In this document: positions 1 through 63,635 of the stretch, piece by piece | How positions within the stretch are numbered: the first letter of the stretch is position 1 | Layout: each line of letters starts with the position of its first letter | Assembly: GCA_964548815.1 (NCBI GenBank) | Contig: CAZJSD010000001.1 | Location: forward strand, 1 to 63,635 | Source: an uncultured Muribaculaceae bacterium | GTDB lineage: Bacteria; Bacillota_I; Bacilli_A; RF39; UBA660 | Length of the DNA stretch: 63,635 nucleotides | Reading direction: 5' to 3' | Notes under the pieces: generated by a model | Seen by the model: the letters and a program-made list of their open reading frames with translations, nothing else | Databases searched by the model: none | Told to the model about the DNA's origin: nothing | Translations under genes and position numbers: made by a program

Positions 1-68
1 ATATTTATATGTCTTTTTCAATGCTTGTTTGTTGCACTTCAGAAAAAAATTTTTCTTATAAAAAAACA

Positions 69-98
69 TTTACATTCTTTAAAATTATATGTTATAAT
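69..98 (+). promoter_or_regulatory. candidate sigma-A promoter of the rimP-nusA-infB operon
   Basis: TTTACA (69-74), 18-nt spacer, TATAAT (93-98), about 60 nt upstream of the rimP ATG. Confidence 0.35.
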
Positions 99-160
99 TG
101 TCATTGACAACGAAGAGTGTGGTAATCCACACTCTTTATGTTATAAATGGAGGAATTTTT

Positions 161-406
161 ATGCTTAGTAAAATTCAAAAACTAATTGAAGAACCATTAA
201 TGAAAGAAAATATCAAGGTTCTAGATGTACATTTTGAAGAAGAAGATGGTGTTAAGAATTTAATGATTATTATAGATAAAATGCCATATGTAGATTTAGA
301 TACTTGTGTTTTAGCAACTCATATTATTAATCCAATACTAGATGAAGCTGATCTTATTGAAGAAAGTTATGTTTTAAATGTATGTTCGAAAGGAGTAGAG
401 GAATAA
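161..406 (+). CDS. rimP: short RimP-like ribosome maturation factor (N-terminal domain only, 81 aa)
   Basis: ATG at 161 with GGAGG RBS (149-153); the ORF-track start at 98 is an upstream extension. Sits directly before nusA. ...ESYVLNVCSKG resembles the RimP YxLEVSSPG motif. Stop overlaps the nusA start (TAATG). Confidence 0.55.
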   Translation: MLSKIQKLIEEPLMKENIKVLDVHFEEEDGVKNLMIIIDKMPYVDLDTCVLATHIINPILDEADLIEESYVLNVCSKGVEE

Positions 407-1488
407 TGAAACCAGAAGAATTAATAAAGGCAATTAAAGTATTGTCTGAAGAAAAGAATATACCAGAAGATGATTTATTTGAATATTTAGAAGCAGCATT
501 AAATGCAGCTTATAAAAGAAATTATGGTGCGACTAATAGTAAAGTAGTTATTAATAAAGATACAGGAGAAGTAAAAGTATTTTCATATAAAGTAATAGTA
601 GATGAAATAAATATGGAAGAAGAAGAAGACGCACAAGTATTATTAGAAGAAGTAAAAGATAATAAAGATTTAAAAGTAGGAGATACTATAGAAGAAGAAG
701 TAACTCCAAAAGACTTTGGTAGAGTAGCCGCTGCTACTGCTAAACAAGTATTAATACAAAAAGTAAGAGAAGCTGAAAGAAATAGTATAATGGATGAATT
801 TAAAGATAAAGAAGGAGAATTATTAATTGGAACTCTATCAAGAGAAGATAAACAAAATTATTATGTGGATTTTGGTAGAGCTAGTGGAATATTACCTAAA
901 AAGGATGTTATTCCTGGTGAAGAATTAGAAATGGGTTCTCAAGTAAAAGTATATGTTACTAAAATTGAAGAAGGTCAAAAAGGTGGACCAGTTATAATCT
1001 TATCTAGAACTCATTATGGATTAGTAAAAAGATTATTAGAATCAGAAATACCAGAATTTGCCGAAGGAATAATTATGCTTTATAGTGTAGCTAGAGATCC
1101 AGGTAGTAGAAGTAAAATAGCTGTTTATTCAGAAAATGAAAAAGTAGATGCAGTAGGTGCATGTATTGGAGAAAAAGGTGTTAGAATTAATAATATCTCA
1201 AAAGAACTTAATGGTGAAAAAATAGATGTAGTAAGATATGATAAAGATTTAATTACATTTATTAAGAATGCATTAAGTCCAGCTAAAGATGTAGATGTTT
1301 ATATGATAGATCAAAAAGATAAACATGCAGTTGCGGTTGCTGAAGGAGATAATCTATCGCTAGCAATAGGTAGAAATGGTCAAAATGTTAAATTAGCAGC
1401 AAAACTAACTAAGTGTAAAATAGATGTTAAAACACTTGTGCAAGTACAAGAAGAAGGAATAAATATTTATAAATATTATGAAGCATAA
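406..1488 (+). CDS. nusA: transcription termination/antitermination factor NusA
   Basis: MKPEELIKAIKVLSEEKNI N-terminus, S1 and two KH-like segments (GACIGEKGVRI, AIGRNGQNVKLA); conserved rimP-nusA-ylxR-infB order. Confidence 0.95.
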   Translation: MKPEELIKAIKVLSEEKNIPEDDLFEYLEAALNAAYKRNYGATNSKVVINKDTGEVKVFSYKVIVDEINMEEEEDAQVLLEEVKDNKDLKVGDTIEEEVTPKDFGRVAAATAKQVLIQKVREAERNSIMDEFKDKEGELLIGTLSREDKQNYYVDFGRASGILPKKDVIPGEELEMGSQVKVYVTKIEEGQKGGPVIILSRTHYGLVKRLLESEIPEFAEGIIMLYSVARDPGSRSKIAVYSENEKVDAVGACIGEKGVRINNISKELNGEKIDVVRYDKDLITFIKNALSPAKDVDVYMIDQKDKHAVAVAEGDNLSLAIGRNGQNVKLAAKLTKCKIDVKTLVQVQEEGINIYKYYEA

Positions 1489-1497
1489 GGAGGACTT

Positions 1498-1761
1498 ATG
1501 AAAGAAAGAAAAGTTCCATTAAGAACATGTGTAGTAACAAAAGAAAAATTAGAAAAGAAAGATTTACTTAGAGTTGTTAAAAATAATGAAGGAAATGTAT
1601 TTGTTGATGAAACAGGTAAAGCTAATGGTAGAGGAGCTTATATAAAGAAAAACGTTGATACTTTAGAAAAAGCAATTAAAACAAAGGCATTAGATAGACA
1701 TTTAGAAACAACTATTAGTGATGAAGTATATGAAGAAATAAGAAAAATAATAGAAAGATAG
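1498..1761 (+). CDS. ylxR: YlxR/RnpM family (DUF448) RNA-binding protein
   Basis: [10 protein letters not shown] ... GRGAYI motifs and position between nusA and infB. Confidence 0.85.
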
Positions 1762-1771
1762 AGGTGATATT

Positions 1772-3916
1772 ATGGAGATGAGTGTTAGAGAATACTCAGA
1801 AGACATTAATCAAAGTATTGAAACAATTATTGCAAAGGCAAAAGAATTAGGATATGACATTAATAATGAAGAAGATATTTTAAGTGAAGATGCAATAATT
1901 GACTTAGATACTGCACTTACTATGAATGTACAAGAAGAAGAGAATGATACAGTATATATAGATGAAGAAAGTGAAGAAAAAGATTATGATTTAGAAGAAG
2001 AACTAGAAGAAAAAGCAGAAGAATTAGCATCGGCATCAAATCTTAAAGATACTGTTAAAGTAAAACAATCAAATAAGAAGAAAATCGATAATAAAGAAGA
2101 TATAAATGCTAAGAAAAAAGAAATGTATAAAAATAAAAAACAATTACAAGAAAATACAGTAGAAGAAGATAAGAATGTAATTGTTTATGAAGATGGTATG
2201 ACAGTTTCATCTTTAGCAGAAAAATTAGAAGTTCCAGCAACTGAAGTTATTAAGAAATTAATGAGTTTAGGAGTAATGGCAAGTTTAAATAATACTATTT
2301 CTTTTGAAAATGCTGAAATGGTTGTTATTGATTACGATAAGACATTAAAGAGTTTTGAAACTCAAGATAAAGTTAATTTTGAAAAATTAGAAATAAATGA
2401 TGATCCAAAAGATCTAGTTGAAAGAGCGCCAGTTGTAACTATTATGGGACATGTTGACCATGGTAAAACATCTCTTTTAGACTATATTAGACATAGTAGA
2501 GTTACAGAAGGAGAATTTGGAGGAATTACACAACATATTGGAGCTTATCAAACAGAATGTAATGGAAAAAAGATTACATTTATAGATACTCCTGGACATG
2601 CTGCATTTACTGAGATGAGAGCAAGAGGAGCATCTATTACAGATATAGTTATTATAATAGTTGCGGCTGATGATGGAGTTATGCCTCAAACTATAGAAGC
2701 AATAGATCATGCTAAAGCTGCTAATGTACCAATAATTGTTGCGATTAATAAGATTGATAAACCAGGTGCAGATCCAGAAAAGGTAATAGCGGCTGTATCA
2801 GAACATGGTTTAATCCCAGAAGAATGGGGTGGAGATACTATATATGCTAAAATCAGTGCTAAAACTGGTGAAGGTGTAGATAAATTATTAGAAAGTATAC
2901 TATTAGTATCAGAAATGTCTGAATTAAAAGCTAATCCAAATAGATATGCATTAGGAACAGTAATTGAATCTAAATTAGATAAATCTATGGGTTCAACAGT
3001 TACATTACTTGTTCAAAATGGTACTTTAAGATTAGGAGATCCAATAGTAGTAGGATATACTTATGGTAAAGTAAGAACTCTTAAAAATGATTTAGGAGAA
3101 GAAGTAGTAGAAGCACTCCCTAGTACACCTGTTGAAATAACTGGACTTAATGAAGTACCAGAAGCTGGTGATAGATTTATGGCTTATTCTAATGAAAAAG
3201 AAGCAAGAACTATCGCTGATAATAGAAAAGAACAAGCTAAATTAAAGAAGAATAAGAATAATTCTGCTCCAACACTAGATGATATCTTTAATAGAATTAA
3301 AGAAGGAGCAAAAGAAATAAATGTAGTTCTTAAAACAGATGTTACAGGTACTGAAGAAGCAGTTAAAAATGCATTAGAAAAAGTACAAGTAGAAGATGTA
3401 AGGGTAAAAGTAATTAGATCATCAGTAGGAGCAGTTACTGAAAGTGATATAGTACTTGCGTCAGCGTCTAATGCAATTGTAATTGGTTTTAATGTTAGAC
3501 CAAATGCAAAAACTATAGAAACAGCTAAAGAATATAATGTAGAAATAAGATTATATAACGTAATTTATAAATTAGTAGAAGAATTAGAGGATGCTATGAA
3601 AGGTATGCTTGATCCAGAATTTGAAGAAAAAACATTAGGGCAAGCAGAAGTAAGACAATTATTTAAATTCTCTAAGGTTGGAACTATCGCAGGATGTATG
3701 ATTATTGATGGTGTTGTTAAGAGTAATGCTAAAGCTAGAATAATTAGAGACGGTGTAGTTATTTATGATGGTGCAATTAATACTCTTCAAAGAGAAAAAG
3801 ATCAAGTAAAAGAGGTTAAAAAGGGATTTGAGTGTGGTATAACTATAGAAAAGTTTAATGACATTAAACCTCAAGATATAATTGAGGCATATGAAGTAGT
3901 AGAAATAAAAAGATAG
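1772..3916 (+). CDS. infB: translation initiation factor IF-2
   Basis: GTPase motifs [21 protein letters not shown]; acidic/lysine-rich N-terminal region; RBS AGAGGTG. Confidence 0.97.
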
Positions 3917-3933
3917 TTTAGGGGGAATATAAT

Positions 3934-4482
3934 ATGGATATGAAGTTACTCGCATTATCTGAACACGAAGATTTGCTAAGTGCTTTAGATTACGAAATAA
4001 ATTGTCCATTAGAAGATTTAACTATTAAAACAGATGATGGTTATCCAAAAGCAGATATTATTTATCAAAATAGATTTGTTGGGGATATAGGTCTAGAAGA
4101 AAGAAATTTATTTTATTTATATAGAGATAATAGATTTGTAGGTAATAAGGATTTATCAACAATTAATTATAGTAAAAGAAAAAGTAAAAATATTAGAACT
4201 TTAGTTCATACAAGATTATTTCATGGTGATTTAAAGATTAATTGTTTTAACATGTTACACAATGTTAATAGAGTAGATGATGTTGATAGAGATTTTATAT
4301 GTTTATCTGATTTATATAATATAATGATATCTAAGTATTTAGATAAAGACTATATAGAAATAGTTAGTTTATTAGAAAATGTACCTAATGATGAAATATT
4401 AGATAAATTAAGAGAAAAACAAAAAAATAAATCACTTACTTATAAACTTGAAGGAGTGAATTTAGATGAGTATAAAGACTGA
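3934..4482 (+). CDS. hypothetical protein (182 aa) inside the infB-rbfA operon
   Basis: Long ORF with GGGGGA RBS. Its 3' end overlaps the rbfA start. No motif recognised. Confidence 0.6.
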   Translation: MDMKLLALSEHEDLLSALDYEINCPLEDLTIKTDDGYPKADIIYQNRFVGDIGLEERNLFYLYRDNRFVGNKDLSTINYSKRKSKNIRTLVHTRLFHGDLKINCFNMLHNVNRVDDVDRDFICLSDLYNIMISKYLDKDYIEIVSLLENVPNDEILDKLREKQKNKSLTYKLEGVNLDEYKD

Positions 4483-4810
4483 AAGATTAGGAAATGTTTT
4501 ACATAAAGAGATAAGTCAAATATTGATGAGTGAAATAAAGGATGAAGATTTAAAATTTGTTACTATAACAAAGGTAGATCTATCAAGTGATTTATCATAT
4601 GCAAAGGTATATTTTACTTGTTTTAATCAAGATAATAAGGATAAGGTAATAAAAGATATTAATAAAGCTAGTAGATTTATTAGATCAGAATTATTAAGAA
4701 GAAAAATAGAAATAAGAAATATGCCTGAATTAAACTTTGTATATGATGATTCTATTGAATATGGAAATAAAATAGAGTCAATAATTGAAAAAATACATGA
4801 AGAGAAATAG
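4466..4810 (+). CDS. rbfA: ribosome-binding factor A
   Basis: RLGNVLHKEISQIL... typical RbfA N-terminus, ~114 aa, located after infB. Confidence 0.9.
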   Translation: MSIKTERLGNVLHKEISQILMSEIKDEDLKFVTITKVDLSSDLSYAKVYFTCFNQDNKDKVIKDINKASRFIRSELLRRKIEIRNMPELNFVYDDSIEYGNKIESIIEKIHEEK

Positions 4811-4825
4811 TTATTTCTCTTTTTT
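4801..4825 (+). terminator. rho-independent terminator after rbfA
   Basis: AGAGAAATA/TATTTCTCT stem followed by T5. Confidence 0.75.
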
Positions 4826-4884
4826 CTTGCCAAAATCAATGATTATAATATATAATGTAATTAATAATAGAAGAGGGTGTTAAT

Positions 4885-5859
4885 ATGGATTTGCTTAAAA
4901 ATTTAGGTATATCCTATAGAGGCGATTATATTACTCAAGGAAGTATTAATGATAAGAGTAAAAAATCAGCACAATTAAATATTAATAATACTGAATTTAT
5001 GGTAAGAGATGATGGAAAAGATAATGACTTTTCTAATGTATCAAATATTTATGATGGTAATGTGATTTTTCATTTGCCTACAATTAATGTAAGTCAGTCA
5101 AATTTAAAAGAAGTAAAAGATACTATATTAGAACTAATGAAGAATAATATTAGTTTATTAACTATTGATGCCTCAACTCTATTATATGAAACATTTGACT
5201 GGTCTACATCAGAAGAACAACAAAACTATTTAAAGAATATGGCAAAGGGTATTGCGGCACTCGCATCAAATAATATTCCTATTGCTATTGAAAATACTGG
5301 ATTAGATAAAAACAATCCATTATTTGGAAAAACAATCACTAATATCTCAGATTTGTTAGTATATTCAAGAAATGCCCTGGTAGAACAATATGATTTTACT
5401 AGAGAAAAAGCTAATTCAATAATAGGTATTTCTTTAAATATAGGAAATATCATGAAAACTAGTGAAATAGTTGATTTAGGTGGTTGGTTTAAAGTATTTT
5501 ATAATGATATAAGATGTGTAAAAGTAAAAAATATAGATAATACTATTCCTTTATTTAATCAGCTACTAGATATATTAATTAACAATAATATTGATATACC
5601 TATATTATTGGAAACTAAAGATGAAATAGAAGCAATTGTTAATTCTTATAAAAAATTTGAATATTTAGTAAAAAATAAAATAGAAGGAAAACCAATGAAT
5701 CTTGATGGTTATCAAAATATAATTAATTCAAGATATAATGAATATAACTATAATTTTAATAGTGCACAAAGCGGTTATACTAACGCTGTAATTATATGTA
5801 TGATACTATGTACAGCCATCGCAGCAGTACTAATGGTTATGATTAAAATGAAGCACTGA
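4885..5859 (+). CDS. hypothetical protein with C-terminal TM anchor
   Basis: 324-aa ORF with AGAGGGTG RBS and a hydrophobic tail (AVIICMILCTAIAAVLMVMI). Weak IAIENTG-type resemblance to xylose-isomerase-like TIM barrels only. Confidence 0.6.
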   Translation: MDLLKNLGISYRGDYITQGSINDKSKKSAQLNINNTEFMVRDDGKDNDFSNVSNIYDGNVIFHLPTINVSQSNLKEVKDTILELMKNNISLLTIDASTLLYETFDWSTSEEQQNYLKNMAKGIAALASNNIPIAIENTGLDKNNPLFGKTITNISDLLVYSRNALVEQYDFTREKANSIIGISLNIGNIMKTSEIVDLGGWFKVFYNDIRCVKVKNIDNTIPLFNQLLDILINNNIDIPILLETKDEIEAIVNSYKKFEYLVKNKIEGKPMNLDGYQNIINSRYNEYNYNFNSAQSGYTNAVIICMILCTAIAAVLMVMIKMKH

Positions 5860-5932
5860 AAATTTGACTTTTTAGGCTTTTTATGGTAAAATTAACATGC
5901 CTTTTCAAAGAGGGCGAATGAGGTGAAAACAA

Positions 5933-6487
5933 GTGAAATTAGGTCAAATAGCTAATAAAAAAGTAATTTCAACGTTTGTATGTTGTATGACATTTCTATT
6001 AGTTTTATATTGTACTTTATCACAAGTTAATATAGACAACAAGAGATTACAAGCATCTATAGCAGAGGCAAAAATTGAAAAAGTAGAAGAAACTATTATA
6101 GATTCAAATACAGCTTTATTAAAAGAAGCAAATTTATCAAAAATAAATTATGTTACAGTAGGTGCATATGATAGGGTTATATTACAATATTCAGCAGAAT
6201 ATAATTATTCTAGTAACCCATTAACTCAATCAAAAGGTGCATTATACTTTGATGGACATAAGGAAACATATTATTCACAAAGAGTTCTTCCAGGTAATTC
6301 ATTAGCAATTCCAGGAAGACACGTCGCGGATGATGGTACTGTAAGAGACGCAGAAGGATATATTTGTGTTGCGACAGACTATTCTTATATGCCATATGGG
6401 TCAACTTTGATGACATCAAAAGGTCCTGCAAAGGTATATGATACTGGTTGTGCATACGGTACAGTAGATTTATACGTAGACTGGTAA
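5933..6487 (+). CDS. secreted/anchored 3D-domain-like cell-wall protein
   Basis: GTG start with GAGGTGA RBS; N-terminal hydrophobic anchor; C-terminus ...CVATDYSYMPYGSTL...VYDTGCAYGTVDLYVDW resembles 3D (MltA/Rpf-associated) domains. Confidence 0.7.
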   Translation: MKLGQIANKKVISTFVCCMTFLLVLYCTLSQVNIDNKRLQASIAEAKIEKVEETIIDSNTALLKEANLSKINYVTVGAYDRVILQYSAEYNYSSNPLTQSKGALYFDGHKETYYSQRVLPGNSLAIPGRHVADDGTVRDAEGYICVATDYSYMPYGSTLMTSKGPAKVYDTGCAYGTVDLYVDW

Positions 6488-6512
6488 GAACAAGTTTAAC
6501 TTGTTCTTTTTT
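6486..6512 (+). terminator. rho-independent terminator
   Basis: AAGAACAAGT-TTA-ACTTGTTCTT stem-loop plus T-run. Confidence 0.85.
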
Positions 6513-6538
6513 GTGGTATAATTTTTGTAGGTGATTTT

Positions 6539-7387
6539 ATGGATGGAATTTTACTTATAAATAAAGAAGAAGGTATGACTAGTAGAGATGTAGTTAATAA
6601 GGTATGTCACCTTCTAAATACTAAGAAAGTAGGTCATACAGGTACACTTGATCCTATGGCAACAGGAGTATTAGTACTTGCAATTAATAAAGGATTAAAA
6701 ATAGTTGATGAAATAGTTTCATTAGATAAAGAGTATGAAGCAGAAGTCACTTTAGGTATTAATACTGATACTTTAGATATTACAGGAAAAGTACTAGATA
6801 AAAAAGAAGTTAATGTTACTAATGAAGATATAGATAGGGTACTTAGTTCTTTTATAGGTGATTATAATATGGAAGTACCAATTTACAGCGCTATTAAAGT
6901 TAATGGAAAGAAACTTTATGAATATGCAAGAAATAATGAAGAAGTAGAATTACCAATAAATAAAGTTAAAGTATATGAACTTAAAAGAATAAGTGATATT
7001 AAAGATAATAGATTTAGTATTAAATGTAAGGTTAGTAAAGGTACTTATATAAGAAGTTTAGTTAGAGATATATCTAAAAACTTAGGTTCTGTAGGTGTTA
7101 TGAGTAAGCTTTGTAGAATTAAACAAGGTAAATTTGATATTAAGGATTGTTACACTATAAAAGATATAGAAGAAGGTAATTATAAATTATTAAGTATAAA
7201 AGAGGTACTTGATTTACCTATAGAAGAGGTACCTGATAATATATATAAAAAAGTAGTAAATGGTAATAAAATAGAAAATAACTATTCTTATGATAAATTT
7301 ATATTTAAAAAAGATAATAAATTAATTGCGATTTATACTGTAGATGAAGATTCTACTTTACTAAAACCTTTACACATGTTTATTTAA
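6539..7387 (+). CDS. truB: tRNA pseudouridine(55) synthase TruB
   Basis: GILLINKEEGMTS ... GHTGTLDPMATG catalytic Asp motif. Confidence 0.93.
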   Translation: MDGILLINKEEGMTSRDVVNKVCHLLNTKKVGHTGTLDPMATGVLVLAINKGLKIVDEIVSLDKEYEAEVTLGINTDTLDITGKVLDKKEVNVTNEDIDRVLSSFIGDYNMEVPIYSAIKVNGKKLYEYARNNEEVELPINKVKVYELKRISDIKDNRFSIKCKVSKGTYIRSLVRDISKNLGSVGVMSKLCRIKQGKFDIKDCYTIKDIEEGNYKLLSIKEVLDLPIEEVPDNIYKKVVNGNKIENNYSYDKFIFKKDNKLIAIYTVDEDSTLLKPLHMFI

Positions 7388-7406
7388 ATAATAGACATGT
7401 GTTTTT
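7372..7406 (+). terminator. rho-independent terminator after truB
   Basis: ACACATGT / ACATGTGT stem with T4 tail. Confidence 0.6.
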
Positions 7407-7436
7407 AATAGGTATATAATTAGTATAGGTGATAGT

Positions 7437-7751
7437 ATGTATATTGATTTAGTAGTATTAGTAATACTAATTATACTAGTAGTTTATTTTATTAGAAATT
7501 TTTCATCTGTTGTATATTTGTTATGCGCAATGGATATATTATATAGATTATTACATTTTGTTTCAGAGAATACTAATGTACCAGAATTATCTGCTTTGAT
7601 AGATAAATATATTCCAGTTAGTTTATTAGGTATGTTTGGTAATTATGTTGGAACTGAAGGAATATTATTTATAATAATAAAATGGATTATTTTTGTACTT
7701 TATTGTATATTCTTATTCTTTATAGTTAGAACTATAGTAAAAAGAAAATAA
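7437..7751 (+). CDS. small integral membrane protein (104 aa)
   Basis: Three hydrophobic segments; AGGTGA RBS. Confidence 0.55.
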   Translation: MYIDLVVLVILIILVVYFIRNFSSVVYLLCAMDILYRLLHFVSENTNVPELSALIDKYIPVSLLGMFGNYVGTEGILFIIIKWIIFVLYCIFLFFIVRTIVKRK

Positions 7752-7765
7752 TTATTTGAAAAATG

Positions 7766-7789
7766 AAAAAGGTAATTAATTACCTTTTT
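7766..7789. terminator. bidirectional terminator between convergent genes
   Basis: AAAAAGGTAATTAATTACCTTTTT, a perfect palindrome flanked by A- and T-runs. Confidence 0.75.
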
Positions 7790-8565
7790 ATTTTTTTTGA
7801 AATTATTTCAATAGTTAAATATAATATAATAGTTAATATTATTAATAATGTAATACCAGTTAATACTAAATTCATATTAAAAATTTGAGAACCATAATTT
7901 ATTAAATAACCAATTCCTTTTTTAGATACTAAAAATTCTCCCATAATTACTCCAACAAAGCACATACTAATATTTACTTTAAAAGAATCTATAATAAAAT
8001 TAATATTACTTGGAATAACTACTTTAAAAAAAATATCATATTTGTTGCCTCCCATAGTTTTAATAAGTTTAATTCTATTGATATCTGTACTTTTAAATGC
8101 AGAATTCATATTTAATATACTTATTATAGTTGAAATAAGAAGTGCCATAATAATAATTGAATTAGTATTCGCACCAAATAGTATTATTATTAATGGTCCA
8201 AGTGCTACTTTAGGTAGACTGTTAATAATAGTTAAATATGGATCAAGTATTTTTTCTAGTCTTTTGTTAAACCATAGAATACTTGATATTATAAAACCTA
8301 TTAAATTACCTAAAATAAAACTTATAATTATTTCTTCTAATGTAGTTAAAATATGAGTAAATAAATTATTTGTTTTATATAATTCAATTATAGTATTAAA
8401 TATTTTAGATGGAGATGATAATAAGAATGTATCAATAATTTTAAATTTAGATAATAATTCCCATATAATAATAATTGAAACTAATATCATTATTCTTGAG
8501 AGATTAATTATAAATTTATCTCTTTTTAATTTTTTTAAATATTTATCTCTTTCGTCACTTATCAT
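7780..8565 (-). CDS. ABC importer permease (NitT/TauT, SsuC-like)
   Basis: 261 aa, six TM segments, binding-protein-dependent transport signature region (LPKVALGPLIIILFG); follows the cognate ATPase. Confidence 0.85.
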   Translation of the reverse strand: MISDERDKYLKKLKRDKFIINLSRIMILVSIIIIWELLSKFKIIDTFLLSSPSKIFNTIIELYKTNNLFTHILTTLEEIIISFILGNLIGFIISSILWFNKRLEKILDPYLTIINSLPKVALGPLIIILFGANTNSIIIMALLISTIISILNMNSAFKSTDINRIKLIKTMGGNKYDIFFKVVIPSNINFIIDSFKVNISMCFVGVIMGEFLVSKKGIGYLINYGSQIFNMNLVLTGITLLIILTIILYLTIEIISKKIKR

Positions 8566-9295
8566 TATTTAAATCACTCCATATTTTTTTATAGTAATAC
8601 ATAAAATCATCATTTAAATTATCTATAATATCATCAAAGTCATAATTAATTTGATATATAGATTTAATACTTGAAGGAGCTTTTGATAATACTATTATTC
8701 TATTACATATTCTAATCGCTTCACCAATATCATGGGTAACTATAATTAATGTTTTATTTTCATTCTTTATAATCTCTTTAATATCTTTTGATATATTTAA
8801 TCTAGTTTGATAATCTAAAGCTGAAAATGGTTCATCTAATAGTAAAATATCTGGATTAATCGCAAGAGTTCTAATGAGCGCTGCTCTTTGTCTTTGTCCA
8901 CCAGATAAATCACTAGGATAACTATATATATAATTACCTAAACCATATTTAATTAATAAGTCTTTTGTTTTTTGTATATTTTCCTTTGTACATTTTCTTT
9001 GTACTTTTAAACCTAATAAACAATTATCTAATATAGTTAAGTAGGGCATTAGATAATCCTTTTGAAGCATATATCCTATTTTTAAATTATCTTTTTTTAT
9101 TATTTCTCCAGAACTATATTTTTCTAGATCTGCGATAATTGAAAGAAGAGTAGTTTTTCCCGCACCAGAAGGACCTATTATTCCTAGAAAATCTCCTTCA
9201 TTTACTTTCATATTTATATTATTTAAAGTAATAATTTCTTTTTCTTTGGTTTGATAATTTTTATATAGATTCTTTATTTCTAAAATAGTATTCAT
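8555..9295 (-). CDS. ABC importer ATP-binding protein
   Basis: Walker A GPSGAGKTT, signature LSGGQRQRAALIR, Walker B ILLLDEP. Start moved to MNTILEIKNL (9295), one nt after the SBP stop. Confidence 0.9.
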   Translation of the reverse strand: MNTILEIKNLYKNYQTKEKEIITLNNINMKVNEGDFLGIIGPSGAGKTTLLSIIADLEKYSSGEIIKKDNLKIGYMLQKDYLMPYLTILDNCLLGLKVQRKCTKENIQKTKDLLIKYGLGNYIYSYPSDLSGGQRQRAALIRTLAINPDILLLDEPFSALDYQTRLNISKDIKEIIKNENKTLIIVTHDIGEAIRICNRIIVLSKAPSSIKSIYQINYDFDDIIDNLNDDFMYYYKKIWSDLNNDK

Positions 9296-9296
9296 A

Positions 9297-9852
9297 TTAT
9301 TTAGAAAAACTAGTATCAACTAATTTTTTATATGGTACTTTTTTATTTGTAATGCCTGCTTCTATTACTATATCTTGCATATGATCAAATTCTTCTTTTG
9401 TTAATTTAGTATTATTGTTCCAAGCATCATTATCTTTATATCTTTTAATCATTTTTTCTAAATCGTTAATAGTCATATCTGGGAAAAACTCTACTAATTC
9501 TCCTGCTAATGTTTTATTATCAGTTTTCCACACATATTTTAATCCTTTATTAATTGCTTTAGTAAATTTATTAATTGTTTCAGGATTTTTATTAATATAA
9601 CTCTTTAAAGCGTTATAACTAGTATATGGAACTTTTCCTCCATATTCACCTAAATAACCTACAATATATCCTTTTCCTTCTTTTTCTATCATTGTTGCGT
9701 TAGGTTCAAATAAAGTTACATAATCACCAGTACCTGATATGAACGCTGATGCCATAGATGCAAATTCTACACTAGTATCTATAGTTACATTATCTAAATT
9801 AACTTTGTTTTCTTTTAATGTGTATTCTAGAGTCATTTCAGGCATACCACCT
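9297..9852 (-). pseudogene. 3' fragment of NMT1/THI5-type substrate-binding protein gene, cut by the ICE
   Basis: In-frame reading upstream of the ORF-track ATG gives stop-GG-MPEMTLEY. It continues the fragment at 46522-46983 across a shared CCT. Confidence 0.85.
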
Positions 9853-9855
9853 CAG

Positions 9856-9874
9856 CGATGTAAAAAGTTATAAT
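9856..9874. repeat. left terminal inverted repeat / attL ICE arm
   Basis: CGATGTAAAAAGTTATAAT compared with the reverse complement of 46521-46539 (CGACTACTAAAGTTATAAT). The distal 11-mer AAAGTTATAAT is identical and a proximal TCGnTG is shared. Confidence 0.7.
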
Positions 9875-9900
9875 ATTAAACATATTGAAAATAAAAGAAA

Positions 9901-9920
9901 GTAAGACACATTAACAATTA
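9901..9920. repeat. 20-bp perfect inverted-repeat partner of 44900-44919
   Basis: GTAAGACACATTAACAATTA is the exact reverse complement of 44900-44919. Confidence 0.95.
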
Positions 9921-9983
9921 GTTTTTAAGAAAAAATGATAATCTTTGATAAAACACTTCCTTTTAAGAGAGTGAGGTGAAAAT

Positions 9984-10811
9984 ATGCCTAAATGTGAAGT
10001 TATTTCTATAGCTAATCAAAAAGGTGGTGTAGGTAAGACTACAACAACATTTAGTTTAGGAGTAGCTTTAGCAAATCAAGGTAAAAAAGTATTATTGATT
10101 GATGCAGATCCACAAGGTGATTTAACAACATATATGGGATGGCATAATATAGACGATATTCCGTTAACTTTGTCAAATTTAATGGAACAGACTATTAATG
10201 ATGAAAAATGTTGCTTAAATGGTCTGATTTTGCATCATAAAGAAGGATTAGATTTAATTCCATCAAATTTAGAATTATCTTCACTTGAAGTGAGTTTAAT
10301 AAATGTAATGAGTAGGGAATATACTTTAAAAAATTCTATAAATCAAATAAAGAAGAATTATGATTATGTATTAATAGACTGTATGCCTAGTTTAGGAATG
10401 ATTACAATTAATGCATTGGCAGCTTCAGACAAAGTCATAATTCCAGTTCAATCAGAATTTTTAGCAACAAAGGGTATGGGACATTTACTTGAAACTATAT
10501 TAAAAGTAAGAAAGAATATTAACCCAAATTTAAAAGTAGGAGGGATTCTTTTAACTTTAGTAAATGAAAGAACTAAGTTAGCAAAAAATATTAGAGAAGA
10601 ATTAAAAGAAACTTATGGAATAGTATTTAATGTTTTTGATGCTCAAATTCCAAGAACAATTAAAGTTGCAGAATCATCATCTAAGGGTAAAAGTATTTTT
10701 AAGTATGATAAAAATAATAAAGTAGCCTTAGCATATAGTGATTTTGCAAAAGAGGTAATAAACAATGGAGAAAAAGAACGAAATATCAATGCCAACATTC
10801 AAGTTAGATGA
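9984..10811 (+). CDS. parA: ParA/Soj-family partition ATPase
   Basis: Deviant Walker A NQKGGVGKTTT; GAGGTGA RBS. Confidence 0.9.
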   Translation: MPKCEVISIANQKGGVGKTTTTFSLGVALANQGKKVLLIDADPQGDLTTYMGWHNIDDIPLTLSNLMEQTINDEKCCLNGLILHHKEGLDLIPSNLELSSLEVSLINVMSREYTLKNSINQIKKNYDYVLIDCMPSLGMITINALAASDKVIIPVQSEFLATKGMGHLLETILKVRKNINPNLKVGGILLTLVNERTKLAKNIREELKETYGIVFNVFDAQIPRTIKVAESSSKGKSIFKYDKNNKVALAYSDFAKEVINNGEKERNINANIQVR

Positions 10812-11700
10812 TTTTTTTACTACACAAGAGCAAAGAGATGAACTTAACGAGGAGAAAACAATAAATATAGAATTATCAAAAATAGATAATTTTAAGAACC
10901 ATCCTTTCAAAGTTCTAGAAAATCATGAACTTGAAGAACTTGTTCAAAGTATTAAAGAAAATAATTTGATTTATCCCGTAATTGTTAGAAAAAAAGATAA
11001 TAATAGATATGAAATGATTGCGGGGCATAGAAGGAAAAGAGCATTTGAAATATTAGGTATAAAAAATATTCCTGCAAAAGTATTGAATTTAACAGATGAT
11101 GAGGCAATAATTTACATGGTAGAAAGTAATCTACAAAGAGAAAAGATTCTTCCATCAGAAAAAGCATATGCTTATAAGATGAAATTTGAAGCATTAAAAC
11201 ATCAAGGTAGAACTTCAGACCCAGTGGGTCCGAAGTTAACAATAGATGAAATTAGTAATAAATCTGATGATAGTGCAACTCAAATAAAAAGATATATTAG
11301 GTTAACAAATTTAATAAAGGAATTATTAGACATGGTCGATAATTCTTTTTTAGATAAAACACCTGCTATGGCATTAAGACCAGCAGTTGAATTATCTTAT
11401 TTAACAAAAGAAGATCAAAAAATTCTTGTAGATGCTATTGATGTAAATCAAGCAACACCATCTCATGCACAAGCAATACGATTACGAAGGCTAAGTGAGG
11501 ATAAAAAATTGACTGAAGATTTTATATATAAAATAATGAGTGAAGAAAAATCTAATCAAGTTCAAAAAATAAAAATAAGTGAGGATAAAATTAGAAAAGT
11601 TCTTCCTAGAAATGTGAAAATTAATAATATAGAAGATTTTATAGTCAAAGCAATCGAATACTATGGAAAACATCTTAGAGATAGGGGGATAGATAGATAA
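10765..11700 (+). CDS. parB: ParB/Spo0J-like partition protein
   Basis: ParB box ...MIAGHRRKRAF...; overlaps the parA 3' end. Confidence 0.88.
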   Translation: MEKKNEISMPTFKLDDFFTTQEQRDELNEEKTINIELSKIDNFKNHPFKVLENHELEELVQSIKENNLIYPVIVRKKDNNRYEMIAGHRRKRAFEILGIKNIPAKVLNLTDDEAIIYMVESNLQREKILPSEKAYAYKMKFEALKHQGRTSDPVGPKLTIDEISNKSDDSATQIKRYIRLTNLIKELLDMVDNSFLDKTPAMALRPAVELSYLTKEDQKILVDAIDVNQATPSHAQAIRLRRLSEDKKLTEDFIYKIMSEEKSNQVQKIKISEDKIRKVLPRNVKINNIEDFIVKAIEYYGKHLRDRGIDR

Positions 11701-12396
11701 ATGGCAGTATTTAAAATAGAAAAAAATAAAGACTATACAGTAATGAGTAATTATCATTTAAGAGATAAGAATTTATCACTTAAAGCTAAAGGTTTACTTT
11801 CTTATATGCTTAGCTTACCAGAAGATTGGGATTATTCTTTAAACGGTCTTAGTGCAATTAATAAAGAAAATATTAAAGCAATTAGAACTATAGTTAAAGA
11901 ATTAGAAAATAATTACTATCTTAAAAGAGATAGAATTAATGGTAATAGTGGTAGATTTATATATCAATACACTATATATGAAAAACCGTATTTCGAACCA
12001 TATCCCCAAAAAGGGTATACGGTTGAAGGGCATGCCCTAAAGGATATACAAATAAATACTAATAAACAAATAGATAAAGTAGATAAAACCAATCAACCAA
12101 ATATTTTTATATTAGAATTAATCAAATTAAAATATCTTAATGGTAATGAACCATATTTAAATTATTATGAAAAACTATTTGATAATTATAAATATTTAGG
12201 ATATACAAATAAGCAAATATTTATGGCTATGCATTATTTTGCACAAAAGTTTACTAGTAATAATTTTAAAGATGAAGATGGTAATCCTATAGAGAATAAA
12301 TATGGTTATTTAAAAGAGTCTATGAGTTCTAATCTTGAAAGGATAGTAATAAATGAAAGTATATATGATGAATTAAAAAAAGAATATGAAAGATAA
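11701..12396 (+). CDS. wHTH replication-initiator-like DNA-binding protein
   Basis: N-terminus ...YTVMSNYHLRDKNLSLKAKGLLSYMLSLPEDWDYSLNGL... is the pattern common to mobile-element initiator/HTH proteins of Firmicutes. Confidence 0.65.
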   Translation: MAVFKIEKNKDYTVMSNYHLRDKNLSLKAKGLLSYMLSLPEDWDYSLNGLSAINKENIKAIRTIVKELENNYYLKRDRINGNSGRFIYQYTIYEKPYFEPYPQKGYTVEGHALKDIQINTNKQIDKVDKTNQPNIFILELIKLKYLNGNEPYLNYYEKLFDNYKYLGYTNKQIFMAMHYFAQKFTSNNFKDEDGNPIENKYGYLKESMSSNLERIVINESIYDELKKEYER

Positions 12397-12455
12397 ATCG
12401 CACATTTGTTATTCCTATTTAGTTATTATATAACATTAAAAAAGGAGACTTATGT

Positions 12456-13085
12456 ATGAAAAAAAAGGTTTTATTTTTAATTATTGTTGTTTTTATTATT
12501 TTTATATTTAGTTTTATTATTTATAAATATAATATGGGAGTTCATTCTAAAAATAATACTAAAAAAAGTAGTACATTTAGTTTAGGCTCAGTAACTTCAA
12601 ATGTTACTAAAAAAATAAAAGAAGTAAATGAAAAAGAAGATGAAAAAGAAAGTAAAAAAGATATTACTAAAAAAGAAGAAGAAATATCTTCGATAGAACA
12701 AGAAAAAGTGAATAATAATAATACTGCGGAATATAAAGAAGAAACTAATAATGATAATTATTATGAAAACAATAATCAAAATAATACTGTTTATGAAGAA
12801 CCTATTTATAAAAATCCAGAACCTTCAGTAAATGAAAGACATGTTTGGGATGATTTAGGAATAAGTGAATATGATTATTACAATTCACCAATGTCTAGTT
12901 GGCAAACTGTTGATTTTAGAGTTAGTGATTATGGTTCTATGGATACTGCTAGAGAAGCATGCACAAGTTATGGTTTAAATTATGGCCCATATATAAATGG
13001 TGAAGAGTCATTTAATTGTGATATTGTAACAAGTTATTCAGGTAATTATTTAGGTTATATGTTTTATACAATGAAAACAAACTAG
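12456..13085 (+). CDS. secreted/anchored protein with Lys/Glu/Asn-rich linker, unknown function
   Basis: N-terminal TM/signal segment, low-complexity middle, Cys-containing C-terminal domain; AAGGAGA RBS. Confidence 0.6.
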   Translation: MKKKVLFLIIVVFIIFIFSFIIYKYNMGVHSKNNTKKSSTFSLGSVTSNVTKKIKEVNEKEDEKESKKDITKKEEEISSIEQEKVNNNNTAEYKEETNNDNYYENNNQNNTVYEEPIYKNPEPSVNERHVWDDLGISEYDYYNSPMSSWQTVDFRVSDYGSMDTAREACTSYGLNYGPYINGEESFNCDIVTSYSGNYLGYMFYTMKTN

Positions 13086-13106
13086 AACTCAAAAGGAGTT
13101 CTTTTT
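13084..13106 (+). terminator. rho-independent terminator
   Basis: AGAACT-CAAAAGG-AGTTCT followed by T5. Confidence 0.55.
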
Positions 13107-13123
13107 ATATGAGAGGAGATAAG

Positions 13124-14653
13124 ATGAGAAAATTTAATATAAAAAATATATTTTTCCTACTATTAATGTTAGTAGGTTTTTTTATTGGAAATAACCATGT
13201 AAAAGCTGAGGTTTTTAATGGAGCAATAACAAAGGGGGATAGAATTGGATATTATTATAAAAATGTAAGAGGAGAACATGAACTATGGGAATATTTAACA
13301 TGGACTAAAAGAACTACTGATGGTGCTGATGTATATTGTATACAACCGTTTATGATAATAAATCCAGATGGAAGTTATCAAGTTACTACTGAGGATATTG
13401 CACAAGTTGCAAATATCTCGTTCGATAGATGGGATAGGATTACAAAAGTAGCATATTATGGATATGGATATAACGCTAATGGGTATAATCATACAGATCC
13501 AAGATGGTATGCTGCAACTCAAATGTTAATATGGAGATTAGCTGATCCTAGTGTAGATAGTTATTTTACTCCATATTTAAATGGTCCAAGAGATGATAGT
13601 ATTCTTGCTGGTGAAATGGCTGAAATAAATAATTTAGTAGATAATCATTTAACTAAACCAATATTTAATAATATTCCTTCAGAATTAAATATAGAAGAGA
13701 CAATATCACTTACTGATTCTGTAAATGTACTATCAAATTATACTATTACTGATGTTAGTGGCGGAGATGTCTCTATCAATGGTAATCAATTAAATATTAC
13801 TCCACATCAAATAGGAGATATGAATTTTAGTATAAGTAAACTTGGTAATATTTATGGTGAATCTATTGCTCTTTACTATGCTACTGATAGTCAAAATGCT
13901 ATTAGAAGAGGCAATATAGATCCTTTGAAAATACCTATGAATTTTACTGTTGTTGGAGGTAAAATAAAAATAAATAAAGTGGGTGAAGTAGCGACTCTAT
14001 CTGAAAATGGATATGAATATACTACAGAGCAATTAAGTGGAATAAAATTTGGATTATTTGATGAAAATGATAATTTGATTGAAGATAAAGTTACAAATGA
14101 AGAAGGAATTATAGAATTTAATAATATTAAACTAGGAAATTATTATATTCAAGAATTAGAAACATTAGATGGATATGTTCTAGACGATACAAAACATTAT
14201 ATAGAATTAAAAAATGATGATATTAATAATCCATTAGTTGAATATGAAACTTTAATAACAAATAAAATTCCAACAGGAAAATTAGTATTTACAAAAACAG
14301 ATTATAGTGAATCAGAGACACTACCAAATACTTTGATAGAAATTTATAATGAAAGTAATGAATTAGTATTTACTGGTAGAACAGATAGCGATGGAAAAAT
14401 AGAAATAGAAAGATTACCTATTGGCAAGTATTATATCTTAGAAAAAGATGCACCAGAAGGATATACTTTAAATGAAGAGAAAATGTGGTTTGAAATTTTA
14501 GAAAATAATGACGTTGTTAAAGCTACAATGAAAGATGAAAAAATAATTAATGTTCCTAATACTTATAAAAATAATAAGTATTTAATTGTTTCCTTCTTTA
14601 TAATATCTTTAGGATTAATAGTGATTGTATATGGTAAAAAGAAAAGAAAATAA
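13124..14653 (+). CDS. surface adhesin: thioester domain plus CnaB/SpaA-type repeats, C-terminal sorting signal
   Basis: Signal peptide MRKFNIKNIFFLLLMLVGFF...VKA. Thioester motifs VYCIQP and ATQMLIW. Repeats of type GKLVFTKTD..., LPIGKYYILEKDAPEGY. C-terminal VPNTY plus hydrophobic stretch plus KKKRK. Start chosen at the second ATG (GAGGAG RBS). Confidence 0.8.
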   Translation: MRKFNIKNIFFLLLMLVGFFIGNNHVKAEVFNGAITKGDRIGYYYKNVRGEHELWEYLTWTKRTTDGADVYCIQPFMIINPDGSYQVTTEDIAQVANISFDRWDRITKVAYYGYGYNANGYNHTDPRWYAATQMLIWRLADPSVDSYFTPYLNGPRDDSILAGEMAEINNLVDNHLTKPIFNNIPSELNIEETISLTDSVNVLSNYTITDVSGGDVSINGNQLNITPHQIGDMNFSISKLGNIYGESIALYYATDSQNAIRRGNIDPLKIPMNFTVVGGKIKINKVGEVATLSENGYEYTTEQLSGIKFGLFDENDNLIEDKVTNEEGIIEFNNIKLGNYYIQELETLDGYVLDDTKHYIELKNDDINNPLVEYETLITNKIPTGKLVFTKTDYSESETLPNTLIEIYNESNELVFTGRTDSDGKIEIERLPIGKYYILEKDAPEGYTLNEEKMWFEILENNDVVKATMKDEKIINVPNTYKNNKYLIVSFFIISLGLIVIVYGKKKRK

Positions 14654-15224
14654 ATTGTTTTTAATTATAGGATTATTATTAATTATAATGGGAATAGGAA
14701 CATTAATTTATAATTATAACGACAATATAAAAATTAAAATACAAAATAAAAAAGCAATCAAAGAATACTACAAAAAAGAAAAACAAGATGAAGAAACTAA
14801 TAATGATTTAAAACCTGATCAAAAAATAACTTATAGATATATTGCTATTTTAAAAATACCTAAAATTAATTTAGAAAATGGAATAGTGGAGAAAAATAGC
14901 ATTTATAATAATGTTCAATATGGAATAGAAATGTTAGAAGAATCAGATTATCCTGATAAAATAAATGGGGATTTTATTCTAGCTTCTCATAATGGTAATT
15001 CTCCAGTTTCACACTTTAGAAATTTATATAGGTTAGAACTTGGAGATGAGGCAATAGTTGATTATAAGAATAGTTCCTATATTTATAAATTAACTAACAT
15101 ATATGATATTCCTAAAACAGGAAAAGCAACAATAAAATCAAATAATAAAAAAAATAACTTAGTATTAATTACATGTAAGGGTAATACAGATTTTCAAACT
15201 GTATATATTTTTGAAAATAATTAA
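14631..15224 (+). CDS. sortase-family transpeptidase dedicated to the adjacent adhesin
   Basis: N-terminal TM segment, ASHNG His region and LVLITC catalytic Cys motif; overlaps the adhesin 3' end. Confidence 0.8.
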   Translation: MVKRKENKLFLIIGLLLIIMGIGTLIYNYNDNIKIKIQNKKAIKEYYKKEKQDEETNNDLKPDQKITYRYIAILKIPKINLENGIVEKNSIYNNVQYGIEMLEESDYPDKINGDFILASHNGNSPVSHFRNLYRLELGDEAIVDYKNSSYIYKLTNIYDIPKTGKATIKSNNKKNNLVLITCKGNTDFQTVYIFENN

Positions 15225-15240
15225 AAGAAAGGAGAAGCAT

Positions 15241-15570
15241 ATGCCTATAGAAAATAAAAAACCACCTATAAGAATTAGAGTTATTAAAGAAGATTTTAAT
15301 AAAGTGATTGAACTTTTAAGTATCACATCAACTTTAGATGATAAAGAAATAAAAGAAAAATCTATAAAATGTAAGGATAAGTTACTAACTTATTCTTTTA
15401 TTTTAGATGATGATTTGTTAGAACTTAGGTTTTTCCCATATGAAGCTGAATTACTTATGCAAATTTTAATGTGTCAAATTAATGGAATAGAACCTCAAGA
15501 AGACTATTTTAAAATATTACAAGAAAAAAGATTTAAATATAAAGAAAATATAGAAAAGGAGCGTGAATAA
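15241..15570 (+). CDS. hypothetical protein (109 aa)
   Basis: ATG with AAAGGAGA RBS; the ORF-track start at 15211 is an extension. Confidence 0.55.
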   Translation: MPIENKKPPIRIRVIKEDFNKVIELLSITSTLDDKEIKEKSIKCKDKLLTYSFILDDDLLELRFFPYEAELLMQILMCQINGIEPQEDYFKILQEKRFKYKENIEKERE

Positions 15571-15573
15571 TTT

Positions 15574-15918
15574 ATGTTAAATCAAATTGTATTAGTTGGG
15601 AGATTAGTTAGGGATCCAGAAATTAAAGAAAGTGAAGGAGGTCATAAATATACAAATATTACCTTAGCAGTTCCTAAAGGTTATAAAAATGAACAAGGAG
15701 AATATGAAACAAATTTTATAGATTTAAAATTATGGAAGGGTGTTGCGGAGAATACAGCAGAATATTGTAAAAAAGGCGATCTTCTTGGTGTAAAGGGTAG
15801 AGTTGACACAAGATTTTATGAAAACGATGGTGAAAAAAAATATGTTACAGAATTAGTTGCGGATAAAGTGACTTTTTTAAGTAATAAATCAAAAGAAGAA
15901 CCAGAAGCAGCAAGATAA
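15574..15918 (+). CDS. ssb: single-stranded DNA-binding protein, short SsbB-like form
   Basis: MLNQIVLVGRLVRDPE OB-fold N-terminus. Ends ...EEPEAAR without the acidic D-D-D-[IL]-P-F tip. Confidence 0.9.
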   Translation: MLNQIVLVGRLVRDPEIKESEGGHKYTNITLAVPKGYKNEQGEYETNFIDLKLWKGVAENTAEYCKKGDLLGVKGRVDTRFYENDGEKKYVTELVADKVTFLSNKSKEEPEAAR

Positions 15919-15931
15919 CACTTGCTGCTTT
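15907..15931 (+). terminator. candidate terminator after ssb
   Basis: GCAGCAAG-ATAACA-CTTGCTGC stem; only a short T-run follows. Confidence 0.45.
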
Positions 15932-15937
15932 AATATG

Positions 15938-15955
15938 TCTAGTGAAATTCTAGTA
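15938..15955 (+). promoter_or_regulatory. TCTAGTGAA-N4-YAGT motif, copy 1
   Basis: TCTAGTGAAATTCTAGTA, 38 nt upstream of the small ORF at 15993; related copies at 32617 and 41922. Confidence 0.35.
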
Positions 15956-15992
15956 ATTATATTTATAAACTATTTTTGAAAGGAGTTTTAAT

Positions 15993-16166
15993 ATGGAATT
16001 ATATAAAGTGATATTAAAAGGCGAAAAAGAAATTCAACACTTTTTTATTAATGCAGCCTCTAAAGAAGAAGCAATTAGAACTGTAGTGGAATTCTTTTTA
16101 CAAGATATAGATGTTGAAGACACTATTTTTATAGAAATTAGTGATACTGAAAAGTTATCAGTATAA
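15993..16166 (+). CDS. small hypothetical protein (57 aa), below the ORF-track cut-off
   Basis: AAAGGAG RBS 6 nt upstream of the ATG. On the ICE coding strand, which makes the antisense ORF 16034-16240 unlikely. Confidence 0.45.
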   Translation: MELYKVILKGEKEIQHFFINAASKEEAIRTVVEFFLQDIDVEDTIFIEISDTEKLSV

Positions 16167-16258
16167 AGGACTAGCAAGCATTGAATTTGTACTCCCACTA
16201 TGAGACAAATTCTGAATATGGGGTAAACCCCAATCCCCAAAAATTAAGGAGGTATAAT

Positions 16259-16375
16259 ATGGATAGATTATTTTATTTTTTATTAGGTTTTCTTTTAGGA
16301 ATGATGGTTTTATTTATATATTGTTCACTAGTAATTAGTAAAGAGGAAGAAATATTATTAGAAAAAGACAAATAA
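16259..16375 (+). CDS. small membrane peptide (38 aa)
   Basis: AAGGAGG RBS then ATG; one TM helix (LFYFLLGFLLGMMVLFIYCSLVI). Confidence 0.35.
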   Translation: MDRLFYFLLGFLLGMMVLFIYCSLVISKEEEILLEKDK

Positions 16376-16440
16376 AAAAACAATTCTGGTTAAATGATTT
16401 TGAAAATAAAAAACTAAAAGATAATACTATAAAAACAGGA

Positions 16441-16683
16441 ATGTGTGAATCTGACTATTTAAGAACTTTGATAAATGGTTATCTTCCAAAAGAAAAACCA
16501 CCAAAAGAATTTTATGATATCATAAATGAATTAAGAAGAATTGGAAATAATATAAATCAAATTGCAAAAATAGCAAACAAAACTAATTACATTAATGAAG
16601 ATATGTTGTATAATGTTATAGGTATGTTAAAAAAAATAATTAACAATTTAATATCTAGGTATTTAAAACCAGATAGAAAGTAG
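16441..16683 (+). CDS. mobC: MobC-like relaxosome accessory protein; true start probably upstream and non-ATG
   Basis: ...SDYLRTLI...LRRIGNNINQIAK... pattern. The open frame extends to 16342 and encodes RKRQIKKQFWLNDFENKKL, which looks like the missing N-terminus. Confidence 0.65.
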   Translation: MCESDYLRTLINGYLPKEKPPKEFYDIINELRRIGNNINQIAKIANKTNYINEDMLYNVIGMLKKIINNLISRYLKPDRK

Positions 16684-16695
16684 GCAAGATACAAT

Positions 16696-16887
16696 ATGAG
16701 AGATTTAGATAAATCAATATTAAAAGAATTAGATCATCAAAGATTAAGCGGAAGCGTTATTTCATCTGTTATGAACAAATTAAATACTAATAGTAAAAAA
16801 TATCAATTTTTATCCTATATGATTAGTAAAAGAAATACGATTCTTTCTATAGCTGAATTATTTAATAAAATAAAGGAAATTAATTAA
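16696..16887 (+). CDS. hypothetical protein (63 aa)
   Basis: ORF on the ICE coding strand, followed directly by a terminator. Confidence 0.45.
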   Translation: MRDLDKSILKELDHQRLSGSVISSVMNKLNTNSKKYQFLSYMISKRNTILSIAELFNKIKEIN

Positions 16888-16913
16888 AAAATACTTTAAA
16901 AGTATTTTTTTTT
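16888..16913 (+). terminator. rho-independent terminator
   Basis: AAAATACT-TTAAA-AGTATTTT plus a T-run. Confidence 0.6.
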
Positions 16914-16959
16914 ATGATATCATAGAAAGCAATTATTAATTAGAGGGAGGTTAAGCTGA

Positions 16960-17370
16960 ATGAAGGATAAAGTTGTAGAACATTTGAAATTTATACAAGA
17001 TACAATTAACAGAATGGCTAAGCATTCTTTTTCTATTAAAGAAGCCACTATTTTGATAAATGTTGCAGTATTCGCTTTTGCCGGACAAGCAAATAATAAG
17101 GCATCAATTATATCTATAATTCCTACAATTATTATGTGGGGTTTAGATTCTTATTATTTGTTACAAGAAAAAAAATTCAGATTACTTTATGATTATGTTA
17201 GAAGTAAAAATGATACTGATTTTGATATGAATTACAATAATTTAAATATTAAACTTAATAAAGTAAATAAATATACTTTTATAAATACTTTCTTTTCTGT
17301 TACAGAATTATTTTTTTACTTAGGTTTGTTAATTACAGTATCAATAATATACTTTTATCCATTTAAATAA
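16960..17370 (+). CDS. small 3-TM membrane protein, candidate effector partner of the TIR protein
   Basis: GAGGGAGG RBS. A cytosolic amphipathic N-terminus (HLKFIQDTINRMAKHSF), a TM hairpin (about aa 29-65), a ~45-aa loop and a third TM (about aa 108-132). Confidence 0.7.
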   Translation: MKDKVVEHLKFIQDTINRMAKHSFSIKEATILINVAVFAFAGQANNKASIISIIPTIIMWGLDSYYLLQEKKFRLLYDYVRSKNDTDFDMNYNNLNIKLNKVNKYTFINTFFSVTELFFYLGLLITVSIIYFYPFK

Positions 17371-17382
17371 GGAGGTATTAAA

Positions 17383-18006
17383 ATGGGAAGAAAAATATTT
17401 GTATCTTATAAATATTCTGATGAAGCAGTTTATGATATAGAAGGAAACTTTAATCAAACAGTTCGTGATTATGTTGATGTCATAGAAAGAAAAATAGATT
17501 TTTCGGATGACATTTATGTTGGTGAACATGATGGGGAAGATATGTCTGATTTTAAAGATCCAACAATTGAAACAAAATTAAAAAATAAAATCTTTAATAG
17601 CACTGTAACAATAGTTTTAATATCTAAAAAAATGAAAGATTTGTGGGAAGATGAAAATGACCAATGGATTCCATGGGAGATATCATATTCTTTATCTCAA
17701 TATACAAGAAATGGAAGAACCAGTTCAACAAATGCATTATTATGCGTAGTTTTACCGGATGAATTCAATTCTTATGATTACTATTATCTTGATGATAAGG
17801 ATGAAAAGTATTCATATGTTAATAGCGTTTCATTCGAAATAATAAAAGAAAATAGAAATAATTTAAAACATGGGCGATATGGAGATAACAACTATGCAGT
17901 TACTGTAAAATGGAAATATTTCATTGATAATATGGATTATTATATTAATAAAGCAGTTTCACATCAAAGTAATTATGATGATTATGAGATAAAAAGAACA
18001 GTTTAA
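17383..18006 (+). CDS. ThsB-like TIR-like (DUF1863-type) domain protein
   Basis: MGRKIFVSYKYSDE start, ...TVTIVLISKKM... strand, and WIPWEISYSL with a candidate catalytic Glu99. Layout parallels Thoeris ThsB (KRVFFSFHYQD ... WVRYEI). Confidence 0.75.
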   Translation: MGRKIFVSYKYSDEAVYDIEGNFNQTVRDYVDVIERKIDFSDDIYVGEHDGEDMSDFKDPTIETKLKNKIFNSTVTIVLISKKMKDLWEDENDQWIPWEISYSLSQYTRNGRTSSTNALLCVVLPDEFNSYDYYYLDDKDEKYSYVNSVSFEIIKENRNNLKHGRYGDNNYAVTVKWKYFIDNMDYYINKAVSHQSNYDDYEIKRTV

Positions 18007-18028
18007 AATTATAAATTGTTCTTTTTTT
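17993..18028 (+). terminator. candidate terminator after the TIR gene
   Basis: AAAGAACA / TGTTCTTT stem with a 16-nt loop and a T-run; overlaps the ORF-track start of the relaxase. Confidence 0.4.
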
Positions 18029-19335
18029 CTTTGAAAGAAGGTGAAAAAATCGCAGTAACATCAATTTGGAAAGTTAATAATAAATTAAAAAGAGTAATTG
18101 ATTATATATCTAATAGCGAAAAGACATATTCTTCAGATATGGATTTTTTTAATTCTTTAGAATTGGAAGATAATGATATAACAAAAGAAGAAAAATTATT
18201 AGTAAGTGGAATAAATTGTAGTTCAGACAATACCTATGAAGATATGATGTTAACAAAAGAAAGATTTAATAAAAAAGATGGAATATTAGCTTTTCATACA
18301 ATTCAATCATTTAATGATGAAAATCTTACTCCAGAACTTGTCCATAAAATAGGGATTAAGTTTGCTAAAGAAGTATGGGGTGATAGATTTGAAGTATTAG
18401 TTTGTACTCATAGAAATACAGAACATTATCATAATCATTTTTTAATTAACTCAGTATCTTTTATAGATGGTAAAAAATATTATGCTAATAAAAGTTCTTA
18501 TGCCTTTATTAGAGAAGTTTCTGATTCTTTATGTGAAGAATATGGACTATCTATTATTAATAAAACAGAGTCCTTTAAATATGATTTAAAAAAGACAGAT
18601 TATTTTAAAAAAGATAATTACTATAAAACTGCTAAATCTGATATAGATACTGCTATAGAAAACGCAAAAAATTATTCTGATTTTGAAAGACAATTAAAAA
18701 TGATGAATTATGAAATAATATATAGAAATAATAAATTAAGTATAAGATCTAAAGACTTTAAAAGAAATATAAGAGTAGAAAGGTATTTTGGAGAAGATTA
18801 TTCAACAAAAAATATAATTAAAAGAATAAACAATTTATATATTCAAAATTCAAATAAAAAGAATTATATAAATAAAAAAAATATAAAGAAATATAAAAAG
18901 AATAGCTTAATTTATCTATATTATCATTATTTATATTTATTGAAATTATATAAAAATAATCCAAAGTATTTTAAATATAGTAAAGAATTAAAAAAAGATA
19001 TAGAAAAAATGAATAAAATATCGGAAGAATTTGATTATCTTGGTAGAAATAAACTTAAAACTAATGAGGATATAAATAAGTTTATGAATATAAAAGAACA
19101 ACAGTTAAATTTTTATAAGGATAAAAGAGAAAAGTTATGGAAGAAATATAAAAGAGTAGATGACATTACTAAAGAAACAATAATAGAAGAATTAAATCAA
19201 AATGAAAAAGTAATAGATAATCTAAAATTAGATGTTAAAACATGTGAAGAAATAATTAATAGAAGAAATAATATATTTAAAAATATAAACAAAATAGAAA
19301 AGGAGGTATTAATAGATTATGAACACATCAGGTGA
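18016..19335 (+). CDS. relaxase/mobilisation nuclease (MobA/VirD2 superfamily); start codon uncertain
   Basis: His-triad region VCTHRNTEHYHNHFLINSV; Lys-rich coiled C-terminal half. N-terminus ...IAVTSIWKV resembles relaxase starts, but no canonical start lies next to the AAGGTG RBS. Confidence 0.85.
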   Translation: MFFFSLKEGEKIAVTSIWKVNNKLKRVIDYISNSEKTYSSDMDFFNSLELEDNDITKEEKLLVSGINCSSDNTYEDMMLTKERFNKKDGILAFHTIQSFNDENLTPELVHKIGIKFAKEVWGDRFEVLVCTHRNTEHYHNHFLINSVSFIDGKKYYANKSSYAFIREVSDSLCEEYGLSIINKTESFKYDLKKTDYFKKDNYYKTAKSDIDTAIENAKNYSDFERQLKMMNYEIIYRNNKLSIRSKDFKRNIRVERYFGEDYSTKNIIKRINNLYIQNSNKKNYINKKNIKKYKKNSLIYLYYHYLYLLKLYKNNPKYFKYSKELKKDIEKMNKISEEFDYLGRNKLKTNEDINKFMNIKEQQLNFYKDKREKLWKKYKRVDDITKETIIEELNQNEKVIDNLKLDVKTCEEIINRRNNIFKNINKIEKEVLIDYEHIR

Positions 19336-19924
19336 CGCTGCTGAAAGCATTGTGAAATTTTCTATAGAAGGTGTTGAAGTGGCTGCAAAAATTACAGGAA
19401 CAACTGCAAAAGAAATAGGAGTTTTACTTTATGCTTTATTAAAAGATAAAAAACAAACTAAAGGTAAAACTACATTAACTAATATGTTAAAGTCAGGTAA
19501 AGAATTAAAAATTTTTACTATTAAACAAGAAGATTTTAAGAAATTTGCATCTGAGGCAAAAAGATATGGAATTTTATATTGCGCTTTAGTAAATGCCAAG
19601 AATAAAGATAAAGATGGAATAATAGATATTATGGTTAAAACTGAAGATGCTGCTAGAATAAATCGAATTGTAGATAGATTTATAGTAAATTATGATGAAG
19701 CTACTATTAAAAGTGAAATAAATAAAACAAGAGAAAAATCATCAAACCCGTCTTCGGCCAAAACAGAAAAAAACCCTCTGTCAAAGCCTTCATCACAAAT
19801 GCAAAGAACTTCAGGTCAGGGTACTAAACCTAGAAAGTCAGTAAGGAAAAAACTTGAAGAAATTAAAAAAGGTTTAGAAAAACAACCTAGAAAACAAAAA
19901 GTTAAAAGTGAGAAAGTAAAATAA
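19319..19924 (+). CDS. PcfB/DUF3801-like conjugation accessory protein
   Basis: N-terminal pattern ...AESIVKFSIEGVEVAAKITGTTAKEIGVLLYALLK... and a basic C-terminal tail, as seen next to relaxases in Firmicute ICEs. Confidence 0.7.
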   Translation: MNTSGDAAESIVKFSIEGVEVAAKITGTTAKEIGVLLYALLKDKKQTKGKTTLTNMLKSGKELKIFTIKQEDFKKFASEAKRYGILYCALVNAKNKDKDGIIDIMVKTEDAARINRIVDRFIVNYDEATIKSEINKTREKSSNPSSAKTEKNPLSKPSSQMQRTSGQGTKPRKSVRKKLEEIKKGLEKQPRKQKVKSEKVK

Positions 19925-20121
19925 TGAAGAAAGAATTAAAAGTAATAGATTTTGATAAATATGAAATAAGAATAATTATTACAGCTCTTAACGATTTAAG
20001 AAACAGATTATTAAATGAAGATAAAGATACTTTTAATGTAGATGAATTATTATTAAAAGTATTGGATGCTCCAGAGAAAAAGAGATATTTTTCTAAAAGT
20101 CATTTTTTAGGTGAAAGATGA
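19924..20121 (+). CDS. small hypothetical protein (65 aa)
   Basis: Tightly coupled (TAATG) to the preceding gene and overlaps the T4CP start. Confidence 0.5.
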   Translation: MKKELKVIDFDKYEIRIIITALNDLRNRLLNEDKDTFNVDELLLKVLDAPEKKRYFSKSHFLGER

Positions 20122-21926
20122 AAAAAGAAGATATTATTTTATTTTTAATTGGTTTAATGATAATGATATGGTTAGGATTATTATTAGCGCCAGTAATTGA
20201 TAAAGGATTATTTGACATTATTGATTATATATCTAAGTTAAATAATCCTTTTAATATATCTTTTTATAGTAATTCATTTAAATCAGTTATAATTATTGTT
20301 TTAATTTATTCATTAATTATGTTTGTTTATTTTGAATCAAGAAGAAATTATAGAAAAGGAGAAGAATATGGTTCTGCAAAATGGGGAAATAAAAGGAATA
20401 TAAAAAAGGAATATACACAAGAACCAATAGAACAAAATAAGATATTAACTAAAAATGTATCTATAGGTTTAAATACAAAAAAACATAGAAGAAATCTAAA
20501 CACTATAGTAATTGGTGGATCTGGTGCAGGTAAAACAAGATTTTATGCAAAGCCTAATATAATGCAGGCAAATACATCTTTTGTAGTTTTAGATCCAAAA
20601 GGTGAAATATTAAGAGATACTGGGAACTTATTAAAAGAAAAAGGATATGAAATAAAAGTATTAGATTTAATAAATATGGAAAAAAGTCATTGTTATAATC
20701 CATTTGTTTATATTAACTCAGATAATGATATACAAAAATTAGTAACAAACATATTTAAATCAACTACACCAAAAGGGAGTGTTGCTCAAGATCCGTTTTG
20801 GGATACTATGGCGGCTGCTTTATTAAATGCTTTAATGTTTTATTTATGGTATGAGGCACCAGAAGAAGAACAAAACTTTTCTATGGTAATGGAAATGATA
20901 AGAGCTGGGGATATTAATGAAGAAGAGGATGATCATGCTACACCACTTGATTTATTATTTAATCAATTAGAGTATGAAAATCCAAATCATGTAGCACTTA
21001 AATATTATAGAAGTTATAGAAGTGGATCTGCTAAAACATTAAAATCTATATTAGTAACTTTAGTGAGTAGATTAGAAAAATTTAATTTACCAACAGTAGC
21101 ATCCCTAACACAATATGATGAAATGGACTTATCTAGTATAGGTGAAGTTAAAACAGCAATATTTGCAATTATACCTGATAATGATCCATCATTTAATTTT
21201 TTAGTAAGTATATTATATACTCAGTTATTTCAACAACTATTTTATCTTGCAGATAAAAAGTATAGAGGATCATTACCAGTTCAAGTTCATTTTTTGATGG
21301 ATGAGTTTGCCAATGTATCTCTTCCTGACGATTTTGAAAAAATATTATCAGTAATGAGATCTAGAGGTATTTTTGTTTCTATAATATTACAAAATCTAGC
21401 ACAATTAAAAGCTTTATTTGAAAAACAATGGGAATCCATTGTAGGTAATTGTGATGAATTCTTATATTTAGGTGGTATGGAGCAATCCACACATAAGTAT
21501 ATATCTGAATTTTTAGGAAAAGAAACAATAGATACTAATACATATGGATATACAAAAGGAAGAAATGGTAGTTATTCAACAAACTATCAAATAAATGGAA
21601 GAGAATTATTAACTCCAGATGAAATTAGATTATTAAATAATGACTATTCTATTTTATTTATAAGAGGTGAAAGACCTATAAAAGATAGAAAATATAATAT
21701 ACTAAAACATTCAAATGTTAAGCTATCTGTAGATGGTGGTGGAAAAGAATATGAGCATGGAAGTGTAGAGTATTCAACAGCATCTATTAATTTGGATTTT
21801 AATATTAACACTAAAGATTTAAAACTAGGTAGGGTTAATGCTAAAAATTATGTATTATTATCATCCGAAGAATTGGATGATTTTTTTAATAAAAAGAAAG
21901 AAGGTATTAAAAATGAAAAGAAATAA
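20118..21926 (+). CDS. type IV coupling protein (VirD4/TraG-like)
   Basis: Two N-terminal TM segments, Walker A IGGSGAGKTRF, Walker B-like FLMDEFAN. Confidence 0.92.
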   Translation: MKKEDIILFLIGLMIMIWLGLLLAPVIDKGLFDIIDYISKLNNPFNISFYSNSFKSVIIIVLIYSLIMFVYFESRRNYRKGEEYGSAKWGNKRNIKKEYTQEPIEQNKILTKNVSIGLNTKKHRRNLNTIVIGGSGAGKTRFYAKPNIMQANTSFVVLDPKGEILRDTGNLLKEKGYEIKVLDLINMEKSHCYNPFVYINSDNDIQKLVTNIFKSTTPKGSVAQDPFWDTMAAALLNALMFYLWYEAPEEEQNFSMVMEMIRAGDINEEEDDHATPLDLLFNQLEYENPNHVALKYYRSYRSGSAKTLKSILVTLVSRLEKFNLPTVASLTQYDEMDLSSIGEVKTAIFAIIPDNDPSFNFLVSILYTQLFQQLFYLADKKYRGSLPVQVHFLMDEFANVSLPDDFEKILSVMRSRGIFVSIILQNLAQLKALFEKQWESIVGNCDEFLYLGGMEQSTHKYISEFLGKETIDTNTYGYTKGRNGSYSTNYQINGRELLTPDEIRLLNNDYSILFIRGERPIKDRKYNILKHSNVKLSVDGGGKEYEHGSVEYSTASINLDFNINTKDLKLGRVNAKNYVLLSSEELDDFFNKKKEGIKNEKK

Positions 21927-22212
21927 TAAATTTGTATTTTTGATAAGTTTATCAGTATTACTAAGTGTTTTAACTTTTACACCAAGAGTTATTGCTGCAA
22001 GTGATCCTATAGAAGTAGTAAATAATTTATCAGATTTTATTTTTACTGTTATAAGAGGAATAGGATTTATTATATTAGGTTTTTCTATAGTTCAATTTGG
22101 ACTTGCAATGAAAAGTCATGATCCATCTCAAAAAGCTAATAGTGTAATAGGATTTGTTGGTGGACTTTTTATAGTATTTGCTAAAGAAATTATTGATAAG
22201 ATAGTAGGATAA
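21913..22212 (+). CDS. small secreted/membrane T4SS component (VirB2/pilin-like topology)
   Basis: MKRNNKFVFLISLSVLLSVL signal followed by two hydrophobic helices; start moved from 21838. Confidence 0.55.
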   Translation: MKRNNKFVFLISLSVLLSVLTFTPRVIAASDPIEVVNNLSDFIFTVIRGIGFIILGFSIVQFGLAMKSHDPSQKANSVIGFVGGLFIVFAKEIIDKIVG

Positions 22213-22216
22213 GAAT

Positions 22217-23053
22217 ATGACTAATGATTGGATTATAGGTAATTTAAATCATGCATTAGAAACATGGAATTCGAAATTACTTGAAATATGGAGTTTAATA
22301 ACTGAAACTCCAGAGACTTTTAAAGGTGGAACAATTTGGAATATAATTGAAAATATCTATGATGGTATGCAGGCAATTGGACTAGCACTTCTTGTCTTGT
22401 TCTTTGTAGTAGGTGTTATGAAAACAGCCGGTTCCATAACAGAAATAAAAAGACCAGAACATGTAGTTAAGTTATTAATAAGATTTGCTTTAGCAAAATT
22501 AGTTATTACATATGGTATGGAACTTATGCTTTCAATATTTAAAATAACACAAGGAATTGTAGTAAAAATAATAGATATTGCTAATTTAAGTAAAATAACG
22601 GATACAAAATTACCAGATGTTATAAGTAAAGCAATTGAAAAAGTATCGTTTTTTGAATCTATACCTTTATGGATTGTAACTTTAATAGGTGGGTTAGTAG
22701 TAATAGTCTTATCATTTATTATGATTATGACTGTATATGGAAGATTCTTTAAATTATATTTATATACTGCAATAGCACCTATACCATTATCTACTTTTGC
22801 AGGTGAACCAACTTCACATGTAGGTAAAAGTTTTTTAAAGAGTTATACTGCAGTTTGTTTAGAGGGTGCAATCATTGTCCTCGCTTGTGTAATATTTAGT
22901 GTTTTTGCAAGTACATCACCAGTAGTTGATAGTGATACACCATTAGTTACTCAAGTATGGAAATATATAGGAGAATTAATATTTAATATGTTGGTTTTAG
23001 TAGGTACTATTAAAATGTCAGATAGAGTAGTAAGAGAAATGATGGGATTATAG
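22217..23053 (+). CDS. polytopic T4SS membrane protein (VirB6/TrbL-like)
   Basis: 278 aa with five to six TM segments, located between the T4CP and VirB4 genes. Confidence 0.72.
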   Translation: MTNDWIIGNLNHALETWNSKLLEIWSLITETPETFKGGTIWNIIENIYDGMQAIGLALLVLFFVVGVMKTAGSITEIKRPEHVVKLLIRFALAKLVITYGMELMLSIFKITQGIVVKIIDIANLSKITDTKLPDVISKAIEKVSFFESIPLWIVTLIGGLVVIVLSFIMIMTVYGRFFKLYLYTAIAPIPLSTFAGEPTSHVGKSFLKSYTAVCLEGAIIVLACVIFSVFASTSPVVDSDTPLVTQVWKYIGELIFNMLVLVGTIKMSDRVVREMMGL

Positions 23054-23066
23054 AAAGGAGAATAAA

Positions 23067-23447
23067 ATGAAATTAGTAACAAATGAATTAGAAAAAGAGT
23101 TAGAAAAGTATCCATTCCTAAGTCAAGATAAAGAAAAAGGTAATGCGAAAGTATTAGTTAAATACTTCAATCCAACTGGAGTTGGAACTTGGTATATAAC
23201 TGAGGCTGAAAAACAAGATGATAATAAATATTTATTTTTTGGTTATTGTCATTTAGGTGATGATGAAATGGCCGAATTAGGATATGTTAGTCAAGAAGCG
23301 TTAGAAAATATTAAATTGCCTTTTGGTTTAACTATAGAAAGAGATTTATATTTGGAAAAAAATATAAAACTAAAAGATGCATTAAAAAGAGATGGTATAA
23401 AAGTACCATCTTATTTATTAAATAAAAAAGAAAGAGAGGTAAGATAA
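23067..23447 (+). CDS. DUF2958-like protein
   Basis: ...VKYFNPTGVGTWYITEAE...FFGYCHLGDDEMAELGYVSQEALE...ERDLY pattern. Confidence 0.6.
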   Translation: MKLVTNELEKELEKYPFLSQDKEKGNAKVLVKYFNPTGVGTWYITEAEKQDDNKYLFFGYCHLGDDEMAELGYVSQEALENIKLPFGLTIERDLYLEKNIKLKDALKRDGIKVPSYLLNKKEREVR

Positions 23448-23959
23448 TGAGAAGACAATATGATGATTTTACACAATTAAAAATAAAAGATATGAGTAAA
23501 ACAATGAGTGATATGACTTTTGAATATATAAATCCAGAAACTCAAGAACCCACAAAAGTTCCTGCAGCTCATTACGAAAACATATTAAATCAAGTTCAAG
23601 AACAATATTTATCAGATATTACAAGCAGACAATTTCTAAATATAATGTATACACAATTATCTAATTTAAAGAAGGAAGATGAAAAATATTTTAACCAAGC
23701 ATTATTGTGCTTGGATTTAGGATTAAATCCAAAAGATTTAAGAATTAATGAACAAATAGCACTATCTTATACAGAAGATTATATAAATACTAAAAAAGAC
23801 GAAGAAAAGAAAAATTTTCATTTACTAAGTTCTGATATTATAGAACAATTTGTAGAATCTAAAAATGATCCTATTTTACAAGCACAAATTATTAGAGAAT
23901 CTAATTATATTGATAAAGAACAAAAATTACATAATAAATATGATAGAGATGTAAGATAA
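23447..23959 (+). CDS. hypothetical protein (170 aa)
   Basis: Translationally coupled ORF in the transfer operon. Confidence 0.55.
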   Translation: MRRQYDDFTQLKIKDMSKTMSDMTFEYINPETQEPTKVPAAHYENILNQVQEQYLSDITSRQFLNIMYTQLSNLKKEDEKYFNQALLCLDLGLNPKDLRINEQIALSYTEDYINTKKDEEKKNFHLLSSDIIEQFVESKNDPILQAQIIRESNYIDKEQKLHNKYDRDVR

Positions 23960-23960
23960 T

Positions 23961-24290
23961 ATGGAAGTAAAAATAAATAAAGAAATAAGAAACTATACAG
24001 AAGATATTTTTTTTGGATTGTCATTTAGACAATTCTTTTTTTCTGTTTTATCTTGCATAGTTGCAATAGCTATATATTTTGCATTTAAATCTATAGTAGG
24101 AAAAGAAGTAACATCCTGGTTATGTATGATTTGTGCTTTCCCTTTTATTATGTTAGGCTTTTTTAAATATAATGGTTTACCTACAGAAAGAATAATTAAA
24201 TTTATAATAAAGAATCATGTATTAACACCAAAAAAATTATTATTTAAACCAGTAAATTTTTATAAATTATTAATTGGAGGTATAAAATGA
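23961..24290 (+). CDS. PrgI/VirB3-like small membrane protein
   Basis: 109 aa with two TM segments, immediately upstream of and overlapping VirB4. Confidence 0.65.
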   Translation: MEVKINKEIRNYTEDIFFGLSFRQFFFSVLSCIVAIAIYFAFKSIVGKEVTSWLCMICAFPFIMLGFFKYNGLPTERIIKFIIKNHVLTPKKLLFKPVNFYKLLIGGIK

Positions 24291-26620
24291 AAACTATAAA
24301 GAAATTATTTAAACAAAATAAGGATCAGTTAAGAGTTCCTAAAAGTGTTCAATCAGTAATACCAATTGATACAATATATGATAATGGTATTTTTAAAGTA
24401 TCAAAGAATATGTATTCTGTTTGTTTTAGATTTACAGATATTAATTATGCAGTAGCGTCTAAAAGTGATAAAGAAACTATGTTTTTAAAATATAGTGAAT
24501 TATTAAATTCATTTGATGCGGATGCCACTACCAAAATAACAATATTAAATAGAAAAATAAATTATAATGATTTTGAAAAAAATATAATGATTAAAAATAA
24601 TAAAGATAAATTAGATAAATTTAGAAAAGAATATAATGATATGTTAAAACAAAAAATAGTGGATTCAAATTCAATAATTCAAGAAAAATATTTAACTGTT
24701 TCTGTTAATAAAAAGAGTTTAGAAGAAGCAAAAAATTATTTTTCAAGAATTAGTGGTGACCTAAAAAATTATTTTAATGATTTAGGTTCAAAGTGTTATC
24801 AATTATCTACTATAGATAGACTAAGATTACTTTATGATTTCTATAGAGAAGGAGAAGAAAATTCATTTTGTTTTGATATTCAAGATGACATGAAAAAAGG
24901 ACATTCTTTTAAAGATTATATATGCCCAGATACTTTTTCTTTTCATAGTGATTATTTTGAAATGGGTAATAAGTATGGAAGATCTTTCTTTTTAAAATAT
25001 TATGCTAATTATATTAGGGATGACATGGTTTCTGAGTTAACAGCTATAGAAAGGAATATGGTTTTTAGTATTGATGTTATACCAGTTCCTATGGATGAAG
25101 CAATTAGAGAAGTTGATAATATTAAACTAGGAGTTGAAACTAATATTGCTAATTGGCAAAGAAGACAAAATAATAATAACAATTTTAGTGCAGTTATTCC
25201 TTATAATATGGAGCAACAAAGAATAGAATCTAAAGATGTGTTAGATGATTTAACTACAAGAGATCAAAGGATGTTCTTGTGTACTATTACAATGACATTT
25301 ACAGCAAATTCAAAAGAAGAATTAAATAATATAACTGATAGTTTATTATCAACTGCAAGAAAACATCTATGTCAACTTGGGATTTTAAAATTCCAACAAA
25401 TTGATGGATTAAACACTTCACTTCCTATTGGAGTAAGACAAATTGATACATTAAGAACTTTAATAACTGAAAGTTTAGCTGTTTTTATGCCGTTTAGAGT
25501 TCAAGAAATTAATCACACAAATGGAATATATTATGGAGAAAATGTGATAAGTAAAAATATGATTATAGCAGATAGAAAACAATTATTAAATGGAAATTCA
25601 TTTATATTGGGAGTCTCAGGTTCTGGTAAATCATTCGCTGCTAAAAACGAAATAGTTAACTTAATGTTAAATGATCCAAATTCTGATATTTTGGTAATTG
25701 ATCCAGAAAGAGAGTATGGAGAACTTATAAAATCGTTGTATGGAGAAGTAATACATATTTCAGCAACGAGTAGTAATCATATAAATGCTCTTGATTTAAA
25801 TAGTGAATATGGTGATGGTGCAAATCCAGTAACTTTAAAATCAGAATTCTTATTATCACTATGTGAACAGTTAATAGGTAATAAAAACTTGGGCCCGAAA
25901 GAAAAATCTATTATAGATAGATGTACTGCAAAAGTTTATAGAATTTATCAACAAGGGAATTATCAAGGTGTTCCACCAACACTTCAAGATTTTAGAGAAG
26001 AGTTATTAAAACAAGAAGAACAAGAAGCAAAGGATATAGCTTTATCATTAGAATTATATATAAATGGTTCTTTAAATACATTTGCTAATAATACTAATGT
26101 TGATACAAATAATAGGTTAATTTGCTACGACATCTTAGATTTAGGTAAGGAATTAAAGAAAGTAGGAATGCTAGTAATTTTAGATAATATTTTAAATAGA
26201 ATTACTTTAAATAGAAAAAAAGGTAAAAATACATATATATTTATTGATGAAATATATTTATTGTTTCAGGAAGAATATACCTCTAATTTCTTATTTACTT
26301 TGTGGAAAAGAGTGAGAAAGTATGGAGCGTATGCTACAGGAATTACTCAAAATGTAGATGATCTTTTGCAATCACATACAGCACGAACAATGCTTGCTAA
26401 TTCTGAGTTTATTATGATGCTTAATCAAGCTGCGACTGATAGACAAGAATTAGCAAAACTACTAAATATTTCATCTCAACAAATGTCATACATTACTAAT
26501 GCAGATGCAGGATCTGGATTAATTAAAGTAGGTAGTTTTATTATTCCGTTTAAAAATGAATTTCCAATTAATACACAACTTTACAAATTAATGACAACAA
26601 AACCTAGTGAAAAAAAATAG
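24287..26620 (+). CDS. VirB4-like conjugal transfer ATPase
   Basis: Walker A LGVSGSGKSF, Walker B IFIDEIYLLF; 777 aa. Confidence 0.92.
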   Translation: MKTIKKLFKQNKDQLRVPKSVQSVIPIDTIYDNGIFKVSKNMYSVCFRFTDINYAVASKSDKETMFLKYSELLNSFDADATTKITILNRKINYNDFEKNIMIKNNKDKLDKFRKEYNDMLKQKIVDSNSIIQEKYLTVSVNKKSLEEAKNYFSRISGDLKNYFNDLGSKCYQLSTIDRLRLLYDFYREGEENSFCFDIQDDMKKGHSFKDYICPDTFSFHSDYFEMGNKYGRSFFLKYYANYIRDDMVSELTAIERNMVFSIDVIPVPMDEAIREVDNIKLGVETNIANWQRRQNNNNNFSAVIPYNMEQQRIESKDVLDDLTTRDQRMFLCTITMTFTANSKEELNNITDSLLSTARKHLCQLGILKFQQIDGLNTSLPIGVRQIDTLRTLITESLAVFMPFRVQEINHTNGIYYGENVISKNMIIADRKQLLNGNSFILGVSGSGKSFAAKNEIVNLMLNDPNSDILVIDPEREYGELIKSLYGEVIHISATSSNHINALDLNSEYGDGANPVTLKSEFLLSLCEQLIGNKNLGPKEKSIIDRCTAKVYRIYQQGNYQGVPPTLQDFREELLKQEEQEAKDIALSLELYINGSLNTFANNTNVDTNNRLICYDILDLGKELKKVGMLVILDNILNRITLNRKKGKNTYIFIDEIYLLFQEEYTSNFLFTLWKRVRKYGAYATGITQNVDDLLQSHTARTMLANSEFIMMLNQAATDRQELAKLLNISSQQMSYITNADAGSGLIKVGSFIIPFKNEFPINTQLYKLMTTKPSEKK

Positions 26621-26663
26621 ATTCTAATTTAAAAATCAAATATTTAAAAAAGAAGGTGATTTT

Positions 26664-28082
26664 TTGATAATAAGAGAAAAGAATAAAATAATTAAGACAT
26701 TAGATAAAAATAAAGAATTATATAATAGTACTAAACATAATTATGAAGAATTAAATAAAAATGAAGATAGTGCTACTATGTATGCTCAAAACAATATGAA
26801 AAATGGAGTTATTAAATCTATAAAATTATTAAAAAATGAAAGCGATAAATTTATAAAAAAAGTAAATAATAAAATAACAAAAAAAACAGTAAAAGTAGCA
26901 AAGAAAAATGTTTCTAAGGCTGCAAAGCAAACAAAAATGAATGTAGAAAGAGCAAGACAATTGGCTATAAAAACTACTAGAGTTACAATTAAAATAAGTA
27001 AAATAATAGGAAAAGCAATAATTTCATTAATAAAAGAAGTTGTTGCTTTTTTTAAATCAATTGTTGGGTTGATTATGTCACTAAGTACTATTGCGATAAT
27101 AATTATTATTGTTATTTGTGTTATAGCTTTATTATGCCTAACCGTATATGGTATTTTTCTTTCAAATGAGAAAACTAGTGTTAATGATATTAAGATGTCA
27201 GATGTAATATCCGAATGTAACATTGAATTAGCACAAAAAATAGAAGATATAAAAAGTAAAAATAATTATGAAGAAATTATTATTAATTCAAATAGAGCAA
27301 ATTGGAATGATATTTTATTAATATATACTGTAAAAATATCTAATGGCTTAAATCAAAGTGAAATAATGACTATAGATGAAGATAAAAAAAATACTTTGAA
27401 AAAGATATTTTGGGATATGAATATAATTACATCAGAAGTAAAAACAGCATTAATAGATGAAGATATGACTGATAAAAAAGGAATTCCTAAAAAGATTCAA
27501 AAAAGAGTTTTATATATTAATATTAAAGGTAAAAGTATCGATGAAATGAAACAATTATATAATTTCAATTTTTCACAAATAAATCAATTAGAAGAACTAA
27601 ATCAGGGAAAATATAGTTTACTATGGAATAGTGCAATTTATGGTGGTGAAAAAGGAAATTCTGATGTGGTTTCAATTGCTTTGAAAGAAGTAGGTAATGT
27701 TGGTGGAGAACCATACTGGAGATGGTATGGATTTGATGAAAGAGTAGAATGGTGTGCTTGTTTTGTTTCTTGGGTAGCTAATCAAGCAGGATATATAGAA
27801 AAAAATATAATACCAAAATTTGCTGGTTGTGAAACAGGAGTAAATTGGTTCAAAGCAATGAATGAGTGGAGAGAACCAGGATATGTACCGAAACCTGGTG
27901 ATATTATATTTTTCGATTGGGAAGTAGATGGGTCAGTTAGCCATGTTGGAATAGTTGAAAAAGTAGAAAATGATACTATTTATACTATAGAAGGTAATTC
28001 AATTAATGACGATTGTCAAAAAAGGTTATATTCAATTAATAATAAATTTATTTATGGATTTGGTGTACCAGATTATAGATGA
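26664..28082 (+). CDS. membrane-anchored CHAP-domain peptidoglycan hydrolase (VirB1 analogue)
   Basis: TTG start with GAAGGTGA RBS; internal TM segment; C-terminal CHAP motifs WCACFVSW (Cys) and SHVGIVE (His). Confidence 0.85.
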   Translation: MIIREKNKIIKTLDKNKELYNSTKHNYEELNKNEDSATMYAQNNMKNGVIKSIKLLKNESDKFIKKVNNKITKKTVKVAKKNVSKAAKQTKMNVERARQLAIKTTRVTIKISKIIGKAIISLIKEVVAFFKSIVGLIMSLSTIAIIIIIVICVIALLCLTVYGIFLSNEKTSVNDIKMSDVISECNIELAQKIEDIKSKNNYEEIIINSNRANWNDILLIYTVKISNGLNQSEIMTIDEDKKNTLKKIFWDMNIITSEVKTALIDEDMTDKKGIPKKIQKRVLYINIKGKSIDEMKQLYNFNFSQINQLEELNQGKYSLLWNSAIYGGEKGNSDVVSIALKEVGNVGGEPYWRWYGFDERVEWCACFVSWVANQAGYIEKNIIPKFAGCETGVNWFKAMNEWREPGYVPKPGDIIFFDWEVDGSVSHVGIVEKVENDTIYTIEGNSINDDCQKRLYSINNKFIYGFGVPDYR

Positions 28083-28106
28083 TTAAATATTTTAAAAATG
28101 TAAATC

Positions 28107-28167
28107 TGCATTTAAAATGCAAAAATGCAACAAAAATATTGACTTTTTTTAAATGTTATAATATTAT
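28107..28167 (+). promoter_or_regulatory. palindromic operator plus promoter of the LysR gene
   Basis: TGCATTT-A-AAATGCA palindrome (28107-28121), then AAAATGCAACAAAAAT, then TTGACT (28139-28144), 17 nt, TATTAT (28162-28167). Confidence 0.45.
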
Positions 28168-28195
28168 ATGTATCAACAAAAAAGGGGAGATTTTT

Positions 28196-29056
28196 ATGTT
28201 AAAAACTCAATCAATGAATTTAGATTATATTAGAACTTTTGTAGTTGTAGGACAATCTAAAGATTATAGAGATGCAGCAAATAAATTAAATATTGATCAT
28301 ACTAACGTTTCTAGACATATTAAAGCACTAGAAGAAATAATGGAAACTAAGCTTGTTAGTAGATCTTCAAATAAAACAATTGAGTTAACAAAAGAAGGTA
28401 AAAAACTATTTGATGGATATGAAAAAGCATATAATATATTAATGTTTACTGAAAAGAGTTTGAGACAAAATAGATCATTAGATAGTGGAAAAATATCTAT
28501 AGGTGTTTCTAGTGATATAGACGTTGATTTATTAAATAATAATGTTAGAAAGTTTAAAGAATTATATCCTTCTGTTGTACTAAAAATTGTTACTTTTGAT
28601 ACAAAAGAATTATTTGAAAGACTTGAAAAGTATTATATTGATTTTGTTATAGATGAAACTTATTCTAAAATAAAAAAAGATAATGATATAAAGTCTAAAA
28701 TAATTTCAAATGAAAAATATTGTATAGCATATAATATTGATAAAAAGATATCTAAGATAAAAGATTTAAATAATTTACCATTAATAGTTCCAGTAAGTTC
28801 AAAACAAGATCGAGTAAAATTTGAAGAATATTTACAAAAAAACAAAATTACAAAAAACATTTCTTTAGAGGTAGATAATTATGATTCTGCAAGAGATTAT
28901 GCTGTTTCAGGACTAGGTTATGCATTACTTCCAAAGAGAATTGTTGATAAAACAAATTTAAAATATTTTGATATTGATTTAGATAAAGAAATATCTATTT
29001 CTTATGTTAATGGTAATTTATCACCATCTAGCAAAGAATTTTTGAAACTTTATTAG
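28196..29056 (+). CDS. LysR-family transcriptional regulator
   Basis: wHTH LDYIRTFVVVGQSKDYRDAANKLNIDHTNVSRHIKALEE. ATG at 28196 with GGGGAGA RBS; the ORF-track start at 28079 runs through the promoter. Confidence 0.9.
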   Translation: MLKTQSMNLDYIRTFVVVGQSKDYRDAANKLNIDHTNVSRHIKALEEIMETKLVSRSSNKTIELTKEGKKLFDGYEKAYNILMFTEKSLRQNRSLDSGKISIGVSSDIDVDLLNNNVRKFKELYPSVVLKIVTFDTKELFERLEKYYIDFVIDETYSKIKKDNDIKSKIISNEKYCIAYNIDKKISKIKDLNNLPLIVPVSSKQDRVKFEEYLQKNKITKNISLEVDNYDSARDYAVSGLGYALLPKRIVDKTNLKYFDIDLDKEISISYVNGNLSPSSKEFLKLY

Positions 29057-29058
29057 AA

Positions 29059-29102
29059 AACTATAACAACAAATAATTAAGTTTGTTGTTATAGTTTTTT
29101 TA
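29059..29102 (+). terminator. strong rho-independent terminator between lysR and the radical-SAM gene
   Basis: 15-bp perfect stem AACTATAACAACAAA / TTTGTTGTTATAGTT followed by T6. Confidence 0.85.
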
Positions 29103-29173
29103 TTAAAATAATAAAATGTAGTTTTTTGTATCACTTTTCTATGTTATTATTTTGGGATGATGAGGTGAGAAGT

Positions 29174-30301
29174 ATGGCAATAATAGAGATGCATTCTAGT
29201 TGGTTAGCAATTAATTCGGTTCTAGGTTGTCCAAATGGATGTAAATACTGTTTATTGCAAGCAACTGGCAATAATAATGCAAAACCAAAAGAATTAGCTA
29301 CACCTCATGATTCAATAAATGCATTATTAAGTTATAAATACTACGACAAAAGTATTCCAGTTTGTTTATTACCTAATACAGATGTATTTGTTACAAAATC
29401 AAATATCAACTATTTATTGAATCTGTTAGATGAGATTGAAACTAGAAATATAAAAAATGATTTAATAATAATTACAAAGTGTGAAATCCCCGACTTAATA
29501 ATTAGTAAAGTTCTAGAATTAAAAACTAAAGGACATAATGTTATTTTTTATATTAGTTATTCCGGTTTACCAAAAGAAATAGAACCAAATATTTCAAAAA
29601 ATATTTTAATTAACAATTTTAGAAAACTAAAACAAAACAATATTGACGTTATCCATTATTATAGACCATTTTTACCTCAAAACTCATCTAAAAAAGAAAT
29701 AGAGAGTGTAATAGATGAGATAAATAAATATACTGATATCTCAGTTATTACAGGATTCGCTTTGATTCAAAATTTTATTGATAAAATTGATTTTTGGCCA
29801 GATATTATTAATAATAAAGAAAAATGTCTTAAAGCTAATTGTGTGTGGCCAAGAACAGCTTGGGAGTTCTTTAATAAAGATTATAAGAAAAGACAATATG
29901 TTTTTCAAACAAATACATGTGGTTTATATAGCAAATTAAAAAGACCATCACATTATTATGGATCTTATGAATGTTTAAATTATAATCATTGTAGTAAAGA
30001 ACAAAAATATAGATGTAAAAAAAGACATGAGATGATAGATAAAATTACACAAGAATTAAATTGTTATAAATTATTAAAAAAATTAGGTTATGATATAAGT
30101 AATATTGATTTAAAATATGATATGTATAATAGTATCGTTTTACAAAATATAGATTTGAAAATAAGTGATTTATCATATTTATCGTATATGCTAGAAACTA
30201 AAGTATATATTAAAAATAATAATATATTAGAAGATACATATAATTCAACATTAAATGGAGCTAAACCATTAGTTTTGGAAACAGGAGCTAAAAATGAATG
30301 A
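29174..30301 (+). CDS. radical SAM enzyme (COG1533/SPL-like N-terminal motif), function unknown
   Basis: CX3CX2C in ...VLGCPNGCKYCLLQ...; GAGGTGA RBS before MAIIEM; a second Cys-rich patch near the C-terminus. Confidence 0.8.
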   Translation: MAIIEMHSSWLAINSVLGCPNGCKYCLLQATGNNNAKPKELATPHDSINALLSYKYYDKSIPVCLLPNTDVFVTKSNINYLLNLLDEIETRNIKNDLIIITKCEIPDLIISKVLELKTKGHNVIFYISYSGLPKEIEPNISKNILINNFRKLKQNNIDVIHYYRPFLPQNSSKKEIESVIDEINKYTDISVITGFALIQNFIDKIDFWPDIINNKEKCLKANCVWPRTAWEFFNKDYKKRQYVFQTNTCGLYSKLKRPSHYYGSYECLNYNHCSKEQKYRCKKRHEMIDKITQELNCYKLLKKLGYDISNIDLKYDMYNSIVLQNIDLKISDLSYLSYMLETKVYIKNNNILEDTYNSTLNGAKPLVLETGAKNE

Positions 30302-31796
30302 AATAATAAAATTTTTGGATATTCACTATGAGTCTGCTTTAAAATTAGTAAGTGATTTTGATATAACAAAAAATAAAGAATGGAATTCTCAAATTTATTT
30401 AAATGAATTATATGTTCAGTTAGGACACGTCTATAATGTTTTATATTCAAATGATAATGTTAATGAATTAAAAAGAAATATAAATAATCTTGGGGATGAA
30501 TTATCTGATGTATTACTTCAATTAATAAATTTAGCTTATACTTTAAAAATAAATATGTATGAAATAAATAATATAGACTCATTTCAATATGATGATATTA
30601 ATGGTTTTCCTATTCTTTTAGGCCAATTAACAGAAGTAATTATGGAAATGAATGATTGCAGATTTAAAAAAAATAGATTTGGATTTAATACAAGTTTTGA
30701 TTTCATCAAAGATAGATTGTTTAAACTGTTTATGCTTACTTATAATATAGCAAAAAAATATAATCTTGATATGATAAAAGAGTTTAAAGATATGCTAGAT
30801 GATGCTAATGGTTTTTTAGATAGGTTTGAGAATAAAACAGATAATAAAAAAGAATATTTAGATATATATGATAAAAACGAAAATCTAATTGGATACTCTG
30901 ATAAAGAAATAGTCCATAAAAATGGATATTGGCACAAAGTTTTTGGATGTTTAATCTTTAACAGTAAAAGAGATGTAGTATTCTTACAGTTAAAAAATCC
31001 ATATTATAATAAAGTTAATAAAAAACCTTTATATGAAATTACAGTAGGTGGGCACTTAATTTCTGGAGAATCTGTAAGTGATGGTATAAGGGAAATAAAA
31101 GAAGAAACAGGTCTTAGTATAAAATTTAAAGATCTTGTTTTCTTTGAAAAAAGAAATATTTCAAAGAAAGTTAATAATAATTATATTATAAAAGAATTCC
31201 AATATTTTTATGGATTAAATAAAAATATTAAAGTTTCAGAATTAACTACTTACGATAATGAAGAAATTATTTCGTTTGCTGAAGTAAATATTCAAGATTT
31301 AAAAGATTTAATAAATGATAACAAAAACTCAATAAAAGGAATAAATAATTATTTAGAAAAAGTGCTAATAACTAAATCTGATTTAGATACAGCATTTATA
31401 GAAAATGGTTTATATTTATCTTTGTTAAATAATATTAATAATAAAAAGAAAAATAAAGAAATAAATAATAGAATAAAAAAACTATATAAAAAAGATAAAA
31501 ATAATAAAAAAAGTAATGACTATTACTATGATAATGGAATAGTAATAAATCATAAAGATTATTCAAAAGGAGATTTGAAGTATTCAGTAATAATACTAAA
31601 AACAGATGTTGATAAAAATGAATATTTAGTTTATTTATTATTAATATATAAAAATAAATCTATATCACATTTGTTAGAAAGAAAGTTTTTATCCAAAAGA
31701 GGAATATATAAATATTTTAATGAATTATCAAATTATATTGATATCAATAACAATTTAGATATTATAAATAAATGTATTGAAAAAAGAAATACATAA
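30294..31796 (+). CDS. MazG-like / Nudix hydrolase fusion protein with unknown C-terminal domain
   Basis: MazG-type helix LGDELSDVLLQLINLAY (around 30489-30540). Nudix box GGHLISGESVSDGIREIKEETGL (around 31047-31115). The ATG overlaps the radical-SAM stop (ATGAATGA). Confidence 0.8.
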   Translation: MNEIIKFLDIHYESALKLVSDFDITKNKEWNSQIYLNELYVQLGHVYNVLYSNDNVNELKRNINNLGDELSDVLLQLINLAYTLKINMYEINNIDSFQYDDINGFPILLGQLTEVIMEMNDCRFKKNRFGFNTSFDFIKDRLFKLFMLTYNIAKKYNLDMIKEFKDMLDDANGFLDRFENKTDNKKEYLDIYDKNENLIGYSDKEIVHKNGYWHKVFGCLIFNSKRDVVFLQLKNPYYNKVNKKPLYEITVGGHLISGESVSDGIREIKEETGLSIKFKDLVFFEKRNISKKVNNNYIIKEFQYFYGLNKNIKVSELTTYDNEEIISFAEVNIQDLKDLINDNKNSIKGINNYLEKVLITKSDLDTAFIENGLYLSLLNNINNKKKNKEINNRIKKLYKKDKNNKKSNDYYYDNGIVINHKDYSKGDLKYSVIILKTDVDKNEYLVYLLLIYKNKSISHLLERKFLSKRGIYKYFNELSNYIDINNNLDIINKCIEKRNT

Positions 31797-31865
31797 AAAA
31801 TACATAAAAAGTACTATTATTTTGACTATTGAATTGAAATAAAATTAGAGTTATTATGTTATTAG

Positions 31866-31901
31866 TAAGAACTTTTAGCTATTAAAGGTTCTTATTTTTT
31901 T
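31866..31901 (+). terminator. rho-independent terminator of the radical-SAM operon
   Basis: TAAGAAC / GTTCTTA stem followed by T7. Confidence 0.7.
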
Positions 31902-31974
31902 ACTATGTAAAGTGCAAAAACGCAACAAAGATTGTAAAAATGCTTGACTTTTTCTAAAAATATGTTAGTATAAG
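31902..31974 (+). promoter_or_regulatory. operator-like TGCAAAAA element plus promoter of the regulator gene at 32094
   Basis: AAGTGCAAAAACGCAACAAAGAT closely matches 28118-28137, followed by TTGACT (31944-31949) and GTATAAG about 18 nt downstream. Confidence 0.4.
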
Positions 31975-32093
31975 AAACAATTTATTAGTTTTATGTTTTT
32001 TATTATAAACTATTTATATTCTATTATAATTACACATTTTATTTAAAACTAATTAATTCTAGTTTTTGTTATCATTGTTTTAGGGGGGATTTT

Positions 32094-32564
32094 ATGAAAG
32101 CATTGATTTCTAAAAAATATTTAAATTATTTTGATATGAGGTTGTTAACCAAAGAAGTTCATGATTTGTTTGATGAGTATAATTTTATTAATGAGTTACT
32201 AAATAATAATATGATAGAGAAAAATCAAAGCCCAATACACCTAACAATAAGTTCGACATCAAATAGTAGTTCAGAATTAAACAAACTTCTTAAAATCGAA
32301 AAATATGAAAAATATATTAAATATTTTGAAAGTAATCTTAATTATTTAAAATCTAATATGACTGATGATGAATTACTTATTTATAAGTATTGTATAGAAG
32401 AAAGAGAAATAGATAGAATTGTTAGTGATAGAATATGTAAATCAGGAAAAACATATTACAAGATAAAGAAAAGTTGTTATGCAAAAATTGCTATGAAATT
32501 TAATCTTGCTACTATTACTAGCAATGAATCTTTTAGAAAAAGTTTAAAAATAAAAGAAGCATAA
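32094..32564 (+). CDS. ArpU/RinA-like or sigma-region-4-like transcription regulator
   Basis: GGGGGGA RBS; C-terminal ...DDELLIYKYCIEEREIDRIVSDRICKSGKTYYKIKKSCYAKIAMKFNL has the layout of phage late-gene activators. Assignment is tentative. Confidence 0.55.
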   Translation: MKALISKKYLNYFDMRLLTKEVHDLFDEYNFINELLNNNMIEKNQSPIHLTISSTSNSSSELNKLLKIEKYEKYIKYFESNLNYLKSNMTDDELLIYKYCIEEREIDRIVSDRICKSGKTYYKIKKSCYAKIAMKFNLATITSNESFRKSLKIKEA

Positions 32565-32582
32565 TTAAATAACTTTTAGCTA

Positions 32583-32609
32583 GAAAATCTTATGGATTTT
32601 CTTTTTTTT
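32583..32609 (+). terminator. rho-independent terminator
   Basis: GAAAATC-TTATG-GATTTTC followed by T8. Confidence 0.8.
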
Positions 32610-32616
32610 GCACTTT

Positions 32617-32634
32617 TCTAGTGAAAATCCAGTA
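32617..32634 (+). promoter_or_regulatory. TCTAGTGAA-N4-YAGT motif, copy 2
   Basis: TCTAGTGAAAATCCAGTA, 47 nt upstream of the fibre-like gene; preceded by an inverted TTTTTGCACTT element. Confidence 0.35.
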
Positions 32635-32680
32635 AAAAACAAAATATTATGAACTTGTTAAATTGAAAGGAGAGATATTT

Positions 32681-33784
32681 ATGAATTTAACAGAACAAAC
32701 AGTTACTGGAAATTCTAGTGTAACTGTAAATGATTCATTAAATGCAGCATTACTTGAAATTCATATGAAACCAAGTACAAATGATGCAAATTATCCAGAT
32801 GATCAAGAAATATATATTTATGTGGATAAGAATCCAAGTTCTAATCCATCAAATGAGAGAAAACAATATGTTTTTGATGGAAGATTATTTGGATTAACAG
32901 GTGGACAAGATGAACTTGTTCAAGAACTTAAAATTGTTAACAATGAACCAGTTTTAAGTTGTTACGTTATAAGAAGAGTAGGAATAGATCAAACTCTTAT
33001 AAATCCGCACTATTTATTAAATGATCCAATAATAGAAGCAAGGGATAGTGTAGATATAACATTATTTGAGGGAACAAACTATATTTATTCAAATTATCCA
33101 GACGCAGAGTTTACTATTATTTATCCAAAAGCTACTGCATCTAATAAGTATTATGTAAGTGCATTAAATTATGCAAGACATAAAGAAAATGCATCAGATG
33201 AATTTTCACTTGATGATATATACTTTAAAGATGCATTTACAAAAACAGGAAATGAACTTAATGAAGAAATAGATAATCTTAACGTAAAATGTATTACTTC
33301 TAAGAATAATAATTTTAGTTTAGATTCACAAGGTAATTTAATTGTTAATAGCATAACAACAAATTCTACTAACGGATTATTAGATCTTGTATATCCAGTT
33401 GGAAGTATATATATGTCAGTTAATTCAACAAGTCCAGCCACATTATTCGGTGGAAGTTGGGAACAAATAAAAGATAAATTCTTATTATCAAGCGGAGATA
33501 CATATACAAATGGAGATACTGGAGGAGAAGCTACTCACTTACTAACTGCCGCAGAAAGTGGAATGCCTAATCATTATCATAATTATGGATATACTGATGC
33601 ATCTGCTTGTAGACCAACATACACTGCTGATAGTAACTGGATGACAATTCTAAATCACGTTGGAAATAATGGGCAAGGTTATGGTTCAGTAAGAACACAA
33701 AACTCTGGAGCAAAAAATGCAACAAGTGCTCATAATAATATGCCACCATATTTAGTTGTAAATGTTTGGAAAAGAGTATTGTAA
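32681..33784 (+). CDS. phage tail-fibre / receptor-binding-like protein 1 (tail-collar-type C-terminus)
   Basis: AAAGGAGAG RBS; C-terminal ...VYPVGSIYMSVNSTSPATLFGGSWEQI...GGEATHLLTAAESGMPNHYH...AHNNMPPYLVVNVWKR pattern of Firmicute phage fibre tips. Confidence 0.72.
   Translation: MNLTEQTVTGNSSVTVNDSLNAALLEIHMKPSTNDANYPDDQEIYIYVDKNPSSNPSNERKQYVFDGRLFGLTGGQDELVQELKIVNNEPVLSCYVIRRVGIDQTLINPHYLLNDPIIEARDSVDITLFEGTNYIYSNYPDAEFTIIYPKATASNKYYVSALNYARHKENASDEFSLDDIYFKDAFTKTGNELNEEIDNLNVKCITSKNNNFSLDSQGNLIVNSITTNSTNGLLDLVYPVGSIYMSVNSTSPATLFGGSWEQIKDKFLLSSGDTYTNGDTGGEATHLLTAAESGMPNHYHNYGYTDASACRPTYTADSNWMTILNHVGNNGQGYGSVRTQNSGAKNATSAHNNMPPYLVVNVWKRVL
33197..33469 (+). repeat. conserved cassette shared by the two fibre-like genes (copy 1)
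   Basis: About 270 nt nearly identical to 34276-34545 (I counted about 14 mismatches plus one 3-nt indel); the flanks are strongly diverged. Confidence 0.9.
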
Positions 33785-33798
33785 AGAGGAGATTGAAT

Positions 33799-34815
33799 AT
33801 GAACAGCCAAGTATATAGTTTTAGAGATGATGATACAGTACTTGATTCATTAAATGGAGCATTATTTTCAATTGAAATTGTACCTGATGAGACTGTTGTT
33901 GCTCCACAAGATAATCAATTGATAATATATGTTGAAGATTTTCCACAAGGTAATAATTATAATAGAAAAACATATATTTATGATTTACAAACTCAGTTAG
34001 CATGTAATGATAATTATGATAATTATTTTACACAGGAAATAGTAATTGAAAATAATAAACCAATTGTTAAAACAAGATTATATTATAACACTTTGAATGA
34101 TAGTGGATATTACGAATTAGATCCACAAGAAATCATATTGTTTGAAGGATATAATAGAATTTATACTAATTATCAAAATGTAGATATTACTATTAATTAT
34201 TTAAAAGATAATTTTACTAATAGATATTATTCAAGTAATGCATTGTTTAATAGTCATTTAGAAAACTCATCAAGTGATTTCTCATTGGATGATATATATT
34301 TTAAAGATGCATTTACAAAAACTGGAAATGAACTTAATGAAGAAATAGATAATCTTAATGTAAAATGTATTACTTCTAAGAATAATAATTTTAGTTTAGA
34401 CTCACAAGGTAATTTAATTGTTAATAGTATAACAACAAATTCTACTAATGAATTATTAGATCTCGTATATCCAGTTGGAAGTATATATATGACAGTTAAT
34501 TCAACAAGCCCAGCTACATTATTTGGTGGGAATTGGGAACAAATAGAAAGTGACGCTTATTTAAAAATAGTAAATACTAATGCTGGAAATTTAGGTGGAA
34601 CTTCATCAAATCACAAAATTCCTTTGTCTAGTATCCCATCACATAATCATTATATATCTAGTATGAGAAACTGTGGAGTATCACAAGGAGGTTTTTATGG
34701 AGTAGCATGTAATAATTCAGCAGGAGCAATTGGTATGACAACTGATAATAGAGGTGGTAGTGAAGCATATTATCCATATTATTTTGGTGTATATGTATGG
34801 AAAAGAATATCTTAA
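33799..34815 (+). CDS. phage tail-fibre / receptor-binding-like protein 2 (paralogue with a different tip)
   Basis: AAAGAGGAG RBS. Same central cassette as the first gene. Tip ...GGTSSNHKIPLSSIPSHNHY...YYPYYFGVYVWKR. Confidence 0.72.
   Translation: MNSQVYSFRDDDTVLDSLNGALFSIEIVPDETVVAPQDNQLIIYVEDFPQGNNYNRKTYIYDLQTQLACNDNYDNYFTQEIVIENNKPIVKTRLYYNTLNDSGYYELDPQEIILFEGYNRIYTNYQNVDITINYLKDNFTNRYYSSNALFNSHLENSSSDFSLDDIYFKDAFTKTGNELNEEIDNLNVKCITSKNNNFSLDSQGNLIVNSITTNSTNELLDLVYPVGSIYMTVNSTSPATLFGGNWEQIESDAYLKIVNTNAGNLGGTSSNHKIPLSSIPSHNHYISSMRNCGVSQGGFYGVACNNSAGAIGMTTDNRGGSEAYYPYYFGVYVWKRIS
34276..34545 (+). repeat. conserved cassette shared by the two fibre-like genes (copy 2)
   Basis: See 33197-33469. 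Confidence 0.9.
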
Positions 34816-34831
34816 AATAATGGTGATAAGT

Positions 34832-35161
34832 ATGCTAAATTTTGAATGTTATAATAATTCTGTTCTAGAATTAAATATTTTAAAAAAAAGACTTGATATT
34901 ATAAAAAAAGCAAAAGAAAACCTGTTAAATGAAGAAAAAAATATAAAAGAAACTATCAATTTATACGTAAATAAAACAAATTCTATTAAGAAAAATCTTT
35001 CAGAATTAAAAGGAATTGAATATGAATTATATTCGGAAATTGTTATTAATGGGTTAAATGTATCAAAAGCAGTAGAAAAAGTTGCAGAAAAAAATGAAAA
35101 GGATGTTTCAACTATATGGAAAAACTATTATCCAAAAATTAAAACATTTATAGAAATATAA
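34832..35161 (+). CDS. small coiled-coil protein with HTH-like C-terminus (109 aa)
   Basis: GGTGA RBS; ...LKGIEYELYSEIVINGLNVSKAVEKVAEKNEKDVSTIWKNYYPKIK resembles small phage HTH/sigma-r4-like proteins. The ORF-track start at 34754 overlaps the previous gene. Confidence 0.5.
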   Translation: MLNFECYNNSVLELNILKKRLDIIKKAKENLLNEEKNIKETINLYVNKTNSIKKNLSELKGIEYELYSEIVINGLNVSKAVEKVAEKNEKDVSTIWKNYYPKIKTFIEI

Positions 35162-35184
35162 AATAAAAGAAAAGGAGGAATAAA

Positions 35185-38100
35185 ATGAAAAAAATAGAGA
35201 TACTTGATAAAAGAAAAAAAAGAGAAAAACATTACTTACAAGAAGATGGAACCTTTATAGCTGAATTATATGATGATGATGTTCATTTTTTTAATAACGA
35301 AAAATATGAAGAAATAGATAATACATTAGAATTAAAAAATGATTATTATACAAATAAAGCCAACGATTTTAAAGTATATTTTTCAAATAAGCGTGATTCA
35401 GAAATTATGAAATTAGAACAAAATGGAAATTATATAATTACTAGTTTAAAAAATTATAAAGACTATAGTATCGAAAAGAAAAAAAATACATCTATACTAT
35501 ACGATAATATTAAATATGTCGAAGTTCTTAAGAATATAGATATATCCTATGATATTACACCATCAAAGGTAAAAGAAAATATAATTATTAAAAATACTGA
35601 TGCAGATATAGATAATCTCATTTTTGAAATAAAAACGGATTTAGATTTAGAATTAAATGATAATGAAATTGTAGCAAAAAAGAATAATCAAAAATTATTT
35701 TCTATTGAAAATCCATATATGATAGATGCGACAGGAGATATATGTAAAAACGTTCATTATTCATTAGCAAAAAAAGATTCTTTTTATGAATTAAATCTTA
35801 GTGTAGATTATGCATGGATTAATAAATCAAAATTCCCTATAATAATTGATCCAACGATATCGCAATATTCTAATGAAAATAGTGTAATAGATACATATAT
35901 TTATGAGGGGGATACTGGAATAACAAAAAGTAATTTAGAATATTTTAAGGTAGGTGTAGAAAGAAATAATAATGTTGATATTAAAAACAGGGCATTATTA
36001 TGGTTTCAGTTACCAGAATTAGGGACAGGAAGTCAAGTTATTTCAGCTAATTTATTATTACGTGGTTATCCAGATACACCAAATAACTATAATTATACAT
36101 ATTTAGATATTCATAAAGTTAATCAAGAATGGATGAACACCGAACCAAATTGGGTCAATATGAACGATAAATATGATTCGAGAGTTGAAGGAAATATGGA
36201 GGCTAGAAGAACATATTTTATTACAGATAATACAATTAGTTATTGTATGTGTGCAGGAGATATAACATCATTAGTACAAAAATGGTATACAAATGAACCA
36301 AATTATGGAATTTTAATAAAGTCTAGTAATGAAGTATATAATTCATCATTACTACCTCAATTTTTTTCTAAAGAAAACAATGTCAATGGAGGTTCTCCAA
36401 AACCATTATTATTAATAACTTATAGAATTTTAAATGGTATAGAAGAATATATGGGTTTAGAGTCTCATGAAATATCAATAGGGAAGATATATCACAATCT
36501 TTTTAATGGAAATCTTATTTCTTTATTTGAAATAGGAAAGACATCTAATATTCATCTAAATCTTGTTTATAATACAAATGATGTAGTTTTAAATAAGAAT
36601 ATAGGATATGGATTAGGTTTTAGGCTTAATTTTAGTCAAACCATTGAAGAAGAATATGTAGATAATACAAAGTATTTAAAGTATATTAATGATACAGGTG
36701 CAGTTCATTACTTTTTAAATAAGAAAAATAAGATAGTTAATAACAACATAGTAGAAGAAAACTACGTTAATAAATATTGTGATGAAGATGGACTAAATTT
36801 GACAATAACTGACTTTGATACATATTATATATTAACTGATAATAATGGTGTTGAAAATAGATTTGATATTATTAATAATATAGGTTACTTGACTCAAATA
36901 AAAAATAAAGCATCTGATGTAATAAATATTTCTTATGACAACAACAATAGAATAATTAGTATTATTGATTCTAACAATGAGCAAATGAGTATATCCTATA
37001 ATAATAATATTATAAGTATAACATCACCTACAATTATTTATAGTTTAACATATAATAATGATTTTAATTTAACAAAGATTAATGTTTTAAATAAGGAAAT
37101 AAATATTTTGAATACAAATAACTTAATTACAGAGATAACAGATGTTAATAATAAAAAAATATGTTATGAGTATTATAATAAGAATCCATATCGTATAAAA
37201 AAAATTAGTCAATATGGCAATAATAATGATTTGGGTAGGTATTATTTATCTAATTACAACCATTTTTCTACTACATTAACGGATTTTAAAGGAAGAAAAA
37301 AGAATATTCTATTTAATTCTCAAGGAAATCCAATTTCTGTTACTGGGTTAGATGAAAATATAGATTTAAAAACTGGATATGGCAGTAAATTTGATTTTAA
37401 AGATTCTGATATTACGTTAAATAATTTTACTAATAAGAATCTAAGTTCATACACACCAATAAAATATGTAAAAAATTTATTAACTAATTCAAGTTTTGAA
37501 CAAAACAATATTATTTTTTTGAATGAAAATGTTTCTTGTTCAATTAGTGATGATTTTGCAAATAGTGGTTTTACAAGTTTAAAGTGTGAATCAACAGATA
37601 CCGATTCTTTTATATATCTTATAAAAGAATTGCCAGTTAATAAGAATTACACTTTTAGTGGTTATTTTAAACCAATAAATGAAAGCGTCACTATGAGTAT
37701 ATATTCCACTGATGAAAATGATAATTTTATATTAAATGAAGAAGTGATTATTCCTACTTCTGATGATTTTGAAAGATATGATGTTTCTACATTTCTTTCT
37801 TCAGATTCAACTGGAAAAATAAAAATTATAATAAGTATATCTGATTCAGAAATATGTTATATAGATAATATTCAGTTAGAAGAAGGAATGGTTGCTAATG
37901 AATATAATTTTATAGATAATTCTGATTTTTCGGATGGATTAGATTCTTCATGGCAAGTTACAAGTTCAAACTATCCTCCAAATAATATTGTAAGTATTGC
38001 AAGTATAACGCCGAATCAAAATGCTTTAAAAGTTAAAATGTATTCTTCTAATACAACTGAAATATCAAAAACATTTGAAATAAGTGGAAAACAAGGAGAT

Positions 38101-44936: not shown

Positions 44937-46502
44937 GTGAAAAAGAGTAAGACATTTAATGTTGGTCTTTATATAAGATTATCTCGAGAAGATGGAGATA
45001 ATTTAGAGAGTGAAAGTATTTCAAATCAAAGAGATTTTCTTAACTTGCATTTGCAAAGATCAACTGAAAATCTATTTTATATAGATGAGTATATAGATGA
45101 TGGATTTACTGGTTCGAATTTTGATAGACCTTCTTGGAAAAGACTAATTAATGATATTGAGAATGGAAGAATAAATACAATAATTACAAAAGATTTATCT
45201 CGTATGGGAAGAGATTATATTTCAATGGGCGAATATATTGAAAGAATTTTTCCGGAAAAGGGAATAAGATATATTGCTGTAACTGATGATATTGATACTC
45301 TATATGAAACTCCAGGCTTAGAGTTTTTACAATTTAAACTAATGTTTAATGATTATTATTTAAAAGATACATCAAAAAAAATAAGAAGAATTGTAAAATC
45401 AAAAAAAGAACAAGGACAATTTTTGGGTTGGAAAGCAGTTTATGGTTATAAAAAAGATCCTAGTGATAAACATAAATTAATAGTAGATGAAGAAATAAGA
45501 CCTATTATAGAAAGAATGTTTAATATGGTTGTAGAAGGTAAAACTCCCAAGCAAATTGCTTATGTTTTCTCAAAAGAAAGAATACCAACACCAAGTATGT
45601 ATGCAAATTTAAATAGAGGTTTAAAATCTACAGCATATGAATTATGGTGTCCTAGAACAATTGAAGAAATGTTAAATAATGAGACTTATATTGGAAATCT
45701 AACTCAAGGAAGAAGAAAAAAAATTAATTATAAATCAAAAAAGGAAGTAAGAACTCCAAAAGAAGATTGGATTATAGTGAAAAATACCCATGAAGCAATA
45801 ATAGATGAAAACACATTTAATACAGTGCAGAGTTTACTAAGAAAAAATAGAAATAAGGTTAACAAGAGTAATATGAAATTATTAAGTGGTTTTATGAAGT
45901 GTAAAGAGTGTGGTCATGCAATAGGTTTAAATAGAAGTTTAGATGGTAAAAGGTATTATTGTCATTGTACTTACTACACTTCACATTCTAAATATGGATT
46001 ATGCACTCCACATTCTTGTAATTATGATAAATTAGAAACTGCTGTTTTAAATTCCATAAGAACTATTTGTAATCAATATGTTGATAGTACAACGTTTAAA
46101 GATAAAGTAGATGAAGCACGAAAGAAAAATGATTATAAAAATAAAATAAAAAAAGAATTATCAATTTTAGATAGTAAAATAGCAAATAATTATTCATATA
46201 TAGATAAGATTTATGAAGATAGATTAAAAGGTGAAATAAATATAGAAATGTTTAATAGATTTTCAAATAAATATAGGAATGAAATAGATGATTTTAATAA
46301 CAAAAAAATAGAATTAGAAAAAGAACTAAATAAAAGTGATAGTAAAGATTTATTAAAAGAAAAAGAATCTGTTATTGAAAAAATAAATGAGTATCTATCA
46401 TTTAAAAAACCAGATAGAACATTATTAGCTAATTTGATTGATGAAATACTTATAAGTGAAGATAAAACTATAGAAATTCATTATAAATTTAAATTAGAAT
46501 AA
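44937..46502 (+). CDS. large serine recombinase (resolvase domain, recombinase domain, zinc ribbon, coiled coil)
   Basis: GTG start with AAAGGAGA RBS. GLYIRLSREDGD...SISNQR catalytic Ser region. CKECGH...YYCHC zinc ribbon. Last gene before the right junction. Confidence 0.95.
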   Translation: MKKSKTFNVGLYIRLSREDGDNLESESISNQRDFLNLHLQRSTENLFYIDEYIDDGFTGSNFDRPSWKRLINDIENGRINTIITKDLSRMGRDYISMGEYIERIFPEKGIRYIAVTDDIDTLYETPGLEFLQFKLMFNDYYLKDTSKKIRRIVKSKKEQGQFLGWKAVYGYKKDPSDKHKLIVDEEIRPIIERMFNMVVEGKTPKQIAYVFSKERIPTPSMYANLNRGLKSTAYELWCPRTIEEMLNNETYIGNLTQGRRKKINYKSKKEVRTPKEDWIIVKNTHEAIIDENTFNTVQSLLRKNRNKVNKSNMKLLSGFMKCKECGHAIGLNRSLDGKRYYCHCTYYTSHSKYGLCTPHSCNYDKLETAVLNSIRTICNQYVDSTTFKDKVDEARKKNDYKNKIKKELSILDSKIANNYSYIDKIYEDRLKGEINIEMFNRFSNKYRNEIDDFNNKKIELEKELNKSDSKDLLKEKESVIEKINEYLSFKKPDRTLLANLIDEILISEDKTIEIHYKFKLE

Positions 46503-46520
46503 TTTATTATTATATTTTTT

Positions 46521-46539
46521 ATTATAACTTTAGTAGTCG
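46521..46539. repeat. right terminal inverted repeat / attR ICE arm
   Basis: ATTATAACTTTAGTAGTCG, partner of 9856-9874. Confidence 0.7.
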
Positions 46540-46983
46540 ATGGCCTTTACGGCCACCTATAATATATTTTCCTTCTAAATCTTTTAAAGAAAAATTATCT
46601 ATTTTTTTTCTAGATACTATAAAAGATCCATCTCTTTTTGTTAAAGATGCGAAGTTTACTAAATAATCTTTCTTTCCACTATTATATACATATATAGATT
46701 GTTCACTACCACAAAAACCAATTTGTACATCTTTTGATAATACAGCGGATGCGACTTTATCCGCGCCAGGTGTTAAGATTATTTCTACATCTAATCCTTG
46801 ATTTTTAAAATATCCTTTTTTTACCGCAATATATTGAGGAGCGTAAAATATTGAATGCGCAACCTCTGCGACTTTTACTTTTTCTAAATTATTATTCTTT
46901 GTTTTAGTAATATCTTTGTTAATAAAAATAACTCCAATAATTACTATAATAAATAAAACTATTCCAATAATAATCTTCTTCAT
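46522..46983 (-). pseudogene. 5' fragment of the NMT1/THI5-type substrate-binding protein gene
   Basis: Signal/TM anchor plus ...AHSIFYAPQYIAVKKGYFKNQGLDVEII... Ends ...IIGGRKG and then reads six ICE-derived codons to a stop. Confidence 0.85.
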
Positions 46984-47054
46984 TTTTTCATCTTCCTTTC
47001 AAAGTATTATATGAAAAAGTATCTATTTATGATACAATTAAAAAGGTGATAAAA

Positions 47055-49142
47055 ATGATAGATAACTTAAATGAAAGACAACTTGAAGCCGTAGAGAATC
47101 TTGATGGACCAATGCTTGTACTTGCGGGTGCAGGTTCTGGAAAAACAAGAGTTCTAACTACAAAAGTAGCGTATCTTTTAGATCAAAAAGATATATCGCC
47201 AAAGAACATCTTAGCGATTACTTTTACAAATAAAGCCGCTAAAGAAATGAAAGAAAGAATATTTAATTTAGTAGGTAGAGAAGCATTTTTAATACAAATA
47301 TCTACATTTCATTCATTTGGCTTAAAGCTATTAAAAGAAAATTTTGAATTACTTGGTTATGATAGTAATTTTACTATATTAGATGCGGATGATTCTTTAA
47401 CTGTTATTAAGAAGATTATGAAAGAATTAGATATTGATTCTAATAAATATAATTATAGAGCGATTAGATCTAGTATAAGTGATAATAAAAATGAAATGGT
47501 ATCAGTTTCAGAATATGAAAAGTTTGTTTATACTGATTATGATGAAGTTGTTTATAAAGTATATGATGAATATGAAAAGAGTTTAAAAAGAAGTAATGCG
47601 ATAGATTTTGATGATTTATTGCTTCTTCCAATAAAACTATTTAGTGAACATAAAGAAGTGTTGGAAAAGTATCAAGAACAATTTAAGTATGTATTTATAG
47701 ATGAATATCAAGATACAAATAAACCACAGTATTTAATGAGTAAAATGATAAGTGCTAAATATAAAAATATAACTGTTGTTGGTGATAATGACCAAGCAAT
47801 ATTTACTTGGAGAGGAGCAGATTATAAAAATATACTTAATTTTGAAAAAGATTATCCTGATGCCAAAGTAGTTATATTAGATGAAAACTATAGATCAACT
47901 AAGAATATATTAAAGGCAGCGAATAACGTTATTAAAAATAATAAAATACGTAAAGAAAAGAATTTATGGACTAATAATGAAGAAGGTTCACTTATAAAAT
48001 ACTATAAAGCATTTGATGAAAAAGATGAGTCAGGATTTGTTGTTAAAGAAATAAAGACCCTAATAGATGGTGGGGTTAATCCTAATGAAATATGTGTTCT
48101 TTATAGAGCAAATGCGCAAAGTAGAAATGTAGAAGAAGCATTCTTACAAAGTAATATATCATATAGAATAGTTGGTTCTTATGCATTCTACAATAGAAAA
48201 GAAATCAAAGACTTAATTGCGTATTTAAAACTTATACATAATGAAAAAGATGATGTTTCTTTACTTAGAGTAATTAATTATCCTAAAAGAGGAATAGGTT
48301 CTAAATCAATAGAAAATTTAGGAATAATTGCGAAGAGTGAAAATAAATCTTTATATGAATCTATATCAGGTGGAAAAGAAGAAGAATTTAAAAAGATAAT
48401 AGAATTATTAAAAAAAGAAAAAGATAAGATGTCTTTAACTGATTTTGTAGATTTAGTATTAGATAAAACAGGTATTAGAGAAAGTTTAAAAAATGAACAT
48501 ACTTTAGAGGCAGATATCAGATTAGAGAACTTAGAAGAATTTAAATCTATTACAAAGAATGTAGAAGAAGCAGATGGTATTGTTAATTTAGAAGATTTCT
48601 TAGATGAACTAAGTTTAGTATCAGATGCATCTGAAAATCAAAAGGATGAAGAAGATAAAGTTACTTTAATGACTATGCATGCGGTTAAAGGGCTAGAATT
48701 TGATTATGTATTTGTAGTAGGAGTTGAAGAAGGATTATTTCCACATTTAAATTCTATGAATAGTGAAGAAGAACTTGAAGAAGAAAGAAGACTTGCTTAT
48801 GTTGCGATAACAAGAGCGAGAAAGAAATTATATATAATTAATTCTAGAAGTAGACTTTTATATGGTAAGATATCTAGTAATGTACCTAGTAGATTTATAT
48901 CTGAGATTGGTGATGATTTATTAGAACAGGAAAAGAAAGAATCTATTTTTACTAAAAAAATTACAAAAGAAGAAATGATTACTAATAATGATTTAAAACC
49001 AGGAGATCTTATTAAACATGATAAATATGGTAATGGCGTAGTTCTTAATATAGAGGGTAAAATCGCAACTATTTCTTTTACTCAAAATGGAGTTAAAAAG
49101 TTATTAAAAGATCATAAAGCAATAAAGAAAGTGAGTATGTAA
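47055..49142 (+). CDS. pcrA: ATP-dependent DNA helicase PcrA/UvrD
   Basis: LNERQLEAV...AGAGSGKTRVLT, DEYQDTN, VTLMTMHAVKGLEFD. The ATG at 47055 is preferred over the GTG at 47046, which lies inside the RBS. Confidence 0.95.
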   Translation: MIDNLNERQLEAVENLDGPMLVLAGAGSGKTRVLTTKVAYLLDQKDISPKNILAITFTNKAAKEMKERIFNLVGREAFLIQISTFHSFGLKLLKENFELLGYDSNFTILDADDSLTVIKKIMKELDIDSNKYNYRAIRSSISDNKNEMVSVSEYEKFVYTDYDEVVYKVYDEYEKSLKRSNAIDFDDLLLLPIKLFSEHKEVLEKYQEQFKYVFIDEYQDTNKPQYLMSKMISAKYKNITVVGDNDQAIFTWRGADYKNILNFEKDYPDAKVVILDENYRSTKNILKAANNVIKNNKIRKEKNLWTNNEEGSLIKYYKAFDEKDESGFVVKEIKTLIDGGVNPNEICVLYRANAQSRNVEEAFLQSNISYRIVGSYAFYNRKEIKDLIAYLKLIHNEKDDVSLLRVINYPKRGIGSKSIENLGIIAKSENKSLYESISGGKEEEFKKIIELLKKEKDKMSLTDFVDLVLDKTGIRESLKNEHTLEADIRLENLEEFKSITKNVEEADGIVNLEDFLDELSLVSDASENQKDEEDKVTLMTMHAVKGLEFDYVFVVGVEEGLFPHLNSMNSEEELEEERRLAYVAITRARKKLYIINSRSRLLYGKISSNVPSRFISEIGDDLLEQEKKESIFTKKITKEEMITNNDLKPGDLIKHDKYGNGVVLNIEGKIATISFTQNGVKKLLKDHKAIKKVSM

Positions 49143-49143
49143 T

Positions 49144-50034
49144 ATGGAATTATTAATTATGGCTGCGGGAATGGGTAGTAGATTTGGAGGTTTAAAACAA
49201 ATAGAACCAGTTGGTCCTAATGGAGAGTTTATTATAGATTATTCTGTGTATGACGCAAAGAAAGCTGGTTTTGATAAAGTAGTATTTATAATAAAAGAAG
49301 AAAACTATGAAGTATTTAAAGAGACTATAGGTAAAAGAGTAGAACCTCATATGGAAGTAGAATATGTATTTCAAAAGATGGAAGATGTTCCAGATTTTGT
49401 AAAAATACCTGAAACTAGAGTTAAACCATGGGGAACTGCTCAGGCAATATATGAAGCTAAAGATAAAATAAATGGGCCTTTTCTTGTTATTAATGCAGAT
49501 GATTTTTATGGAAGAGATTCTTATTTCGTTGCAAGAGACTTTTTACAAAGTCAAGTTCAAGATAAATATGCTACTATAGGGTATATAGTAAAGAATACTA
49601 TGACCAAAAACGGATCTGTTAAAAGAGGAGTTATAAAAGAAAAAGATGGTAATTTACTTTCAATAACAGAAAGTAAGTTAGAATATGTAGGAGATAAGAT
49701 TATTGCTAAGTCTCTAGAAACAGGAACTGAATTTGAAGTTGATAAAGAAGATTTAGTATCTATGAATATGTTAACATTTGATACTTCTATTTTTCCATTT
49801 ATTGAAAGAAGAATGAATATATATTTTAAAGAAAATGAAAATAATTTAGAAACATGTGAATTCTTAATACCAATAGAATTGGAAAGAGCAATAGAAGAAG
49901 GAAAGAATGTTAAAGTACTTAATACAAATTCTTCTTGGTATGGTATTACATATAGAGAAGATTTAGAAGAAGTAAAAGACGCAATAAGTAAAATGATAGA
50001 TGAAGGAATATATCCTAAAAAATTGTGGGAATAA
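49144..50034 (+). CDS. sugar-phosphate nucleotidyltransferase family protein
   Basis: LIMAAGMGSRFGGLKQ N-terminal NTP-transferase motif. Confidence 0.78.
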   Translation: MELLIMAAGMGSRFGGLKQIEPVGPNGEFIIDYSVYDAKKAGFDKVVFIIKEENYEVFKETIGKRVEPHMEVEYVFQKMEDVPDFVKIPETRVKPWGTAQAIYEAKDKINGPFLVINADDFYGRDSYFVARDFLQSQVQDKYATIGYIVKNTMTKNGSVKRGVIKEKDGNLLSITESKLEYVGDKIIAKSLETGTEFEVDKEDLVSMNMLTFDTSIFPFIERRMNIYFKENENNLETCEFLIPIELERAIEEGKNVKVLNTNSSWYGITYREDLEEVKDAISKMIDEGIYPKKLWE

Positions 50035-50040
50035 AAGTGT

Positions 50041-50068
50041 AAAAAGATTGAATAAAATCTTTTTTTTT
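50041..50068 (+). terminator. rho-independent terminator
   Basis: AAAAAGATT-GAATAA-AATCTTTTT plus a T-run. Confidence 0.7.
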
Positions 50069-50123
50069 ATTTACGCAGTTATAAAAAAAAGATATAATAT
50101 AATTAAGAATAGAGGTGTCTATT

Positions 50124-51698
50124 ATGAACATGAATGAGTTAGAAAATGAATATAATAAACTTATTAATTTATACAAAAGATTAAAGATATTTGCAGAAGA
50201 AAGTATATATAAAGATAGTAGTATAGATGATTTTATTAGAGCTCGAGATAATTATAATAATAAGATAAAACAATTAGATGAACAAATAAATGCTTTGGAA
50301 AAAGGAAATAGAATTAGGGAACAATCAAGGATAGAAGACCAAATAAGAAAAATAGGAATAATAGATTCAAGAAATTCATCAAAAAGTATTGAACAAATAA
50401 ACTTAGAAAAAGAGAGATTGTCATATGAAGAAGATTTTCAAGAACTAGATAACATAATAAACAAATATAATATTGTTAAAGAAAAAATCAGTAATTTAGA
50501 TTTTAATGATTTATTAAAATATGTTTCTGAATGTAATGATATAATAAATCAAGCAAATCAATCAAATTTGCCATCTCAGTTATTGGTTAAATTAATGGAA
50601 GAAAAAAGATTAGTACCAAATAATAAACAAGAAATAAAAGAACAACCAATTGTTTCTTCTGATATGAATTCTGAAGAAGATAAAGAATCATCAATATTTG
50701 ATATTAGAGAAAAGACAATTAATAAAAAGTTTGCTGATACAGGTGAAAAATTAAAAGAAGCAATGGATAATGATGATGAAGAAGAGATAGTAAGAATAAG
50801 AATGTATAGGCAGCAATTATTAAAGGAATTAAATCAAATTAATTCTGAGAGAATTAAGGAATCTAGGTTAGGAGAAATTATAAAATTAGAAAGATTATTA
50901 GATGAAAGCAATAAAAGACTAGAAAAGATTAATTTTAAAGATGATGATAAAATATTTGAAGAGAGAATTATAAGACAAAAAGTTTTGGATAGACTATATG
51001 AAATAGAAAAAGACATCAAAGTAAAACCCGTAGCATCTGAAAAGAATTTTAGCACTTATAATAAAAAATCATTTGATAATATATTTGAAGGAGCAGTAGT
51101 AGAAGAAACTCCATTAGAAGATGAAAAGACTTTTAAAGTATCCAATAGTTTTGTTAAAGGTGAGGAAGATTTTGATGTTAAATATGGACTAGTTGGATTA
51201 TCATTAAATGAACAAATAACTAAATTAGAAAAGATTAGAAAAAGAATTGATTCTGAAATAATTAAAATAGATTTAAATGCTAAATGGGAAGGAACTCCTG
51301 AATTAATGAAGGAGTATTACATAATTAGTAAGGCTATTGAAAAGAAAAATGCTGAAATTAATAATCAAGTAGTGGAAGAAGAAATTAATGATTCAAAATC
51401 AGAAAAAAGAAAAAGAAGAGTTCCTAGATTTAGAAAAATGCTTACTGAAACAATACCAAAAATATTAAAAGAGAAGATCTATAGTGTTAGAAAATATATT
51501 TCTAATATAATCGCACCAAAAGAAGAAATAAGTGTATCTAATGATATATTAGAAGAATCATCTACTGATGAGAACTCAAAAACTATTAATAATAAATCAT
51601 CTAAATTAATAGAAGGTTTAGAAAAAATGAAAGAGTTAATAAAAAAAGAAGAAGAAGAGACAAGTAAAATATTAGGTAACCATAATAAAAGGGCATAA
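50124..51698 (+). CDS. long coiled-coil protein of unknown function
   Basis: Glu/Lys/Asn-rich heptad-like sequence throughout. The ATG at 50124 with AGAGGTG RBS is preferred over the GTG at 50115. Confidence 0.6.
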   Translation: MNMNELENEYNKLINLYKRLKIFAEESIYKDSSIDDFIRARDNYNNKIKQLDEQINALEKGNRIREQSRIEDQIRKIGIIDSRNSSKSIEQINLEKERLSYEEDFQELDNIINKYNIVKEKISNLDFNDLLKYVSECNDIINQANQSNLPSQLLVKLMEEKRLVPNNKQEIKEQPIVSSDMNSEEDKESSIFDIREKTINKKFADTGEKLKEAMDNDDEEEIVRIRMYRQQLLKELNQINSERIKESRLGEIIKLERLLDESNKRLEKINFKDDDKIFEERIIRQKVLDRLYEIEKDIKVKPVASEKNFSTYNKKSFDNIFEGAVVEETPLEDEKTFKVSNSFVKGEEDFDVKYGLVGLSLNEQITKLEKIRKRIDSEIIKIDLNAKWEGTPELMKEYYIISKAIEKKNAEINNQVVEEEINDSKSEKRKRRVPRFRKMLTETIPKILKEKIYSVRKYISNIIAPKEEISVSNDILEESSTDENSKTINNKSSKLIEGLEKMKELIKKEEEETSKILGNHNKRA

Positions 51699-51724
51699 AG
51701 GTTTAGAAATAAACCTTTTTTTCT
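51697..51724 (+). terminator. rho-independent terminator
   Basis: AAAGGTTT-AGAAAT-AAACCTTT followed by a T-run. Confidence 0.78.
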
Positions 51725-51732
51725 TTTATTAA

Positions 51733-53754
<2,022 letters not shown>

Positions 53755-53940
53755 TCAAAAAAAATGAAAAAATTTAAAAAAACACAAAAATTGAATTTTT
53801 GATATTCGATAGTTATTTATAAAGTAATTATTGTTAAAGATAATTACTTTTTTTGTTTTTTTAAGGACTCAAAAATTCGATTTTTGTCATTTGCATAGAC
53901 TTTTTTTATATGATAGTATCGTTTCTCGAAGGAGGAAAAA

Positions 53941-55635
53941 ATGAAAAAAATTATTAGGTTAGTAATAATATTAGCCGCAGTTTTTTTAGTAGGAATAAAA
54001 GGGGTTAAGGCTGATACTGTGAATGTTACGCAGCAATTTGTTGACAATGTTTGGTCATTTCATTATAGGAATGGTAGTGTATGGACATTTGGTAATTTAC
54101 CATTTAATTACGCAAATGGAAAACTAGTATATTGTATTCAACCTGATGCAAGAATAACAACAAATACATATAATGTATATTCTGATTTTACAATGTCAGG
54201 ATATTCTGATGATGTAAGAAGGCAAATGGAATTAATTTCATATTATGGGTATGGTTATCCAGGACATGATTCTTTGAAGTACTATATGGCAACACAAGAA
54301 TTAATGTGGTTATATTCTAATGATGATTATATTAGATGGACTGTAGGTAATACTGATGATACACCAGAGATAGACGTATCTTATGAAAAAAGTGAGATTC
54401 AAAGATTAATTAATTCACATAATGTGCTTCCGTCATTTTTTGGCAATATAGATGGACTTGTGGTTAACAAGGATAATGTTTTAGTAGATACAAATAATGT
54501 ATTAAGCAATTATGATGTTAACATAGGTCCATATGGAAGTGCTAGAGTAGAAGGGAATAGACTGATACTTAGATTTGAAAGAGATGCAGCATATACTTTA
54601 TTATTTACTCCAAAAGTAAATTACAATCAAGAAACATATATATATGATGATTTTTCTATTAGAACTCAGACTCTTGCATCTTTTGGCAAACCGGATTTAA
54701 GAGATGGAAGAATGATTGTATCTACAAATAAAACTAGTATAGATATTGTAAAAAAAGATAATGATACACATGAAATAATAAGCGAATCAGGAATTAAAGT
54801 TAAGATTAAAAATCTTAAAACTAAAGAAGAAAACGAATACGAATTTGTAAATGGTAGAATAAATGTAGAATTACCTATTGGAAAATATGAGATAGAAGAA
54901 ATAAAAACTATTTCTCCTTATGTAATAGGTGATAACTTAGAATTTGAAATAAAAGGATATGATGATTCTAAAGAAATAGAGTTCTTCAATAAAAAAGCAA
55001 TAGGTAAGATAACAATTAATAAAAATGATGAAGATGATAATAAATTAAATGGAGTAGAATTTGAAGTATATGATAAAGACGGTAACGTAGTAGATACTAT
55101 GATTACTGAAAATGGTGAAGCTAGTTCTAAAGAATTATCTTTAGGTGAGTATACTGTTAAAGAAACAAAAGAATTATATGGTTATAAGAAAAATGATACT
55201 ATTTATGAAGTAAAATTAGATTATAAAGATCAAAATGAAAAAATAGTAGTTGAAAACTTAGATGTTAAAAATGAAAAAATAAAGTGTGAGATTACTTATA
55301 TAACAACATCTGGAGATGAAAACATAGATGTAAGTTTCAATATATATGATAAAGATGGTAGTCTAGTCTATAGTGGAGAAACTGTTAATGGGAAAGCAAG
55401 TATACCTCTTCCTTATGGGGATTATATTATTAGAGAAATAGGTGTTCCTAATGGATATAAACTAAATGATGAAGAAATAAGTTTTAGTGTTAATGATAAG
55501 GTATGTGCATCAACTCTTAGAGTTAATAATGAAAAAGTAGTTATGCCAATAACATCTACTCAAAATAATTGTGCTTATATATTATTAATACTATTCAATT
55601 TAGGTGGGTATTTATTTGTTAAAAAGAATAGTTAA
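53941..55635 (+). CDS. chromosomal thioester-domain / CnaB-repeat surface adhesin (paralogue of 13124-14653)
   Basis: Signal peptide; VYCIQPD and ATQELMW thioester motifs; repeats ...LPIGKYEIEE..., LSLGEYTVKE..., LPYGDYIIRE...; C-terminal MPITS plus a hydrophobic segment plus KKNS. Confidence 0.8.
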   Translation: MKKIIRLVIILAAVFLVGIKGVKADTVNVTQQFVDNVWSFHYRNGSVWTFGNLPFNYANGKLVYCIQPDARITTNTYNVYSDFTMSGYSDDVRRQMELISYYGYGYPGHDSLKYYMATQELMWLYSNDDYIRWTVGNTDDTPEIDVSYEKSEIQRLINSHNVLPSFFGNIDGLVVNKDNVLVDTNNVLSNYDVNIGPYGSARVEGNRLILRFERDAAYTLLFTPKVNYNQETYIYDDFSIRTQTLASFGKPDLRDGRMIVSTNKTSIDIVKKDNDTHEIISESGIKVKIKNLKTKEENEYEFVNGRINVELPIGKYEIEEIKTISPYVIGDNLEFEIKGYDDSKEIEFFNKKAIGKITINKNDEDDNKLNGVEFEVYDKDGNVVDTMITENGEASSKELSLGEYTVKETKELYGYKKNDTIYEVKLDYKDQNEKIVVENLDVKNEKIKCEITYITTSGDENIDVSFNIYDKDGSLVYSGETVNGKASIPLPYGDYIIREIGVPNGYKLNDEEISFSVNDKVCASTLRVNNEKVVMPITSTQNNCAYILLILFNLGGYLFVKKNS

Positions 55636-56098
55636 ATTATTTATGGTATTATCATCATTTTTCTTTATTCTACCAATTACAAAGGAAATAGATTTAAAAG
55701 AAAAAATAGATAATATTGTTCTTAGTAAAGAGAAAGAAATATATAGAGGATTTATATATATACCAAGATTTGATTATAAAAATGTTATTAAAAAAGATTC
55801 ATCAGCGTTAGATGAAAACTATGTTGAAATGACTAATTTTAGTGATGAGATAGGTGAAAGTAGTATTGTACTTGCGGGTCATAATAATAGATATGTATTT
55901 AATAAAATATATTATTTAGAAAAAGGTGATGAAATAATTATCAGCGATAGAACAAAAGATTTTAGATATGTTGTATATAATATGAAATATATACCAGTAG
56001 ATGATTATGATGCATTAAATAATAAAGATTCACTTACATTAATCACATGCACAAATAATAATCAAGAAAGATATATAGTAATCGCAAAGAGAGAGTAA
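55604..56098 (+). CDS. sortase-family transpeptidase
   Basis: N-terminal TM segment, LAGHNN His region, LTLITC catalytic Cys motif; overlaps the adhesin 3' end. Confidence 0.75.
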   Translation: MGIYLLKRIVKLFMVLSSFFFILPITKEIDLKEKIDNIVLSKEKEIYRGFIYIPRFDYKNVIKKDSSALDENYVEMTNFSDEIGESSIVLAGHNNRYVFNKIYYLEKGDEIIISDRTKDFRYVVYNMKYIPVDDYDALNNKDSLTLITCTNNNQERYIVIAKRE

Positions 56099-56184
56099 AA
56101 CTCTCTTTTTCACATGTTTTCCCATAATCTTTTCATACTATTAACAAATTGATTAGATATAATGATAATCGAGGAGATGAGATT

Positions 56185-63635: not shown

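Follow-up and report, generated by a model that had tools for sequence, protein, structure and literature searches.

The closest described counterpart of the locus analysed here is type V Thoeris, whose effector, ThsF, has been validated against phages (Yirmiya et al., bioRxiv 10.64898/2025.12.03.692087, Dec 2025). ThsF is a protein of ~135 aa, described with three membrane-spanning helices and annotated as Pfam DUF2270 (PF10028), which is modelled by AF3 as a ring-like homo-oligomer, a heptamer with basic pockets between the protomers (Yirmiya et al., bioRxiv 10.64898/2025.12.03.692087). The same study reports that type V and type IX ThsB proteins make 3'cADPR, that the addition of this molecule is toxic to cells with one type V system, and that a 3'cADPR sponge blocks the defence (Yirmiya et al., bioRxiv 10.64898/2025.12.03.692087). 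The association of a small membrane protein with a TIR protein is also found in PDC-M50, which belongs to the PDC systems, a set of untested candidates (Payne et al., bioRxiv 10.1101/2024.01.29.577857; PADLOC-DB v2). With regard to the TIR protein, the nearest reference is the type I Thoeris of Cytobacillus (Bacillus) dafuensis FJAT-25496, composed of ThsA, TIR1 and TIR2, in which TIR1 produces a ThsA-activating cADPR isomer on infection (Ofir et al.). We propose that two adjacent genes in the window, the stretch of 63,635 nucleotides analysed here, make up a type V Thoeris system against phages, with thsF ahead of thsB, and that an integrative conjugative element (ICE) carries them as cargo, an assignment that we regard as highly probable. 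The pair is a new example of a known system and not a new system: PADLOC had the architecture as candidate PDC-M50 in 2023/24, and its validation as type V Thoeris followed in December 2025.

The two open reading frames announced in the earlier note were recovered together with the peptides quoted for them. The first is a thsF-like gene (16960..17370, + strand) encoding a small helical membrane protein of 136 aa, assigned to the PADLOC PDC-M50A family, and the second is a thsB gene (17383..18006, + strand) encoding a ThsB-type TIR protein of 207 aa with Glu99, recognised by Pfam PF08937, PADLOC ThsB1 and PDB 9vyl. They are indeed close-set, but the distance from the first stop to the second ATG is 12 nt and not the 13 nt given previously. 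Each gene has its own ribosome-binding site, as had been stated: a Shine-Dalgarno-like GAGGGAGG (16944..16951, +) lies 8 nt 5' of the ATG of the 136-aa gene, and a Shine-Dalgarno-like AAGGAGG (17370..17376, +) lies 6 nt 5' of the ATG of the TIR gene. Terminators had also been said to bracket the pair, and RNA folding reveals two terminator-like structures. An A/U-rich hairpin followed by a U-run (16886..16910, +; -7.1 kcal/mol, z -2.56 against shuffles) closes the unit formed by mobC and a 63-aa ORF 5' of the pair, and a strong hairpin of 15 bp, again followed by a U-run (17991..18026, +; -17.6 kcal/mol, z -5.46, with 0 of 200 shuffles equally stable), overlaps the end of the TIR gene directly 5' of the relaxase ribosome-binding site. 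This claim thus stands for the stability of the hairpins, which exceeds that of shuffled sequences, but not for the consensus terminator scan, which needs three G-C pairs and called neither of them because their stems are A/U-rich. A promoter-like site (TTTAAA, 17 nt, TATCAT, with an upstream TG as extended -10; 16895..16923, +) was returned by the promoter scan and could be a weak candidate for the driver of the pair; such sites are in no excess in this AT-rich stretch, where 22 were found against 19.8 expected from shuffles. The consensus scan for promoters and terminators was altogether uninformative on the AT-rich DNA considered here.

From its profile and structure matches, the 207-aa protein is a bona fide ThsB-type TIR. 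It scores 26.5 bits against Pfam PF08937 (ThsB_TIR; cut-off 21.2), matches PADLOC ThsB1 PDLC00428 with E=8.5e-63 and aligns over residues 1-206 with PDB 9vyl, 'Putative cyclic ADP-D-ribose synthase TIR1', with E=6.7e-62; its BLASTP identity to C. dafuensis TIR1 is 50%. Residue E99, in WIPWEISY, occupies an invariant column of the alignment, opposite the Glu of 'WVRYEI' in B. cereus ThsB, whose catalytic Glu was mutated as E85Q (Ofir et al.). These observations corroborate the earlier reading of a ThsB-like TIR with E99 as its catalytic Glu, and the protein is predicted to act as phage sensor and as a cyclic-ADPR-isomer synthase with Glu99 at its catalytic site. The closest TIR relatives are two proteins with 57% (P0126) and 52% identity (P0191), a Vibrio cholerae protein (47%) and one Saprospiraceae protein, all of which have a gene for a PDC-M50A protein of 133-142 aa directly upstream, in contexts that are unrelated. 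The term 'orphan', which the earlier note had attached to this TIR, is consequently withdrawn: the neighbouring gene is that of the cognate effector.

The 136-aa protein matches PADLOC PDC-M50A (PDLC04686) over its full length with E=1.4e-34, and 197 close relatives were found. The family comprises ~5,300 clusters at 50% identity and is phylogenetically broad, extending to archaea and CPR bacteria. The AF2 model (pLDDT 84.7) contains long helices at residues 2-41, 48-82 and 114-132; in a Kyte-Doolittle profile, hydropathy is strong at 112-130 only, and a calculation by hand gives moderate values at ~30-44 and 48-66, which would accord in part with the three TM helices of the earlier note. Conserved basic or polar residues of the family are R18, K27, D63, E70 and R74, and at positions that are near-invariant in the family the window protein carries the changes N22H, W29A and F59M. 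No significant match was obtained in Pfam or NCBIfam, a Foldseek search of the PDB with the AF2 model gave no meaningful match (best E 0.73), and a Pfam search detected no Macro domain in the protein or its neighbours. An effector of the SLATT kind had been suggested from size and topology, and this suggestion was not borne out, SLATT families being absent from the matches of the protein itself and from the 25 families most matched by 136 of its relatives (E<=10). As for PF10028 (DUF2270), it is not matched by the 136-aa protein at E<=1 and is matched below threshold by 26 of the 136 relatives (best E 0.0017; cut-off 25 bits); weak matches of the relatives to other Pfam families, such as DUF3278 (45/136) and 8xMP (17/136), are as common or commoner. 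That the DUF2270 threshold is reached neither by this protein nor by most of its relatives is an observation that speaks against a type V assignment. In a literature search, the term 'PDC-M50' was not found and '8xMP' returned coincidental strings only. Because the family escapes Pfam, annotation based on Pfam will miss type V Thoeris.

The gene neighbourhood of the 136-aa family, which the earlier note had suggested looking at, is dominated by TIR genes. Of 80 genome loci centred on the small PDC-M50A gene, 68 have a TIR gene no farther than 1.3 kb from it (66 with a TIR-like ORF and 2 with a Pfam TIR_2 protein), usually at a spacing of 0-35 nt, and in 61 of the 80 a TIR on the same strand is found within 300 nt, upstream, downstream or on both sides. 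The density of TIR ORFs is 0.507/kb near the small gene as against 0.023/kb farther off in the same loci. The two genes occur in both orders and in unrelated genomic contexts, and the effector family is paired with at least five different TIR clades. From this comparison across genomes, the 136-aa protein is not a chance neighbour of the TIR. The TM module also occurs as part of larger proteins, joined to a SLOG sensor domain where a TIR_2 gene shares the operon and, in another case, to an 8xMP membrane domain adjoining a ThsB.

The correspondence between this family and ThsF is indirect but specific, and rests on the gene neighbours of TIR proteins that are either listed in the type V study or resemble its validated members. 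Yirmiya et al. (Table S1) give TIRs from the cluster of the window TIR the tag 'DUF2270 - Type V'. Entry 2509795226 of that table bears the same tag; a TIR protein with 100% identity to it over 200 aa (P0170) has directly upstream a gene that matches an HMM of the 136-aa protein's family with E=5.6e-26. In two further loci, the TIRs are 71% identical to the validated ThsB of Bacillus sp. 1NLA3E and a member of the family follows directly, and relatives of the validated B. thuringiensis ThsB adjoin family members on Priestia, Terribacillus and Klebsiella plasmids. It was first suspected that the effector family is unrelated to DUF2270, a view that was ruled out by the Table S1 link; the DUF2270 label in Yirmiya et al. 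must come from a more sensitive or cluster-level annotation. Two other candidates were discarded in the course of this comparison. The '3TM' class of Table S1 was considered as the effector family, but it is paired with a different TIR cluster, which is absent beside the family in the 80 loci; the B. cereus plasmid NZ_CP053657.2, considered as a source of a validated-like ThsF, carries a SIR2 gene and several TIRs, a type I Thoeris that lacks ThsF.

These elements can be assembled into the following mechanism. The 207-aa ThsB would remain inactive until a phage cue is sensed through its C-terminal half, upon which the TIR active site (Glu99) would turn NAD+ into a cyclic isomer of ADP-ribose, for which we infer 3'cADPR as the likeliest identity. 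The 136-aa ThsF, predicted here to be a signal-gated membrane effector, would sit in the membrane as a homo-oligomer and bind the signal on its cytosolic side, and the likely binding elements R18, K27, D63, E70 and R74 would be provided by the N-terminal amphipathic helix and the helix after TM2. We infer both the signal-binding site and the oligomeric pore; the conserved R18, K27 and R74 are compatible with the basic inter-protomer pockets of the published model. The ThsF oligomer would then open, or the membrane would be disrupted, and the infected cell would stop growing or die before the phage cycle ends (abortive infection), so that the host population, and the ICE with it, would be protected. 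The earlier proposal of a two-gene abortive-infection system, with a ThsB-like TIR and a small membrane effector as ICE cargo, is in this way supported by comparative evidence. Of the two routes that it left side by side, a TIR-made signal or NAD depletion, the former is favoured and the latter appears less likely.

NAD+ depletion would be central if the wiring were reversed, with the TIR as the killer, as in the TIR effectors of CBASS, Pycsar and SPARTA, and the small membrane protein as sensor or regulator, for example of a membrane perturbation at phage DNA injection. Many bacterial TIR domains are NADases and not signal synthases, and the 136-aa protein has no recognisable nucleotide-binding domain. 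However, the window TIR is close to B. dafuensis TIR1, the maker of a diffusible ThsA-activating signal, and in the published work 3'cADPR is toxic to cells with a type V system and a 3'cADPR sponge blocks the defence. The fusion of the TM module to the ligand-sensing SLOG domain in TIR operons puts this module downstream of the signal, and the pairing of one TM family with at least five TIR clades is what would be expected of a common effector with interchangeable sensors. We consider reversed wiring to be very unlikely.

It can also be envisaged that the Thoeris wiring is kept and that the molecule is not 3'cADPR, being instead 2'cADPR, canonical cADPR or an undescribed ADPR derivative. The validated type V system of Bacillus sp. 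1NLA3E was not toxic on addition of 3'cADPR (Yirmiya et al., bioRxiv 10.64898/2025.12.03.692087), so that the signal may differ; several new Thoeris TIRs make other isomers, and the window ThsF departs from its family at the three near-invariant positions given above. Against this, B. dafuensis TIR1, the nearest TIR to have been characterised, activates the ThsA of B. cereus; according to Yirmiya et al., this ThsA answers 3'cADPR and neither 2'cADPR nor the other known Thoeris signals, and 3'cADPR is the product of the type V and IX ThsB proteins. A different signal thus seems unlikely, although it deserves consideration, and 3'cADPR is retained in the type V reading.

The pair occupies, as cargo, a variable slot of an ICE of ~36 kb, with mobC on one side and the relaxase gene on the other, in a Gram-positive host of very low GC (24.7%). 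Upstream are a mobC/nikA-like relaxosome accessory gene (16441..16683, +; Pfam MobC 2.1e-8, NikA-like 1.8e-8) and a conserved 63-aa ORF (16696..16887, +) without significant Pfam match; downstream is a MOBP-type relaxase gene (18016..19335, +; Pfam Relaxase PF03432, 7.4e-37), the true start of which is probably at 18031 or later, gene callers giving a relaxase of 434 aa in identical contigs. In related relaxase loci, mobC and the relaxase gene are directly contiguous or have some other gene between them; insertion of the pair into this arrangement, as the earlier note had it, is borne out by these loci, with the addition that the 63-aa ORF also lies in between. The pair occurs in this position in two ICE lineages that have diverged, and both of its genes are under purifying selection relative to the sister lineage (dN/dS 0.16 for the 136-aa gene and 0.23 for the TIR gene), where the 63-aa ORF is likewise found at the same place with 70% identity and a dN/dS of 0.17. 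A metagenome scan with the relaxase returned two loci, and megablast of the region against plasmids gave no match. It had further been claimed that ThsA is absent from the window. This holds beside the pair, where no SIR2-SLOG or TM-Macro gene is adjacent; for the window as a whole it holds among the matches listed, namely 25 of the 67 PADLOC families matched by 59 window ORFs, and in Pfam scans of 10 large window ORFs.

Because the pair sits inside a relaxosome gene cluster, a function centred on the ICE itself, such as addiction (post-segregational killing), entry exclusion or conjugation control in place of phage defence, may be suspected. The co-oriented location between mobC and the relaxase gene, conserved in both lineages, would suit such a role, but related relaxase loci do without the pair, which is flanked by its own hairpins, and the cassette is found in many non-conjugative contexts: alongside RM systems and the defence genes Abi_2, NERD and reverse transcriptase, close to a DUF645 gene of Vibrio, and within a MoxR-VWA pair. 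An ICE-centred function is accordingly judged extremely unlikely. A variant of the type V reading can be proposed in which the cassette is co-regulated with the ICE transfer module, by transcripts that pass the hairpins, coming from the mobC promoter or running on into the relaxase gene, and/or the divergent ThsF (N22H, W29A, F59M) answers a signal other than 3'cADPR. We deem it quite improbable. If true, transfer wiring would couple the onset of Thoeris immunity to conjugation or to entry into a new host, and either this wiring or a ThsF with another signal would represent a novel form of type V Thoeris.

Under the preferred reading, a type V Thoeris system carried as cargo, the pair opens no new question, and its interest lies elsewhere. 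From sequence alone, the earlier note arrived at a minimal membrane effector driven by a TIR signal, an architecture that was experimentally validated only in late 2025; the agreement lends support both to the scan and to the published classification. The PADLOC candidate PDC-M50A is now linked with ThsF, and the effector family emerges as large and phylogenetically broad. The pair documents what is very probably a type V system inherited as cargo by a Gram-positive ICE, in its mobC-relaxase slot, and this bears on the spread of Thoeris immunity in gut and anaerobe communities.

In comparison with known systems, the pair resembles type V Thoeris in joining a ThsB-type TIR with a small effector in one two-gene operon, and its TIR cluster is in Table S1. 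It differs from the validated type V systems, which have other TIR clades, in that its TIR is of the B. dafuensis TIR1-like clade, and from the type V description in that its effector falls below the Pfam DUF2270 threshold; the effector gene comes first, both orders occurring in the family, and the location is inside an ICE relaxosome cluster. PDC-M50 shares the small membrane protein with a TIR, and the 136-aa protein is a full-length PDC-M50A, but the window TIR matches PDC-M50B, the shorter TIR (~160 aa) of gut TIR-TM-TIR loci, only weakly (1.5e-3), PDLC00428 (ThsB1) fitting far better. With the type I system of C. dafuensis, the pair shares the TIR, for which TIR1 is the nearest relative that has been characterised and has a solved structure; that system relies on a cytosolic SIR2-SLOG NADase as effector, whereas the pair has a small membrane protein, and the neighbours of thsB are mobC, the 63-aa ORF, the 136-aa gene and the relaxase gene, with no SIR2-SLOG ThsA. 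Type II is set apart by its TM-Macro effector, of which there is none beside thsB. The proposed logic, in which a nucleotide-derived signal made upon infection activates a membrane-disrupting effector, is nevertheless common to Thoeris II (TM-Macro ThsA/ThsC), Thoeris VII (SLATT ThsH) and the TM effectors of CBASS and Pycsar (Cap15, PycTM). Unlike these effectors, the 136-aa protein has neither a Macro nor a SLATT domain and no sequence similarity to them, and the ligand-binding part must lie within ThsF's own 136 residues.

The small membrane protein gene (16960-17370, 136 aa) and the TIR gene (17383-18006, 207 aa) lie on the plus strand where the earlier note had placed them, with 12 nt between them and a good Shine-Dalgarno sequence ahead of each. 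A MobC/NikA-like gene (16441-16683) and a 63-aa ORF (16696-16887) are located 5' of the pair, and a MOBP-type relaxase gene, DUF3801 and a VirD4-like coupling protein follow in this order on its 3' side. The flanking hairpins are also real, with -7.1 kcal/mol (z -2.6) at 16886-16910 and -17.6 kcal/mol (z -5.5) at 17991-18026, so that the original observation of ORFs, hairpins and neighbours is confirmed. Neither hairpin was called by a consensus terminator scan because the stems are A/U-rich, and promoter-like matches were no more frequent than in shuffled sequence. The start of the relaxase is ambiguous: the longest ORF opens at a TTG at 18016, within the terminator-like hairpin, the 434 aa given by gene callers on identical contigs implies a start at TTG 18031, and a GAAGG at ~18037 stands ahead of an ATC (18049) after which the reading continues AVTSIWKV.

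The element carrying the pair is an ICE of roughly 36 kb. The genes infB and truB and an ABC transporter precede parA/parB (about 9984), after which come genes for a sortase, SpaA-type pilins and SSB, then the relaxosome genes and a type IV secretion set. Beyond these are encoded a protein with RHS repeats, a GH25-LysM lysin and a large serine recombinase (44937-46502), and then a UvrD/PcrA helicase. The ICE also encodes a 500-aa protein whose central part is a NUDIX domain (30294-31796), and its RHS-repeat protein (35185-41367) is 2,060 aa long and possibly a polymorphic toxin. The window is uniformly at 24.7% G+C, and the pair does not stand out in composition. On a Cohnella plasmid (relaxase 42% identical) mobC abuts the relaxase gene, and in a metagenomic relative (L115, relaxase 45% identical) the same place is filled by an unrelated soluble 139-aa ORF (3557-3976), which may itself be cargo with a defence or anti-defence role. 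The mobC-relaxase site therefore behaves as a variable cargo slot, as the earlier note had surmised in treating the pair as an acquired defence islet. Comparison with the sister ICE lineage indicates purifying selection on both genes, with dN/dS of 0.16 for the membrane protein and 0.23 for the TIR. The divergence between the two lineages is mosaic (window 14625-21926 against L001 3671-10970): the sortase gene through the 136-aa gene are strongly diverged (dS 0.57-1.37, 67-78% amino acid identity), dS falls to an intermediate 0.37 in the TIR gene, and from the relaxase gene to that of the coupling protein the sequences are almost the same (dS 0.02-0.19). A 57-aa ORF inside the diverged part (15993-16166) is 100% identical. 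This pattern suggests recombination, with a breakpoint near or inside the pair.

The 207-aa protein is, as judged from its sequence, a ThsB, in agreement with the earlier assignment to this kind of TIR. It scores 26.5 bits against Pfam ThsB_TIR (PF08937; cut-off 21.2) and matches the PADLOC ThsB1 model PDLC00428 end to end (8.5e-63), while the sole solved structure matched, 9vyl (6.7e-62, residues 1-206), is the 'Putative cyclic ADP-D-ribose synthase TIR1' of Cytobacillus dafuensis (P0130 in our protein set). In an alignment of relatives with the TIR domain of B. cereus MSX-D12 ThsB, nine columns are invariant; one of them holds E99, which pairs with the Glu of 'WVRYEI' (residue 86 or 87 in the tagged PDB chains 9b7d and 6lhy). 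The latter is E85 of B. cereus ThsB, and the E85Q substitution abolished signal production (Ofir et al.). B. dafuensis TIR1 together with ThsA conferred phage-specific defence, and lysates from infected TIR1-expressing cells activated B. cereus ThsA (Ofir et al.).

The 136-aa protein has no significant match in Pfam or NCBIfam; it aligns over its full length with the PADLOC PDC-M50A models (best 1.4e-34), the PDC systems being 145 untested 'phage defence candidates' obtained from guilt-by-embedding (Payne et al., bioRxiv 10.1101/2024.01.29.577857). A word-indexed search returned 197 close relatives; their lengths are about 135-160 aa, and Pfam domains are recorded for none of them. An exhaustive profile search raised the number to 5,307 cluster representatives (50% identity) at E<=1e-3, of which 3,736 reach E<=1e-10. 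Alignments of the family display an N-terminal motif, IQxxINRMAxNSFxLKGW, and a second one, FWGLDSYYLLQERxYRxLY, at the end of the second helix, with R18 invariant and K27, D63, E70 and R74 nearly so. The AF2 model is all-helical and confident (pLDDT 84.7, pTM 0.76), without counterpart in the PDB. With one genome taken per species, a pattern scan identified 328 loci, covering Bacillota, Bacteroidota, Pseudomonadota, Actinomycetota, Chloroflexota, Spirochaetes, CPR bacteria and a methanogen. Among archaea, a Methanimicrococcus genome (L028) carries a ThsF-like gene with a TIR-like ORF downstream of it, and further such genes are on haloarchaeal plasmids of Haladaptatus (H19) and Halorhabdus (H22).

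Both the family membership and the linkage of this family with TIR genes are direct observations of the present analysis. A 68%-identical relative keeps the order mobC / 63-aa / 136-aa / TIR / relaxase in 24 metagenome contigs, and a 38%-identical one, common in human-gut assemblies, is flanked by two ThsB genes and adjoins RM systems on mobilisable elements. Loci L007-L012 (about 4494-6047 each) carry a triple TIR(145-163 aa)-ThsF-TIR(203 aa) adjoining type II and IIG RM systems, all on Mob_Pre/TnpV mobilisable elements; its ThsF is indexed in 417 assembly-collection blocks, largely human-gut, which implies a very widespread version. The closest relatives of the TIR are found beside Abi_2 and NERD genes (P0126, 57% identity), with a reverse transcriptase and an AAA_15 ATPase as neighbours (P0191, 52%) and near a DUF645 gene in Vibrio cholerae (47%), a further one being a Saprospiraceae protein; each has directly 5' a gene for 133-142 aa, and all these small proteins are PDC-M50A (1e-41 to 1e-54). 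The 80 best genome loci were searched iteratively for TIRs, starting from diverse published TIR domains. In 66 a TIR-like ORF lies <=1.3 kb from the small gene, and a larger Pfam TIR_2 protein is present in two more. The TIR is on the same strand within 300 nt in 61 loci (28 upstream only, 23 downstream only, 10 on both sides), mostly at gaps of 0-35 nt, and TIR-like ORFs reach 0.507 per kb near the small gene, 22 times the 0.023 per kb of more distant parts of these loci. At least five TIR clades are represented among the partners. At L119 (986-5240; also L120 and L121), a ThsF-ThsB pair lies between genes for bpMoxR, a MoxR-type AAA+ ATPase, and a VWA-domain protein, on one strand and with overlapping ends, which represents either a Thoeris cassette inserted in a MoxR-VWA pair or a four-gene system.

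Some relatives of the membrane module are fused to other domains. P0317 and P0370 carry an N-terminal SLOG domain (LD_cluster2), and the former belongs to an operon that also contains a TIR_2 gene and a 152-aa ORF and adjoins a patatin gene (L117, 2689-5137). SLOG is the signal-sensing domain of ThsA, and its fusion therefore puts the membrane module on the output side; the ThsF module may here have gained a sensor domain of its own, giving one more Thoeris configuration. P0388 (L118, 169-1808) has the ThsF-like module behind an N-terminal 8xMP domain ('octameric membrane protein', PF24838), and a ThsB gene comes next. Sub-threshold Pfam matches recur among 136 relatives (DUF3278 in 45, DUF2270 in 26, 8xMP in 17), and the 8xMP matches hint that small oligomeric membrane effectors form a wider superfamily.

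Type V Thoeris is defined as ThsB with ThsF, a three-TM effector 'annotated as PF10028, DUF2270', for which AF3 predicts a heptameric channel with basic inter-protomer pockets (Yirmiya et al., bioRxiv 10.64898/2025.12.03.692087). The Pfam DUF2270 threshold was reached neither by the 136-aa protein nor by any relative tested, and the families were equated through their partner TIRs. In Table S1 of that study, cluster 2742576382 contains 'DUF2270 - Type V' TIRs whose motif is almost identical to that of the window TIR. The TIR P0170 is 100% identical over 200 aa to IMG 2509795226, listed there as 'DUF2270 - Type V', and the gene directly 5' of it matches an HMM built from relatives of the 136-aa protein (5.6e-26). 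In Exiguobacterium (L085) and Oceanobacillus (L097), a TIR 71% identical to the validated ThsB of Bacillus sp. 1NLA3E is directly followed by a member of the small-protein family, in the 1NLA3E gene order, and plasmids of Priestia, Terribacillus and Klebsiella carry family members next to homologues of the ThsB validated for B. thuringiensis. On these links, we equate the 136-aa family with both PDC-M50A and ThsF.

We propose, as the best-supported mechanism, that ThsB would sense infection and produce a cADPR isomer, probably 3'cADPR, which would gate a ThsF oligomer via its conserved cytosolic face, so that the membrane would fail and the infection abort. The earlier reading of a TIR signal coupled to a small membrane effector is supported by family membership, TIR linkage and the type V match. 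That the window pair would signal and defend is drawn from the literature on homologues: two Bacillus type V systems defended against phages and their TIRs made 3'cADPR on infection, and for that of B. thuringiensis the addition of 3'cADPR was toxic and the Tad1 sponge lowered defence (Yirmiya et al.). We infer the signal for the window TIR clade combined with ThsF, as well as the ThsF binding site. The same wiring might instead use a signal other than 3'cADPR, since a response to 3'cADPR was absent in one validated type V system (Yirmiya et al.). A reversed wiring, with the TIR as an NADase effector, and a function of the pair centred on the ICE are both disfavoured, as the ThsB assignment, the family, the linkage, the type V match and the genomic setting count against them. 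The proposed ThsB-to-ThsF signalling concerns a system already catalogued as PDC-M50 and validated as type V Thoeris, of which the window pair is a new, somewhat divergent member, carried on an ICE.

What the first reader, a model, noticed from the sequence alone, without database searches (positions are those of the whole stretch)
28079..31901. LysR-linked radical-SAM enzyme translationally coupled to a MazG-Nudix double pyrophosphohydrolase
The protein at 29174-30301 carries a canonical radical-SAM CX3CX2C (GCPNGCKYC). Its N-terminal context recalls the COG1533/spore-photoproduct-lyase-like group, and it has a second Cys-rich patch near the C-terminus.

Its stop overlaps (ATGAATGA) the start of a 500-aa protein that fuses three parts:
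- a MazG-type all-alpha NTP pyrophosphohydrolase helix pair (LGDELSDVLLQLINLAY)
- a complete Nudix box (GGHLISGESVSDGIREIKEETGL)
- an unassigned Lys-rich C-terminal domain

Both hydrolase domains act on nucleoside di- or triphosphates. The simplest reading is a nucleotide-centred pathway. The radical-SAM enzyme would make or alter a nucleotide or nucleotide-like molecule, and the fusion would process, activate or detoxify it. That is the logic used by prokaryotic viperins and by nucleotide-depleting defences.

The operon sits on an ICE beside other conflict systems. It has its own LysR regulator and a 15-bp-stem terminator between the regulator and the enzymes. I do not recognise this gene combination as a described system.
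Basis: partly seen in the sequence, partly recalled or inferred. Interest (0 to 1): 0.75.

Follow-up and report, generated by a model that had tools for sequence, protein, structure and literature searches.

The report
Conserved radical-SAM/MazG/Nudix nucleotide module on ICE
A mobile element of a gut bacterium carries a regulator-controlled pair of genes, a new kind of radical-SAM enzyme plus a double nucleotide-pyrophosphatase, and these turn out to travel together across many bacterial phyla, so they probably make or process an unknown modified nucleotide.

Summary
LysR (28196-29056), a strong terminator, a 375-aa radical-SAM (rSAM) protein (29174-30301) and an overlapping 500-aa MazG-like/Nudix/C-terminal-domain protein (30294-31796) lie inside an ICE.

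The pairing is not chance. Of 80 species-representative genomes encoding a relative of the rSAM, 70 have the MazG-like domain and 63 also have a Nudix within 5 kb. The parts occur in every fusion state: separate genes, MazG~rSAM, rSAM~MazG, MazG~Nudix, GT2~MazG and NTP-transferase~rSAM.

Neighbours across the superfamily are nucleotide or nucleotide-sugar enzymes:
- sugar-1-P cytidylyltransferase, GT2, UDP-GlcNAc 2-epimerase and MurA-like enzymes
- NDK, thymidylate-kinase-like, ThyA-like, NT5C-like, HD and 3'-5' exonuclease proteins

Distant relatives are fused to TIR or sit in defence islands.

The rSAM has no specific hit in Pfam, NCBIfam, PADLOC or PDB, and only generic rSAM fold matches. 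Links to spore photoproduct lyase (SPL) or viperin are not supported. No paper describing the module was found.

Best reading: a self-contained, LysR-controlled module that modifies a nucleotide, probably a pyrimidine. The chemistry and biological role (nucleotide analogue for conflict, or glycan precursor) remain inferred. This is a good enzyme-discovery lead, not yet a demonstrated defence system.

The parts
28118..28134 (+). 17-nt motif TGCAAAAATGCAACAAA, 4 nt upstream of the -35 box of the LysR promoter; possible shared operator
   Evidence: Exact motif occurs only twice in the window, both just upstream of a TTGACT -35 box. Related TGCAAAAATGCA lies upstream of LysR and of the rSAM gene in L002. 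Function not tested.
28139..28167 (+). sigma-70-like promoter of the LysR gene (TTGACT-17-TATTAT)
   Evidence: Consensus scan gives 10/12 matches; consensus match only.
28196..29056 (+). LysR-type transcriptional regulator (286 aa from the likely start)
   Evidence: Pfam HTH_1 and LysR_substrate. 51% identical to the LysR at the same position in other ICEs. A LysR is adjacent in 34 of 80 species-representative genome loci, and cluster 1 covers 43 of all loci analysed.
29055..29101 (+). intrinsic terminator hairpin between LysR and the enzyme genes
   Evidence: RNA fold -21.3 kcal/mol, z=-8.8, followed by a U-tract. An equivalent hairpin is present in L002.
29174..30301 (+). radical-SAM enzyme of an unassigned family (375 aa). 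CX3CX2C at 29225-29251. Four invariant C-terminal Cys (C249, C267, C273, C281; 29918-30016) are a candidate auxiliary Fe-S site.
   Evidence: Motif read from sequence. Invariant residues. AF2 model pTM 0.81 with Foldseek hits to the rSAM cores of PFL-AE, NifB, SkfB and EpeE. 511 cluster representatives at E<=1e-3. No NCBIfam, PADLOC or PDB sequence hit.
30294..30833 (+). MazG-like all-alpha NTP-pyrophosphohydrolase-type domain (aa 1-180, two helical hairpin units)
   Evidence: Family profile against PDB hits 5ie9 at 1.8e-6, YpjD (2gta) at 5.9e-6, and DCTPP1 more weakly. Conserved E38, Q42, H45, R61, D68, E69, D72, E114, E118, R123, K126, R128, E163 and D170 in 73 distinct sequences. The same domain is fused to the rSAM in other lineages.
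30849..31373 (+). Nudix hydrolase domain of the IDI/YfcD-like subgroup (aa ~186-360). Nudix box at 31050-31115.
   Evidence: PF00293 at 30.1 bits. Foldseek hits IPP isomerase 2i6k at 7e-8 and E. coli YfcD (2fkb) at 2e-7. The GGHx3GEx6-7RExxEExG box is conserved in 54 distinct sequences from several phyla.
31506..31796 (+). C-terminal beta+alpha domain of unknown function (aa ~405-500), joined by a Lys-rich helix; includes the stop codon
   Evidence: AF2 pLDDT 80-93 and no family hit. It occurs only in the ICE-type clade, once as a separate ORF (L049) and once as MazG~CTD without Nudix (L037).
31864..31901 (+). intrinsic terminator ending the enzyme operon
   Evidence: RNA fold -12.4 kcal/mol, z=-4.4, followed by a U-tract.
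31913..31929 (+). second copy of the 17-nt motif (TGCAAAAACGCAACAAA), 14 nt upstream of the -35 box of the next gene
32094..32564 (+). ArpU-like regulator, the conserved downstream neighbour of the operon in the ICE family. It is a neighbour and not shown to be part of the pathway.
   Evidence: TIGR01637 phage_arpU E=3e-5, below cut-off. 43% identical to the gene at the same position in L002. Present next to the operon in 32 loci.

Best explanation
The locus is the ICE-borne, fused form of a widespread, self-contained three-part enzyme module. The module acts on a nucleotide-linked substrate, most likely a pyrimidine (d)NTP or NDP-X.

**Shown**
- A LysR gene with its own promoter and terminator precedes a two-gene operon. 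The two genes overlap by 8 nt.
- Gene 1 is a radical-SAM enzyme of a new family. It has the SAM-cluster motif and four further invariant cysteines.
- Gene 2 joins a MazG-like domain, a Nudix domain with an intact catalytic box, and a clade-specific C-terminal domain.
- These three parts stay together in most genomes that have the rSAM. They are fused to one another in different orders.

**Inferred**
- The rSAM uses a 5'-deoxyadenosyl radical to alter the sugar part of a nucleotide-linked molecule.
- The MazG-like domain converts the triphosphate form to monophosphate plus pyrophosphate.
- The Nudix domain cleaves the NDP-X or diphosphate form.
- Substrate and product are therefore held at a defined, non-triphosphate level. 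This resembles the way the OxsA phosphohydrolase works with the rSAM OxsB.
- LysR would switch the operon on in response to a small molecule.

**Speculative**
- For the ICE, the product would be a bioactive nucleotide or nucleoside analogue, or a signal, that benefits the element or its host in conflicts.
For: - **Co-occurrence:** 70 of 80 species-representative genome loci have the MazG-like domain. 63 of 80 have MazG-like plus a Nudix within 5 kb. Eleven of the 17 exceptions are cut by contig ends.
- **Rosetta-stone fusions:**
  - MazG~rSAM (P0204-P0210, L055-L066)
  - rSAM~MazG (Saccharibacteria L086-L089, L048, P0213, P0237 and others)
  - MazG~Nudix~CTD (the ICE clade)
  - GT2~MazG (L069/L070)
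  - NTP_transferase~rSAM (P0229, P0242)
- **Tight gene junctions:** mostly -4 to +2 nt.
- **Catalytic residues conserved:** the Nudix box and the MazG-like acidic and basic residues.
- **Nucleotide or NDP-sugar neighbours:**
  - glucose-1-P cytidylyltransferase-like (287.5 bits against a cut-off of 300.25), a small Nudix and an HprK-like P-loop protein
  - GT2 and UDP-GlcNAc 2-epimerase
  - thymidylate-kinase-like and NT5C-like
  - NDK
  - MurA-like
  - ThyA-like, NDK, RNase_T exonuclease, AAA_28 and HD
- **Self-contained clade:** the LysR-linked clade containing the window has no other pathway genes, so the module can work alone.
- **Mobile-element or defence-island contexts in relatives:**
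- **Analogy:** PolH acts on 3'-enolpyruvyl-UMP made by a MurA-like enzyme (PMC5365060).
Against: - There are no biochemical data, and the substrate class rests on guilt by association.
- The rSAM has no specific structural or sequence neighbour of known function. The best Foldseek hit is E=1e-4 with TM<=0.38, and the cluster-binding N-terminus of the model has low confidence.
- The MazG-like domain lacks the canonical first EExxE motif (Q42/H45 instead). It could therefore be a binding module rather than a hydrolase.
- The ICE-type operon has no kinase, exporter or immunity gene that a nucleoside-analogue producer might need.
- The sister clade's GT2, cytidylyltransferase and epimerase context fits glycan precursor tailoring better.
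- Two pyrophosphatases coupled to the enzyme would destroy a triphosphate product. This argues against a viperin-type chain-terminator NTP as the end product.
Confidence: 0.45

Rival explanations
1. NDP-sugar tailoring for a surface glycan. The rSAM would modify the hexose of a CDP- or UDP-sugar. Nudix and MazG would trim or police the nucleotide handle. The product would feed glycosyltransferases that decorate the cell surface, possibly altering phage or conjugation receptors.
For: In the sister clade (33-37% identity) the module sits with a glucose-1-P cytidylyltransferase-like gene, GT2 genes, an HprK-like kinase, UDP-GlcNAc 2-epimerase, polysaccharide pyruvyl transferase and ABC-2 transporter genes. 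NTP_transferase~rSAM and GT2~MazG fusions also exist.
Against: The window's own clade (LysR-linked, ICE or SUF-adjacent) has no nucleotidyltransferase, glycosyltransferase or flippase nearby. CPR and Micavibrio versions sit with nucleotide kinases instead.
Confidence: 0.2
2. Viperin-like immunity. The rSAM would convert an NTP into a chain-terminating analogue that blocks phage, or rival-element, polymerases. The hydrolases would protect the host or shape the pool.
For: - The operon is ICE cargo next to a TIR protein and an RHS toxin.
- Distant relatives are fused to TIR, DUF4062, Nuc_deoxyrib_tr or HD domains, or lie beside TIR-WD40/GTPase genes.
- A Sinorhizobium plasmid homologue sits among Shedu, ABC-3C, HEPN/Toprim and PIN genes, with a 3'-5' exonuclease and a kinase-like ATPase.
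- L052 has an S_4TM effector gene upstream.
Against: - PADLOC has no hit for either protein.
- There is no specific similarity to viperin.
- Translationally coupled NTP and NDP-X pyrophosphatases would hydrolyse a triphosphate product.
- LysR-type control and the SUF-adjacent chromosomal versions are not typical of defence genes.
- No homologue was found in 50,697 phage records, so there is no sign of an arms-race partner.
Confidence: 0.15
3. Nucleotide-pool sanitation or repair. MazG and Nudix would act as house-cleaning enzymes for a damaged or non-canonical nucleotide. The rSAM would repair or degrade it anaerobically, under LysR stress control.
For: MazG and MutT-type Nudix enzymes are the classical house-cleaning families (established knowledge). 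Chromosomal versions lie between a thioredoxin-like gene and sufCDSU. The module is common in strict anaerobes and in reduced-genome organisms that salvage nucleotides.
Against: The Nudix belongs to the IDI/YfcD-like subgroup, not the MutT subgroup. No rSAM nucleotide-repair precedent was found. The SUF adjacency is limited to one lineage.
Confidence: 0.08
4. Anti-defence or establishment function of the ICE. The hydrolases would degrade nucleotide immune signals or NAD-derived messengers in the recipient, with the rSAM as an accessory.
For: In other ICEs the operon lies at the edge of the conjugation module, near ssb. Nudix and MazG-type enzymes can cleave nucleotide messengers (established knowledge).
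Against: The same triad is chromosomal in many non-mobile contexts. A LysR-gated promoter behind a terminator is not an early-entry expression design. This reading leaves the rSAM without a role.
Confidence: 0.05
5. DNA-repair lyase of the SPL/COG1533 type, or a peptide (RiPP) maturase with an auxiliary cluster.
For: JGI names two homologues 'DNA repair photolyase'. The N-terminal GCxxxCxYC context recalls SPL (from memory). The C-terminal Cys cluster recalls SPASM or twitch domains.
Against: A profile search of the PDB finds no SPL, and Foldseek's top 50 lacks SPL. There is no SPASM Pfam hit. No conserved small peptide gene turned up among the recurrent neighbour clusters, although ORFs under 60 aa were not called. 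The conserved partners are nucleotide enzymes.
Confidence: 0.04

Closest known systems
OxsB/OxsA of oxetanocin-A biosynthesis (Bacillus megaterium plasmid pOXT1); comparison from my own knowledge of the literature, not checked with the tools here
   Same: A mobile-element-borne minimal pair: a radical-SAM enzyme acting on a nucleotide, plus a nucleotide phosphohydrolase that sets the phosphorylation state of substrate and product.
   Different: OxsB is cobalamin-dependent and OxsA is an HD-domain enzyme. Here the rSAM has no B12 domain and carries a 4-Cys C-terminal site. The hydrolases are MazG-like and Nudix. No homology was detected.
Viperin / prokaryotic viperins (pVips)
   Same: An rSAM acting on a pyrimidine NTP. 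Often associated with nucleotide kinases and with conflict contexts.
   Different: No sequence or PADLOC match, and only a generic fold match (Foldseek E~0.03). This rSAM has different C-terminal architecture and obligate pyrophosphatase partners that would hydrolyse an NTP product.
NikO/PolA + PolH/NikJ + PolJ (octosyl acid formation in polyoxin/nikkomycin)
   Same: A MurA-like enolpyruvyl transferase, an rSAM acting on a UMP derivative and a phosphatase. Streptomyces homologues of this rSAM sit directly after a MurA-like gene (PMC5365060).
   Different: PolH has its CX3CX2C at residues 225-232, whereas here it is at 19-26. That is a different architecture, and no homology beyond the superfamily was shown. 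The window's clade has no MurA-like gene.
MazG / YpjD / DCTPP1 all-alpha NTP pyrophosphohydrolases
   Same: The helical hairpin with the ExxD motif (E69, D72) matches by profile (5ie9, 2gta, DCTPP1).
   Different: The first metal motif EExxE is Q42xGH45. The domain is a ~180-aa two-unit version with its own conserved E/R/K set. It is always tied to this rSAM family.
IDI-type Nudix proteins (type 1 IPP isomerase, E. coli YfcD)
   Same: Best structural matches. Shares the N-terminal beta-hairpin and the GGH/His positions.
   Different: It keeps a full hydrolase Nudix box, REIKEETG. NCBIfam IDI scores are far below cut-off (21.9 against 127). From memory, the IDI catalytic Cys position is Gly here.
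Spore photoproduct lyase (COG1533)
   Same: A small rSAM with an N-terminal GCxxxCxYC-type motif. JGI names homologues 'DNA repair photolyase'.
   Different: No profile or fold match to solved SPL. The partners are nucleotide enzymes, not DNA-repair genes.

Membership tests
Radical SAM superfamily (PF04055) | CX3CX2C motif binding the SAM-cleaving [4Fe-4S] cluster at the start of a partial TIM barrel | tested here: met
   C19, C23 and C26 are invariant. PF04055 is below cut-off for the window protein (15.2 against 29.5 bits), but most listed homologues carry a precomputed PF04055 hit. The AF2 model matches rSAM cores at probability 1.0.
Radical SAM superfamily (PF04055) | Reductive cleavage of SAM to the 5'-deoxyadenosyl radical | not testable with these tools
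   Needs anaerobic enzymology.
Spore photoproduct lyase / COG1533 | Detectable homology to SPL | tested here: not met
   Profile A1 against all PDB chains finds no SPL at E<=10. Foldseek's top 50 contains no SPL. Only a COG-style name from JGI points that way.
Spore photoproduct lyase / COG1533 | Repairs the thymine dimer photoproduct in DNA | not testable with these tools
The gene context offers no DNA-repair partners.
Viperin / pVip | Homology to viperin models and structures | tested here: not met
   PADLOC gives no hit. Foldseek viperin hits are E=0.028-0.035 with TM 0.29-0.37, no better than other rSAM cores.
Viperin / pVip | Converts CTP, UTP or GTP to the 3'-deoxy-3',4'-didehydro-NTP | not testable with these tools
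   Needs LC-MS assays.
MazG-type all-alpha NTP pyrophosphohydrolase | Helical-bundle fold with homology to MazG, YpjD or DCTPP1 | tested here: met
   Profile A3 against PDB gives 5ie9 at 1.8e-6, 2gta at 5.9e-6 and 2q73 at 2.5e-4. AF2 is all-helical over residues 1-180. Pfam MazG alone is below cut-off (13.6 against 22 bits).
MazG-type all-alpha NTP pyrophosphohydrolase | Metal-binding EExxE ... ExxD motifs | tested here: inconclusive
   The second motif is kept (E69, D72 in 72 of 73 sequences). The first is Q42/H45 in place of Glu. Further conserved acidic residues (E38, E114, E118, E163, D170) could compensate.
Nudix hydrolase (PF00293) | Nudix box GX5EX7REUXEEXGU on the alpha/beta/alpha fold | tested here: met
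   PF00293 scores 30.1 bits against a cut-off of 21.1. The box G253x5E259x6R266E267xxE270E271xG273 has a spacer one residue short in most members, and is conserved in 54 sequences.
Type 1 IPP isomerase | Equivalog-level similarity and the catalytic Cys/Glu pair | tested here: not met
   NF002995 scores 21.9 bits against a cut-off of 127, and TIGR02150 scores 16.1 against 105.8. From memory, the Cys position reads Gly (VGGH). The hydrolase box is intact, unlike IDI.
LysR-type transcriptional regulator | N-terminal HTH_1 plus a LysR substrate-binding domain | tested here: met
   Pfam scores 48.9 and 70.9 bits, both above cut-off. No equivalog-level NCBIfam match, so the ligand is unknown.
SPASM/twitch rSAM peptide maturases | SPASM or twitch domain and an adjacent precursor peptide | tested here: not met
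   No SPASM hit in Pfam at E<=0.1. The Cys spacing is Cx17Cx5Cx7C. The recurrent neighbour clusters are enzymes and regulators, not short peptides. ORFs under 60 aa were not called, so a very short precursor would have been missed.
Known anti-phage defence systems (PADLOC-DB v2) | Match to a model of a known or candidate defence protein | tested here: not met
   No hit for the rSAM or the MazG-Nudix protein. Only the N-terminal TIR or DUF4062 parts of distant fusions hit.
Integrative conjugative element (context) | Relaxase, coupling protein, VirB4-type ATPase, cell-wall hydrolase and a recombinase in one block | tested here: met
   Relaxase 18016-19335, T4CP 20118-21926, VirB4-like 24287-26620, CHAP 26664-28082 and serine recombinase 44937-46502.

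The most novel reading that the evidence does not exclude
The rSAM/MazG-like/Nudix triad is a previously unrecognised, viperin-independent route to a modified pyrimidine nucleotide or nucleoside. On ICEs and plasmids it would serve as a small-molecule weapon or immune effector. The wider rSAM superfamily (TIR-, DUF4062-, HD- and exonuclease-linked forms) would then be a new class of nucleotide-based conflict enzymes.
Probability: 0.25. Interest if true: 0.85.

Novelty: new variant of a known kind. Interest (0 to 1): 0.65.

Why it matters
Radical-SAM enzymes that act on nucleotides have repeatedly yielded new chemistry and useful molecules. Examples are viperin (ddhCTP), OxsB (oxetanocin), PolH/NikJ, MoaA and QueE.

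This family has at least 511 cluster representatives. It has strictly conserved pyrophosphatase partners, several Rosetta-stone fusions and a reach from human-gut Bacilli to candidate-phyla-radiation (CPR) bacteria and rhizobia. It still has no family model, structure or paper.

The conserved partners narrow the substrate search to nucleotides and nucleotide-sugars, so the function is directly testable in vitro. If the product is a nucleotide analogue, it would add a new antiviral or antibacterial chemotype. It would also add a new cargo function for gut ICEs.

If the product is a glycan precursor, it would reveal a new radical step in NDP-sugar tailoring.

Tried and rejected
- **DNA searches:** megablast of the locus against plasmid and phage collections found no match. 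tblastn against phages also found none.
- **PDB sequence searches:** single sequence and profile gave nothing specific for the rSAM. The only significant hit was a designed TIM barrel, which reflects composition and repeats.
- **Fold searches:** Foldseek of the rSAM model gave only generic rSAM cores. Foldseek of the 500-aa model against PDB and BFVD was dominated by the Nudix domain, so the MazG-like and C-terminal domains got no fold assignment this way.
- **Homology search with a TIR-rSAM relative:** it was swamped by TIR hits and gave only one usable context.
- **Rfam:** no riboswitch was found upstream of the operon or in eight related loci.
- **Literature:** searches for combinations of rSAM, MazG, Nudix, DUF5919, defence and nucleotide sugar found no description.
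- **IPP isomerase:** considered and rejected. The scores are far below cut-off and the hydrolase box is intact.
- **RiPP maturase:** considered and rejected. There is no SPASM domain and no precursor peptide among the called neighbours.
- **SPL:** considered and rejected. There is no profile or fold support.
- **TunB link:** the idea that a Streptomyces chartreusis hit might be TunB could not be checked. That record is unannotated.

Full report
**1. What is in the sequence**

The window is very AT-rich (about 25% G+C) and almost all genes are on the + strand. At the given coordinates there are three co-directional ORFs.

The first is a LysR-type regulator (Pfam HTH_1 and LysR_substrate).
- Its longest ORF starts at 28079, overlapping the stop of the preceding CHAP gene.
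- Homologues begin at the position of the ATG at 28196, which has a GGGGAG ribosome-binding site.
- After its stop lies a strong hairpin followed by a U-tract (29055-29101; -21.3 kcal/mol, z=-8.8).

The second ORF (29174-30301, 375 aa) carries GCPNGCKYC at residues 18-26. Its stop overlaps the start of the third ORF (ATGAATGA).

The third ORF (30294-31796, 500 aa) ends before a second terminator (31864-31901, z=-4.4). No riboswitch or other known RNA lies in the region.

The surrounding genes show that this is an integrative conjugative element:
- SpaA/thioester adhesin, a TIR-like protein, relaxase, DUF3801 and T4CP
- pilin-like protein, VirB4-like ATPase and CHAP hydrolase upstream
- downstream, an ArpU-like regulator, two Gp10_C tail-fibre-like proteins and a 2060-aa RHS/YD protein
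- then holin, GH25-LysM lysin, a sigma-70 region-4 protein and a serine recombinase
- PcrA follows, which looks chromosomal

**2. The three enzyme parts**

*rSAM.*
- Pfam sees only a sub-threshold Radical_SAM match, and NCBIfam sees nothing.
- Neither the single sequence nor a family profile finds a homologue among all PDB chains.
- An AlphaFold2 model (pTM 0.81; the cluster-binding N-terminus has low confidence) matches only generic rSAM cores. These are PFL-activating enzyme at E=1e-4, then NifB, SkfB, EpeE and anSME, with viperin at about 0.03. TM is at most 0.38 throughout.
- Spore photoproduct lyase is not among the top 50.
- Invariant residues across 31 diverse homologues are the SAM-cluster cysteines, T69, N95, T101-K102, S130, E137 and H161/R164/P165 (the HY[WFY]RP motif). 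Four C-terminal cysteines are also invariant: C249, C267, C273 and C281, within a CPxxQRxxC motif. Together they form a candidate auxiliary Fe-S site.

*MazG-like domain (aa 1-180).*
- A profile built from this domain in many proteins hits solved MazG-type enzymes 5ie9 (1.8e-6), B. subtilis YpjD (5.9e-6) and, more weakly, DCTPP1.
- The ExxD motif is kept (E69, D72).
- The canonical EExxE is replaced by Q42xGH45.
- A family-specific set of acidic and basic residues is conserved in 73 distinct sequences: E38, R61, D68, E114, E118, R123, K126, R128, E163 and D170.

*Nudix domain (aa ~186-360).*
- It passes Pfam's threshold.
- Its box (GGHx3GEx6REIKEETG) is conserved across phyla.
- The best fold matches are type 1 IPP isomerases and E. 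coli YfcD. IDI membership fails on score and on the intact hydrolase box.

*C-terminal domain (aa ~405-500).* It is confidently modelled but unassigned, and it is restricted to the ICE-type clade.

**3. The pairing is conserved far beyond this element**

Both proteins have many relatives in metagenomes, often on the same contigs. In six further ICE-type loci the order is LysR, rSAM, MazG~Nudix~CTD, ArpU-like, followed by conjugation genes. LysR is 51% identical and the ArpU-like protein 43% identical.

A profile search of 1.84 billion cluster representatives found 511 relatives at E<=1e-3. A scan of one genome per GTDB species returned 80 loci, from:
- gut Bacilli, 'Tenericutes' and Erysipelotrichaceae
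- Clostridia
- Streptomyces and Kitasatospora
- Ensifer, Micavibrio and other Alphaproteobacteria
- Saccharibacteria, Gracilibacteria and Shapirobacteria

I annotated these loci with my own HMMs.
- 70 of 80 have the MazG-like domain, and 63 of 80 also have a Nudix within 5 kb.
- Eleven of the 17 exceptions are truncated contigs.
- The parts occur as three genes, as MazG~rSAM, as rSAM~MazG and as MazG~Nudix~CTD.
- The MazG-like domain is also fused to a GT2 glycosyltransferase, and the rSAM to an NTP_transferase.
- Gene junctions are mostly -4 to +2 nt.

This is strong evidence that the three parts work together.

**4. What the neighbours say**

A neighbour-joining ordering of the rSAM domains shows clade-specific contexts.
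- **The window's clade** is LysR-linked. It has unfused chromosomal versions lying between a thioredoxin-like gene and sufCDSU. It also has fused ICE versions with the ArpU-like gene. No other pathway gene is conserved, so the triad is self-sufficient.
- **A sister clade** (33-37% identity) has the following genes:
  - MazG~rSAM with a near-equivalog glucose-1-P cytidylyltransferase
  - a small generic Nudix and an HprK-like P-loop protein
  - GT2 genes
  - in places UDP-GlcNAc 2-epimerase, pyruvyl transferase and ABC-2 transporter genes
- **Alphaproteobacterial and CPR versions** have a thymidylate-kinase-like gene or NDK nearby. One Clostridia locus has an NT5C-like nucleotidase and an S_4TM effector gene upstream.
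- **Streptomyces plasmid homologues** (30-34% identity, full length) follow a class II aldolase and a MurA-like enolpyruvyl transferase. They precede an RNase_T-type exonuclease, an AAA_28 kinase-like protein and an aldo/keto reductase.
- **More distant plasmid homologues** follow a ThyA-like gene and a tandem NDK. In a Sinorhizobium plasmid the homologue sits among Shedu, ABC-3C, HEPN/Toprim and PIN genes.
- **Still more distant relatives** are single proteins with TIR, DUF4062, nucleoside deoxyribosyltransferase-like, TCAD9/kinase, metallophosphatase or transmembrane N-termini. These are followed by DUF5919 and the rSAM, sometimes with a C-terminal HD domain. One lies beside TIR-WD40 and Ras-like genes.

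The common thread is nucleotides and nucleotide-sugars, mostly pyrimidine-linked enzymes.

**5. Most likely mechanism**

- **Shown:** the anatomy, the conservation of catalytic motifs and the obligate association.
- **Inferred:**
  - The rSAM performs radical chemistry on the sugar part of a nucleotide-linked substrate.
  - The MazG-like domain takes NTP forms to NMP plus PPi.
  - The Nudix cleaves NDP-X forms.
  - LysR gates expression.
- **Analogies:** OxsB/OxsA, PolA/PolH/PolJ (PMC5365060), HisE-type hydrolysis of a modified NTP, and the phage dCTPase-to-dNMP-modification logic. The last two are from my own knowledge.
- **Confidence:** about 0.8 that the substrate is nucleotide-linked, and about 0.45 for the module model as stated.
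- **Biological role on the ICE:** open. A nucleotide or nucleoside analogue or signal used in conflicts is attractive given the element's other cargo and the superfamily's conflict-type relatives. However, PADLOC does not know the genes, and the pyrophosphatases argue against a triphosphate chain terminator. The sister clade points to glycan precursor tailoring.

**6. Comparison with the known, and novelty**

The locus works like known rSAM-plus-phosphohydrolase nucleotide pathways, but it is not a member of any of them. The SPL, viperin, IDI and SPASM-maturase membership tests all failed, and the MazG catalytic motif is only half canonical.

No family model, solved structure, defence-system model or paper describes the module in the resources searched. 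I therefore class it as a new variant of a known kind: a new rSAM family with a new, conserved partner set.

**7. Verdict**

The specific SPL and viperin analogies and the defence role are not established. Interest is 0.65: a well-defined, testable enzyme-discovery lead with a plausible but unproven link to biological conflict.

Noticed in passing
window 28118-28134 and 31913-31929: The 17-nt motif TGCAAAAAYGCAACAAA occurs exactly twice in the window. Each copy lies just upstream of a TTGACT -35 box, one for the LysR gene and one for the ArpU-like gene, with offsets that differ by 10 nt. A related TGCAAAAATGCA lies upstream of LysR and of the rSAM gene in L002, and the exact motif is also present in L016 and L031. 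It may be a shared operator bracketing the operon.
   Followed up: partly
window 17383-18006: A ThsB-type TIR-like protein is encoded directly upstream of the ICE relaxase (18016-19335).
   Followed up: no
window 32663-43282: Downstream of the ArpU-like regulator the ICE carries a phage-late-like or toxin block:
- two paralogous Gp10_C tail-fibre-like genes sharing a near-identical internal segment
- a 2060-aa RHS/YD-repeat protein with a small downstream ORF
- a holin
- a GH25-LysM lysin
   Followed up: partly
proteins P0275, P0277, P0282, P0292, P0300, P0328, P0343; locus L095: Distant relatives of the rSAM are single large proteins. Their N-termini are swappable (TIR, DUF4062, nucleoside deoxyribosyltransferase-like, TCAD9/kinase, metallophosphatase or transmembrane). 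These are followed by DUF5919 and the rSAM, sometimes with a C-terminal HD domain. P0282 lies next to TIR-WD40 and Ras-like GTPase genes. This looks like an undescribed conflict-system architecture.
   Followed up: partly
L093 4685-10623, L094 4670-8167, L090 5759-9095 (Streptomyces/Kitasatospora): On Streptomyces linear plasmids the gene order is class II aldolase, MurA-like enolpyruvyl transferase, rSAM homologue. In L093 this is followed by an HTH gene, an exonuclease, an AAA ATPase and an aldo/keto reductase. The arrangement recalls the NikO/PolH logic of high-carbon nucleoside antibiotics.
   Followed up: partly
L097 5838-11057 and L098 1516-14965: A conserved cassette of rSAM, RNase_T 3'-5' exonuclease, AAA_28 kinase-like protein and either an aldo/keto reductase or an HD protein occurs on plasmids. 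In S. alboflavus it is preceded by ThyA-like and tandem-NDK genes. In Sinorhizobium chiapasense pB it is embedded among Shedu, ABC-three-component, HEPN/Toprim, PIN/XRE and QueC-like genes.
   Followed up: partly
L001 6812-8712: A diversity-generating retroelement (bAvd plus reverse transcriptase) lies immediately upstream of the LysR-rSAM-MazG/Nudix block in one ICE. A tyrosine integrase lies further upstream.
   Followed up: no
L038 5898-13515 (also L041-L044, L046, L075): In chromosomal versions of the LysR-linked clade the triad lies between a membrane thioredoxin-like gene and the sufC-sufD-sufS-sufU Fe-S assembly genes.
   Followed up: no
L008 593-5001: Upstream of one MazG~rSAM operon lie four genes:
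- a NadR-like HTH_3 + AAA_28 + CYTH protein
- a LysR
- a methyltransferase-like protein
- a CyaB-type CYTH protein

A RelA/SpoT gene lies about 7 kb downstream.
   Followed up: no
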